Shown here: piece by piece, positions 1 to 41,052 of the stretch
How positions within the stretch are numbered: position 1 is the first letter of the stretch
Layout: every line of letters begins with the position of its first letter
Source: an uncultured Gammaproteobacteria bacterium
Lineage (GTDB): Bacteria; Patescibacteriota; Microgenomatia; UBA12405
Reading direction: 5' to 3'
Length of the DNA stretch: 41,052 nucleotides
NCBI GenBank assembly: GCA_964637525.1
Contig: CAZWUG010000002.1
Location: 1-41,052 of the forward strand
Program-made: the position numbers and the translations under genes
The notes under the pieces: generated by a model
Database searches by the model: none
What the model saw: only the letters and a program-made list of their open reading frames with translations
What the model was told of the DNA's origin: nothing

Positions 1-1121
1 ACATCGTTATCGACGCCAGGCTTTATGGGCCCAAACACACCGGTATTGGCCGTTACACTAAAAACCTTTTATTGGCTTTAACCAAACTTCCTGATTTTGG
101 AAAATATAATTTTACTTTAATTATTTACCCGGAGTTAAAACCAGAAATCGAAAAAGATTTGGGGGATAATTTTAAAATTATCACTACCAATATCCGCCAC
201 TATTCCGTCAAAGAACAATTATTTTTACCCTTTCTACTTTATAAACTAAAACCCGACCTAGTCCACTTTACTCACTTTAACAAGCCCGTTTTTTATTTCG
301 GCAAATCACTGGTTACTATTCACGATCTTATAAAACATTTTTTCAAAGGCCGTCTCAGTACCACCAAAAACACTTCTATTTATTGGATTAAACATTTTTT
401 TTATATTCTTCTCACTAATATTGTTATAAAAACCAATACCATTATTGTCCCCAGTAATTACTGGCGTGATTACATCATAAAAAAATTCAAAATTTCCCCC
501 AAAAAAATTACTACCACCTACGAAGCGGTCGACCCCATCTTTTTAGAAAAAACTAGCCAAAAAAATGGAAATCAAAAACTGAAAACCGGAAATTATATTA
601 TCTATACCGGCAATTTATATCCCCATAAAAACATCGAAATTATAATTGAAGCTCTCAAAAAAATCCCCCATATAAGTCTAAAAATTATTTGTTCTAGAAA
701 TTATTTTACTCAAAGAATAGAGCAGATTCTCAAAAAATATAAAATGTCCCATCAAGTTGATTTCTTGGGTTATTTACCCGATTCTGATTTAAAACAACTC
801 TATCGCCAAGCATTGGCTTTAGTCCATCCATCGCTTATGGAAGGATTTAGCCTAACCGGGCTGGAAGCTATGGCCTTAGATTGTCCCGTAATTTCCTCCA
901 ACAGTACTTGCCTCCCGGAAATTTATCAAAATTCGGTTCTTTATTTCAACCCCAAAAAATCCGACGAGTTAGTTTCTCAAATTAAAGCCCTTCAAAATAA
1001 TCCCAAACTAAGGACTAAACTTATCAATCTCGGCCATCAACAAGTTGCTAAATATTCCTGGCATAAAACCGCCCAACAAACCCTTTCTGTCTATAAAAAT
1101 TTATTAGAAATTAGAAATTAG
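1..1121 (+). CDS. Glycosyltransferase, GT4/group-1 family (5'-partial, runs off window start)
   Basis: The same frame is open from nt 3 (IVIDARLYGPKHTGIGRYTKNLL..., a typical GT4 N-terminus), so the TTG at 72 in the ORF track is not the true start. The C-terminal half carries the GT4 EGFSLTGLEAMA..CPVI region. Stop TAG 1119-1121. Confidence 0.85.
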   Translation, partial: IVIDARLYGPKHTGIGRYTKNLLLALTKLPDFGKYNFTLIIYPELKPEIEKDLGDNFKIITTNIRHYSVKEQLFLPFLLYKLKPDLVHFTHFNKPVFYFGKSLVTIHDLIKHFFKGRLSTTKNTSIYWIKHFFYILLTNIVIKTNTIIVPSNYWRDYIIKKFKISPKKITTTYEAVDPIFLEKTSQKNGNQKLKTGNYIIYTGNLYPHKNIEIIIEALKKIPHISLKIICSRNYFTQRIEQILKKYKMSHQVDFLGYLPDSDLKQLYRQALALVHPSLMEGFSLTGLEAMALDCPVISSNSTCLPEIYQNSVLYFNPKKSDELVSQIKALQNNPKLRTKLINLGHQQVAKYSWHKTAQQTLSVYKNLLEIRN

Positions 1122-1124
1122 AAA

Positions 1125-2225
1125 TTGGATATTAATAACTTACGCATTGCTATCTTCTACGATTGGCTTAATCAATGGGGAGGAGCCGAAAAAGTTTTAT
1201 CGGATATTCTTAAAGTCTTTCCTGAAGCTTCAGTTTATACCCTACTTTACCATCCCCAAAAAACCAACTGGCTACCCAAAAACACCGTTGTTTATCCATC
1301 AAAACTAAATCGCTTTTCTTTAACCAAAAAAAACAACCTTCTCCATACTCCATTTTATGCTGTATCTTTAGAACAATTCGATTTTTCCCAATATGATATT
1401 GTTATTTCCACCACCTCAATAATTGGACATTGTTTATTAACCCCACCCAAAACACTTTTCATCTGTTATTTTCATAATACCAATCGTTACTTATACCAAA
1501 CACCGCCTCAGTTCAAATTAATTCAGCCTTTACTCAAAAAGTACCAAAGAACCGATTTTATTTACGGACAAAGACCGGATTTTTTACTTTGCAATTCCAA
1601 AACCGTCCAAGAAAGAATCAAAAAAAATTATCACCGTCACGCCGATATTATCTACCCGGGAGTCGATACTTCTTTTTTTATTCCCAAATCAAATGAATCA
1701 ATTGAACCATATTTTTTAACCGTCTCTCGGCTAGTCAACCACAAAAGAGTTGACTTAGCCATTCAAGCTTGCCAAGAACTAAATCAAAAATTAATTATTG
1801 TTGGTGAAGGCCGAGACTACCACCGTTTTTTAAAACTTAGAACCAACAAATCAAAAATAGTTTTTATGGGAAAAGTCTCAAATAAAAAACTTTTATCCCT
1901 ATACCAAAACTGTCAAGCTCTCATCTGTCCCCAAATTGAAGACTTTGGTCTCACCTCATTAGAGGCTCAAGCCTGCGGTAAACCCGTCATTGCTTTTAAT
2001 CAAGGTGGTCTTACTGAAACGATTATCGAAAATAAAACCGGGATCTTTTTTCCCCGCCAAACAGTCAAATCACTGGTCAATGCCATCGCCCGATTTGATC
2101 CCCAAAAATTTGATTCAACCGACTGTGTCAGCAATGCTAAGAGATTTTCTCAAACTAACTTTATGTTAAACTTTAAACAAATTGTTACTCAACTATGGCA
2201 ACAACACCAAAACACTTTATCGTAA
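1125..2225 (+). CDS. Glycosyltransferase, GT4/group-1 family
   Basis: N-terminus RIAIFYDWLNQWGGAEKVL and the C-terminal EDFGLTSLEAQACGKPVIA (E-x7-E region) are GT4-like. No ATG is available near the conserved N-terminus, so TTG 1125 is the only plausible start. It lies in the same frame as the upstream GT, separated by TAG plus one codon. Confidence 0.8.
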   Translation: MDINNLRIAIFYDWLNQWGGAEKVLSDILKVFPEASVYTLLYHPQKTNWLPKNTVVYPSKLNRFSLTKKNNLLHTPFYAVSLEQFDFSQYDIVISTTSIIGHCLLTPPKTLFICYFHNTNRYLYQTPPQFKLIQPLLKKYQRTDFIYGQRPDFLLCNSKTVQERIKKNYHRHADIIYPGVDTSFFIPKSNESIEPYFLTVSRLVNHKRVDLAIQACQELNQKLIIVGEGRDYHRFLKLRTNKSKIVFMGKVSNKKLLSLYQNCQALICPQIEDFGLTSLEAQACGKPVIAFNQGGLTETIIENKTGIFFPRQTVKSLVNAIARFDPQKFDSTDCVSNAKRFSQTNFMLNFKQIVTQLWQQHQNTLS

Positions 2226-3292
2226 TTTTATGCGGCGGTACCGGACCTAGACTTTGGCCTCTTTCCCGAGCTTATCAGCCAAAACAATTTCTAAAACTTT
2301 TTGGAAAAAAAAGTCTACTCGAACAAACTATTGTTAGAGCTCAAAAAACAGTTCCTTCAAAAAGAATATTTATTGTCTCTAATTATCGTTACCAATCTAT
2401 TTTAGAAAAATATCTTTCCAAAAAAATTCCCAAAGAAAACATTCTTTTTGAACCGGCAAAAAAGAATACCGCCATGGCAATTCTTTTAGCTACTAGCCTA
2501 ATTTACAAAAATAATCCGGAAGCCACCATCACCACCATGCCATCCGACCACTATATCAAACAAAAAAATCGTTTCGTTCAATCAATTTCTCAGGCTGTTA
2601 ATATGGCCCGTAAGTTTAAACAAATAATCACTATTGGCATTAAACCAACCTTCCCCAATCCTTCATTCGGCTATATTTTACCCCAAAAGAAAAACCAAAA
2701 AATATCTCAGGTCAATTTGTTTATTGAAAAGCCAGACATTCAAACAGCCCAAAGTCTTATTAAAAAAGGAGCCCTATGGAACTCGGGAATTTATACCTTC
2801 ATGGCGAAAACCTTAATCAATGAATTTCAAAAGCTTCAGCCGGATTTTAATCCAATTATTGACAAACTCTTATCCACCAATGATTTATCAAATGTAATCA
2901 ATAATATTTATAAATCAGCTCCGGATATTGCTATTGATAAGGCTATTTCTGAAAAGAGTCACAACATGTCCGTTATCCCTATCAAATCTGATTGGAGTGA
3001 TGTTGGCGAATGGAAATCAATTTATCAACAGTTAGATAAAGACAAATCCGGCATATCAAAACTCACCTCAGAAACACAATTCCTTCAAATAAATTCAAAA
3101 AATTGTTTAGTCTCTGCCTCAAAAAATAAATTAATCGGGTTAGTTGATGTTAATAATCTGGCTATTATTGACACCCCCGATGGTCTTTTAATTTGCAATA
3201 TCGCCCACGACGGCAGTTCCAGAGTTCGGGAAATTGTCAGTCAAATAGTTAAAAATAAAAACTATCATCAATTTTTTCTAAAAAAACCATGA
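2195..3292 (+). CDS. Mannose-1-phosphate guanylyltransferase-like sugar nucleotidyltransferase
   Basis: N-terminal ILCGGTGPRLWPLSR nucleotide-binding loop, FEPAKKNTA and MPSDHYI motifs typical of ManC/CpsB-type NDP-sugar pyrophosphorylases. Overlaps the upstream GT by 31 nt. Confidence 0.8.
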   Translation: MATTPKHFIVILCGGTGPRLWPLSRAYQPKQFLKLFGKKSLLEQTIVRAQKTVPSKRIFIVSNYRYQSILEKYLSKKIPKENILFEPAKKNTAMAILLATSLIYKNNPEATITTMPSDHYIKQKNRFVQSISQAVNMARKFKQIITIGIKPTFPNPSFGYILPQKKNQKISQVNLFIEKPDIQTAQSLIKKGALWNSGIYTFMAKTLINEFQKLQPDFNPIIDKLLSTNDLSNVINNIYKSAPDIAIDKAISEKSHNMSVIPIKSDWSDVGEWKSIYQQLDKDKSGISKLTSETQFLQINSKNCLVSASKNKLIGLVDVNNLAIIDTPDGLLICNIAHDGSSRVREIVSQIVKNKNYHQFFLKKP

Positions 3293-3930
3293 AAATCAAA
3301 CTTTCCTTCAGAATCTTCAAAAGAATCTTAGACATTCTAAGTTCCGTGTTCTTGCTTGTTTTATTTTCACCTTTACTTTTAGTCACTATTATCATCATCA
3401 AGATAACCTCACCCGGCCCGGTTTTCTTTAAACAAAAAAGAGTCACCCGAAATAACAAAGAATTTTGGATGTACAAATTTCGTTCCATGTATACTGGAGA
3501 TAATGACAAAAGATTACGGGAAAATTATCCTGAACTTTGGAAAAAATACAAAGATGCCGGCTGGAAATTACCCATGTCTGAAGATCCCAGGATTACTCCT
3601 ATCGGCAAAATTATTCGAGCCACATCTGTTGATGAATTTCCCCAACTGATTAATGTCCTCAAAGGAGATATGAGTTTAATCGGACCACGCGCCTACCGGG
3701 AAGAAGAACTCCAAGAATATGAAAAAAAGTATCCATTAACCAGAAAATATATCAAAGATATCAGATCGGTTAAACCCGGAATTACCGGCCTTTGGCAAAC
3801 TTCAGGTCGAAACGAATTAAATTTTGAACAAAGAGCCAAATTAGACTCGCAATACATCCGTCATCAATCTGCATTGACTGAACTAATCATCCTTCTCAAA
3901 ACACCCATGTCTATGATCTCTCGCTGGTAA
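3289..3930 (+). CDS. Polyprenyl-phosphate sugar phosphotransferase (bacterial sugar transferase, WbaP/WcaJ C-terminal-domain type)
   Basis: KRILDILSSVFLLVLFSPLLLV membrane helix, PGPVFFKQKRV, YKFRSM and DEFPQLINVLKGDMSLIGPRA are the family signature. ATGA overlap with the upstream gene (3289-3292). Confidence 0.85.
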   Translation: MKIKLSFRIFKRILDILSSVFLLVLFSPLLLVTIIIIKITSPGPVFFKQKRVTRNNKEFWMYKFRSMYTGDNDKRLRENYPELWKKYKDAGWKLPMSEDPRITPIGKIIRATSVDEFPQLINVLKGDMSLIGPRAYREEELQEYEKKYPLTRKYIKDIRSVKPGITGLWQTSGRNELNFEQRAKLDSQYIRHQSALTELIILLKTPMSMISRW

Positions 3931-3959
3931 AACCGTGAATTATTATATAAACTAATCAC

Positions 3960-5888
3960 ATGGATCTAATCACCAAAGCCGCCAATATTACTCCTGGTAA
4001 AAAAATAAAAAAATCTAACAAAAAACTCCTCAAGGTAGTCTTAATTGTTCTGGGGATTATTTTAATTGTTTTTGGTGGTCTGTTTTTACTCACCTATTTT
4101 CCCGCCAAACAACTTCTAACCCAAATTGACTCTATCAAATCAGAAGCCCAAAAATTACAGCAAACCATTACCGATAAAGACATCGACCAAGCCAAAATAT
4201 CTCTTGAAAATCTTAAACAAAAAATAGAAACAGCTAATCAAACATATTCAAAACTAAAATTAGTCGGCAGCCTCCCTTATATCAACCAATTTTACAAAGA
4301 CGGCCAACAAACCCTAAAAATTGCCAAAACTGGTCTTGAAACCGGAGAAATTGTTATTACCGCCATAGAACCATATAAAGATTTTTTGGGCATCAAAGGC
4401 GGATCTGTTAGTAGCGCTGATACTACTGAAGATAGGATAGAGTTTTTAACCCAATCTATTGAAGGCCTAACCCCATATTTAGACACGATTGAATTTAAAA
4501 TAGAAGAAATTCAAACATCTATCAATCAGATTAATGCCGCTAAATATCCGGAAGAAATTAAAGGCATCCAAATAAAACCAAATATTATCAAAGCTCAGGA
4601 ATTAATCGATCAAACATATAAATTAGTTAAAGACGGTAAACCTTTGCTCAGTAAAGTTTCTTGGCTTTTAGGTAAAGACGCTCCTCGAAAATATTTAATG
4701 ATTTTTCAAAACGATGGAGAATTACGTCCCAGTGGGGGATTTTGGACTGCCTACACTACCTTAACTATCAAAGACGGTAAAGTCACTCCAGGTACCGCCA
4801 GCAACATTTACGATCTTGACGATAAAATTAACAGCAAAGTTGTTGCCCCAAGATTAATCAAAAGTTACCACATCAATGTTCCGTATCTTTACCTTCGCGA
4901 CAGCAACCTTTCTCCTGATTTTCCCACAGATGCCCAAATATTTTTAGAACAATATATCAAAGCCACTAAAACTAAAGATAAATTTGATGCCATTGTGGCT
5001 ATCGACACTCAAATTTTAGTCGACATGGTTGGAGTCTTAGGCAAACTCGATACTCGTGTCGGTACATTCACCACCGAACCTGATAAACGCTGTGATGGCT
5101 GTCCTCAAATAATTTATGAAATGCAATGGATGTCCGGCCGGCCTCGTGATTATATTGAATTAAACCGCAAAGATTTTATGAATCCATTAATGTCGGCCTT
5201 ATTGGCCAATGTTATGGGGTCTGAAAAAAATAAAATGGGTTCATTAATGGAAGCCTTCTTTAAAAATATTAATCAAAAGCACGTTATGGTTTATTTTCCT
5301 GACGAACAAATGCAAAATATTGGCAATCAGGCCAATATTACCGGCAAGATTTTTGATGTCGATAAGTCAATTGATTATTTCCACTTAAACGATGCCAACT
5401 TTGCCAGTGCTAAAACTAATATCTTTATTACTCAAAAAATTAAACATGAGATTGATATCAAAAATGGTCTAGCTACACATAAAATTTCGATTACTTACAC
5501 TAATCCGGCATCAGGCTCAAATTGCAATCTTGAAAAAGGCGGCTTATGTCTTAATGCCTCCACCTATCGCGATCTTTTCCGATTCTACACACCTATTGGA
5601 TCAAAATTAATAAAAATGACTGGATCTGAAATTGAAACAGTCCAATATGAAGAACTTAATAAACAAGTATTTGAAGGTTTTTATGGTAATAAATTTGGCT
5701 TAAATCCACAATCAAATTTAAAAACTTCTATCGAATATACTTCCGGAGCCACAATTGGATCAACTTACACTCTAATGCTTCAAAAACAACCCGGAACCAA
5801 ACCGATAGAATATGACTTAACCATTAATGGTCAAAAACAGCCAACCTTCCAATGGGCTGCCGATAAAACCATTAAATTTTCCCTTTAA
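3960..5888 (+). CDS. DUF4012 domain membrane-anchored protein
   Basis: N-terminal TM helix (LLKVVLIVLGIILIVFGGLFLL), then the characteristic MIFQNDGELRPSGGFWTAYTTL block of DUF4012 proteins. These are commonly next to glycan clusters in Actinobacteria and CPR. Confidence 0.75.
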   Translation: MDLITKAANITPGKKIKKSNKKLLKVVLIVLGIILIVFGGLFLLTYFPAKQLLTQIDSIKSEAQKLQQTITDKDIDQAKISLENLKQKIETANQTYSKLKLVGSLPYINQFYKDGQQTLKIAKTGLETGEIVITAIEPYKDFLGIKGGSVSSADTTEDRIEFLTQSIEGLTPYLDTIEFKIEEIQTSINQINAAKYPEEIKGIQIKPNIIKAQELIDQTYKLVKDGKPLLSKVSWLLGKDAPRKYLMIFQNDGELRPSGGFWTAYTTLTIKDGKVTPGTASNIYDLDDKINSKVVAPRLIKSYHINVPYLYLRDSNLSPDFPTDAQIFLEQYIKATKTKDKFDAIVAIDTQILVDMVGVLGKLDTRVGTFTTEPDKRCDGCPQIIYEMQWMSGRPRDYIELNRKDFMNPLMSALLANVMGSEKNKMGSLMEAFFKNINQKHVMVYFPDEQMQNIGNQANITGKIFDVDKSIDYFHLNDANFASAKTNIFITQKIKHEIDIKNGLATHKISITYTNPASGSNCNLEKGGLCLNASTYRDLFRFYTPIGSKLIKMTGSEIETVQYEELNKQVFEGFYGNKFGLNPQSNLKTSIEYTSGATIGSTYTLMLQKQPGTKPIEYDLTINGQKQPTFQWAADKTIKFSL

Positions 5889-6448
5889 TGGACAGATACC
5901 TTTCAACCCTAGGTATAGTCATCAACAAAAAAACTTCCAAAGAAGCGGATCTGGTAATAACACTCTTAACCCCAAAATTAGGTAAAATCGTTGCCTTAGC
6001 TAAAGGCGCTAAAAACATTAAAAGTAGCCGTTTGGGGAACCTCCAACTAGGCAACACTATTAAAGTTCAGCTTTATCAAAAAAATAATTTTAATTGGCTT
6101 TCCGAGTCTCAAAATATTATTCCATTCATGCAAACAGACAAAAATTTAGCTCAATTAAATTTGCTTTTTTATTTTTTAGAAATAGTTAACCAGCTGATTG
6201 CCGAGAACCAACAAATCGAAAAAGTTTTTAATATCTCTCAAAATATTATCAACGCCATCAACAAAAATCTTTTAAACAGTTACATTCAAAACGAAATTAA
6301 TTTTTTGGAAGTTTTAGGTTTTGGTGTGCCAAATGATATAAAAGAAAATTTTATTAAAAAAGATTACAAAGCCAGTCAAAAACTCATCAAACGTTTTTTT
6401 GAATCCATTATCGAAAAACCCCTCGAAAGCAATAAACTATTTAAATAA
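5888..6448 (+). CDS. recO: DNA repair protein RecO (short form)
   Basis: N-terminal OB-fold pattern LGIVINKKTSKEADLVITLLTPKLGKIVALAKGAKNIKSSRLGNLQ matches RecO. At 186 aa it is shorter than typical RecO. TAATG overlap with the upstream gene. Confidence 0.7.
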   Translation: MDRYLSTLGIVINKKTSKEADLVITLLTPKLGKIVALAKGAKNIKSSRLGNLQLGNTIKVQLYQKNNFNWLSESQNIIPFMQTDKNLAQLNLLFYFLEIVNQLIAENQQIEKVFNISQNIINAINKNLLNSYIQNEINFLEVLGFGVPNDIKENFIKKDYKASQKLIKRFFESIIEKPLESNKLFK

Positions 6449-6643
6449 ATCTATCCTTAGTTTTTATTTCTATTTGAGTAATTAAATTTCCGTTTCCAAG
6501 CCTTACAGCTTCACTGATAACAGGCTCATTACTTCCATTTTCACCCAAGTTTACACCATAACCTGTTTATAGCTTCAAAAATTTCTAATATATTCCTGAA
6601 TATAAAACACTACTGTATGCCAACAACGAAAGCTAAATATTTT

Positions 6644-7210
6644 TTAAGGTCTTAACAGTCCAAAATACATACTTGCCACATCTAAATTTTGATTAGTTAA
6701 ATATCCTTGAGGGTCAAAAAAACGAGTTCTAATTTCTGCCACTCTATTAATATCATCTTTTCTTGCATCAGAAAAAAATCTCCGGTATAAAACGCCAAAA
6801 CCCTCATTCGCTTTCCTTCCTCCTGCAGAGTACGCTGTCTCTAAGCCACTTTTTAACGATTCTTCAGCGTCTCTCAGACGTTTTTTGCAAACTTCAACAC
6901 TACCCTCCGAAAGAACTCCGCTATCTATTGCTCCGCTTGTCAATTTTCTAACATATTCTGCATCTATAATTACTGCTACCAGCTCCAACTGACGAGCTTT
7001 GTCTGCATATTCCGATCCAAAGGCATACTTTTCAATAAAAGAATCAATGGCCGGGCAAGACACTCGACCTCGATCTTGTAAGCTCTCCCAATATTTACCA
7101 GCAGGCAAGTCCTTACTTAAACCATCTAATGAAGATAAATATTCCTTGGCCGCTACACCTTTATTTACTTCTAACTCAATCGTCGGTCTTTGTTGCTCTT
7201 GATTAGACAT
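6644..7210 (-). CDS. Hypothetical protein (no recognisable family)
   Basis: Clean 188-aa ORF with an ATG start, and the only minus-strand gene in the first 18.5 kb. It is flanked by unusually long spacers (195 nt and 272 nt). No motif I can assign. Confidence 0.6.
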   Translation of the reverse strand: MSNQEQQRPTIELEVNKGVAAKEYLSSLDGLSKDLPAGKYWESLQDRGRVSCPAIDSFIEKYAFGSEYADKARQLELVAVIIDAEYVRKLTSGAIDSGVLSEGSVEVCKKRLRDAEESLKSGLETAYSAGGRKANEGFGVLYRRFFSDARKDDINRVAEIRTRFFDPQGYLTNQNLDVASMYFGLLRP

Positions 7211-7339
7211 ATTATTATATATATCACAATATATATGAATCTGTCAATTTATTTAATCCAAAATAAACTAGTTTCCGTTATTTTTTTTATTTTCATTTAC
7301 TTAAATATATCCATAGTGGTGTAAAATATACACAATACA

Positions 7340-7482
7340 ACCATGACCAAAGTTGGCACTTTGCGAGTTGATTATTTTTAAAAGTAGGCGGACAACCGGA
7401 ATAAATACTCCGTCAATTAGGGTGGAACCGTCCCGATTTATCGGGGCCCCTAAAAATTATTACTTTAATTTTTAGGTAAATT
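7340..7482 (+). promoter_or_regulatory. T-box leader (tRNA-Gly sensing) of glyQS; 5' boundary uncertain
   Basis: T-box sequence AATTAGGGTGGAACCG at 7415-7430. Canonical antiterminator geometry: GGG 7420-7422, 7-nt bulge TGGAACC 7423-7429, helix GTCCCGA/TCGGGGC 7430-7447 with loop TTTA, closing CCC 7448-7450. Specifier-like GGC followed by A at 7355-7358 in the context GGCACTTTGCGAG (B. subtilis glyQS has GGCACUUCGAGC, from memory). An 11-bp hairpin at 7449-7476 covers AGG 7474-7476, 6 nt before the ATG at 7483. Confidence 0.7.
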
Positions 7483-8802
7483 ATGGCAGAAAATCAAAAT
7501 GATTTAGTCAGCAAAATCATCAGCCTTTGCAAACGCAGAGGAATTATTTTTCAAAATTCTGAAATTTATGGCGGTGTTCAAGGTTTTTATGATTATGGCC
7601 CTATCGGTTCTCAAATGAAATTAAATTGGAAAAATATTTGGTGGCAAGACAATGTCATCAAACGCCGTGATGTTGTCGGTATTGATGGTTCAATTATCAC
7701 TCATCCTACAGTCTGGCAAGCTTCCGGTCATGTCAAAAATTTTGCCGATATTATGGTGGAATGTAAAAAATGTCACAAACGATTTCGCCCTGATTTACTT
7801 AATGATCCATCCATTTGTCCCGAATGTGGCGGAGAATTTACCCAAGGTCGAAAATATAATATTTTATTTGAAACCGAAATTGGAGTTATCGAAGGGGAAA
7901 AACTTCATGCTTATTTGCGGGGAGAAGCCTGTCAAACAATATATCTAGACTTTAAAAATATTGTTGATTCCACTCGTGTCAAAATACCATTTGGTATTGC
8001 TCAAATCGGAAAAGCATTTCGTAATGAGATAACGCCAAAAAACTTCCTTTATCGTACCCGCGAGTTTGAACAATGGGATATCCAATATTTTGTCCATCCA
8101 ACTGAAATGGATAAATGGTTTGAATATTGGAAAGAAAATCGTCTTAATTGGTACAAATCACTTTTCAATAATGCCGAAAACCTCCGCTTTAGAGAACACG
8201 CTTCAGACGAATTAGCTTTTTATGCCAAAAAAGCTTTTGACATTGAATACCAAGCTCCTTGGGGTTGGGCCGAAATGGAAGGAATCCATTGGCGTTCTGA
8301 TTATGACTTAACCCAACATTCCAAATTCAGCGGTCAAGATCTTTCCTATACTGATCCGGTTACTCACGAAAAATATCTTCCTTGGATTACTGAAAGCTCA
8401 GGAGGAGTTGATCGAAGCTTTTTCTTTATGCTTTTAGACGCTTATCGTGAGGAAACTATTCCTAGCGGAGAAATCAGAACTTATCTAAAAATTAATCCAA
8501 AAATTGCTGCTTACAAAATAGCCGTTATTCCCTTAGCTGCCAACAAACCGGAATTAATCGAAAAAGCTGAAGCTATTTTTCAGAAACTTAACTTAAAATA
8601 TTCTGTCGATTGGGATGATAGCAGCAACATCGGTAAAAAATACCGCCGCCAAGACGAAATCGGTACCCCATGGTGTTTAGTCGTCGATTATCAAACTTTA
8701 GAAGACAATACTGTCTCTATTCGTGACCGCGATACCATGGAACAAATTCGGGTTAATGCTGATGAAATTGACACCTGGCTCGAAAAAAGGTTAAATAGTT
8801 AA
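7483..8802 (+). CDS. glyQS: Glycine--tRNA ligase, homodimeric class II type
   Basis: IFQNSEIYGGVQGFYDYGPIG, GKAFRNEITP and FEQWDIQYF motifs plus a C-terminal anticodon-binding domain (GKKYRRQDEIGTPWCLVVD). About 440 aa. Confidence 0.95.
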   Translation: MAENQNDLVSKIISLCKRRGIIFQNSEIYGGVQGFYDYGPIGSQMKLNWKNIWWQDNVIKRRDVVGIDGSIITHPTVWQASGHVKNFADIMVECKKCHKRFRPDLLNDPSICPECGGEFTQGRKYNILFETEIGVIEGEKLHAYLRGEACQTIYLDFKNIVDSTRVKIPFGIAQIGKAFRNEITPKNFLYRTREFEQWDIQYFVHPTEMDKWFEYWKENRLNWYKSLFNNAENLRFREHASDELAFYAKKAFDIEYQAPWGWAEMEGIHWRSDYDLTQHSKFSGQDLSYTDPVTHEKYLPWITESSGGVDRSFFFMLLDAYREETIPSGEIRTYLKINPKIAAYKIAVIPLAANKPELIEKAEAIFQKLNLKYSVDWDDSSNIGKKYRRQDEIGTPWCLVVDYQTLEDNTVSIRDRDTMEQIRVNADEIDTWLEKRLNS

Positions 8803-8803
8803 T

Positions 8804-9505
8804 ATGAATAAAACTAAATTCCTCTCATTAGCCCTGGTAATTTTGGCTTCATCATTTTTTCTTTCCGGCTGTGGCAAAAAAACCACTACCAAACCTACCA
8901 CTAACACCACCCAAAAACCTACTGCCCAATTAGTTCTCTCCGAATCAGAAAAACCCATAATTTCTTTAATTCCTCGAGCTGATGGTCATGAACTAAAACT
9001 AAAATTAGACAATATCCCTTCAAATATCAATCAAATTGATTATGAATTAATTTACTCCGCCAGCGATAATGGTTTAGTTATGGAAAAAGGTGTTGGTGAC
9101 ACTCTCAAAATCACTTCTAAAACACTTGAAAAGGATTTGCTTTTGGGTACTGCCAGCTGCACCAATGGTTGTAAGTACAAATATGATGAAGGTGTTAATA
9201 GCGGCACATTATCCTTAACTCTTTATACCTCAGAAAACCAAAGCGCTACTTTTGAAACTCCTTTTGTGTTATTAACCTCTGCTGATATCAAAAAAGATGG
9301 TGGTTTTAAACTTACTACCGAAGATTTTTCAGTCAAGGCTACCACTACCACCAAAAGCGATTATTTCACCGTCATCAAAAACTACCCTTCATATTATTCT
9401 GTTTTTTCTAGCGGGTCTGGAGCCGGAAAAATTTCCACCATCACTCCTAATACCATTACCAAAACAGACATGGCAAGTCTTGTTGGCAACTACCAAACCA
9501 ATTAA
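8804..9505 (+). CDS. Putative lipoprotein, hypothetical
   Basis: Signal peptide with lipobox FFLSGC, followed by a Thr/Pro/Lys-rich linker. No recognisable domain. Confidence 0.6.
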   Translation: MNKTKFLSLALVILASSFFLSGCGKKTTTKPTTNTTQKPTAQLVLSESEKPIISLIPRADGHELKLKLDNIPSNINQIDYELIYSASDNGLVMEKGVGDTLKITSKTLEKDLLLGTASCTNGCKYKYDEGVNSGTLSLTLYTSENQSATFETPFVLLTSADIKKDGGFKLTTEDFSVKATTTTKSDYFTVIKNYPSYYSVFSSGSGAGKISTITPNTITKTDMASLVGNYQTN

Positions 9506-10380
9506 TGGAATTTCATACTCCGGTACTTCTTAAAGAAACTGTAGAGGCTTTAACTGTACTACCAGACAAAACCTATATCGATGCCACTCTCGGACACGGC
9601 GGCCATACTATTGAAATATTAAAACTCGGAGGTGAAGTTTACGGTTTCGATCAGGATCCTAAAAATCTTGAAATTGCCACCAATAGAATTGCTAATCTTG
9701 GCTTATCCCAAAAATTTCACCCCATCCACGCCAATTTCAATCAAATCAAAATTATTTTTAATCAACAAATTAAAAACAAAGTTGATGGGCTACTGGCCGA
9801 TTTAGGGCTAAGCCAAAGTCAACAAACAGCCGAAAATAGGGGATTTTCATTTAACGATCCTTTATCTCTGGATATGCGTCTTGATCCTCAATCTCACAAC
9901 TTAACTGCCGAAATTATCATCAATACCTATTCTTTTGAAGATCTTTACCAAATTTTTACCAAATACAGTCAGGAACTTTATTCTAAACCACTCATTCTTA
10001 GAATTATTCGCGAAAGACAAAAAAGCCCAATCAAATCCGGAACAAGATTAGCTAATATTATTAAAGATTATTACCGGGAACATCATCTTAAGTCAAAAAT
10101 TAACCCTGCCACCAAAATTTTTATGAGTTTACGCATTGCTGTTAACGATGAATTTAAAAATTTGTCGGAGTTATTAAGCCAAAGTTTATCTATAATCAAA
10201 CCAAACGGGATTGCCGCTATTATTACTTTTCATTCCGGAGAAGATAGAATTGTCAAAAATTTTTGTTTAGAAAATAAAGATCAAATAATTCCGTCCAAAC
10301 CAATCAGACCAAGCTTTACTGAAACCAAACACAACCCACTATCTCGTTCAAGTATCCTCAGATTGTATAAAATAAGGTAA
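9505..10380 (+). CDS. rsmH: 16S rRNA (cytosine1402-N4)-methyltransferase RsmH (MraW)
   Basis: HTPVLLKETVEAL, YIDATLGHGGHT, DLGLSQSQ and FHSGEDRIVK motifs. It heads the dcw cluster. TAATG overlap with the upstream gene. Confidence 0.95.
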   Translation: MEFHTPVLLKETVEALTVLPDKTYIDATLGHGGHTIEILKLGGEVYGFDQDPKNLEIATNRIANLGLSQKFHPIHANFNQIKIIFNQQIKNKVDGLLADLGLSQSQQTAENRGFSFNDPLSLDMRLDPQSHNLTAEIIINTYSFEDLYQIFTKYSQELYSKPLILRIIRERQKSPIKSGTRLANIIKDYYREHHLKSKINPATKIFMSLRIAVNDEFKNLSELLSQSLSIIKPNGIAAIITFHSGEDRIVKNFCLENKDQIIPSKPIRPSFTETKHNPLSRSSILRLYKIR

Positions 10381-10634
10381 TGCCAAAATTTTTTATTATC
10401 ACTATTGCTGCTTGTTTAATTATCCAAATATTCTTTTCCTTTTTCTATTCCAGTCAAATTCTTACTCAAAACAATCAGCTCAACCAAAGTCAAACCGGTA
10501 TCGATCAGTTGACCTTAGAAATAGAAAGCCTTCAAAAACAAGCTGCAGATTTGTCATCAATTAGCCATCTCAATCTTAGCACTCCCTCGGCCTCCTTTAA
10601 ATTTATTAATAAATCGCTAACCATTAACCAATAA
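10380..10634 (+). CDS. FtsL-like small bitopic division protein (assigned by position and architecture)
   Basis: 84 aa with one N-terminal TM helix and then a Q/L-rich coiled-coil-like segment. It sits between rsmH and ftsI, with TAATG overlaps on both sides. Confidence 0.45.
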   Translation: MPKFFIITIAACLIIQIFFSFFYSSQILTQNNQLNQSQTGIDQLTLEIESLQKQAADLSSISHLNLSTPSASFKFINKSLTINQ

Positions 10635-12283
10635 TGTCTCGTTATCGAATTATTCTCACTAGTTTTTTAATTTGTTTTTTTATTATCACCTGCCGACTTT
10701 TTTATTGGCAAGTGATAAAAAGCTCTGAATATGGGCCAAAAGCCACCAATCAAACATATAAAATGAATATTAATAAAGCTACTCGGGGACAAATTTATTC
10801 CTCAGACGAATTTCCATTGGTCGTCAATCAAACCGATTACCTTATCTCTCTCTATAAACCCAACTTAAAAGACGAATTAGAATCAGTTTATCAGCAGATT
10901 GAACAAATTCACCCCAGGTTTATTCAACAAAACCAAATTATTCTAGATTCATTCAAAAACAATAATCAGCAAAAATGGATCGATCTAAATACCCTCTTCA
11001 GTCAAACTGAATCCAGTCAGCTTGCCCAAATTCCGGGAGTTAGTGTCAGTCAACTTAAATCACGTTATTACCCCGAAAACAATCTCGCCAAAAACATTCT
11101 CGGTTTCGTTGCCAAAGATTCTCAAGGCAACTACATCGGTTATGGCGGATTAGAAAGTTACTACAACAAACAATTGCAGGGTAAAACCGGTTTTTCCTGG
11201 GGCCCGCAAGATGGCACCGGAAAAACTATACTAACCAAAAAAAGCTGGCACATTCCAGCTTATGATGGAAATAATCTCTATACTTCAATTAATCGTGCCG
11301 TTCAATATTTAGTTGAACAAACCATTACTCAAGGAGTTGAAAAATATCAAGCCGATTCTGGTTCAGTCAGTGTTATGGAAAGCAGTACTGGCCGAATCAT
11401 TGCTATGGCCAGTGTTGCCGCTACCTCTTCTGCCACTCCCAGTGCTTCAAGAAACCCGGCCATTTCCGATTTATTTGAACCAGGATCAATTTTTAAACCA
11501 ATTATTATGACTATGGCACTAGATCAAAAATCAATTAACCCTGACTTTGTTTGTACCGACTGTTCCCACCCAAGAACCATAGGGGAGTACACCATTGGAA
11601 ATTGGGACAATTCCCTCAACCCGGATTCTACCCTAAAAGACATTATAAAAAATTCCGATAACATCGGAATGAGTTATATCATTACTCAATTAGGTTTAGA
11701 AAATTTCCTTAAATATTACAAGGAACTTGGTCTTAACCAAAAAACCGGAATCGATCTTCAGGGAGAATCGCGACCTATTCTCAAAACCTCTTGGCCGGAA
11801 ATAGATTTAGCCACAGCTTCTTTCGGTCAGGGAATTGTTGTCACTCAAATCAATATGCTTCAATCATTTAACACTATCGCCAATGATGGTCTGTTAGTCC
11901 AGCCAACTGTAGTTGATTACTACACTAATTATTTAAATAATAAATTAATTCCCAAAAAGATCCCGGCCCAACAAGTTTTTTCTCAAAATTCAATTAACGA
12001 AATTAAACAAATCCTCAAATATGCCGTCGAAAATGGAGTTGTCAACCAATTTAGACCCAAAGACCTTGAAGTTTGTGCCAAAAGCGGTACCGCTCAAGTA
12101 GCTGTCAAAGGATCTTACACTGATTCTTCTACTATTGCCTCATATATCGGATTTACTCCATGTAACCATCCAAAATTTACTATGATAGTAACTATAAATA
12201 ATCCCCGGTCATCACCTTGGGGATCAAGCACTGCCGCTCCTGTTTGGTATGAGCTAGCTTCAAAGATTACACGTTTGTTATAA
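10634..12283 (+). CDS. ftsI: Penicillin-binding protein 2/3 family transpeptidase (FtsI-like)
   Basis: N-terminal TM anchor and dimerisation domain, plus transpeptidase motifs SxxK (GSIFKP), SxN (NSDNIG) and KSG (AKSGTAQ). Confidence 0.9.
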   Translation: MSRYRIILTSFLICFFIITCRLFYWQVIKSSEYGPKATNQTYKMNINKATRGQIYSSDEFPLVVNQTDYLISLYKPNLKDELESVYQQIEQIHPRFIQQNQIILDSFKNNNQQKWIDLNTLFSQTESSQLAQIPGVSVSQLKSRYYPENNLAKNILGFVAKDSQGNYIGYGGLESYYNKQLQGKTGFSWGPQDGTGKTILTKKSWHIPAYDGNNLYTSINRAVQYLVEQTITQGVEKYQADSGSVSVMESSTGRIIAMASVAATSSATPSASRNPAISDLFEPGSIFKPIIMTMALDQKSINPDFVCTDCSHPRTIGEYTIGNWDNSLNPDSTLKDIIKNSDNIGMSYIITQLGLENFLKYYKELGLNQKTGIDLQGESRPILKTSWPEIDLATASFGQGIVVTQINMLQSFNTIANDGLLVQPTVVDYYTNYLNNKLIPKKIPAQQVFSQNSINEIKQILKYAVENGVVNQFRPKDLEVCAKSGTAQVAVKGSYTDSSTIASYIGFTPCNHPKFTMIVTINNPRSSPWGSSTAAPVWYELASKITRLL

Positions 12284-12298
12284 TAAATAACCTTTTAA

Positions 12299-13585
12299 AT
12301 GCTCCAAAAACTTAAAAACATCCTCATTCACTTCCCCAAGGCTATTTTCTACCAATACCTATATGGTCAACCATCAAAAAAGTTAACTTTGATAGGCGTT
12401 ACCGGAACAGACGGTAAAACCAGCACCTCCAATTTAATTTATGAGATTTTATTAAAATCAGGGATCAAAGCCGGAGTCATCACCACTATCAATGCCAAAT
12501 ATGGAGACAAAGAAATTGATACCGGGCTACATTTAACCAGTCCCGACCCATCTTTAGTCCAAAAAATACTCAAAGAAATGTTAGATAACGAAGTTACTCA
12601 TGTTGTTTGTGAAGTTACCGCCCATGCTCTTGATCAATATCGTTTTTACGGTTGTTATTTTCAAATAGCCTTGATCACCAATACCTCACACGAACATTTG
12701 GACTATTTCCATAATATGGATAATTATATTAAAACTAAAGGGAAAATATTTGATCAAGCCAAAATAGCCATTTTAAACAAAGACGATCAATCATTTAAAT
12801 ATCTCTCTCAAAAAATGCCTAAATTTATATCATATAGTATCAAAAATAAATCCGATTTTCAGGCAAAAAATATAAAAATAACCCCGGATGAAATGAAATT
12901 TTCAGTCAATCATCTCAATATTATCACCGATACCATTTTTCGTTATCAAATATACAACATCCTGTCCGCTTTAAGCGTAATTTCCCAACTAAAAATTGAC
13001 CCAAAATATTTAATTGAAACTGTCAAAGAATTCCCTTTAATTAAAGGCCGCCGCGAAGAAGTTCAAAATAATTTTGATATAAAAGCTATTATCGATTTTG
13101 CTCATACTCCCAACGCTATCAAAAACACTCTCTCGTCACTTAAAGAAATTAAAAAAGCTAAAATTATTGCTATTTTTGGTGCCACTGGTGGTCGTGATCC
13201 CAGCAAACGCCCGGAGATGGGTTTAGTTACTTCTCAATTAGCTGATATTGCTATCATTACTTCCGACGACACTAGAAACGAAAAAGTAGCAGATATTAAT
13301 AAACAAATAATTAGCGGTATCCCTTCAAATAGTATTTTTATTGAAACAGATAATTTAACCCAAATCAAAAAAATTATTAAAAACAATTCTGATAAATTTA
13401 TTTATTTCAATATCCCTAACCGCCAGGATGCTTTTAATTTAGCTATTAAACTGGCCCAGGCCAAAGATATTGTCATCGCTATGGGCAAAGGTCATGAAAC
13501 CAGCATCCTCCATGGTAACACTGAGTATCCCTGGTCAGAAAGCCAGGCCTTCCGCTTAGCCTTTAATTTAAAAAACAAATCTTAA
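12299..13585 (+). CDS. murE: MurE-like Mur ligase (UDP-MurNAc-L-Ala-D-Glu:diamino acid ligase family) lacking the usual N-terminal domain
   Basis: P-loop GVTGTDGKTS, CEVTAHALDQYRF, TSHEHLDYFHNMDNYIKTKGKIF and ITSDDTRNE (the position of the MurE DNPR motif). The P-loop starts at about aa 34, whereas typical MurE has about 100 preceding residues. In-frame stops directly upstream (taataa at 12284-12289, taa at 12296-12298) exclude a longer ORF. Confidence 0.8.
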   Translation: MLQKLKNILIHFPKAIFYQYLYGQPSKKLTLIGVTGTDGKTSTSNLIYEILLKSGIKAGVITTINAKYGDKEIDTGLHLTSPDPSLVQKILKEMLDNEVTHVVCEVTAHALDQYRFYGCYFQIALITNTSHEHLDYFHNMDNYIKTKGKIFDQAKIAILNKDDQSFKYLSQKMPKFISYSIKNKSDFQAKNIKITPDEMKFSVNHLNIITDTIFRYQIYNILSALSVISQLKIDPKYLIETVKEFPLIKGRREEVQNNFDIKAIIDFAHTPNAIKNTLSSLKEIKKAKIIAIFGATGGRDPSKRPEMGLVTSQLADIAIITSDDTRNEKVADINKQIISGIPSNSIFIETDNLTQIKKIIKNNSDKFIYFNIPNRQDAFNLAIKLAQAKDIVIAMGKGHETSILHGNTEYPWSESQAFRLAFNLKNKS

Positions 13586-13587
13586 GT

Positions 13588-14184
13588 ATGCTTTCATTCA
13601 ATCTTAAACCCAAGGGGACTATTGAAGCAAATTACCATAATGGTTTGCTCCCCCAAAGAAATAAGCCTCAATTTTGGTATCAAGACACCAGTAGCCGATC
13701 TAACTTAAGCAATTTTCAATTAAGTTCAGAAAACCGGCGCATTTTAAATAAAACTCAAGAATTTACCTATGAAATAATCACTCTAACCAATTTCTCTTTC
13801 ACTCCAAAAACTCAAAAACAAATTTTTTCTTGGCTAAAAGAGCTTAACTGGGACTTCCCGATAAGTTCAGTCAAATCAATTTTTACCAACCATATTTTTA
13901 ATTATCTTTATATCTGGAAAGATTCATTTGGAGAAGTTATTGCTTACTCAATTTGTTATTTTTCCAGCTCCATTAGTCATATAGCTTACGTTTTTTACCA
14001 ACCGGAATACAGCCACGGCAACTTACCCATTCGCTTAGTTCTCCAAACTGTCATCGACAGCCATGATAAGGGTTTAAGTTATTGCTATTTAGGCCGTTTT
14101 TCTTCAGACACCGGTTTCTACAAACGCAACATGCCCGGTTTCGAATATTTTAAAGTTAACAAATGGATCAAATATGAAAAATAA
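13588..14184 (+). CDS. Bpt/ATE-like aminoacyl-tRNA--protein transferase-fold protein (ATE_C-like)
   Basis: GEVIAYSICYFSSSISHIAYVFYQPEYSHGNLPIRLVLQTVIDSHDKGLSYCYLGRFSSDTGFYKRNMPGFEYFKVNKW aligns by eye to the C-terminal domain of bacterial Bpt / arginyltransferase (...SAIYTFYDP...SLG...YLYLGY...KMSYK..., from memory). The Cys-rich ATE_N part is absent. It starts 2 nt after the murE-like stop. Confidence 0.6.
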   Translation: MLSFNLKPKGTIEANYHNGLLPQRNKPQFWYQDTSSRSNLSNFQLSSENRRILNKTQEFTYEIITLTNFSFTPKTQKQIFSWLKELNWDFPISSVKSIFTNHIFNYLYIWKDSFGEVIAYSICYFSSSISHIAYVFYQPEYSHGNLPIRLVLQTVIDSHDKGLSYCYLGRFSSDTGFYKRNMPGFEYFKVNKWIKYEK

Positions 14185-14190
14185 TTTTGC

Positions 14191-14213
14191 TATTTACTAC
14201 TTACTAATAGCTA
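14191..14213 (+). repeat. 23-nt AT-rich intergenic motif, copy A (TATTTACTACTTACTAATAGCTA)
   Basis: Matches 15619-15641 at 21 of 23 positions. It is followed by the perfect 14-nt palindrome TAGCTAATTAGCTA (14208-14221), which ends 3 nt before the ATG at 14225. Confidence 0.7.
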
Positions 14214-14224
14214 ATTAGCTAAAC

Positions 14225-15601
14225 ATGCATATTCACATTCTTGGCATTGCCGGCACTATGACCTCTCAGTTGGCTGTTGAGTTAAAAAAACAAGGGAATT
14301 TCATTTCCGGATCTGATCAAGAAAAGATATTTCCACCCATTAGTACTATTCTCAAAAAAAACCACATTCCTACAAACAAAGTTGAAATTAGTTCCCAAAT
14401 AAACCTGGCTATCATTGGGTCTTCATACCATCTTTTTAAAAACACTCAAAATGAATTTAACCAAATTAAAAAGCTTAAAATACCCTATATTTCTGCCACT
14501 GAATATGTCAGCCAAAATATCGCCAAGAAAAATTCTATCATAATTGCCGGAAGTTTCGGTAAAACTACTATAACTAGCCTCACTTCCTGGATTCTGTCTC
14601 ACACCAATTTGCAACCAAGTTACATGTTTGGCGGTATTCCTAAAAATAAATTTACCCCCCTTAAGATAAATTCATCTGACTGGTCAATCATAGAAGGTGA
14701 CGAATCTATTCACGGACTAGATAAAAAAGCTAAATTTCTTTATTATCCGGTTAAATACCTTTTGGTTACCGCCGCCGACTGGGAACACAAAGATTCATAT
14801 TCTAGTCAAAATCTCAATTTCAATGCCTTCAAAAATCTGGTCACAAAATTACCTTCAGATGGGTTTTTAATCATTAATCAACAAAAAAACAGCGCTGTTA
14901 AACTCCAACAATACTCATCGGCAAAAGTCATCACCTACAACACCCCCCAATCAAATTATTTTCTAGAAAAAACTATTCGTCACCAAAATTACACTACTCT
15001 CATCATTCATACCCCTAATGGTCTGATAAAACTCAATACTACCCTTATCGGCCAATTTAATTTTGAAAATATTTTAGCCTCAGTCTGTATTTGTGACAGT
15101 TTAGGAATTAACCCACACCTTATTTCTAAATCAGTCTTCTCCTATCGAGGTGTTCGCGGCCGTCTTGAATTAATCACCTCTCTTAAAAATGTTCTTTTTT
15201 TTGAAGATTTCGCCCAATCAAAAGATAGGATATCATCCACCATTAATTCCTTAAAAAATCACTTTCCCAATCATCGGATTAAAATTCTTTTCCAACCACA
15301 CGCTTCTTTTAGCCAATACAAAAGTAGCCTTTGCCAACTTCAAACTGCCTTTGACCAAGCCGACGAAGTGGTTCTAACCCAACTTAAATTTAACCCCAAT
15401 ATAAATAAAAAAAATAGGATTACTGCCAAAGATTTCCGAAACTGCCTTGGACAAAAATTAGTTTATCTTCCTCTAAAACGACAGATTTTAGAGTATTATA
15501 AAAAGAGTTTAATGCCAAATGATATTTTAATTTACATGAGTTCAGGGGGACTTGAAGGCAAACGTATTTTCAAGTCAATCATTAAATCTTTCAAAAAATA
15601 A
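14225..15601 (+). CDS. Mur ligase, Mpl/MurC-like (UDP-N-acetylmuramate:peptide or L-alanine ligase)
   Basis: N-terminus HIHILGIAGTMTSQLAVELKKQGNFISGSDQEKIFPPIS resembles Mpl (HILGICGTFMGG...GSD..YPPMS) more than MurC (GIGGIGMS). P-loop AGSFGKTT. Central and C-terminal Mur ligase domains are present. Confidence 0.75.
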   Translation: MHIHILGIAGTMTSQLAVELKKQGNFISGSDQEKIFPPISTILKKNHIPTNKVEISSQINLAIIGSSYHLFKNTQNEFNQIKKLKIPYISATEYVSQNIAKKNSIIIAGSFGKTTITSLTSWILSHTNLQPSYMFGGIPKNKFTPLKINSSDWSIIEGDESIHGLDKKAKFLYYPVKYLLVTAADWEHKDSYSSQNLNFNAFKNLVTKLPSDGFLIINQQKNSAVKLQQYSSAKVITYNTPQSNYFLEKTIRHQNYTTLIIHTPNGLIKLNTTLIGQFNFENILASVCICDSLGINPHLISKSVFSYRGVRGRLELITSLKNVLFFEDFAQSKDRISSTINSLKNHFPNHRIKILFQPHASFSQYKSSLCQLQTAFDQADEVVLTQLKFNPNINKKNRITAKDFRNCLGQKLVYLPLKRQILEYYKKSLMPNDILIYMSSGGLEGKRIFKSIIKSFKK

Positions 15602-15618
15602 TTAATATGTTCCTCTCT

Positions 15619-15662
15619 TATTTACTAATTACTACTAGCTACTTGCTAATAGCTATTTACTA
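15619..15662 (+). repeat. AT-rich intergenic motif, copy B (23-nt copy 15619-15641) plus a partial second copy (GCTAATAGCTA 15645-15655, TATTTACTA 15654-15662)
   Basis: TATTTACTAATTACTACTAGCTA has 2 mismatches against copy A at 14191-14213. It lies in the only other spacer of the mur operon, directly upstream of murA. Confidence 0.7.
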
Positions 15663-15666
15663 ATTT

Positions 15667-16995
15667 ATGTCTAGGTATATCATTAATGGCGGCAAAGAAT
15701 TACATGGTGAAGTTTCCATTCGTGGAGCCAAAAACGCCAGTTATAAACAAATCATTGCTTCAATTCTCAGCGATCAACCAACCGAACTTAGTAACATCCC
15801 AACCATATCGGATGTAAAAATTACTGAAAGTATTGCCAAAAGTCTCGGGGCTAACATCAAATATTGTGGCCAACATTGTCTCAATATCTCTACTCCAAAA
15901 ATTACCAAATCAATAGTTCCCATAGGTACCGGAGAGAAATCACGAACCTCTTTCATGTTTGCCGCACCCCTACTAGCCCGCACCGGCACTGCTATTGTTC
16001 CTATTCCCGGTGGGGATAAACTTGGAGCCCGACCTCTTGATCGTCTTTTCGATTGTTTTTCTCAAATGGGAATTACCACTGAACTTAATGATAGAACTAT
16101 AACTTTCAATACCGACAAAATAAAACCTGTTAATTACACTTTCAATAAACCAAGTCACACTGTTACCGAAACTATTATTATGACTGCCGTTTTTGCTGAT
16201 GGCCAAACTATCCTTAATAATACCGCCTGCGAACCGGAAGTTGACGATCTCATCTCTATGCTAAATAGTATGGGGGCCAATATTCGTCGGGACAATTCCA
16301 ACCCCCAAAAAATCATTATCGATGGCGTTAAGAGCCTTTCTGGTACCAAACACCGAATAATTTCTGATCGAAATGAAGTCGTTACTTTTGCCTGTGCTGC
16401 TTTAACTACCAAAGGTTCAGTTAATATCCTTCATTGTAACCCTGAAATAGTCAAAACATTTATTGAAACCATCGATAAAATGGGTGCAAAAACAATTGTC
16501 GGCAATGATGAACTGAGTGTTTCTTGGGTCAAACCCCTTAAAAATATTGATATTGAAACTGGACCGGAACCTGGTTTTATGACTGATTGGCAAGCTGTTT
16601 TTAGTGTCCTTTTAACTCAAACTGTTGGGCCTAGTTCTATCATTGAACGAGTTTACCCTTCTCGTTTTCAACATATCGAAAATCTCAAAAAAATGGGCGT
16701 CAGGGTGGCTTTTTTTAATCCCCAAATAGATAATCCTCACACTTATTATGAATTCAATTGCGATAGCGACAAACAGGAATATTTTCATGGCGTAAAAATC
16801 TATGGGCCAACCCAGCTAAAACCATCTAATTTTACCGTTAACGATCTTCGGGCCGGGGCTTCAACAGTCTTAGCCGCCCTAACTGCCAATGGTATTTCAA
16901 CTATTGACGGTGTTGAATATATCGAAAGGGGATATGAAAAATTGGGTGAAAGATTATCCGCTTTGGGTGCTAACATAGAATATATAAAAACATAA
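15667..16995 (+). CDS. murA: UDP-N-acetylglucosamine 1-carboxyvinyltransferase MurA (Asp in place of the catalytic-loop Cys)
   Basis: IRGAKNA, PGGDKLGARPLDRL, MTDWQ and NDLRAGAS motifs, 442 aa. Codon GAT 16015-16017 occupies the position of E. coli Cys115. Confidence 0.95.
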   Translation: MSRYIINGGKELHGEVSIRGAKNASYKQIIASILSDQPTELSNIPTISDVKITESIAKSLGANIKYCGQHCLNISTPKITKSIVPIGTGEKSRTSFMFAAPLLARTGTAIVPIPGGDKLGARPLDRLFDCFSQMGITTELNDRTITFNTDKIKPVNYTFNKPSHTVTETIIMTAVFADGQTILNNTACEPEVDDLISMLNSMGANIRRDNSNPQKIIIDGVKSLSGTKHRIISDRNEVVTFACAALTTKGSVNILHCNPEIVKTFIETIDKMGAKTIVGNDELSVSWVKPLKNIDIETGPEPGFMTDWQAVFSVLLTQTVGPSSIIERVYPSRFQHIENLKKMGVRVAFFNPQIDNPHTYYEFNCDSDKQEYFHGVKIYGPTQLKPSNFTVNDLRAGASTVLAALTANGISTIDGVEYIERGYEKLGERLSALGANIEYIKT

Positions 16996-16996
16996 T

Positions 16997-18031
16997 ATGA
17001 TTCACTTATACTTAGGGCTTTTACTTTTTTCTTTTTTAGTCACCAGCCTTCTGGTCGTTCCTTTTATCAACCTTCTTTATAAACTTAAATTCCAACGGCA
17101 ACTTCAAAAAACCACTGATTTTCAAAATAAACGAACTCCTATCTTCGACAAATTTCACAACCCAAAAGTGGGAACTCCTGTTGGAGGTGGACTGCTTATC
17201 ATTATTTCAGTCTGTATCCTCTTTCTTATTCTTTTCCCCATTATTAAATTTTCTAAAATCTTTATTTCCGCCAATTATCAGATAGTCCACGAACTATCAA
17301 TTATCTTTTTTACATTTATAAGTTTTGGCTTATTAGGTTTATATGATGATATTTACAAATTTTTTGGCTTCAAACAAACCGGTTTTTTTGGTCTTAAAAT
17401 GACCCATAAACTAATTCTTCAAATCATCCTTGCCGGAATTACCTCTTTTTTAATTTACACCCAATTAAAAATTGATTTTATCTATATTCCTTTTCTGGGA
17501 GCTATCCACCTGGGTTGGTTGTTTATTCCCATAGCCACTTTAATTATTGCCGGATTTGCCAATTTCTTTAACATTACCGACGGACTTGACGGATTGTCCG
17601 GAGGTCTTTTAATGATTGCTCTTTTTGCTTTTTGGTTTCTTTCAAACACTTCACTCGACACTCCCATCTCTATTTTCCTTTCACTTTGGATTGGAGCCTT
17701 AATCGCATTTCTTTATTTCAATATCCATCCTGCTCGTATCATCATGGGCGATGTCGGAGCCCTTTCTTTTGGAGCTACATTTGCTGTTATAGCTCTAATG
17801 TTGGGTAAAATAGTCCCATTTATTATCGTTGGCTCACCCTTTATAGTTGAAGGTTTAAGTAGTGCCATTCAGATAATTAGTAAAAAATACTTTCATAAAA
17901 AAGTTTTTCCCGCAGCTCCGCTTCATCTAACCTTACAAAATATTGGTTGGGAAGAACCAAAAATTGTTGCCCGGGCCTGGTTAGCCGGTATTATTTTAGC
18001 TATTTTCGGATTATGGCTGGGACTAAACTAA
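16997..18031 (+). CDS. mraY: Phospho-N-acetylmuramoyl-pentapeptide transferase MraY
   Basis: Polytopic membrane protein with GLLGLYDD, NFFNITDGLDGLSGG and MGDVGALSFGA motifs. Confidence 0.95.
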   Translation: MIHLYLGLLLFSFLVTSLLVVPFINLLYKLKFQRQLQKTTDFQNKRTPIFDKFHNPKVGTPVGGGLLIIISVCILFLILFPIIKFSKIFISANYQIVHELSIIFFTFISFGLLGLYDDIYKFFGFKQTGFFGLKMTHKLILQIILAGITSFLIYTQLKIDFIYIPFLGAIHLGWLFIPIATLIIAGFANFFNITDGLDGLSGGLLMIALFAFWFLSNTSLDTPISIFLSLWIGALIAFLYFNIHPARIIMGDVGALSFGATFAVIALMLGKIVPFIIVGSPFIVEGLSSAIQIISKKYFHKKVFPAAPLHLTLQNIGWEEPKIVARAWLAGIILAIFGLWLGLN

Positions 18032-18588
18032 TCGATAAGCTCAAACAAGAGGCTGATCATTATCTCAACCTTCCTTACATGATTAATCTTGTCCGTGAAG
18101 GGAAAATTATCAAAGAAAGATTTCTCGGAGGCAAAGGGAACTGGAAAGATATTCAAAAAGAAGTTAAAAGACTCGCCAAAGAAGAGAAAATTAACTTAGT
18201 CAAACTTTCTCCTCAGGAACTTTATAACTTTCAAAAAAAACACAAAATCGGTATTGATTGTTCCGGTTTAGCCACCCAATTACTTATTTTTTATGGTAAT
18301 TTAATCAATAAAAAGGTCACTTTAAATCCCCGAAAAACATCGGCCGAAATGCTTACTTCTGCCCCTTTATCCCAAAAGATTATCGATTTTGATTTGATTC
18401 AACCAGGAGATTTAATCCGTCAAAAAAACGGTAAACACGTCCTGTTTATAACCCAAAAAAGAGGCAAAATAATTGACTACATTGACAGTTCATTCGACAG
18501 CCGCGGAGTCAAATACGGCCAAGCCAACATCTCCGACCCACTTTTTGATAACCAAGGCATCTTCCGGCTTAATCAACTCAGTAATTAA
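18013..18588 (+). CDS. NlpC/P60 (C40)-like cysteine peptidase, no signal peptide
   Basis: KIGIDCSGLATQL (catalytic Cys context) and PGDLIRQKNGKHVLFI (catalytic His context). ATG 18013 (MAGTKLIDKL...) is preferred over the TTG at 17947, which lies deep inside mraY. No hydrophobic N-terminus. Confidence 0.5.
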   Translation: MAGTKLIDKLKQEADHYLNLPYMINLVREGKIIKERFLGGKGNWKDIQKEVKRLAKEEKINLVKLSPQELYNFQKKHKIGIDCSGLATQLLIFYGNLINKKVTLNPRKTSAEMLTSAPLSQKIIDFDLIQPGDLIRQKNGKHVLFITQKRGKIIDYIDSSFDSRGVKYGQANISDPLFDNQGIFRLNQLSN

Positions 18589-18759
18589 TTATTTTTCCTC
18601 TATCAACTCTCTGTATTGCAACGGATCAATTGAAAGAATTTCAATTTCAGTGCCGCACTCCTCACATTCCAAAATATCACCCAGCATCATCCCTTCGGAC
18701 TGTTTAATTTCTTCCCCGCAGTCAGGACAAATTATCTTATTTATTTGTGTTTGTGTCAT
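18589..18759 (-). CDS. LysW-like zinc-ribbon protein (amino-group carrier protein family-like), 56 aa
   Basis: Hand translation of the minus strand gives MTQTQINKIICPDCGEEIKQSEGMMLGDILECEECGTEIEILSIDPLQYRELIEEK. It has a CxxC...CxxC ribbon and a GDILECEECGTEIEILSIDPL core as in LysW/ArgW, but the tail ends EEK rather than EDWGE. It is below the 60-aa ORF-track cutoff. Confidence 0.6.
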   Translation of the reverse strand: MTQTQINKIICPDCGEEIKQSEGMMLGDILECEECGTEIEILSIDPLQYRELIEEK

Positions 18760-18800
18760 CTAAGTAAAAAATATATAATTGCTTAAAGCTAATCCATTAT

Positions 18801-19622
18801 ATGACAAATACACCCTTAGTTAAAATAGATAACTTTTATCTCAAAAGAGAAGATCAAAACATCACTGGTTCTGCCAAAGACCGGGCCATGCCTTTTCAAA
18901 TTGCCAATCTTAAAAAATTAGGTTTCACCCAAGCCGTTATTTCCAGCACCGGCAATGCCGCCATTTCTGCCGCTCATTTTTGCCATGAAAACAATATTAA
19001 TTTAACCATTTTCCTTTCTTCAAATATCTCTCCCTCGAAGTTAGCCGTTTTAAAACAATTTGATCATGAAATTATTTTTTCTCTTCAACCCATTAGTAAC
19101 GCTATAAAATTTTCCAAAGCCAACCACGCTTATCTTTTGCGACAATCTACTGATCCTTCAGCCCTAGAAGGGTATAGTCAAATCGCCCAAGATTTAATTA
19201 CTCAATTACCTCAAACTACCAGCATTTTTATTCCTATCGGCAGCGGTACCACTTTAATTGGTATTTCCCAAAAACTTTCTAAAACAGTTAAAATTTTTGG
19301 CGCCCAATCAAGTGCCAATCCCACCATAAGCAAATTATTCGATGATCAATTTACCCCGGAAAACAGACTAATTACCCATGCTTTATCAGCCAAATTTCTG
19401 CCTCAAAAAAAGGCAGTTATTGAAACTATTAAGGATAGTCAAGGATATTGTTTTACCATCCAAAACGAAGCTATTATTTATGCCGGTTCATATTTAGAAT
19501 CTCAGGGAATAATTACCTCCCTCGAAAGTGCCCTAGCTTTTGCCGCTTATCAAAAAGCCATAAAAAATAATTTTGAAATAGGGGAATACCCTGTTATTTT
19601 ATTAACCGGGACCAAAAGATGA
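18801..19622 (+). CDS. Fold-type II PLP-dependent enzyme (threonine synthase / cysteine synthase-like, PALP family)
   Basis: TPLVKIDNFYLKREDQNITGSAKDRA (PLP lysine context), SSTGNAAISAA, IPIGSGTTLIGI glycine loop, and a C-terminal LESALAFAAY..VILLTGT. At 273 aa it is short for ThrC. Confidence 0.7.
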   Translation: MTNTPLVKIDNFYLKREDQNITGSAKDRAMPFQIANLKKLGFTQAVISSTGNAAISAAHFCHENNINLTIFLSSNISPSKLAVLKQFDHEIIFSLQPISNAIKFSKANHAYLLRQSTDPSALEGYSQIAQDLITQLPQTTSIFIPIGSGTTLIGISQKLSKTVKIFGAQSSANPTISKLFDDQFTPENRLITHALSAKFLPQKKAVIETIKDSQGYCFTIQNEAIIYAGSYLESQGIITSLESALAFAAYQKAIKNNFEIGEYPVILLTGTKR

Positions 19623-20791
19623 TCCAAAAAAATTTTGATATTTTCAACAACTCACCTTATTCATTTTATTTTTTAGTTGTCGACCAATTTTTAGATATTT
19701 CTTTACCTCAACTCAAAAATTTTCATCTAATTTATGCCTCCAAAAATAAAAACCTCAAAAATATTAAAAACCCCTATTTCTGTCTTGAAGAACAGGGGAT
19801 TAAGCTATCAGAAAAAAATAGCGGCAAATTACTTTCCTCCCCAAAAGTCATTGAATATATTAGACAAACTTCAACCGTTAACCACCTTCAGGTAGTCATT
19901 ATCCCTTTTAAACCATCTGCAAAAATTGAATATATTTGCCAACAATTTAATTGGATTAATGCCGCTGTTTCTTCAAAACTTAACCGTTTTTTAGAAGATA
20001 AAAATCAATTCTCCACTTTTTGCCAAAAACATAAACTTCCTATTATTCCTTCATCTTTAGACTCTTTTAATCAGCAAAATTTTCTCAAAAATCAACAAAA
20101 ATTTTCTCAAAAATTAGTTATCCAATCACATTTCGGTTGGGCCGGGAACAGTACTTTTTCTGCCGATAATTGGGATGATATTCAAAATTCTTTCCCCAAA
20201 GACACAAGAGTGAAATTTTCTCCGTTTATTTCGGGGTACTCTCTTACGAACAATTGTTGTTTAACCAAAAAAGGGTTAGTCCAAAGTCAACCGGCACTCC
20301 AACTTACCGGCATTAAACCATTAACTCAAAACCCCTTTGCTACCGTCGGTCGCCAATGGCCGTCAATGTCTCCCCCAAAAGTTACTCATCAACTTTCTAA
20401 AGTTACCTTAAAATTTGCCAAATTAATTAAAAAACTTGGTTATCAAGGATTCTTTGGTTTAGATTTTTTAGTTGACCAAAACTATCAAGTTTATCTACTT
20501 GAATGCAACCCCCGACTCACCGCCTCTTTTGCTTTTTATACCCAATTAGAACTCAACCAAGGGCTATTCCCTTTATTTTTACTCCACCTGGCCCAATTTA
20601 TTAAACTTTCTTCAATCCCCAAATCCAAACAAATTCAACTAAAAATAAACTCGGCTAACATTACCGGAACCGAAATTACTCAAAAAAATAATAGTCGGAC
20701 TATTGCCAAATACCAACAACTCCAGCCGGTTAGCTCTCAAACAAATCCTGTTATTATCCCCCAAAAAATAATCGATCAGTTGCATGGCTAA
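19619..20791 (+). CDS. ATP-grasp domain ligase, unknown substrate
   Basis: LGYQGFFGLDFLVDQNYQVYLLECNPRLTASF is a typical ATP-grasp Mg/ATP-binding C-terminal motif (E-x-N-x-R). It is not Ddl-like or RimK-like by eye. ATGA overlap with the PLP enzyme gene. Confidence 0.7.
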   Translation: MIQKNFDIFNNSPYSFYFLVVDQFLDISLPQLKNFHLIYASKNKNLKNIKNPYFCLEEQGIKLSEKNSGKLLSSPKVIEYIRQTSTVNHLQVVIIPFKPSAKIEYICQQFNWINAAVSSKLNRFLEDKNQFSTFCQKHKLPIIPSSLDSFNQQNFLKNQQKFSQKLVIQSHFGWAGNSTFSADNWDDIQNSFPKDTRVKFSPFISGYSLTNNCCLTKKGLVQSQPALQLTGIKPLTQNPFATVGRQWPSMSPPKVTHQLSKVTLKFAKLIKKLGYQGFFGLDFLVDQNYQVYLLECNPRLTASFAFYTQLELNQGLFPLFLLHLAQFIKLSSIPKSKQIQLKINSANITGTEITQKNNSRTIAKYQQLQPVSSQTNPVIIPQKIIDQLHG

Positions 20792-21950
20792 TTCAAAAAA
20801 AAATTCATTTATCAGTCTTATCTTTATTCTTATTTCAATTGGTTTTACTTTTATTTCCATTTCTTCTCTTACAGAAGCCAACAACACCGCCGGAGACAGA
20901 TTTTATTTTCTCAGAAAACAAGGATTTTGGATTCTTATTAGCCTTGTCGCTTTTTATTTTTTTTCCAAAATTAAACTTGAATTAGTCAAGAAATTCTCCG
21001 GCGTATTTTATGCTTTTTCCCTCATCTGTCTGATTTTAGTTTTAATCCCCGGTTTTAGTAACTCTATTCTTGGAGCCAGGAGATGGTTAAATCTTGGAAT
21101 TTTTAGTTTCCAACCTTCTGAACTTTTAAAACTCAGCTCCGTTATTTACTTTGCCAATTTATTTTCTCAGGATTCAAAAAGAAATTTAACTAATTTACTT
21201 ATCTACCTTATCGGCCCTTTTTTCTTAATTATTTTGGAACCAAATTTAAGCACAGCCATCTTAATATTTACTATTTCAATTTCTATGTTTTACCTATCCG
21301 GTGGCAAAATAATACCAATATTTACTCTCTGTATTAGTTTCATAATTTTAGCTTTTATTTTAGTCGTTACCTCACCATATCGCCTTAATCGCCTTCAAAC
21401 TCTCATCAATCCACAAGAGTCAGAGTCGTCTTATCATAGTAATCAAATAATTCTCTCTCTTTCATCCGGTGGAATTTTTGGCAAAGGCTTTGCTAACTCA
21501 GACCAAAAATACCGATTTCTTCCTAAAATATCAACAGACTCAATTTTAGCCATAATTGGCGAAGAAATGGGATTTTTTGGCATCATCAGCATAATTACTA
21601 TCTACACTTATCTAATTATTTACCTGATAAAAACTTCTTCCCTGATAAAAGACCAATTTTCCTCATTAATTATGGCCGGTACCGCTTGTTGGATTGGTTT
21701 TCAAGCTCTAATCAATATTGCCGCCATTGCCAATATAATTCCCTTGACCGGAGTCCCTTTACCCTTCATTTCCTACGGAGGATCATCATTAGTTACTCTT
21801 ATGGTTGCTATCGGCCTAACTTATAATATCGAAAAGAAATATCGATTATTGGTATACTCTGATTATGACCAAAAGGATACTGCTCACCGGCACTCATCTC
21901 ACCCCCGCCCTAGAACTCATTCGCCAACTCCAACAAGATCAAAAAATTAA
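20784..21950 (+). CDS. ftsW: SEDS-family peptidoglycan glycosyltransferase FtsW
   Basis: Polytopic protein with RRWLNLGIFSFQPSELLKL, DSILAIIGEEMGFFG and PLTGVPLPFISYGGSS motifs, in the dcw position. Its His/Pro/Arg-rich tail overlaps the murG start. Confidence 0.9.
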   Translation: MANSKKNSFISLIFILISIGFTFISISSLTEANNTAGDRFYFLRKQGFWILISLVAFYFFSKIKLELVKKFSGVFYAFSLICLILVLIPGFSNSILGARRWLNLGIFSFQPSELLKLSSVIYFANLFSQDSKRNLTNLLIYLIGPFFLIILEPNLSTAILIFTISISMFYLSGGKIIPIFTLCISFIILAFILVVTSPYRLNRLQTLINPQESESSYHSNQIILSLSSGGIFGKGFANSDQKYRFLPKISTDSILAIIGEEMGFFGIISIITIYTYLIIYLIKTSSLIKDQFSSLIMAGTACWIGFQALINIAAIANIIPLTGVPLPFISYGGSSLVTLMVAIGLTYNIEKKYRLLVYSDYDQKDTAHRHSSHPRPRTHSPTPTRSKN

Positions 21951-22950
21951 TTGGCAAATAAGCTATATCGGTCGGGAATCAAGTTCAAATGAACCAAAAA
22001 ATACCTCTATAGAATCAAATACTATCCCTGCTACCGGAGTTAATTTTTATTCCATCCCTTGCGGCAAATTTGACAGAAGATACCTTCCCAACACTTTAGT
22101 CGGAATCCCAAAAACTATTTTGGGATTTTTAAAAAGTTTTAAGTTAATCAACGCCATTAAGCCAAATATTGTGGTTTCTTTTGGTGGCTATGTCTCAGTC
22201 CCGGTCATTATTGTTTCTTTTATCAAAAGAATCAAAACTATCACTCATGAACAAACTTTAACCAATAGTCTAACCACTAAAATCAATAGCCATTTTGTCA
22301 CCAAAGTTGCTCTTTCATTTAATAACCAAAATCAAATTGCTGCTCTGCCAAAAAATAAAGTTGTTATTACCGGCAACCTCCTCCGCTACCAACTATTCCA
22401 AAAACAATTAACAATTCCAAAAGGCTTAAAGCTAAAAGCTAATAAGCTAATCACTATTTACATTACTGCCGGAAACCAAGGGTCACATCATCTTAATTTA
22501 ATTATCAAAAAAATTATTCCTAACCTTAATAATTACAATATTATCCATCAAACAGGTAAAATTGATTTGGATTATTTCAAAAAAATAAGCCAAAAGAAAA
22601 CCAATTATTTTGCCTCAAATTATTTTGACACTAACGATTTTAGTTGGATAATCAATAATTCACAAATTGTCATTAGCAGATCTGGTGCCAACACCAGTCA
22701 AGAAATTGTCGCCCTGCACAAAAAGTCTATTCTAATTCCCTTACCCAAAAGCCAACAAGACGAACAACTCCTCAATGCTCTTTGGGTAAAAGATCAAATT
22801 CCGGAAACAATTATAATTAAAGACCAAGACCTGACCCCCAAAAAACTCTTAAATTCCATTCAACAAATCTCTCAAACCAACATTAAACCCCACCATCAAA
22901 CCCACCAACCAAACAATAAACTATTACAATTAATTCATGAAGTTGTCTAA
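21865..22950 (+). CDS. murG: Undecaprenyldiphospho-muramoylpentapeptide beta-N-acetylglucosaminyltransferase MurG (divergent)
   Basis: GT28 architecture: N-terminal RILLTGTHLTPALEL (degenerate G-loop 1), VVSFGGYVSVP, SRSGANTSQEI and QDEQLLNA (the position of the MurG Q/E nucleotide-sugar motif). In the dcw position after ftsW. Confidence 0.8.
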   Translation: MTKRILLTGTHLTPALELIRQLQQDQKINWQISYIGRESSSNEPKNTSIESNTIPATGVNFYSIPCGKFDRRYLPNTLVGIPKTILGFLKSFKLINAIKPNIVVSFGGYVSVPVIIVSFIKRIKTITHEQTLTNSLTTKINSHFVTKVALSFNNQNQIAALPKNKVVITGNLLRYQLFQKQLTIPKGLKLKANKLITIYITAGNQGSHHLNLIIKKIIPNLNNYNIIHQTGKIDLDYFKKISQKKTNYFASNYFDTNDFSWIINNSQIVISRSGANTSQEIVALHKKSILIPLPKSQQDEQLLNALWVKDQIPETIIIKDQDLTPKKLLNSIQQISQTNIKPHHQTHQPNNKLLQLIHEVV

Positions 22951-23323
22951 AAAAATAATTTTTATCATTTTATCGACATTATTAATTGGTGGTATTTTAT
23001 TTTTTTTCTTTCTCAACCCAAACAAAAATTCATTTAATCCAATTTCTGATAAGAACAGTTTTTATAGTCAGCTCAATTTAGCTCTCAAAACCAGTCAATT
23101 GGAAACTTCTTCCTGGCAAGTTAGAGACTTTATTCATCAAATAGAATTTACCATATCTAACGGTGATAATAATTTTAAAGCTATTTTATCAGACCAAAAA
23201 AGTCCGGTTTGGCAAATTGCATCTTTGCAAGAACTCATTAAAACCGCTAAAATTAATAATCAGTCTCTTAAATTAGTTAATTTAAGCGTGGCTCATCCAT
23301 ATGCAACATTCAAAAATAATTAG
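22937..23323 (+). CDS. Small bitopic membrane protein, FtsQ/DivIB-like by position only
   Basis: 128 aa with a single N-terminal TM helix, lying between murG and ftsA where ftsQ normally sits. It is much shorter than canonical FtsQ and no POTRA domain is recognisable. Confidence 0.4.
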   Translation: MKLSKKIIFIILSTLLIGGILFFFFLNPNKNSFNPISDKNSFYSQLNLALKTSQLETSSWQVRDFIHQIEFTISNGDNNFKAILSDQKSPVWQIASLQELIKTAKINNQSLKLVNLSVAHPYATFKNN

Positions 23324-24548
23324 CGGCATCGATATCGGTACTTCCAAAATTACCACCATCATTGGCCAGTATTCCGACTCTGAGGAAAAATTTAACGTTA
23401 TTGCTGTCTCTTCCATTCCCGCTCTCGGTTTTCGCAAAGGTCAAATTATCAACATAGAACAAGCCTCAAACACTATTACTCAAAGCATAGAATCAGCCGA
23501 AAGAATGGCCGGATTTCAAATAAATTCCGCTTCTATCTGCTTATCCGCCCCTCATATTGAGTCTATTAATTCTCACGGAGTTGTAGCTATCAGCAATCCC
23601 AACGGAGAAATTAATCAAAATGATATCCAGCGGGTTATTGAAGCCGCCAAAGCCGTTTCCATTACCCCCAGCAAAGAAATTATTCATATTATTCCCATCA
23701 AATATACCGTTGATGGCCAGGAGGGGGTGATTGATCCAATTGGAATGAACGGAGTTCGTTTAGAAGTTGAAGCTCATTTAATTATTGCTTCTACTCCCTC
23801 CCTAAAAAATATCCAAAAATGTTTAGAAGATATTGGCATAAAAATAGATCAATTAGTTTACTCCGGATTAGCTGCTGCCAGATCAACCTTGACCGAAACT
23901 GAAAAAGAACTCGGCGTTGCTTTAATCGATATCGGCGGCAGTGTTACCTCATTAACTATTTTCAACGAAGGTTCTCCTGTTTTTTCATCAGTCATTCCCA
24001 TAGGCGCCAACAATGTCACTAACGATTTGGCTATCGGGCTACGTTTTTCCCTCGAAGATGCTGAAAAAATAAAACTCCGGCTTACCAAAGTTTCTGAATC
24101 CAAAAAATTTGAAGATGAAATTGATCTTTCCTCTTTTGGAATTGAATCAGACGACAAACGGAAACTTTCTCTTCAAACAGCCATCAATGGAATTGTTAAA
24201 CCACGCTTAGAAGAAATTTTTCAATTACTTTACTCGAAAATTGATGAAAGTGGCTTTCTCACCTCAATCCCCGCCGGAGTTGTTCTTACTGGTGGAGGAG
24301 CTCAAACCGTCAATATTAAAGAAATTTGCGAAAAAATTATTCCTCTCCCCTTACGTATTGCTAATCCGCCAAAAGTTGGCGGCATTATTGATGATATTAT
24401 CAACCCTGCCTACAGCAGTTCTATTGGCCTTCTCATGCTAACCAACGATAATAAAAAAATTTCTTCAAGTTCTATCAAAAAAAATAAAATCCACTTTAAA
24501 TTAAATTTCGACAAGTTCAAAAAAATTATTGAATCTTTAATGCCATAA
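23301..24548 (+). CDS. ftsA: Cell division protein FtsA
   Basis: Actin-fold motifs GIDIGTSKITTIIG, ALIDIGGSVTSL and VLTGGGAQ. About 415 aa, immediately upstream of ftsZ. Confidence 0.92.
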   Translation: MQHSKIISGIDIGTSKITTIIGQYSDSEEKFNVIAVSSIPALGFRKGQIINIEQASNTITQSIESAERMAGFQINSASICLSAPHIESINSHGVVAISNPNGEINQNDIQRVIEAAKAVSITPSKEIIHIIPIKYTVDGQEGVIDPIGMNGVRLEVEAHLIIASTPSLKNIQKCLEDIGIKIDQLVYSGLAAARSTLTETEKELGVALIDIGGSVTSLTIFNEGSPVFSSVIPIGANNVTNDLAIGLRFSLEDAEKIKLRLTKVSESKKFEDEIDLSSFGIESDDKRKLSLQTAINGIVKPRLEEIFQLLYSKIDESGFLTSIPAGVVLTGGGAQTVNIKEICEKIIPLPLRIANPPKVGGIIDDIINPAYSSSIGLLMLTNDNKKISSSSIKKNKIHFKLNFDKFKKIIESLMP

Positions 24549-24551
24549 TTT

Positions 24552-25721
24552 ATGGGTCTTATAAAAACTCTCACGGGTCAATTTGCTAAAATCAAAGTCA
24601 TTGGAATTGGCGGGGGTGGTAATAACGCCATCAACTCCATGATCAGTGAAGATAGTATTAAAGGAGTCGATTTTGTTGCCATTAATACCGATTCTCAGGC
24701 GTTATTAAATTCTCTTGCTCCGATAAAAATACAAATAGGAGAAAAATTAACCAAGGGCTTAGGTGCCGGAGGCAATCCTCAAATGGGGCAAAAAGCCGCC
24801 GAGGAATCAAAGGAAAGAATCAAAGAAGCTCTCGCTGGTACTGATATGGTTTTTATTTGTGGCGGTATGGGAGGAGGCACTTGCACCGGATCTGCTCCAA
24901 TTATTGCCGAAATTGCCAAAAAAGAACTAGGTATTTTAACTATTGGCGTTGTCACTAAACCTTTCATGTTCGAAGGTACACGGCGCATGACCAATGCCGA
25001 AGAGGGGATTTCCCAATTAAGAAATAATGTTGACACTCTAATAGTTATTCCTAACCAAAAAGTTATGGAAGTTGTCAATAATAAAGCCACTTTATTGGAA
25101 GCTTTTAGAATTGCCGATTCTGTACTCAATAAAGGGACCAAAGCTATCGCTGATTTAATCACCGTTCCTGGTCTTATCAATCTTGATTTTGCCGATATTA
25201 AATCAGTTATGAGTAATGCTGGTTCTGCACTAATGGGAGTTGGCGAAGCCGAAGGAGAAAATCGAGCCCAAATGGCCGTCCAAGCCGCCATTGAATCCCC
25301 ACTGGTTGAAGCCACTATAGAAGGAGCTAGGGGAGTCTTAATAAATGTCACCGGTGGCCCAGACATTACCATGTCAGAAATTGAACAAGCTGCTCAAACC
25401 ATCACTCAAAAAGCGGCTCCTGATGCTAATATAATTTTTGGTGCCACTATTGACCAAGATCTAAAGGGTAAAATAAAAATATCAGTGATTGCCACTGGGT
25501 TTGATAATACCAAAGTAAACTTTTTGAAAAATATTAAAAAACCCACCATCGCCGAAAGTGATCCAACCCCAAAAACCGTTACACCATCAGAAGGATTAAA
25601 TGAGCCTCAAGAAATTAGCCATCAAGAAGTCAAAAAACTCTTAGGCGACCAGGATCTGCCGGTTGGTGTTGATATTGTTGATGAGTTCGACATCCCAGCG
25701 TTTTTAAGAAAAAAAAATTAA
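24552..25721 (+). CDS. ftsZ: Cell division protein FtsZ (tubulin signature variant GGGTCTG)
   Basis: KVIGIGGGGNNAIN, NTDSQAL, GMGGGTCTGSAPIIA and a C-terminal DIPAFLRKK peptide. Confidence 0.95.
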   Translation: MGLIKTLTGQFAKIKVIGIGGGGNNAINSMISEDSIKGVDFVAINTDSQALLNSLAPIKIQIGEKLTKGLGAGGNPQMGQKAAEESKERIKEALAGTDMVFICGGMGGGTCTGSAPIIAEIAKKELGILTIGVVTKPFMFEGTRRMTNAEEGISQLRNNVDTLIVIPNQKVMEVVNNKATLLEAFRIADSVLNKGTKAIADLITVPGLINLDFADIKSVMSNAGSALMGVGEAEGENRAQMAVQAAIESPLVEATIEGARGVLINVTGGPDITMSEIEQAAQTITQKAAPDANIIFGATIDQDLKGKIKISVIATGFDNTKVNFLKNIKKPTIAESDPTPKTVTPSEGLNEPQEISHQEVKKLLGDQDLPVGVDIVDEFDIPAFLRKKN

Positions 25722-25743
25722 AAAACGTGGTAAAATAGTCAAA

Positions 25744-26445
25744 ATGAGCCACGAAACACTTCATTCAGGCAATTTACCGGAAAACTTTAGCTATCGCCAT
25801 AATTGTGAAAGATTAGTTACTTTTGATCATCAAATTTTAACCAGACAATTACTATATAAAATTAGATCGGAAGGAAGTGGAGGGCCACAATTAGTAGACG
25901 AGATAAGAACTCTTGCTGCCATCATAGGACAAAGCTGGCTACACACATATAACCGGTGTGATTCTGTAATCGAAGATGGGCCTTATGGCCAGATCGAAAG
26001 ACCTGTTATTACCAACCCTCCAACCATCATCGGAATCCCCCGAGGAGGTGTCCCAATGGCTGAAGGAGTGAGTATGGTTTCTCCAGATTCACAATTATTA
26101 TTTACAAATGCAGGAAAAAATAAAGATCCCAACAAAAGATTGCTGCCCGAAAATTTACCAACAAAAACCAGCCATATAATAATTTGTGATACAGTCGTAG
26201 GTACAGGAGATACCGTTGCTAACACCATACAAGAATTAAGTATATATTTCCCCACCATAAATATCAGTTTATTTTCCGCCATCGCTTCTGAAGTTGGTAC
26301 AAGAAGATTATCTAACGAATTTCCAAATTTAACAATATATGCCGCTTGCCTAGAATCAAAATATGAATTGATTAATATAGATGGCAAAAGTGTATTTTTT
26401 GTTCATGGTATCGGTGATGTCGGGGATATGGTTTCAAGAAAATAA
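25744..26445 (+). CDS. Type I phosphoribosyltransferase, uracil-PRTase-like
   Basis: FDHQILTRQLLYKIRSEGSGGPQLVDEIRTLAAII resembles the UPRT N-terminus. IIGIPRGGVPMAEGV and the PRPP loop IIICDTVVGTGDTVANTI are also present. Confidence 0.6.
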   Translation: MSHETLHSGNLPENFSYRHNCERLVTFDHQILTRQLLYKIRSEGSGGPQLVDEIRTLAAIIGQSWLHTYNRCDSVIEDGPYGQIERPVITNPPTIIGIPRGGVPMAEGVSMVSPDSQLLFTNAGKNKDPNKRLLPENLPTKTSHIIICDTVVGTGDTVANTIQELSIYFPTINISLFSAIASEVGTRRLSNEFPNLTIYAACLESKYELINIDGKSVFFVHGIGDVGDMVSRK

Positions 26446-26509
26446 TCAAACGTATTCTTATTTCAAAATTTGATAAATTTTTATCTCACTTTAACGTATA
26501 ATTAATTTA

Positions 26510-26785
26510 ATGTCTTCTTCAGCTCAAAAAGATAACTTTACTACTATTAAAACCATTATCGAACGTCAAATAATTAATGTCTTGGATTTTCTTTTTACTG
26601 ATAATCAAATTAATGAAATTGAAGTTGTTCAAGTTTCCCGTTATGTCTTAAAAAATATTGATTCTACTGAATCTATCACTAATCTTTTCAAACAAGTCCG
26701 TCAATTCGTCAATCAATATCCGCTTTTCAAAGATAATCTTTCCCAAACCATTACTGCCTTAAATAAATCCTATGTCAGCCGATAG
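26510..26785 (+). CDS. Hypothetical small protein (91 aa)
   Basis: ATG ORF whose 3' end overlaps the start of the giant gene by 14 nt. No recognisable motif. Confidence 0.5.
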   Translation: MSSSAQKDNFTTIKTIIERQIINVLDFLFTDNQINEIEVVQVSRYVLKNIDSTESITNLFKQVRQFVNQYPLFKDNLSQTITALNKSYVSR

Positions 26786-29700
26786 CATCACTGATATCAA
26801 ACCACCAGCCTCAGAAGTTACTAAACCAAAGACTGAAATTAAAAACAAACCATCGCCTTCATCTGAACATAAATCCACAACTTCAGAACAATTATCTGCT
26901 TTAAGAAAAAAGATTGAGAATATTTTCACTAGAAGAGAATCATCTAACCAGCCACCTTCACAAACTCTTAAAGAATTAGCCGCCACAGAAATTCCCCAAG
27001 ATACCCAAAAACAAGCAGAACCAACCACTGATCAAACTCCGGAAAATAATCCTTCGTCTCCTCAAGAAACTTCACCAGTCAAAAATTCCCAACCAGAAAA
27101 ATCCCCGGAACCAAAACCAATTATTCCTGATACCACCCAACAAGATCAAGCTGAAATCACTCAATTAACTCAAGCTATTCAAGATCTCAAAGAAGAACCA
27201 ACCCCTCAAAACACGGAAACCACTCCGGAAACCCCACCCCCTCAGCTTTTCCCCGACAGGCCCAGTCTTTATGAACAACATCATCAAGCATACGACCGGG
27301 AAAAAAGAACTATTATAGGTGCTTTGGAGCGGTCTGCTCATATCCGGCAACTCAAAAAAGAAGGCATTAAAGATAACACCAAAAAAATCTATGACCAGCT
27401 TCGCTCCAGAGGCTTTTCGGGACACAGTATTATTTGGGGCCTTCACGATTCATCCAAAGAAAAACATATTTATGGGCATAAACCAATGACCTCAGAAGAA
27501 ATAAACCAAGTTTGGCTAGAAACCCCTAAGATCATTGACAGACTCTATTCAGTCAACTACTACTACGACTCCTATCAACCTGACTTCGATTTTCTGTCTC
27601 GCCAAAAACAGATTTTATCTCTAACTGACCAACGGTTTCAGGAAAAACGTCAACAAATCCAACCTCTCTTTTTTTTAGACATATCATCTACACTTAAATT
27701 TTTATCAAATGAAACCAATGATCCCAAAATTGATACTTTCATTACTTACCTTACTTCAGATTTTTTAAACGGGCAAAATAACTCCAAAGATAGCTTTAAT
27801 TCTATACAATATAGTGTCGGTAATATATTAACCCCAACCACCTATAATAATTACAATAATGAATTCGATAACTTTATTAGACTCGCAATTTCGTCAGACC
27901 TTAATCCAGGTCAACCAATTAAAATTCCGGAAGAATTAATTCCCCAGCAAGCAAGGGATTTATTCAATAATGAAAAAGGCGTTGTTCTCTTAACTAGCCT
28001 TCCAGACAGACAACAGCAACGATTTTTAATAGAAAATTACCAAAAGAATCATTCTTCTTACACTCACGATCGCGGTGGAAGAGCATTTTTCAAAGATGGA
28101 ATTCCAACTATTGAATTTTATCGTGAATTTTTATTTTCTACAGAAAACCAGGGCAAAAAGATAACTATACCAGCAAAAACTCTTGCTCTAACCAATGACC
28201 CTAACAAAAGAGCATTCTATCAAAATGTTTCTAATTTAGACAATCCTGAGTTTCAAAAAGTTTGTTTTTTTAACGGATCAGATCCCTACGCTCAATATTT
28301 TTCTGAAACTGGCCAACCAAATGTAAACTTGTTTATCAACTATTATAGAAATAATAAGACTCGAATATTTAACGGTGAGCTACCACACATTTCCGACGAA
28401 CAGTGTTCAAAGTTATCACCAGAAGATCAAAGTAAGCTCAAAATAACTGAATATATTTTTAGTCTGGATCAAAAACTTGGAATGACAGAAAATAGTTTAT
28501 CCTATTTCCTAAGTGACAGCACTTATCCTTTAGAGGCTTTTTTTGATTCAAATAATCAACCAAACTCATTATTCTTTAAAACAATATTTGGTAATTATAG
28601 AGGCTTACTTCTCAATGAAGACCAAACACAATATATTCTTGACATTATTTCAGAAAAGATTAAGACTTTTTCTGACGATGAAAAAGCTCTTTGGAATAAT
28701 ATACTTTCTTTACAAGATATTAATAATAATATTTTAAATTTTATTTTTAAAAAAAGAGACAGTGATCTCACCACACCGTCATATTTTAATAGCGATGGCA
28801 CCCCAAAGGTAGACCTTTTTAAGGATTTAATAAATAATGATACTATTTTGACTCCAGGCTTTCTCCCTAAAAATCTTACTCCAAACGTAATTGCTAATTT
28901 CAATGAAGATACACAACCACTCTGGAAATGTATCTTATTATTGAAAAATCCCGATCAATATATATTAAAAACTATTATTAGTAATAGTGATTTTCATCAA
29001 TGGTTTAACCAAGATAAATTCCCTTCTAGCGCATTATTAATGGATTTATCAGCCGGAAATCTTTTAACACCAGATTTTTTCTACGCTAATTTTACACCAG
29101 ATGTATTAGAATCTTTTCCTCCGGAACAGAAAAGTTTCTGGTTAAATATTTTATCTCTAAAATTTCTCGATAAAAACACGCTTCAATATTTTTCTTCATC
29201 CGAATTTTTTAATAAATATAAAGAATACTCTGATAAAGACACTTCCTTAATATCAAAATTACTTCAAGACGCAATTAGTCATGGTGCCCCAAAAGAATTT
29301 ATTGATGCCAACCTCACGACAGAACTAATAAACAGTCTATCTGATTCGGACCCAAATAAAATAGTTTTTCCATTAATATTAAGTATAGACGATCAAGATA
29401 ATCGAAGGATTGTAGCTCAAAATAGTGAAATTATTGCAAAAGTCTTTAGGTTATCCCCCAACCCACAAGAAACCCTTAATCAATATCTATCAGTTTTTAA
29501 ACAAATAGAAAACTCTCCATCAAAAGAAATACAAAAAATTCGGAGTCAACTCTCAAGAGAAATTATTATTAGTTCTAACCCCCTAGAAACCTACCAAAAA
29601 ATCTCCAATATTTTTATTAAAAATAATTTACCGATGGTAGGTAAGATATACCGAGTTTTTCATACCATTTACCCATCAGAAAAAATCAATGAAATGTTAA

Positions 29701-31352
29701 AAAGTAATAAAAATCTTAGTCGTGTTCTCATCTCAAATCAATCTCCTCACTTGCGTCAAAGCATTATCTTTGACGATCTTCTTAAGGTCAACCTTGGTTC
29801 TAGAGAAACTAGTTTAGTCAATTACCTTAATTTATTTCAATCGAGTTCTCCTCTACTAGAAAAAGCTAAATCAGGAAAACCTCTTAATCAAAATGAAACA
29901 AATCAACTTTCTATCTTCTTCAAAAAACTTAATACCCTCTACGATTATTCCCTACTAAGTCGCCTTCAGCCAACAAAAACACTAGATACTTTTACTCTCC
30001 AATCAAGAATTGATCAACTTTATCAAAAATATAAAGTTGCAGAAGGTCAAACTATTTCCGACCGTGTTGCTCAAATGTATTTGTCTGGTTTAGGGCTTAA
30101 ATCAATCTCTGAAGCTCTTAATTACATTACACAAACACAAGAATCAGCTCATCAAAGAAACCTGTCTAGAACCAATTTTTCCTTAGCTCAAGGGGATTTA
30201 GTTAAAACAATTAGCTCTAATAATTTGGATAATATTCTAAACTTTGGCTGTGTCGCTCGTGAATATCTTGGCGCAGACGCCGATAGTGATTCTACACCAT
30301 TCGATACTGATGCCATTAGAGCAGATTCAAATTACACCGCTCAAGAAATTTCTTCAGTCGGCTTAGATAATTATGGCGACCTTTTCATTATTGTTAAAAA
30401 TCGTGGTCAATTTCAAAACACTACTGATATAGAAAATCCAAAATATGATCCAACTAAATTAGAAGTTTTTAGCAGCGGAGTTAGAGGCCAAAATCATTAT
30501 GGTGTCAGAACCGGTCTACCCTCATCAGAAATTGACTTCTTAGTTGCTACTGATACTTCCCCCCAAAGATTAGCTAATATCTATTTTCAAATCTCCAGTC
30601 ATGGAGTTTATATTCCAGTCCTTGATCCAAACGGGAATATCCTATTCACCCCAAAAGATTTTCAAGAATATCAAATCAATCCCGAATCAGTAAGTCAACC
30701 ATTATTAGAAACCGACTTTCAACCCACAGAATTAATTAATTCTCTCAAAAAAGTCCCATACCTTAAAAAAATTTACGAGATGGACTCCGGTGTTTTTGAA
30801 GGCTATACAGTAGAAAAGCATACTCAAATGGTTATGGGTCAATTTGAAAAATACTTTTCAAAAGGATATCAATCAAATGTCTTAAATATTGAAGAATTTC
30901 GATTCCTTCTCTCACTCCATGACATTGGCAAAGGAGAAGCGGTTTCGACTACAGGATCTACTACAGAACAACATTTTTATACCCAAAAAATCGCAAAAAA
31001 TATCTTTAATCAAACAGGAACCTCAGAAAAATCAACTGATATTATGGTTAGTTTAATTGATCAAGACATACTTGGTGATTATTTTAAAGGAAATACTTCA
31101 ATTGAGTTAGCCTCAAAAAGTATATCTAATTTATCTGATAAATTAGATATACCCATTATAGATTTAATGGAGACTCTAAAGATGTTTTACATATGTGATG
31201 CTGGAGCTTATACCTCAAATGCTGGCGGTAAAGCAAGTTTAGATCATTTATTCCAATTTAACCCTGAGCAAGGGGAAGCTTCTTTTTCAGATGACATAGA
31301 AAGTATGTATCAGAAACTGATTAAAAGTTTACCATCCAATAAAACACCTTAA
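26772..31352 (+). CDS. Giant (1526 aa) hypothetical protein: disordered P/T/Q/E-rich N-terminus, tandem 70-80-aa repeats, C-terminal HD-domain phosphohydrolase
   Basis: Uninterrupted ORF. The first 170 aa or so are low-complexity and there is no signal peptide. HD motif: EKHTQMV (His codon 30819-30821) ... LSLHDIGKGE (HD codons 30918-30923) ... FYICDAGAY. Confidence 0.8.
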   Translation: MSADSITDIKPPASEVTKPKTEIKNKPSPSSEHKSTTSEQLSALRKKIENIFTRRESSNQPPSQTLKELAATEIPQDTQKQAEPTTDQTPENNPSSPQETSPVKNSQPEKSPEPKPIIPDTTQQDQAEITQLTQAIQDLKEEPTPQNTETTPETPPPQLFPDRPSLYEQHHQAYDREKRTIIGALERSAHIRQLKKEGIKDNTKKIYDQLRSRGFSGHSIIWGLHDSSKEKHIYGHKPMTSEEINQVWLETPKIIDRLYSVNYYYDSYQPDFDFLSRQKQILSLTDQRFQEKRQQIQPLFFLDISSTLKFLSNETNDPKIDTFITYLTSDFLNGQNNSKDSFNSIQYSVGNILTPTTYNNYNNEFDNFIRLAISSDLNPGQPIKIPEELIPQQARDLFNNEKGVVLLTSLPDRQQQRFLIENYQKNHSSYTHDRGGRAFFKDGIPTIEFYREFLFSTENQGKKITIPAKTLALTNDPNKRAFYQNVSNLDNPEFQKVCFFNGSDPYAQYFSETGQPNVNLFINYYRNNKTRIFNGELPHISDEQCSKLSPEDQSKLKITEYIFSLDQKLGMTENSLSYFLSDSTYPLEAFFDSNNQPNSLFFKTIFGNYRGLLLNEDQTQYILDIISEKIKTFSDDEKALWNNILSLQDINNNILNFIFKKRDSDLTTPSYFNSDGTPKVDLFKDLINNDTILTPGFLPKNLTPNVIANFNEDTQPLWKCILLLKNPDQYILKTIISNSDFHQWFNQDKFPSSALLMDLSAGNLLTPDFFYANFTPDVLESFPPEQKSFWLNILSLKFLDKNTLQYFSSSEFFNKYKEYSDKDTSLISKLLQDAISHGAPKEFIDANLTTELINSLSDSDPNKIVFPLILSIDDQDNRRIVAQNSEIIAKVFRLSPNPQETLNQYLSVFKQIENSPSKEIQKIRSQLSREIIISSNPLETYQKISNIFIKNNLPMVGKIYRVFHTIYPSEKINEMLKSNKNLSRVLISNQSPHLRQSIIFDDLLKVNLGSRETSLVNYLNLFQSSSPLLEKAKSGKPLNQNETNQLSIFFKKLNTLYDYSLLSRLQPTKTLDTFTLQSRIDQLYQKYKVAEGQTISDRVAQMYLSGLGLKSISEALNYITQTQESAHQRNLSRTNFSLAQGDLVKTISSNNLDNILNFGCVAREYLGADADSDSTPFDTDAIRADSNYTAQEISSVGLDNYGDLFIIVKNRGQFQNTTDIENPKYDPTKLEVFSSGVRGQNHYGVRTGLPSSEIDFLVATDTSPQRLANIYFQISSHGVYIPVLDPNGNILFTPKDFQEYQINPESVSQPLLETDFQPTELINSLKKVPYLKKIYEMDSGVFEGYTVEKHTQMVMGQFEKYFSKGYQSNVLNIEEFRFLLSLHDIGKGEAVSTTGSTTEQHFYTQKIAKNIFNQTGTSEKSTDIMVSLIDQDILGDYFKGNTSIELASKSISNLSDKLDIPIIDLMETLKMFYICDAGAYTSNAGGKASLDHLFQFNPEQGEASFSDDIESMYQKLIKSLPSNKTP
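28086..29410 (+). repeat. Five to six degenerate tandem protein repeats (about 68-81 aa each) inside the giant ORF
   Basis: Repeat heads: FFKDGIPTIEFYREFL (aa 439), YFSETGQPNVNLFINYY (509), FFDSNNQPNSLFFKTIF (590), YFNSDGTPKVDLFKDLI (671), WFNQDKFPSSALLMDLS (744), FFNKYKEYSDKDTSLISKLL (812). Each is followed by a (L/F)TP..F....(L/F)TP.V...F....Q..W..IL.L segment. Confidence 0.75.
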
Positions 31353-31453
31353 ATTTCAGTGTATAATACCCTCAACTCATGATTTTCTTTAACTCAAAAA
31401 TAATTATTATTAAATAGCCGCGACTCTGCTTTGCAGAAGACCGTGGCATATCA

Positions 31454-31481
31454 AAATCCTTCAATTCGAAGGATTTTTTTT
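31454..31481 (+). terminator. Rho-independent terminator downstream of the giant gene
   Basis: 9-bp stem AAATCCTTC / GAAGGATTT with loop AATTC, followed by a T-run (31477-31481). It is preceded by a second GC-rich hairpin at 31417-31447. Confidence 0.7.
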
Positions 31482-31493
31482 GTAAAATAAGCT

Positions 31494-34298
31494 ATGTCTA
31501 AATTTAAAAATCTTCCTCAAAATGTTAGTTTTATTAATCTCGAAGAAGAAACCATAAAATTTTGGAAAGACAATAAAATTTTTGAAAAGTCTGTCGAATC
31601 AAGACCAGAAGATCAGGCTTACAGTTTTTACGACGGCCCTCCATTTATTACCGGTATGCCTCACCATGGTCATTTACTTTCCAGTATCGCCAAAGACGTC
31701 ATTCCCCGTTATTGGACTATGAAAGGTAAGCGCGTCCGCCGTGTTTGGGGGTGGGATTGCCATGGCCTTCCGGCTGAAAACAAAGTCGAAGAACAACTTG
31801 GTCTCAAAAATAAAAAAGATATTGAAACTATTGGAATCAAAAAATATATTGATGCTTGTTACGATTATGTCCAAAACGTTTCGCAGGAATGGCCTTGGTA
31901 TATCGATCATGTTGGCCGTTGGGTCGATTTAGAACACGCCTACAAAACCATGGACTTAAATTATATGGAAAGTGTCATGTGGGTTTTTTCTCAAATTTAT
32001 AAAAAAGATTTAATCTACAAAGGTAACCGCATTTCTTTATACTGCCCTCGTTGTTCTACTCCTCTTTCCAATTTTGAAATTGCCATGGACAATTCTTACA
32101 AAGATGTCGAAGATCCGGCCGTTTCCATTAAATTTAAACTGAAAGACCGTAACACTTATATCCTGGCCTGGACTACCACCCCCTGGACTCTTCCGGGAAA
32201 TCTTGCCTTAGCTGTCAACAAAGACGAACTTTATACCGAAATTTCGGTAAATAATCAAAATTTAATTTTAGCCAAAGCCAGAATTGAAACTGTTTTATCC
32301 GGTCAAAATTATAAAACTGTCAAAGAATTTAAAGGTGAAGAATTATTAGGCTTGTCTTACCAACCGCTTTACCAATTCTTCGAAACAGGGGACAGTGACT
32401 ACAAAATTTACCATGCCGATTTTGTTTCTATGACCGATGGTACCGGTATCGTTCACATCGCTCCGGGCTTTGGTGAAGATGACGCCAAGCTGGGTAAAGA
32501 AAATAAGTTATCTATTATTTCTCATGTCGATGATGAAGGAAAAATAATCGATAAAGTTACTCCATTTGCCGGTCTCTTTGTCAAAAAAGCCGATCCGTTA
32601 GTTATCGAAGATTTAAAAGACAGAAATTTACTTTTCAAAAAAGATTTAATTACTCACAGTTATCCTTTTTGTTATCGTTGTGGCACTCCACTAATCTACA
32701 AATCTCAAATCGCTTGGTATCTTAATGTCCAAAAAGTTAAAGACCAAATGCGGTTTACTAATCAAAAAATTAATTGGGTCCCGGAACACATCAAAAATGG
32801 CCGATTTGGCCAGGGAATTGAAACTGCCCCTGATTGGTGTTTATCCCGTTCTCGTTTTTGGGCTTCACCAATTCCTGTTTGGGAATGCGATTGTGGCCAA
32901 AGATTTGTTCCATCAAGCATTGCCGAGCTAGAGGCTAAATCCAGCCAAAAAGTTACCAATCTTCACAAACCTGATATAGATGAAATTACTATCACTTGTG
33001 ATAAATGTGGCAAAAAAGTTCATCGTGTTCCCGAAGTTTTGGATTGTTGGTTTGAATCAGGCTCTATGCCTTACGCTCAACTCCACTATCCTTTTGAAAA
33101 TAAAGAATTTTTTACCAAAAGTTTTCCGTCTGATTATATCGTCGAATATATTGGCCAAACTCGTGGGTGGTTTTATACTCTTCACGTTTTATCCAACACT
33201 CTTTTTCAATCAGAAAGTTTCAAAAACTGTGTTGTTACCGGTACGCTTATGGGTACTGACGGCCGCAAAATGAGTAAACTTTTCAAAAATTATCCTGACC
33301 CAAAAATGGTACTTCAAAAATATGGTGGCGATGCTATGCGACTTTATCTTATGAGTAGTGTCATTATGATTGGAGAAAATATCAATCTTGATGAAAAAGA
33401 ATTTGATAATCAAGTCAAAAATATTTTACTTCCACTTTGGAATTCATTCAAATATTTTCTGACCTATGCCAACTTACACCAGTGGTCTCCATCAGACAAA
33501 AACATCAGCCACAGTCCACTTGATCTTTGGATCCAAAATCAAACTAATGCCCTGACAGCCAATATTAGTAAACAGCTAGAATCATACAATGTACCCAATG
33601 CTACCAGACTAATTGAACCTTTTGTCAACGATCTTTCTCGCTGGTACATCCGTCAATCTCGTGATCAATTTGTCAATGGTGACATTAATGCTCTTCAAAC
33701 TCTTTGGCAAGTATTAGTTCAATTCAGCCTAACTGTTGCCCCGATTATCCCTTTTATCACCGAATATTTTTGGCAAAAATTAGTTGTCGATATCGACTCT
33801 GCTAAACCAGAATCCATCCATCTGGAATATTATCCAAAAGCTGAACAGTTTGATGACAAAATCGCCGCTGATATGACTTTAGTTCAACAAATCTGCGAGC
33901 AGGGTAACATGATCCGGAAAACTCAGCAAATCAGCACTCGCCAGCCCTTAGCCAAGTTAATCATTTCTTCAAATCAAAAAATTGACTTATCTGATCATCT
34001 TTTGGAAATCATTAAAACCGAAATTAATGTAAAAACAGTTGACATAATTTCCTCAAAAGATAACTTAGTTGTCACTCTAGATACTGATATCACTCGGGAA
34101 TTAAAAGAAGAAGGTGATGCTCGTGATTTAATCCGATCCATCCAAAGTTTACGCAAAGAAGCCAATTTGGATCTCAAAGATAAAATTAAAGTCTTTGCTC
34201 CAACTTGGCCACAAAATTTTGAAACTGAAATTAAATCTAAAACTTTAGCAGAAAGCATAGAAAAATCGGATCAACTCAAAGTAGCCAAAATCGGCTAA
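31494..34298 (+). CDS. ileS: Isoleucine--tRNA ligase (eukaryote-like type 2 signature)
   Basis: FYDGPPFITGMPHHGHLL (HIGH), GWDCHGLP, a CP1 editing region, and KMSKLFKNYPDP (KMSKS followed by NYPDP as in type-2 IleRS). 934 aa. Confidence 0.95.
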   Translation: MSKFKNLPQNVSFINLEEETIKFWKDNKIFEKSVESRPEDQAYSFYDGPPFITGMPHHGHLLSSIAKDVIPRYWTMKGKRVRRVWGWDCHGLPAENKVEEQLGLKNKKDIETIGIKKYIDACYDYVQNVSQEWPWYIDHVGRWVDLEHAYKTMDLNYMESVMWVFSQIYKKDLIYKGNRISLYCPRCSTPLSNFEIAMDNSYKDVEDPAVSIKFKLKDRNTYILAWTTTPWTLPGNLALAVNKDELYTEISVNNQNLILAKARIETVLSGQNYKTVKEFKGEELLGLSYQPLYQFFETGDSDYKIYHADFVSMTDGTGIVHIAPGFGEDDAKLGKENKLSIISHVDDEGKIIDKVTPFAGLFVKKADPLVIEDLKDRNLLFKKDLITHSYPFCYRCGTPLIYKSQIAWYLNVQKVKDQMRFTNQKINWVPEHIKNGRFGQGIETAPDWCLSRSRFWASPIPVWECDCGQRFVPSSIAELEAKSSQKVTNLHKPDIDEITITCDKCGKKVHRVPEVLDCWFESGSMPYAQLHYPFENKEFFTKSFPSDYIVEYIGQTRGWFYTLHVLSNTLFQSESFKNCVVTGTLMGTDGRKMSKLFKNYPDPKMVLQKYGGDAMRLYLMSSVIMIGENINLDEKEFDNQVKNILLPLWNSFKYFLTYANLHQWSPSDKNISHSPLDLWIQNQTNALTANISKQLESYNVPNATRLIEPFVNDLSRWYIRQSRDQFVNGDINALQTLWQVLVQFSLTVAPIIPFITEYFWQKLVVDIDSAKPESIHLEYYPKAEQFDDKIAADMTLVQQICEQGNMIRKTQQISTRQPLAKLIISSNQKIDLSDHLLEIIKTEINVKTVDIISSKDNLVVTLDTDITRELKEEGDARDLIRSIQSLRKEANLDLKDKIKVFAPTWPQNFETEIKSKTLAESIEKSDQLKVAKIG

Positions 34299-34307
34299 AA
34301 TTTAATC

Positions 34308-35306
34308 ATGTCCAAAACACCTTGGTTGCCAGTATTAATTAGCCTGATCTTTCTCTTCTCAATAAATATTCTCATGGTTAGTTCAGTTGCTCCGGACTCA
34401 ATTATAAAACAAATTATTGCTTGGATAGTAGGCGTTATTTTCTTTTTTATTGGCCGTTTTATCAATCCCAAACAAATTGCCTCATCGAAATGGTTTATTT
34501 TCATTGGCTCATGCATTTTATTATTAATTCCAATTATTCTAAACAATAATACCCGCGGCTCTCGTCGTTGGATTGATTTAGGCTTTACCTCTATCCAACC
34601 ATCAGAAGTAGTCAAACCTTGGTTGATGTTATTTTTAGCCAACACTGAATACCCCTTACTTCAAGCAATACCTGTTGCCATAATCATACTTCAACCAGAT
34701 TTAGGCAGTGCTCTTTCTGTTCTCTTTTTGCTTACACCTATAATTATATATAACAAAAAACTAATCCGGCTCTCTCTGGTAATTGGATTAATTCTTATTA
34801 CATCTTCTCCTTTGATATACAAATTTATCCTTCATGATTACCAAAAAGAAAGAATTATAAATTTTATTAATCCTTCACACGACCCCCTCGACAAAGGATA
34901 TAACGTCATTCAATCAAAAATAGCTATTGGTTCAGGTGGTTTTTGGGGTAAAGGTTATAAGAAAGGAACACAAGGACAACTTCTATTTTTACCCGAAAAA
35001 CACACTGATTTTATGTTTGCTGCCACTGCCGAAGAACTCGGCACTATCGGAATATTCATTATTCTTGTTTGTTACTACTTTCTAATAAAAACTCTTTTTG
35101 TCAAAGCCTTTATGTCTACCAACAACCGCGTTTTATTTCTGTTTACATTAGGTATCGCCATCCAAATTTGGATGCAAGCCTTTGTCAATATCGGTATGAA
35201 TATTGGTATTCTGCCTGTCACCGGTATTCCTCTGCCATTTCTCTCCGTCGGCGGTTCATCCATTATGACATTACTATTTTCTATTGGAATTATCTATTCT
35301 TCTTAA
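34308..35306 (+). CDS. rodA: SEDS-family protein RodA/FtsW paralogue
   Basis: Polytopic protein with RRWIDLGFTSIQPSEVVKP, TDFMFAATAEELGTIG and PVTGIPLPFLSVGGSS motifs. It is the second SEDS gene and lies outside the dcw cluster. Confidence 0.85.
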   Translation: MSKTPWLPVLISLIFLFSINILMVSSVAPDSIIKQIIAWIVGVIFFFIGRFINPKQIASSKWFIFIGSCILLLIPIILNNNTRGSRRWIDLGFTSIQPSEVVKPWLMLFLANTEYPLLQAIPVAIIILQPDLGSALSVLFLLTPIIIYNKKLIRLSLVIGLILITSSPLIYKFILHDYQKERIINFINPSHDPLDKGYNVIQSKIAIGSGGFWGKGYKKGTQGQLLFLPEKHTDFMFAATAEELGTIGIFIILVCYYFLIKTLFVKAFMSTNNRVLFLFTLGIAIQIWMQAFVNIGMNIGILPVTGIPLPFLSVGGSSIMTLLFSIGIIYSS

Positions 35307-35333
35307 ATTATTTTTTACGAAGTATAATAATTT

Positions 35334-35516
35334 ATGAAACAAATTAAAAATCCACTTTTAAATTACGAAAATAAATGGGTTGCCATGGCTACTGATTATT
35401 CAAAAGTTATCGAATCTGCCAATAAACCAGAGGAACTCGAAAAAAAATTGATCAAGCAAAAAATTAAAAACGTCGTTTTATTAAAAGTCAGCCCATTTAA
35501 ATACTTTTCTCCTTAA
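35334..35516 (+). CDS. Small DUF5678-like protein (60 aa)
   Basis: YENKWVAMATDYSKVIESANKPEELEKKL resembles the ...GKWVAI.dgkVv..gd..eEl... pattern of DUF5678-type small proteins (recalled from memory). TAATG overlap with the downstream gene. Confidence 0.45.
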   Translation: MKQIKNPLLNYENKWVAMATDYSKVIESANKPEELEKKLIKQKIKNVVLLKVSPFKYFSP

Positions 35517-35932
35517 TGGATTCTTTTCATTACATACCACTCCCTATTAAAGATATTTCAGGAAACATTGTTGGACAGGTTTTTAAGCCTATGATTATGG
35601 TAAAACTATGTTTTAATCATAAAATCTCACCATATCCTATTTCTTGTCTATTAGATTCCGGATCAGACATGAATTTATTTCCAGCATATTTTGCCCAGAA
35701 TATTGGCATTAATTTAAAAAATGGTAAAGAAATAAGTATCAGGGGCATTGGCGATATAGAAATTAAAGCATACAGACATAAAGTAAATTTATATTTGGAT
35801 AAAGTAAAATTTGAAACCATAGTTGATTTTAGTCATGATCAACAACTCCCATTATTAGGGAGGTTCGGTTTTTTCGACCATTTTAATAAAATAATTTTTC
35901 AAGAAAAAGATAAACTAGTAAAATTAACCTGA
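35516..35932 (+). CDS. Retropepsin-like (clan AA) aspartic peptidase
   Basis: Catalytic LLDSGSD motif, an IRGIGD flap-like segment and a C-terminal LPLLGRFGFFDHF, as in single-domain bacterial retropepsin-like proteases. 138 aa. Confidence 0.65.
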   Translation: MDSFHYIPLPIKDISGNIVGQVFKPMIMVKLCFNHKISPYPISCLLDSGSDMNLFPAYFAQNIGINLKNGKEISIRGIGDIEIKAYRHKVNLYLDKVKFETIVDFSHDQQLPLLGRFGFFDHFNKIIFQEKDKLVKLT

Positions 35933-35954
35933 TTATCCATTTTCTCTTAAAACC

Positions 35955-35982
35955 TTGTTTCCATTTTTTCCTATGTTATAAT
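35955..35982 (+). promoter_or_regulatory. Putative sigma-70 promoter of rplU-rpmA (extended -10)
   Basis: TTGTTT (35955-35960), 16-nt spacer, TGt at 35974-35976, TATAAT (35977-35982). The -10 ends only 8 nt before the ATG at 35991. Confidence 0.45.
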
Positions 35983-35990
35983 CGAAAAGT

Positions 35991-36305
35991 ATGAAATACG
36001 CCGTTATCGCCATTGCTGGCTCTCAATTCAAAATTGAAGAAAACCAAAAATTATCTGTCAATAATTTAAACCTTAAGGAAGGCGAAAAATCAACTTGTGA
36101 CCAGGTTCTTTTAACTGCCGACGATAAAGATATTAAAGTTGGCACCCCAACCGTACCAAAAGCTTCTGTTGAATTTACCGTTCTTAAAAACTACAAAGAC
36201 GAAAAAGTCAGAGTTTTTAAATACAAACAAAAATCACGTTATCGCAAAACTCGTGGTTTCCGAGCTCAACTCACCGAAATCCAAATTAATAAAATTACTT
36301 TTTAA
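35991..36305 (+). CDS. rplU: 50S ribosomal protein L21
   Basis: MKYAVIAIAGSQFKIEENQKL...VFKYKQKSRYRKTRGFRAQLTEIQI matches bL21. Confidence 0.95.
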   Translation: MKYAVIAIAGSQFKIEENQKLSVNNLNLKEGEKSTCDQVLLTADDKDIKVGTPTVPKASVEFTVLKNYKDEKVRVFKYKQKSRYRKTRGFRAQLTEIQINKITF

Positions 36306-36341
36306 CTACGATCTATCATCTACGATCTAAAAAACTAATTT

Positions 36342-36593
36342 ATGGCACATACAAAATCACAAGGTAAAACAAATCAAAAAACCAATCGACCCGGTCAGCG
36401 TCGTGGAGTAAAAAAATTTGGCGGTCAAAAAACTGAAGTCGGTCAAATTATCGTCCGCCAGGTTGGATCAAGTTTCCATGCCGGAGATGGTGTCAAAACA
36501 GGAAAAGATTACACTCTCTATGCTGTTAAACCCGGAATCATCAAATTCTTCAAAAAATTAGGGAAAAATTTTGTTTCTGTTGTCAAGAAATAA
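36342..36593 (+). CDS. rpmA: 50S ribosomal protein L27
   Basis: MAHTKSQGKT...GVKKFGGQKTEVGQIIVRQVGSSFHAGDGVKTGKDYTLYA matches bL27. There is no N-terminal propeptide. Confidence 0.95.
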   Translation: MAHTKSQGKTNQKTNRPGQRRGVKKFGGQKTEVGQIIVRQVGSSFHAGDGVKTGKDYTLYAVKPGIIKFFKKLGKNFVSVVKK

Positions 36594-36736
36594 ATAAAAT
36601 AAGTTGCCTTTTTTAAGGCGAAGTCCCACGACAGCGGGAGGAATATCACGAAGTGACAAAGGGTTTCTTATTTTGACTTCATTTGAGCTATTTTTGTCTC
36701 CTTTTTTCACGAGCTTTTTCATAGTAACCTATTTCT

Positions 36737-37594
36737 ATGATGAAACAAGTTAGTCAAATCCCCACTAATCAATTAGAACCAAATCCACTCCAACCTCGCG
36801 GCATAATCTCTCCAGAATCAATTAATGAATTAGTTGATTCCATTAAAGAACATGGCATATTAGAGCCATTAATCGTGGCTAAAACTCCAGCCGGGTATCA
36901 AATAATTGCTGGCGAACGCCGTTGGCGTGCCGCCAGATTTCTAAAATTGGAATACGTTCCCGCTATTATTAAAGAAACCAATCCACAGCAAATGTTGGAA
37001 ATGGCCATTGTCGAAAATGTTCAGAGAAAAGACTTAAATCCTATTGAACGAGCTAAAGCTTTCTTGCGTTTAAAAGACGAATTTAATTTTGATAACCATC
37101 AAATTGCCAAAAAAGTCAGCAAAAGTATCCCTTATGTTATCAACTGTCTCAAACTATTATCTCTTCCCGATGCTATTAAAGATGGCCTGCTTTCGGGGCT
37201 TATCAGTGAAGGCCACGCCCGGGCCCTATCTAGTATTGGAGATACACGTTTAACCATTGAAGCCTATAAAATCGTTCTTAAAGAAAAAGCTTCCGTCAGG
37301 CGGGCTGAAGACATCGCCAGACGAATGAAAAAAAAGATAGAAGAGGGAAGTGTTCCCATAACAAAAGAAAATCTCCCTCAATTTTTAAGATCAAAACTAG
37401 ATAATATTAGTACAGATTTTAGAGATTTTTTTGATGACAAAACCACTAACGTCAAAATTGTTCAAACTAATGTCGTCACTCAAATAACTTTTCAATTTAA
37501 AGGCGATATCGACCAACGTTTCCAAAATCTAAAAGAACTCTACCGGCAAGTCTGTAAAAAAGAATTAACCAATCTCAACTCAGAAGAAAATTAA
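36737..37594 (+). CDS. parB: ParB/Spo0J-family partition protein (no adjacent parA)
   Basis: LEPNPLQPR, GILEPLIV, IIAGERRWRAA (CTP-binding box) and an HTH region with QIAKKVSKSIPYVINCLKLL. Confidence 0.9.
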   Translation: MMKQVSQIPTNQLEPNPLQPRGIISPESINELVDSIKEHGILEPLIVAKTPAGYQIIAGERRWRAARFLKLEYVPAIIKETNPQQMLEMAIVENVQRKDLNPIERAKAFLRLKDEFNFDNHQIAKKVSKSIPYVINCLKLLSLPDAIKDGLLSGLISEGHARALSSIGDTRLTIEAYKIVLKEKASVRRAEDIARRMKKKIEEGSVPITKENLPQFLRSKLDNISTDFRDFFDDKTTNVKIVQTNVVTQITFQFKGDIDQRFQNLKELYRQVCKKELTNLNSEEN

Positions 37595-38181
37595 AATGCC
37601 ACTTTTGGCACGATAGATACTTCAGATAATGGCCAATAAACCAAAAAGGCTTTACCAATTATTAAGCTTCTATCAATTGGACCAAATTCCCGCCCATCTC
37701 TAGAATTTGGCCTATTATCCCCAAAACACAAATATTGTCCTTCAGGGACTGTTACTTCAACCCCTTCCTGAGCATACTCCCCAGCCTCTGTATAAACCCC
37801 ATCCGGTAAAAATGACTGGTCTAATTTTTCTCCATTCAAATAAACTCCGCCACCTTTCACCATTACCGTATCACCCGGTAAACCAATCACTCGTTTAATA
37901 TACTCACATTCATCAGCGGAGCACGGTTCAGAAGAAGGAGCCTTAAAAATCACTACATCACCCCTTTTTGGTTTCCCAAATTGATATGACAATTTTTCTG
38001 TTAATAAATATTCTCTATCTTTAAAATTAGGATACATGGAACTCCCCTTAACTTCATTTGGCTGAGCCACAAATAAATACATCACCACAAATACAGATAA
38101 TGCTAAAACAATTGATTGGATAAATTCAAGTAAAAAATTACCAAAGCTAAAACCCGCCTGACTTATATACTTATTTTTCAT
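37591..38181 (-). CDS. lepB: Signal peptidase I (S26)
   Basis: TM anchor, GSSMYPNF (Ser nucleophile), YIKRVIGLPGD (Lys box) and GDNRPNSRDGREFGPI. Confidence 0.9.
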   Translation of the reverse strand: MKNKYISQAGFSFGNFLLEFIQSIVLALSVFVVMYLFVAQPNEVKGSSMYPNFKDREYLLTEKLSYQFGKPKRGDVVIFKAPSSEPCSADECEYIKRVIGLPGDTVMVKGGGVYLNGEKLDQSFLPDGVYTEAGEYAQEGVEVTVPEGQYLCFGDNRPNSRDGREFGPIDRSLIIGKAFLVYWPLSEVSIVPKVAF

Positions 38182-38196
38182 ACTTCAAATTCTAGC

Positions 38197-38205
38197 TGAT
38201 ATAAT
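38197..38205 (+). promoter_or_regulatory. Possible extended -10 element (TGaTATAAT) for tRNA-Val/ispG
   Basis: TGATATAAT lies 29 nt upstream of the tRNA 5' end, in the divergent lepB/tRNA spacer. There is no convincing -35. Confidence 0.3.
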
Positions 38206-38233
38206 TACAAAATACTAGGAATTTAAAATTCAC

Positions 38234-38306
38234 GGTCGCTTAGCTCAGTTGGTAGAGCACTGCATTCACATTGCAGTTGTCACAGGTTCGAGTCCTGTAG
38301 CGACCA
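38234..38306 (+). tRNA. tRNA-Val (anticodon CAC), CCA not encoded
   Basis: Hand-folded cloverleaf: acceptor GGTCGCT/AGCGACC, D-arm GCTC-AGTTGGTA-GAGC, anticodon arm CTGCA-TTCACAT-TGCAG, variable loop TTGTC, T-arm ACAGG-TTCGAGT-CCTGT, discriminator A. 73 nt. Confidence 0.9.
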
Positions 38307-38344
38307 CAAAAAATGGAAAATGATTTTTCTACGACCTAATCATT

Positions 38345-39385
38345 ATGACAAAAACTCGCACCATTCAAATTGGTAACCTTAAAATCGGCGGCAATAACCC
38401 CATCCGTGTTCAATCAATGTGTAACACTGACACTCGTGACGCATCTGCCACTATCAAACAAATATCAGAACTGGAACAAGCCGGCTGCGAAATTATCCGG
38501 GTTGCTATCCCGGACATGACTGCTGCCAAAGCTATTAAAGATATCAAAAAAAATATTCACATTCCCTTAGTTGCCGACATTCATTTTGATTATCAATTGG
38601 CCCTAGAATCTATTAAAAACGGAATCGACAAAGTTCGCATTAATCCTGGAAATATAGGCAAAATTGAAAATGTTCAAAAAGTTGTGGATGCTTGTAAAGA
38701 TAAAAACATTCCTATTCGTATTGGTATAAATACCGGATCTCTTGAAAAAGAAACCGAGGAAAAATATGGTCGCACCGCCAAAGCCATGGTTGAAAGTGCT
38801 CTAAAACACATTCAAATTTTAGAAAAATTAAATTTTCACCACATTGTTATCTCCATGAAAGCTTCCGACATTCAAAGAACAGTTGAAGCTTATCGGCTTC
38901 TATCCCGAAAAGTCGATTACCCACTTCACCTCGGTATTACTGAAGCAGGTACTTTAAATATTGGCACTGTCAAAAGTTCCGTCGGATTGGGAATCATGCT
39001 TTTTGAAGGCTTAGGTGACACCATTCGGGTATCTCTAACCGGAAATCCGATTGAAGAAGTTCGCGTTGGTTGGGAAATTTTAAAATCACTTAAACTTCGA
39101 AATAGGGGAGTCAATTTAATCTCCTGTCCAACTTGTGGTCGAACTGAGATTAATTTAATCGGTCTTGCCAATAAAGTTGAAAAAGCTTTACTCACAATAG
39201 ACAAGCCAATTACTGTTGCTGTTATGGGTTGTGTTGTCAATGGCCCAGGTGAAGCCAAAGAAGCTGATATTGGCATCGCCGGTGGCCATCATCAAGGTGT
39301 AATTTTCAAAAAAGGCCAAATGCTATACACTGTCCCTGAAAACAAAATTCTCCCTTCTCTTTTGTCAGAAATTGAAAAACTTTAA
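38345..39385 (+). CDS. ispG: 4-hydroxy-3-methylbut-2-en-1-yl diphosphate synthase (flavodoxin), IspG/GcpE
   Basis: IGGNNPIRVQSMCNTDT, RINPGNIG, and the C-terminal 4Fe-4S ligands in ISCPTCGRT...MGCVVNGPGE. Confidence 0.95.
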   Translation: MTKTRTIQIGNLKIGGNNPIRVQSMCNTDTRDASATIKQISELEQAGCEIIRVAIPDMTAAKAIKDIKKNIHIPLVADIHFDYQLALESIKNGIDKVRINPGNIGKIENVQKVVDACKDKNIPIRIGINTGSLEKETEEKYGRTAKAMVESALKHIQILEKLNFHHIVISMKASDIQRTVEAYRLLSRKVDYPLHLGITEAGTLNIGTVKSSVGLGIMLFEGLGDTIRVSLTGNPIEEVRVGWEILKSLKLRNRGVNLISCPTCGRTEINLIGLANKVEKALLTIDKPITVAVMGCVVNGPGEAKEADIGIAGGHHQGVIFKKGQMLYTVPENKILPSLLSEIEKL

Positions 39386-41052
39386 TCTCTTAACGACTCC
39401 ATTCCATATCCGCTAGCTAACACTATTACCATTGAATAACTTGTTTCCAAGTTTTCACCTGACAGTTCAACAACTCTATTCTTCAAGTCATCCAACACTG
39501 CCAAACTAACTGCCGCATTATGACTAATTTGAGAAAAACTAGACTTATTTTTTACCTCATTTTCAATAAAATTTACATAATCAAATAATGAATTAAAATT
39601 ATTTATACCCTTATCCCACCCAATTAAATTCGACAATTCAAACAAATCATTTAAAATCCGCTGACTCACAATTCTTTCATTATTAACTTTTCTATACTCA
39701 AAAACCTGAACCGCCACTTTAGTCAAAAAATTACTATCAAGATCTGTTACTACACTATTTAACTCTAACGAATTTAAATCGATTCTAATTTGCTCCCTCA
39801 AAAAATCCTCACTATTTTTATTTACATCACCAACTATATGCCCATCACCAAAATTAACTGAAACCACATCAGTCGCTCCCATACCCACTTCTTTTTCCAC
39901 ATAATTCCATTTATTTTCTTTTGTATTTCCCAAAACCAAATGAACTAACCCACTTCCAATGGGCGATAGTATCAAATTACACTCGTCATAATTATTACTT
40001 TTAGCCACAATAAATCCATCATTTTCCACAAAAACATCACTCCCACATTTAAGTTCAGCTGTCGCTGGCGAACCCACAAAAACCACCAGGCTATCTTTAA
40101 AATTATCACTGTATGTAAAATTAATTGTTTTATTTTCCAACCCCAATTTATCAGCCACCACAGACACTGAATCACTAACAATTGCTCCATGATCAGTAAT
40201 CAATTCTGATTGATTGTCAGCCCCAAAAGAAGCACTACTCTTCAACACTGTCTTATCACCTTCACCTTTAGAAAAACTTAATAACCTTCCATCAGGCCAC
40301 AAATCTAAAAGTTCGTCATAAAGCGATCTATCCCCTAATTTTAAAAATTCTGGAGTAGACATACCCGCTCCCACCACCGAAGTTAATTTATTAGATATAC
40401 TAGAAATACCATTATTTTTATCTGATAAATAATTATTAAAACTATTTAAATTATTCCAAGAAACAACATTATTATTTTTTAACACATAATCAAAAGTTGG
40501 CAATAAATCTTTTACTACTGGAGCAAAACTGCGAATTTTACTCAAATCTGTTACCAAAAAACCCTTATTTTGTAATCCCAATAATATCTGAAAAGCAATA
40601 GAACTTATCCCATCATATTCCAACACTTCTCCTCCATTCCACACCGAATAAGCATCTAATGAACCCAAATTCGGTGACCCTAAATTAATCACCCTTTTTA
40701 TATTCCCATTATCCTTATTCTCTTGTGCCCACAATCTGGCCACAACCCCACCTAAACTATGGCCTACCAAATAAATATCATCATCGCTAGTTAATCCCTT
40801 ACTATTAACAAAACTATTAAATTTATCCTTTATTTCTTCAACAGATTTTCGCCAATCATAATTCCATACAAAATAATCCTGATCTTTTACTAAACCATTT
40901 TTATCCAACAATTCTATTAACCCATCATAGTTATTAACAAATGGCGTCATTTTCCAATCATTATCACTTACATTATTACCATAAACAATTGCCCTGGAAT
41001 TCCAACTGGCTCCCAAACCAGGCAGCACAAAAATTTTCTTTTTTCTTGCAAT
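39382..41052 (-). CDS. Alpha/beta hydrolase, LCAT/PGAP1-like lipase family, with a long uncharacterised C-terminal region (5'-partial, N-terminus beyond window end)
   Basis: The reading frame is open to the window edge (...IARKKKIFVLPGLGASWN). It has a YDWRKS motif and the nucleophile elbow LVGHSLGG. About 350 further residues have no recognisable motif. Confidence 0.65.
   Translation of the reverse strand: MARKKKIFVLPGLGASWNSRAIVYGNNVSDNDWKMTPFVNNYDGLIELLDKNGLVKDQDYFVWNYDWRKSVEEIKDKFNSFVNSKGLTSDDDIYLVGHSLGGVVARLWAQENKDNGNIKRVINLGSPNLGSLDAYSVWNGGEVLEYDGISSIAFQILLGLQNKGFLVTDLSKIRSFAPVVKDLLPTFDYVLKNNNVVSWNNLNSFNNYLSDKNNGISSISNKLTSVVGAGMSTPEFLKLGDRSLYDELLDLWPDGRLLSFSKGEGDKTVLKSSASFGADNQSELITDHGAIVSDSVSVVADKLGLENKTINFTYSDNFKDSLVVFVGSPATAELKCGSDVFVENDGFIVAKSNNYDECNLILSPIGSGLVHLVLGNTKENKWNYVEKEVGMGATDVVSVNFGDGHIVGDVNKNSEDFLREQIRIDLNSLELNSVVTDLDSNFLTKVAVQVFEYRKVNNERIVSQRILNDLFELSNLIGWDKGINNFNSLFDYVNFIENEVKNKSSFSQISHNAAVSLAVLDDLKNRVVELSGENLETSYSMVIVLASGYGMESLRD

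Follow-up and report, generated by a model that had tools for sequence, protein, structure and literature searches.

The gene at the centre of this analysis, ORF198, lies in a run of cell-wall genes within the window, by which we mean the whole 41,052-nucleotide stretch of DNA analysed, and is flanked on either side by a gene for a Mur ligase (Table 1). Two nucleotides (GT) separate the TAA that closes the upstream murE-like gene from the ATG of ORF198, as the preliminary description had stated, and no ORF of at least 60 aa overlaps the gene on the opposite strand in the ORF list of the window. The placement between two Mur ligases was also correct, with the qualification that the upstream ligase scores above the cutoff for the MurE subfamily (TIGR01085, 350.9 bits against 257.3) and the downstream one falls below both relevant cutoffs (murC 221 bits, mpl 173 bits), Mpl and MurC entries being its best matches in the PDB, with equal scores. 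An Rfam scan returned tRNA-Val as its sole match.

Table 1. ORF198 and neighbouring genes, with coordinates in the window.
Feature	Position	Strand	Remarks
ATE/Bpt-like, Cys-less, single-GNAT putative aminoacyl-tRNA transferase (ORF198)	13588..14184	+	198 aa, ATG start
MurE-subfamily ligase from which N-terminal UDP-binding domain 1 is entirely missing	12299..13585	+	428 aa
MurC/Mpl-like ligase with N-terminal nucleotide-binding domain	14225..15601	+	458 aa; Mur_ligase, Mur_ligase_M, Mur_ligase_C
MraY	16997..18031	+	conserved neighbour; in the Magasanikbacteria-type order it immediately precedes the ATE-like gene
Divergent NlpC/P60-like papain-fold protein	18055..18588	+	conserved companion; invariant DCSG Cys and a His
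Fold-type II PLP enzyme (PALP), short, threonine-synthase/dehydratase-like	18801..19622	+	conserved companion by co-occurrence
ATP-grasp ligase, not a recognisable Ddl	19619..20791	+	conserved companion by co-occurrence

Several of these neighbours have features of their own. The match of the MurE-like ligase to TIGR01085 begins at HMM position ~75-92 and its alignment with Thermotoga maritima MurE (4bub) at chain residue 95; the MurF of a related lineage likewise lacks the UDP-binding domain. At the DAP-recognition motif the MurE-like ligase reads DDTR, one of the residue-3 motif forms seen (DDTR, EDPR and DDPR), and so keeps the DAP-type Arg. In known bacteria this Arg usually accompanies unbranched, directly cross-linked walls, and the DDTR motif does not, as far as sequence can indicate, particularly favour a bridged Lys-type wall. 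The NLPC_P60 model matches the papain-fold companion weakly in seven of seven homologues, and inspection by eye shows no sign of a signal peptide at its N-terminus. Every lineage with the ATE-like gene also has a PLP enzyme and an ATP-grasp ligase next to its wall genes. Homology between the ATP-grasp protein of the candidate phyla radiation (CPR) and the purD-like ATP-grasp of Verrucomicrobia was not detectable (BLASTP E 3.7), and it is therefore only at the superfamily level that one can speak of the same three-gene module.

ORF198 is a real gene under strong sequence constraint: mean column identity is 72% across 28 sequences, each 64-82% identical to it. Protein searches gave 554 homologues of the Shapirobacteria type and, in two further searches, 901 and 2805 matches, sets that may overlap, and an exhaustive HMM search resolved 218 clusters at 50% identity. 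The family extends over Microgenomates, Parcubacteria and Verrucomicrobiae, and some of its genes sit on single contigs of 0.5-1.1 Mb. No curated model covers the family, whose members are annotated in the source records as "hypothetical" or as arginyl-/leucyl-transferases, the latter names coming from JGI pipelines. A signature running SSENRR ... FY.P ... YxYLG ... YK(R)N.PG.E.F ... W characterises the family; pattern scanning used the narrower of our alignments (A3), the wider one (A2) being too diverse.

ORF198 is a genuine but remote homologue of Bpt, the bacterial leucyl-tRNA-protein transferase, and of ATE1, the eukaryotic arginyl-tRNA-protein transferase. Its sole model matches are to Pfam ATE_C (PF04377; E 9e-4, 20.3 bits over aa 110-171, under the gathering cutoff of 25) and to six NCBIfam arginyltransferase models (E 1.2e-5 to 4e-3), none of which comes near its cutoff, the top equivalog score being 24.7 bits where 267 are required; the ATE/Bpt family is represented in Pfam by ATE_N (PF04376) and ATE_C and in NCBIfam by PRK01305. 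Across the wider family the resemblance to ATE_C is solid, since 40 of 45 relatives match at E<=0.01, the best at 3e-10, and some relatives, among them P0128 with 30.5 bits, exceed the gathering score. The preliminary description had recognised this resemblance by eye in the C-terminal part of the protein, and its quoted stretches, FQLSSENRRILNK and VIAYS..IAYVFYQPEYSHGNLP..LSYCYLGRF..FYKRNMPGFEYF..W, are all present in the translation. It had further likened an upstream box to ATE, and SSENRR of ORF198 indeed aligns with SRSQKR of canonical Bpt; shared with the latter are also G19, R37, F43, S46, R51, K55, F136, Y167, G169, Y178, K179 and W193. The Cys-rich ATE_N domain, which it had reported missing, matches neither ORF198 nor any of the 45 relatives: aligned with canonical Bpt, ORF198 has residues other than Cys where that enzyme has CxxCxxC, and nothing in it corresponds to the first ~35 residues of Bpt. 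Among the models proposed for comparison (ATE_C, ATE_N, FemAB and Leu/Phe-transferase) ATE_C alone matched, best in the relatives. FemAB (PF02388) matched none of the 45 members at E<=0.01 and gave no match to ORF198 at E<=1, and Leu_Phe_trans (Aat, PF03588) matched neither ORF198 nor the 45 relatives, while the FemAB-like Acetyltransf_6 model matched 18 of 45 wider-family members.

Because PDB sequence searches with profiles barely reached ATE1 (E 0.05 with the wider-family profile), a structural search was needed. The sole PDB sequence match of the Shapirobacteria-type profile, a terpene synthase, was dismissed as chance. The AF2 model of ORF198 (pLDDT 90.5, pTM 0.88) has an ATE1-type three-dimensional fold, with a GNAT-type architecture over all 198 residues consisting of one GNAT core and a small N-terminal beta subdomain, and no tandem pair of GNAT lobes. 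In a Foldseek comparison with the PDB the best 50 listed matches were all aminoacyl-tRNA transferases, in the order ATE1, MprF synthase domains and FemX, and neither Aat nor CoA-dependent GNATs appeared among them. Human, yeast and K. lactis ATE1 matched at E 5.8e-9 to 1e-6 with TM 0.63-0.73 and FemX at TM ~0.5. Taken with the HMM and motif evidence, this bears out the proposal that ORF198 is homologous to the ATE/Bpt branch of aminoacyl-tRNA transferases with a GNAT fold.

A strong link of the family to the cell wall is seen in each of four lineages. In Shapirobacteria the order murE-X-murC-like, where X is the ORF198 homologue, is found in all 76 of 76 species genomes, the genes in most cases overlapping or separated by a few nt, with median spacings of -4 nt from the murE stop to the start of X and +4 nt from the stop of X to the murC-like start. 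A second CPR-like group shares this order (8/9 and 4/4 loci), Magasanikbacteria have mraY-X-murC-like (19/20 and 18/20 loci), and in 14/17 loci of Verrucomicrobiae the order is alr-X, the two genes often overlapping by 4 nt. In three CPR lineages the ATE-like gene is followed directly by that for the MurC/Mpl-like ligase. One protein (P0122) is an in-frame fusion of X to the MurC-like ligase through a Pro/Ser linker, reproducibly assembled and limited to a single population (contigs 99.95-100% identical). An apparent fusion of Alr_C to an ATE-like domain (P0301) was rejected as an artefact, its contig being riddled with indels and containing several split genes. Inherited gene order in small, compact genomes could account for part of the synteny, although the three different arrangements in unrelated lineages disfavour pure inheritance. 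The association with mur genes claimed from one locus extends across Shapirobacteria to three further lineages, in which the neighbours differ but are all enzymes of peptidoglycan-precursor synthesis, and to a fusion with the downstream ligase. Neither the want of a significant ATE_C or Fem-superfamily hit nor the want of mur synteny, which the preliminary description had named as findings against itself, was encountered when both were examined.

We favour, at somewhat better than even odds, the reading that ORF198 is a putative compact aminoacyl-tRNA-dependent transferase of the ATE/Bpt branch that has been recruited to peptidoglycan-precursor synthesis; its tRNA dependence we infer from the fold neighbours and family motifs, and a peptidoglycan precursor as its target from the gene context. 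According to this model, ORF198 would bind the 3' end of an aminoacyl-tRNA, and a stem-peptide intermediate would attack the aminoacyl ester through one of its free amino groups, so that one amino acid is added without ATP. The enzyme would share its pathway with the upstream MurE-like and downstream MurC/Mpl-like ligases, probably in physical proximity to them. Candidate acceptors would be the side-chain amine of residue 3, as with FemX, or the alpha-amine of the N-terminal D-Glu on a peptide not yet attached, and the Fem-like branch or cross-bridge role first proposed is one of several such options. It should be noted that several observations run against this reading: ORF198 on its own reaches neither the Pfam nor the NCBIfam cutoffs, no member is matched by the FemAB or Leu/Phe-transferase models, the canonical substrates of ATE/Bpt enzymes are proteins and not wall precursors, the DAP-type Arg of MurE is usually found with unbranched walls, the fusion to the MurC-like ligase comes from a single population, and seven relatives weakly match generic acetyl-CoA GNAT models.

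ORF198 has the S..RR box, the FY.P.YS strand and the C-terminal motif YxYLG...YK...P..E...W in common with Bpt and ATE1, but it is smaller (Bpt has ~240-260 residues and ATE1 ~500), has the family-specific SSENRR signature and sits among genes of peptidoglycan synthesis rather than proteolysis. FemX, FemA and FemB, together with MurM and MurN, are likely its functional analogues, to judge from common membership of the GNAT superfamily, the structural match and the association with wall-precursor genes. They nevertheless belong to a different branch of the superfamily, and FemXAB proteins are longer (~330-420 aa), with two lobes with or without a coiled coil in place of a single one. A possible further likeness is to Racfm and Aslfm of Enterococcus, a racemase and an ATP-grasp D-Asp ligase responsible for a side-chain branch, in that a PLP enzyme and an ATP-grasp ligase stand beside wall genes here as well.

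Another possibility, though an unlikely one, is that assembly or salvage of the stem peptide takes place off the nucleotide, with the ATE-like enzyme supplying position 1. The absence of the UDP-binding domain from MurE, and from MurF in the related lineage, the likeness of the downstream ligase to Mpl as much as to MurC, and the NlpC/P60-like companion suggest such a route, which would resemble both that of Mpl, the murein peptide ligase of the recycling pathway, and assembly of the pseudomurein type, where the peptide is made first and then joined to the sugar. In it, MurE would make a free gamma-D-Glu-diamino-acid peptide, extended in the relatives by MurF; the ATE-like enzyme would transfer an L-amino acid such as Ala from aminoacyl-tRNA to the N-terminal D-Glu, canonical ATE/Bpt enzymes being known to recognise N-terminal Asp or Glu; and the Mpl-like ligase would join the finished peptide to UDP-MurNAc, bypassing MurC and MurD. 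The gene order, from the truncated murE through the ATE-like gene to the mpl-like gene, would then be the order of reactions. Compatible with such a route are the fusion of the ATE-like protein to the ligase, the apparently cytoplasmic location of the NlpC/P60-like companion and the lack of murD anywhere in the complete rsmH-to-ftsZ cluster. We know of no Mpl route that includes an aminoacyl-tRNA transferase.

A GNAT acyltransferase that does without tRNA, and instead modifies a wall precursor or amino sugar with acetyl- or acyl-CoA or another activated acyl donor, would fit the fold and the peptidoglycan context, and finds some encouragement in the weak Acetyltransf_1 matches of 7 of the 45 relatives and in the two best PDB sequence matches of the family profile, both acetyltransferases (E 0.016-0.036). 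We nonetheless regard it as rather unlikely in view of the 50 structural matches described above and the conservation of the ATE-specific S..RR box and YLG...YK motif; furthermore, the beta4-alpha3 loop, which reads HGNLPIR in ORF198 and NLG.RMM in relatives, lacks, on inspection of the sequence, the CoA-pyrophosphate motif A (Q/R-x-x-G-x-G/A). Transfer from aminoacyl-tRNA to some other target, be it a membrane lipid as with MprF, an envelope polymer or a metabolite of the PLP and ATP-grasp enzymes, we consider distinctly improbable. The aminoacyl-phosphatidylglycerol synthase domains of MprF are the second-best structural class, the PLP and ATP-grasp genes recur nearby in CPR lineages and Verrucomicrobiae, and one relative has PPDK_N/PEP-utilizer domains as its fusion partner instead. 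Yet Mur ligases, MraY and Alr are the nearest and most constant neighbours, the reproducible fusion partner is the MurC/Mpl-like ligase and, unlike MprF, ORF198 has no membrane segment in a by-eye reading of the sequence and the AF2 secondary structure. There is, finally, little chance that ORF198 is an ordinary trimmed Bpt-type enzyme of the N-degron pathway, placing Leu or Arg on protein N-terminal Asp or Glu from a functionally meaningless position among mur genes: ATE/Bpt are its closest sequence models and structures, motif residues are held in common with canonical Bpt and the JGI pipelines name relatives accordingly, but it has neither the Cys module nor the N-terminal segment usual in those enzymes, scores 10-fold under the equivalog cutoffs, has peptidoglycan-precursor neighbours in four lineages and three arrangements besides the Mur ligase fusion, and is accompanied by no ClpS in the window or in 165 fetched loci (+-10 kb each, with an E. 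coli ClpS query).

The family wedged among Mur genes points to an undescribed tRNA-dependent step in the synthesis of the wall peptide. To our knowledge such steps are known only from FemXAB and MurMN of Gram-positive-type bacteria, and we know of no previous description of an ATE/Bpt-branch transferase in wall-precursor synthesis. If the role of ORF198 in peptidoglycan-precursor synthesis is correct, a second branch of the superfamily has been recruited independently and the links between translation and wall synthesis are wider than supposed; a defined role would also supersede the labels "hypothetical" and "arginyltransferase". With the Verrucomicrobial members the question may become testable, should a cultivable relative carry the gene. 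Lacking as they do the UDP-binding domain, the Mur ligases of candidate-phyla bacteria are unusual too, and the family would, if our reading holds, give a first handle on the wall chemistry of these uncultivated organisms.

ORF198, the ATE/Bpt-like reading frame of the window, encodes a trimmed, cysteine-less member of the ATE/Bpt branch of aminoacyl-tRNA transferases that lies outside the curated families of that branch. Its AlphaFold2 model, built with 28 homologues in the alignment, is confident (pLDDT 90.5, pTM 0.88), and the best 50 PDB matches listed for it are all aminoacyl-tRNA transferases. ATE1 (human, yeast and K. lactis) ranks first, across the whole query (E 5.8e-9, TM up to 0.73), followed among the matches listed by MprF aminoacyl-phosphatidylglycerol synthase domains and then Weissella FemX. 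At the sequence level no Pfam or NCBIfam model covers ORF198 above threshold: Pfam ATE_C matches residues 110-171 (E 9e-4, 20.3 bits against a cutoff of 25), and six NCBIfam arginyltransferase models give E values of 1.2e-5 to 4e-3, their cutoffs being 170-267 bits. Across 45 diverse relatives, 40 match ATE_C at E<=0.01 (best 3e-10).

Alignment with P0253, a canonical Bpt recovered by exhaustive profile search, places 'FQLSSENRRILNK' of ORF198 on 'FQLSRSQKRVLTK' and identifies G19, R37, F43, S46, R51, K55, F136, Y167, G169, Y178, K179 and W193 as common residues. The first ~35 Bpt residues have no counterpart, and Bpt 'RPHCEHCRGC' lies opposite the Cys-free 'FWYQDTSS'. The family-level HMM matches, the structural matches and this alignment together secure the homology to ATE_C proposed in the preliminary description, although ORF198 alone stays below threshold; the loss of the Cys-rich N-terminal part, also proposed there, is borne out, ATE_N being unmatched in all 45 relatives. 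The suggested link to the Fem superfamily holds for structure, where FemX is among the matches listed, but not for the FemAB model, which like Leu_Phe_trans matches none of the 45; the FemAB-like Acetyltransf_6 is matched by 18.

A search of 5.8 billion proteins returned 554 homologues, of which the 120 listed share 64-83% identity over lengths of 177-229 aa, mostly 196-211 aa; the 28-sequence alignment has 71 invariant columns. Among 1.84 billion cluster representatives, exhaustive profile search found 218 clusters at E<=1e-3. These clusters brought out a wider family of Cys-poor proteins of 215-275 aa with SSENRR, FY.P, YxYLG, YK and a C-terminal W in common (X hereafter stands for ORF198 and its relatives in any lineage), and further searches typed one group as Candidatus Magasanikbacteria/Parcubacteria (901 proteins) and another as Verrucomicrobiae (2805 proteins). 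Public labels are 'hypothetical' or automatic 'arginyl-/leucyl-transferase'; the close homologues appear as 'hypothetical protein [Candidatus Shapirobacteria]' at NCBI and 'arginyl-tRNA--protein-N-Asp/Glu arginylyltransferase' at JGI. Many species-representative genomes carrying X are titled 'uncultured Gammaproteobacteria bacterium' (L001-L007 and others); their gene content and order are of Shapirobacteria-type CPR, and the submitted taxonomy is therefore probably wrong. One distant member, P0183 (809 aa), is a fusion with PPDK_N and PEP-utilizer (swivelling His) domains, seen once; a Mur ligase devoid of domain 1, the N-terminal UDP-binding domain, lies ~4.4 kb upstream.

ORF198 lies within a complete division and cell-wall (dcw) cluster in a window of ~35% GC whose + strand carries almost all genes. 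Its ATG follows the murE TAA by two bases, and the peptide segments quoted from it all occur in its translation, both as first described; no ORF of at least 60 aa overlaps it on the opposite strand. GC skew is negative throughout positions 1-41052 (-0.008 to -0.31 in 2-kb windows), nearing zero only at 24-26 kb. Directly upstream of rsmH, where many bacteria carry mraZ, stands a 233-aa ORF; the related contig L077 has mraZ plus an ORF of homologous size.

Features of the window, in order, and of other loci
Feature	Position	Remark
Glycyl-tRNA synthetase (GlyRS)	7483-8802	after recO
233-aa ORF	8804-9505	lipoprotein-like N-terminus (..LSGCGKK..); no family match
dcw cluster	9505-25721	rsmH to ftsZ
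rsmH		first gene of cluster
Small ftsL-like ORF		dcw cluster
ftsI		dcw cluster
murE-like	12299-13585	dcw cluster
ORF198	13588-14184 (+)	dcw cluster
MurC/Mpl-like ligase	14225-15601	dcw cluster
murA		dcw cluster
mraY		dcw cluster
orf177 (177 aa)		dcw cluster
PALP-fold PLP enzyme		dcw cluster
ATP-grasp ligase		dcw cluster
ftsW	20784-21950	dcw cluster; FtsW/RodA family
murG		dcw cluster
128-aa ORF		dcw cluster
ftsA		dcw cluster
ftsZ		end of cluster
1526-aa ORF	26772-31352	no Pfam match at E<=1e-3
Second FtsW/RodA-family gene	34308-35306	after ileS
purD-paralogous ATP-grasp	L153 3631-4911	105.9 bits; purD cutoff 288
P0183	L084 10001-12430	distant family member
MurF (399 aa)	L100 12488-13687	second CPR-like group

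The predicted synteny with mur genes extends well beyond the window. All 76 species-level Shapirobacteria genomes show, as far as contigs reach, rsmH-(ftsL)-ftsI-murE-X-murC-like-(murA)-mraY-orf177-PALP-ATP-grasp-ftsW-murG, with inferred spacings of -4 nt (median; range -14 to +33, n=70) from the murE stop to X and +4 nt (median, n=75) from X to the ligase, and X is often conserved as well as or better than MurE and the ligase. In a second CPR-like group, of low GC and with X ~35% identical, murE lies upstream in 8/9 and the murC-like gene downstream in 4/4. Magasanikbacteria-type loci run ATP-grasp, NlpC/P60-like, mraY, X, murC/mpl-like, (NUDIX), PALP (mraY upstream in 19 of 20, ligase downstream in 18 of 20). 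Verrucomicrobiae-type loci, mostly of GC 0.53-0.63, carry alr-X, with alr at most 1 kb upstream in 14 of 17 and overlapping X by 4 nt in L153, the locus examined in detail. Usually a purD-like ATP-grasp gene stands just upstream of alr; this purD paralogue recurs there in L119, L133, L134, L141, L148, L150, L157, L160 and L163, and directly adjoins X in the lower-GC L093 and L147. In one groundwater population a single reading frame of 645 aa joins X, through a Pro/Ser-rich linker, to the MurC-like ligase; the three contigs that carry it share 99.95-100% identity and are counted as one event. An apparent Alr_C-X fusion was dropped, its contig being error-ridden. Across unrelated lineages X stands beside peptidoglycan-precursor enzymes in each of three distinct arrangements, and the fusion points the same way; together they exceed by far what inherited gene order would explain.

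The neighbouring enzymes are themselves unusual. MurE of the window scores above its subfamily cutoff yet lacks the entire domain 1: the HMM match begins at position ~75-92 and the T. maritima MurE alignment at residue 95, and only 16 nt separate the gene from ftsI. The same domain is missing from MurE in every locus seen and from MurF of the second CPR-like group (beginning at about HMM position 70), whereas the MurC/Mpl-like ligase alone retains its nucleotide-binding N-domain. At the DAP-recognition 'DNPR' position MurE has DDTR (71 loci) or EDPR/DDPR, keeping the Arg. The ligase scores about equally as MurC and Mpl (221 vs 173 bits in the window; 249.6 vs 245.9 for a Magasanikbacteria-type homologue), and its best PDB matches, level with MurC entries, are 3eag, labelled Mpl, and 3hn7, which we take to be Mpl though deposited under the MurC name. 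From rsmH to ftsZ, the complete cluster is devoid of murD, murF, ddl and murB; the mraY-ftsW interval, the canonical murD slot, is filled by orf177, a short PALP enzyme and a non-Ddl ATP-grasp gene, three companions whose presence is conserved across both Shapirobacteria and Magasanikbacteria-type loci. In orf177, a divergent NlpC/P60-like protein, the DCSG cysteine is invariant and accompanied by a histidine; visual inspection reveals no obvious signal peptide. GlyRS borders the cluster upstream in 63/76 Shapirobacteria loci and also in the second CPR-like group, but carries little weight as a hint to the donor because it follows recO, a common pairing; its position is possibly only inherited order.

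On the best-supported reading, which we favour with modest confidence, X would transfer amino acids from aminoacyl-tRNA to a peptidoglycan-precursor intermediate. By analogy with its structural relatives, an acceptor amine would attack the ester of aminoacyl-A76, and the conserved basic residues R24, R37, R50, R51, K55, K179 and R180 are candidate contacts for the tRNA acceptor end. The acceptor could be the side-chain amine of residue 3, as for Fem enzymes, or, on a free peptide that an Mpl-like ligase would then join to UDP-MurNAc, the alpha-amine of its N-terminal D-Glu. This free-peptide route, rather unlikely in our estimate, fits the preference of ATE/Bpt enzymes for acidic N-termini, the domain-1-less MurE/MurF and the ambiguous ligase, as well as the X-ligase fusion, the NlpC/P60-like neighbour and the order of the genes. 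That X is a tRNA-independent GNAT on a wall precursor would suit the same neighbourhood, but the structural matches listed are all to aminoacyl-tRNA transferases, and we think it improbable. A tRNA-dependent enzyme with a target other than peptidoglycan, as the MprF matches might suggest, is unlikely beside such gene neighbours. An ordinary N-degron Bpt, as automatic labels would have it, is equally unlikely; an E. coli ClpS query found nothing in the window or the 165 fetched loci, which are neighbourhoods only.

As a transferase on wall precursors, X would work most like FemX/MurM, the aminoacyl-tRNA-dependent peptidoglycan-precursor transferases, while failing every sequence and architecture test of that family; Bpt/ATE1 are evolutionarily nearest, but X fails their domain, Cys-motif and score criteria and differs in biological context. 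We know of no ATE/Bpt-branch enzyme with an assigned role in peptidoglycan synthesis. If our reading is true, X belongs with the tRNA-dependent wall-peptide transferases.

Follow-up and report, generated by a model that had tools for sequence, protein, structure and literature searches.

In the window, by which we mean the whole 41,052-nt stretch of DNA analysed here, the murD position of the dcw cluster is occupied by a quartet of genes for an NlpC/P60-like cysteine peptidase, a LysW-like zinc-ribbon protein, a fold-type-II PLP enzyme and an ATP-grasp ligase (Table 1). The preliminary description had placed a set of three genes between mraY and ftsW; the placement holds, but the P60 gene had been overlooked. 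The translation of the small minus-strand ORF agrees exactly with the one quoted earlier, and the spacer before the ATG of the PLP gene at 18801, with its TATATAAT, the GSAKDR motif of the PLP enzyme and the ATGA overlap of its stop with the ATP-grasp start (19619-19622) were verified as well. The ATP-grasp gene in turn overlaps the start of ftsW. The small ORF is indeed unannotated in this record, as had been stated, but homologues have been called and named "LysW" by JGI and NCBI. A plus-strand ORF at 18473-18763 is the antisense shadow of this gene. The P60-like protein has 192 amino acids from the conserved Met, the mechanical ORF beginning at a TTG at 17947. As to the flanking genes, the mraY homologues in four related loci (L001-L004) match Pfam Glycos_transf_4, and the FTSW_RODA_SPOVE domain is found in the ftsW genes of homologous loci.

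Table 1 Features at and upstream of the murD position in the window
Feature	Position	Strand	Remarks
murE	12299..13585	+	without N-terminal domain; DDTR where the DNPR motif is expected
ATE_C-like protein	13588..14184	+	198 aa, between murE and the murC-like gene
Divergent MurC/Mpl-like Mur ligase	14225..15601	+	458 aa
mraY	16997..18031	+	ORF; upstream edge of the slot normally holding murD
NlpC/P60-like cysteine peptidase	18010..18588	+	between mraY and the small ORF
LysW-like zinc-ribbon gene	18589..18759	-	56 aa
Divergent spacer	18760..18800		41 nt, contains TATATAAT
Fold-type-II PLP enzyme gene	18801..19622	+	273 aa, PALP match
ATP-grasp ligase gene	19619..20791	+	390 aa, ATP-grasp_3 match
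ftsW	20784..21950	+	ORF; downstream edge of the murD slot

Across loci the counterparts of the spacer are mostly 31-46 nt long and keep a TATAAT-like element, and a promoter consensus scan of the window found a promoter-like site (10 of 12 positions) on the minus strand at 18823-18796. The spacer probably carries promoter elements that serve the small gene, the PLP-ATP-grasp operon or both.

All four genes are found together in about 170 loci, which come from several lineages of the ultra-small Patescibacteria (CPR). The order mraY-p60-lysW(-)-PLP-grasp-ftsW is kept in virtually all of 80 genomes at species level, even where identity of the ATP-grasp protein falls to 41%, and it recurs in further metagenome lineages. 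The minus-strand small ORF was found in 75 Shapirobacteria-type loci. Of the 140 loci in which 1.5 kb or more of sequence precedes the ATP-grasp gene, at least 133 have a minus-strand lysW-like gene, an undercount due to insertions in some loci. With a dN/dS of about 0.13 across its last 31 codons, the small ORF is a genuine gene under purifying selection. It also accompanies the PLP and ATP-grasp genes into other genomic contexts. This neighbourhood survey, in which the small ORF proved conserved and the genes co-occurred elsewhere, gave no ground for refuting the preliminary description.

The enzymes of the quartet are also found fused to each other. The PLP enzyme is joined to the ATP-grasp ligase in a protein of 782 aa (P0337/P0432, the latter from locus L085), and four clusters at 50% identity (P0354, P0342, P0379 and P0390) contain ATP-grasp::NlpC/P60 fusions with the P60 domain at the C terminus. 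A divergent LysW-like gene adjoins fused genes of both kinds; among the long relatives with several domains that were examined for domain content, none has the small protein fused to it. In one locus (L121), phosphoserine-pathway genes (a SerB-SerA fusion and SerC) are inserted between the PLP and ATP-grasp genes, which points to Ser or O-phosphoserine, rather than Glu, as substrate. This insertion occurs in just one of about 170 loci, and other loci have clearly unrelated inserts in comparable positions.

A profile check of the 56-aa protein against LysW models, as suggested earlier, gave 42.2 bits (E 6e-11) with Pfam PF21344 (Zn_ribbon_LysW), above the curated cut-off of 27, whereas the scores with NCBIfam TIGR01206 (40.8 bits) and NF041070 (30.4 bits) stay under the cut-offs of 53.2 and 75. 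The family profile matches LysW of Thermococcus (chain 5k2m_E) at 2.7e-11; the match to Thermus LysW (3wwl) is stronger but inflated, because a Thermus sequence was part of the alignment. The four Cys of the zinc ribbon (two CxxC pairs) are invariant. By these matches the globular domain of the small protein is homologous to that of LysW, and in this respect the LysW/ArgW carrier pattern seen in the preliminary description stands. It does not extend to the tail, the class of the ATP-grasp ligase or the downstream enzymes, and for the same reasons membership in the characterised LysW/LysX system is ruled out. The protein has a net charge of about -10 and ends in ...YRELIEEK. The difference from EDWGE noted earlier is general: (E)EEK is near-universal across lineages, and no DWGE tail was seen among ~140 sequences. 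Only two of these, which come from all lineages, lack a terminal Lys: L116, which ends EEKG, and L118, where the ORF lacks the EEK end. LysW bears its substrate on the γ-carboxyl of a terminal Glu; in the small protein, the proposed site of attachment is the terminal Lys or else the Glu at -3. As described before, equivalents of LysZ, LysY, LysJ and LysK are missing among the window ORFs scanned; the genes called in L001-L004 and L085-L093 include none either.

The ATP-grasp protein matches ATP-grasp_3 (E 1.6e-8) and reaches 88 bits with PRK06524, whose cut-off is 684; a profile search recovered 2008 relatives. Among PDB folds an AF2 model (pLDDT 94) is matched best by biotin carboxylase, PurK and PurT, with a TM of about 0.6 and 10-16% identity; LysX and Ddl are not among the best 50 Foldseek matches listed. 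RimK, rimK_fam and LysX_arch gave no match at E<=0.1, and the Ddl model TIGR01205 gave 13.8 bits against a cut-off of 245. The ligase belongs to an uncharacterised "PRK06524-like" ATP-grasp family; by family scores and Foldseek it is neither an ordinary Ddl nor an ordinary PurK or PurT; a confident score as one of these had been named as an outcome that would speak against the preliminary description. It is also not a MurD replacement by kind, since it has no Mur_ligase domains and a true murD coexists with it in sister lineages. We propose it as the loading enzyme. The D-aspartate ligase Aslfm, an ATP-grasp, acylates the ε-amine of Lys, and biotin-carboxylase-type ATP-grasps work on a Lys-borne swinging arm; for the family found here we know of no precedent for joining a substrate to a Lys side chain.

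The PLP enzyme matches PALP with an E value of 2e-42 and carries Lys26 within GSAKDR. The NCBIfam models of ThrC, CysK and IlvA all score far under their cut-offs (TIGR00260, 37.9 bits against 167; PRK08329, 112 against 358). The top Foldseek matches of an AF2 model (pLDDT 90) are threonine synthases (TM 0.88). Nevertheless, the enzyme lacks the N-terminal segment of ThrC, and the ThrC motif NSxNPxR aligns to RQSTDPSA, with no Arg at the phosphate-binding position. A function as threonine synthase was therefore rejected despite the ThrC-like fold; to judge from sequence and fold, the enzyme is a paralogue derived from threonine synthase, and we propose it as the modifying enzyme of the pathway. 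A profile search against the PDB gave similar scores for Fn1220 (62.5 bits), threonine deaminase (59.7) and ThrC (59.6), and about 45 bits for serine racemase. The PLP enzyme is thus no closer to racemases than to β-replacement enzymes, which speaks against D-Glu chemistry.

Of the P60-like family, 31 of 36 members match Pfam NLPC_P60 (PF00877; best E 1.4e-6), the window protein alone giving E 0.079; comparison of the family with canonical and fused P60 domains by hhalign gave a probability of 94.8% (E 5e-8). Cys84, in GIDCSGL, and His143 are invariant, and the protein has no signal peptide. It is predicted to be cytoplasmic and is our candidate for the release hydrolase. A carrier pathway needs a release step, which this peptidase would supply; NlpC/P60 enzymes such as YkfC cut γ-D-Glu-Lys/DAP bonds.

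The link to peptidoglycan synthesis and the murD slot is stronger than originally claimed, because murD lies inside the module in sister lineages: 20 loci have the order p60-murD-lysW(-)-PLP-grasp, which either stands alone or is framed as mraY-p60-murD-lysW-PLP-grasp-ftsW, and the MurD proteins of L085, L086 and L131 are above the TIGR01087 cut-off. In the window's own lineage murD is missing from the locus. Adjacency to murD could in part reflect inherited dcw gene order. MurE of the window scores 351 bits with TIGR01085 (cut-off 257), the match beginning at model position 75. The MurC/Mpl-like ligase reaches 221 bits with the murC model TIGR01082 (cut-off 335) and 173 bits with mpl, whereas the MurC proteins of murD-containing lineages reach 450-460 bits on the murC model. 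The gene between the two codes for a protein with hits to Pfam ATE_C (E 9e-4) and to NCBIfam arginyltransferase models (E about 1e-5), all under the cut-offs; it resembles arginyl/leucyl-tRNA-protein transferases and is possibly an accessory part in lineages lacking murD. ATE_C is fused to MurC in L087 (52% identity, 3e-68), L113 and L153, and the MurC proteins linked to ATE_C are below the MurC cut-off with an almost equal Mpl score. The ATE_C-like gene (71 loci) and murD (20 loci) never occur together.

From the homology of each part, the strict co-occurrence of the four genes, the pairwise fusions, the invariant tail and the embedding in the dcw/murD context, all of which are established, we infer covalent loading, the residue of attachment, the identity of the amino acid, its epimerisation and the specificity of the P60 enzyme. 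The ATP-grasp ligase would spend ATP to load the zinc-ribbon protein, on its flexible acidic tail, with an amino acid, the ThrC-like PLP enzyme would alter the tethered residue, and the cytoplasmic P60 peptidase would free the product and restore the carrier. The γ-carboxyl of L-Glu may be linked to the ε-amine of the invariant C-terminal Lys, which would leave the α-amine free, as a PLP enzyme requires. The tethered L-Glu would then be epimerised to D-Glu, and the P60 enzyme, which belongs to a family that typically cuts γ-D-glutamyl-diamino-acid bonds, would release the D form only. Ser and Asp racemases are fold-II PLP enzymes, and so is a Ser/Thr-dehydratase-like protein with Glu racemase activity. 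If true, MurD would be supplied with D-Glu by a one-way route driven by ATP. That the four genes form one carrier-type pathway in peptidoglycan precursor synthesis, tied to the MurD step (position 2, D-Glu), appears rather probable to us; that D-Glu chemistry takes place on the carrier is doubtful in itself. To the load-modify-release pathway with D-Glu chemistry, taken as a whole our best explanation, we would assign a probability of roughly 0.4. A murI in module-carrying genomes, if present, would lessen the need for a second route to D-Glu.

As murD is not at the locus in the window's lineage, a supply for MurD requires either a murD elsewhere or a variant that bypasses MurD. MurD is regarded as universal in peptidoglycan-making bacteria. 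Nevertheless, a bypass is thinkable because ATE_C and murD never share a locus, ATE_C::MurC fusions exist and the ATE_C-linked MurC proteins score almost as well with Mpl. In the lineages without murD, stem residues 1 and 2 would then not be added by MurC and MurD: D-Glu would be formed while tethered by its γ-carboxyl to the terminal Lys of the carrier, the ATE-like aminoacyl-tRNA transferase, whose family targets N-terminal Glu/Asp, would put L-Ala on the free α-amine, the YkfC-like P60 enzyme would free L-Ala-D-Glu, and the divergent MurC/Mpl-like ligase would join it to UDP-MurNAc in one piece. Such a carrier-protein- and tRNA-dependent route around MurD is a long shot.

The PLP enzyme might instead be a β-replacement enzyme that leads to a diamino-dicarboxylic acid for position 3, the substrate of MurE. 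It would form aminoacrylate from Ser or O-phosphoserine, which would be attacked by the ε-amine of the terminal Lys of the carrier (or by a tethered Cys or Lys) to give a lysinoalanine- or lanthionine-like DAP surrogate; P60 would clip off the modified C-terminal residue, and the ATP-grasp ligase would put Lys back on the -EE end, much as tubulin-tyrosine ligase and RimK append residues to -EE tails. The enzyme is indeed ThrC/CysK/SbnA/Fn1220-like, and its best PDB profile match, Fn1220, is the Fusobacterium lanthionine/H2S enzyme; however, the PDB scores do not separate the enzyme types. The serine genes within the module of L121 would fit, but unrelated inserts sit at similar places in other loci. 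The terminal Lys is invariant and preceded by acidic residues, yet the EEKG end of L116 would block a cycle of Lys re-addition. The DDTR of MurE keeps the Arg of DNPR, a hint that the substrate carries a distal carboxylate, and CPR bacteria, to our knowledge, generally lack the DAP pathway; against this, the stand-alone units of the module hold murD and not murE. Altogether we consider this route unlikely.

Decidedly unlikely, in our view, is that the zinc-ribbon protein is no covalent carrier but a subunit with a structural or regulatory role, or else a pseudo-substrate in which -EEK mimics the γ-Glu-Lys of the stem peptide, with the three enzymes acting on free amino acids or UDP-MurNAc-peptides. 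Covalent loading is a prediction, the tail is not the EDWGE of LysW, the partner ATP-grasp is not like LysX, and the enzymes are fused to each other while the small protein takes part in no fusion among the long relatives examined. But a reactive end would be expected to show just such near-absolute conservation of the final residue in a flexible tail, the logic of carrier, ATP-dependent loading, PLP step and peptidase is known from LysW and CysO/CysM/Mec, and the small gene accompanies the enzymes into every genomic context.

A MurT/GatD-like change of the α-carboxyl of D-Glu (by amidation or by coupling to an amine or amino acid), in which the ATP-grasp ligase would activate the carboxylate of the MurD product and the PLP enzyme, as a Ser/Thr ammonia-lyase, would give ammonia, is hardly probable. 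It would agree with the neighbouring murD, with the PLP::ATP-grasp fusion, which recalls an amidotransferase architecture, with the serine-pathway genes in L121 and with threonine and serine dehydratases among the best PDB matches, but it leaves a carrier-like protein with an invariant tail and a P60 peptidase without a role.

The preliminary description had also considered that the module replaces supply genes of the ddl/alr type, the ATP-grasp ligase and the PLP enzyme standing in for Ddl and Alr and giving a D-Ala-D-X dipeptide for MurF. Ddl itself is an ATP-grasp, and the cluster of the window and its Shapirobacteria relatives contains no ddl, alr or murF; however, canonical ddl (Dala_Dala_lig_N/C) and murF share the cluster with the module in seven related loci (L091, L098, L101, L103, L112, L113 and L119), which, along with the Ddl model score and Foldseek matches given above, makes this very improbable and already largely refuted. 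That the small gene is a stray paralogue from the canonical lysine/arginine pathway of LysW is scarcely credible: the zinc-ribbon domain is homologous and JGI and NCBI call homologues "lysine biosynthesis protein LysW", but the protein stays under the TIGR01206 cut-off, ends in EEK instead of EDWGE, has no LysX/RimK-type partner and no LysZ/LysY/LysJ/LysK among the window ORFs scanned or annotated neighbour genes, and the module always lies amid cell-wall genes.

Compared with known systems, the load-modify-release pathway proposed here is reminiscent of LysW/ArgW (Thermus, Sulfolobus, Thermococcus; AmCP of Streptomyces) in the CxxC...CxxC zinc ribbon with a flexible acidic tail, the presumed ATP-grasp loader, the presumed releasing hydrolase and the order of loading, modification and release. 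However, the tail closes with (E)EEK and its invariant Lys, where LysW has EDWGE and its terminal Glu, the ATP-grasp resembles biotin carboxylase/PRK06524 rather than RimK/LysX, a single fold-II PLP enzyme stands in place of kinase, reductase and fold-I aminotransferase, the hydrolase is an NlpC/P60 cysteine peptidase and not the M20 metallohydrolase LysK, and the context is the Patescibacteria dcw/murD cluster rather than lysine or arginine biosynthesis. In CysO-CysM-Mec+ of Mycobacterium tuberculosis, too, a small carrier protein is activated at the expense of ATP, its C terminus reacts in a fold-type-II PLP active site and a dedicated peptidase frees the product; but CysO has a ubiquitin-like fold with a GG thiocarboxylate, is activated by adenylation (MoeZ) and is served by a JAMM metalloenzyme, and the product is cysteine, with no link to the cell wall. 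The glutathionylspermidine synthetase/amidase GspSA combines an ATP-grasp with a papain-like amidase (CHAP/NlpC-P60 superfamily) in one polypeptide, as do the ATP-grasp::P60 fusions, and makes and breaks one kind of amide bond; its domain order is reversed, its substrates are small (glutathione, spermidine), and it has neither carrier nor PLP enzyme. MurD2/MurL of Xanthomonas is likewise a non-canonical solution for D-Glu beside a murD-type gene, but there MurD2 puts L-Glu on the nucleotide precursor, where MurL epimerises it, without carrier, PLP enzyme, ATP-grasp or peptidase. YkfC, a γ-D-glutamyl-L-diamino-acid endopeptidase of the NlpC/P60 kind that cleaves Glu-Lys/DAP isopeptide bonds in the cytoplasm, and Aslfm, which uses the side-chain carboxyl group of acidic D-amino acids to acylate the Lys ε-amine, parallel the proposed P60 and ATP-grasp steps; they resemble the module proteins in sequence at the superfamily level only, and their substrates are peptides or precursors of peptidoglycan rather than the tail of a protein. 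In the literature searched we found no description of this carrier system. Apparently the module has not been described before, and it looks like a new carrier-protein route feeding peptidoglycan precursor synthesis.

The 56-aa minus-strand ORF of the preliminary description and its translation were both correct on re-reading of the sequence, as were the 41-nt spacer containing TATATAAT, the GSAKDR motif of the 273-aa PLP enzyme and the ATGA overlap of its gene with that of the 390-aa ATP-grasp protein. The small ORF is a real gene. It is present at the equivalent minus-strand position in 75 related loci, its product is 65-98% identical to 38 database clusters (Pfam LysW domain in 38/38), and its dN/dS is about 0.13, as calculated from the last 31 codons with synonymous sites near saturation. 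The plus-strand ORF of 96 aa at 18473-18763 is the antisense shadow of this gene. At one related locus (L089, 6880-8004; L numbers denote related genomic loci), the public gene call runs the PLP ORF through the antisense frame and hides the LysW-like gene; such over-extended calls erase the small gene in some annotations. The LysW-like identity proposed for the protein stood at the level of the Pfam zinc ribbon (42.2 bits, curated threshold 27, E 6e-11) but not at that of the NCBI LysW equivalog models, both cut-offs of which were missed (40.8 vs 53.2 and 30.4 vs 75). Homology to LysW rests on the Pfam match and a match to 5k2m; a match to 3wwl was set aside as circular, the Thermus sequence being part of the profile.

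Compared to LysW of Thermus, the tail of the small protein is about five residues shorter and lacks EDWGE. In every lineage its end is (E)EEK preceded by a hydrophobic residue, as in ...ELIEEK, ...PLEEEK, ...LINEEK and ...VEEDK. The terminal lysine (Lys56 in the window) is kept in almost all of the about 140 sequences, and the glutamate at the third residue from the end is nearly as constant. Exceptions with respect to the lysine are L116, where the protein ends with EEKG, and L118, where the ORF has no EEK end at all; in L120 (EVEK) and L153 (YVQK) the lysine is kept and the preceding acidic residues are altered. A last residue that (nearly) never changes in a flexible tail is what would be expected of a reactive end.

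A fourth gene, not discussed in the preliminary description, lies between mraY and the small gene, and in most loci the 3' ends of the two abut or overlap. Read from a conserved methionine (18010), its product has 192 aa. The cysteine in GIDCSGL and a histidine are invariant in the family, 31 of 36 members match Pfam NlpC/P60 (best E 1.4e-6), and profile-profile comparison with canonical P60 domains gave a probability of 94.8%. Against PDB sequences the profile found no significant match (Spr/MepS at E of about 0.5). Because of the invariant Cys and His, the NlpC/P60 matches and the absence of a hydrophobic N-terminus, the product is predicted to be a cytoplasmic papain-like peptidase.

The predicted structure of the PLP enzyme (pLDDT 90) finds its best structural match in threonine synthases (TM 0.88, 22% identity), and relatives in other lineages keep the N-terminal motif of ThrC. 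The enzyme scores far below the cut-offs of all curated ThrC, CysK, IlvA and SbnA models and lacks the phosphate-binding arginine of the ThrC motif NSxNPxR; with the family profile, the scores of Fn1220, threonine deaminase and ThrC differ by 3 bits at most. In profile and fold searches for the reaction type, ThrC, CysK, Fn1220, IlvA and serine racemase scored almost alike, and therefore no assignment can be made. The enzyme belongs to a distinct ThrC-derived subfamily, the reaction of which is not readable from sequence. The ATP-grasp protein (predicted structure with pLDDT 94) resembles solved structures in a generic way only (biotin carboxylase, PurK and PurT; TM about 0.6, 10-16% identity), and its sole sizeable family match is the uncharacterised model PRK06524 (88 bits, cut-off 684). 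Judged from these comparisons, it is neither a LysX/RimK nor a Ddl enzyme. Matches to MfnD, LdmS and archaeal Ddl were weak, partial and restricted to the nucleotide-binding motif.

The genes around the module are those of a division and cell-wall (dcw) cluster, and murD, murF, murB and ddl were not found within the 41-kb window. The GC content of the window is about 35%, and, to judge from the names on close homologues, its source is a bacterium of the Patescibacteria (CPR), of the Microgenomates/Shapirobacteria type. Many MAG records with a Patescibacteria-type dcw cluster (L006-L009 and others) are titled 'uncultured Gammaproteobacteria bacterium', which looks like a labelling error at the source. 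Upstream of the dcw cluster (72-5888), genes for a glycosyltransferase, a sugar nucleotidyltransferase and Bac_transf proteins are followed by one for a 642-aa DUF4012 protein, probably a cell-surface polysaccharide locus. An ORF of 1526 aa (26772-31352) has no Pfam match at E<=0.001, nor has the 91-aa ORF that precedes it. The domain missing from the MurE of the window is the N-terminal UDP-binding domain, its match beginning at about model position 75-90; its conserved DDTR stands where DAP-type enzymes have DNPR.

Features of the dcw cluster in the window
Feature	Coordinates	Remarks
mraW	9505-10380	dcw cluster
ftsI	10634-12283	dcw cluster
murE	12299-13585	passes TIGR01085; without N-terminal domain
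ATE_C-like gene	13588-14184	between murE and murC-like gene
murC-like ligase	14225-15601	
murA	15667-16995	
mraY	16997-18031	
p60/lysW/PLP/ATP-grasp region	18010-20791	
ftsW	20784-21950	
murG, short ftsQ-like gene, ftsA, ftsZ		3' of ftsW

Among species-representative genomes, 80 loci were found, with ATP-grasp identities down to 41%, and essentially all that reach far enough have the order mraW-ftsI-murE-ATEC-murC-murA-mraY-p60-lysW(-)-PLP-grasp-ftsW-murG-ftsQ-ftsA-ftsZ, ATEC being the ATE_C-like gene. An exhaustive profile search yielded 2008 relatives of the ATP-grasp protein (P numbers), including longer natural fusions of PLP enzyme and ATP-grasp (P0337/P0432, 782 aa) and of ATP-grasp and NlpC/P60 (P0354, P0342, P0379, P0390); one of the fusion proteins carries the NCBI label 'Patescibacteria group'. 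Around the fusions, around distant relatives and in 80 further metagenome loci, a divergent LysW-like gene is found immediately 5' of the PLP gene, and it is present in at least 133 of the 140 loci that have enough upstream sequence. At L090 a more distant relative (P0385) is found within an unrelated gene set, and therefore the association is bounded within the wider ATP-grasp family. The genes there (2075-10930) encode 7TM_transglut, ATPgrasp_ST, MATCAP, FGase, a Ddl_C-like protein and GNAT, LysW-like and PLP genes are absent, and the set may be a separate peptide-modification system. The upstream gene of L093, considered as a Mur ligase, is not one.

The loci fall into two types. In type A, found in the window and in several further lineages, the module occupies the slot between mraY and ftsW, in which murD normally lies, and there is no murD within the locus. 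In type B the order is p60-murD-lysW(-)-PLP-grasp. These loci, drawn from metagenomes, lie within the dcw cluster in L131 and L147 (mraY-p60-murD-lysW-PLP-grasp-ftsW) and are otherwise stand-alone five-gene units in other surroundings (L122-L146, L085 and L086). Their MurD scores above the TIGR01087 cut-off of 212 bits in L085 (258), L086 (228) and L131 (243), and below it in the stand-alone units L122 (167) and L136 (174). The joint occurrence of the five genes at sites away from the dcw cluster speaks for a functional link between the module and the MurD step; part of it could be due to an inherited gene order. Type-B modules also admit seemingly unrelated inserts: an EamA transporter with a Trp-repressor-like gene (L122, 8037-9434), an HD protein with an Orn/DAP/Arg-type decarboxylase (L131, 3617-5681) and a nucleotidyltransferase with a NUDIX protein (L144, 4815-6318).

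The ATE_C-like gene, which is similar to arginyl/leucyl-tRNA-protein transferase genes, lies 5' of the murC-like gene (71 loci) or forms a fusion with it (L087, 1331-3268, 52% identity, E 3e-68; L113; L153). murD is absent from all 71, as judged within the loci, and none of the 20 loci with murD has the ATE_C-like gene. MurC from the murD lineages is canonical (450-460 bits with TIGR01082, cut-off 335; 183-200 with the Mpl model). All MurC proteins linked to the ATE_C-like gene are below this cut-off (221-292 bits) and score nearly as well with the Mpl model (173-254). Since the ligase of the window is among the latter (221 and 173 bits), whereas its sister MurC proteins reach 450-460, a changed substrate is suggested. 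The pattern also suggests that the first steps of stem-peptide assembly are rewired in type-A lineages, as seen in loci that are short and phylogenetically non-independent. That these lineages go as far as bypassing MurD by means of a carrier protein and tRNA is quite improbable.

We propose, with a probability of roughly 0.6, that the P60-like, LysW-like, PLP and ATP-grasp proteins form a carrier-protein pathway of peptidoglycan precursor synthesis that is tied to the MurD step. The acidic zinc-ribbon protein with its reactive tail would be the carrier, the ATP-grasp enzyme, as an ATP-dependent carboxylate-amine ligase, would load it, the PLP enzyme would modify the load and the cysteine peptidase would release the product. 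The LysW (with LysX and LysK) and CysO/CysM/Mec systems are established examples of such loading, modification and release, and glutathionylspermidine synthetase/amidase is a case of an ATP-grasp enzyme coupled to a papain-like amidase. Fold-II PLP enzymes require a free alpha-amine on the substrate; therefore, either an amino acid would be tethered by a carboxyl group or the carrier would be the nucleophile of a beta-replacement. In the first case, the gamma-carboxyl of L-Glu would be joined to the N-epsilon of Lys56, the PLP enzyme would epimerise the tethered Glu and P60 would stereoselectively free D-Glu. We prefer this chemistry, tentatively and at less than even odds, because of the free-amine constraint, the link to murD, the invariant terminal lysine and the usual specificity of NlpC/P60 enzymes for gamma-D-glutamyl-diamino-acid bonds. 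A motif scan for MurI and Alr gave no match in 173 loci of up to 10 kb around a gene, which is uninformative for stretches of this length.

The main rival is a beta-replacement with Ser or O-phosphoserine on the terminal lysine or a tethered residue that would give MurE a DAP-like diamino-dicarboxylic acid. The ThrC/CysK/Fn1220-like nature of the PLP enzyme and the arginine kept in the DDTR motif of MurE speak for it, but the stand-alone units contain murD and not murE. An insertion at L121 (1933-4940) would also fit: the PLP and ATP-grasp genes there are separated by genes for a SerB(HAD)-SerA(2-hydroxyacid dehydrogenase + ACT) fusion and for a class-V aminotransferase similar to SerC. Genes of serine biosynthesis are uncommon in CPR genomes; however, they are found in this single locus, among several unrelated insertions elsewhere. 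The earlier idea that the ATP-grasp protein stands in for Ddl was not borne out, since a canonical ddl shares the cluster with the module in some type-A lineages, as do murB and murF (L091, L098, L101, L103, L112, L113, L119).

Peptidoglycan precursor synthesis is among the best-mapped and most drug-targeted bacterial pathways and, by the current view, every cytoplasmic step of it uses free amino acids and Mur ligases. If the proposed carrier pathway is correct, the protein-tethered step would be a novelty there, and one conserved over much of the Patescibacteria. Because the parts are four small soluble proteins, the hypothesis is directly testable in vitro, and the uncultivated hosts are no bar to this. 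A literature search found no description of the module. Public annotations name its parts 'lysine biosynthesis protein LysW', 'threonine synthase' or 'threonine dehydratase' and ATP-grasp protein, and the LysW, threonine synthase and dehydratase labels mislead metabolic reconstructions of CPR.

LysW-type carriers are known from lysine and arginine biosynthesis and from secondary metabolism of Streptomyces; the proposed pathway would extend them past these settings, and its tail, which has Lys in place of Glu at the very end, would represent a second chemistry. The globular domain of the small protein is a homologue of LysW, but the module departs from the LysW/AmCP family in four of the defining features tested: its equivalog score is too low, its tail differs, its ligase is not of the LysX type, and Z/Y/J/K enzymes were not found among the scanned ORFs of the window or the called genes of related loci. 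It would therefore work like an AmCP system outside the characterised AmCP family, and what is new within carrier-protein-mediated amino-acid chemistry is the tail, the enzyme set and the biological setting.
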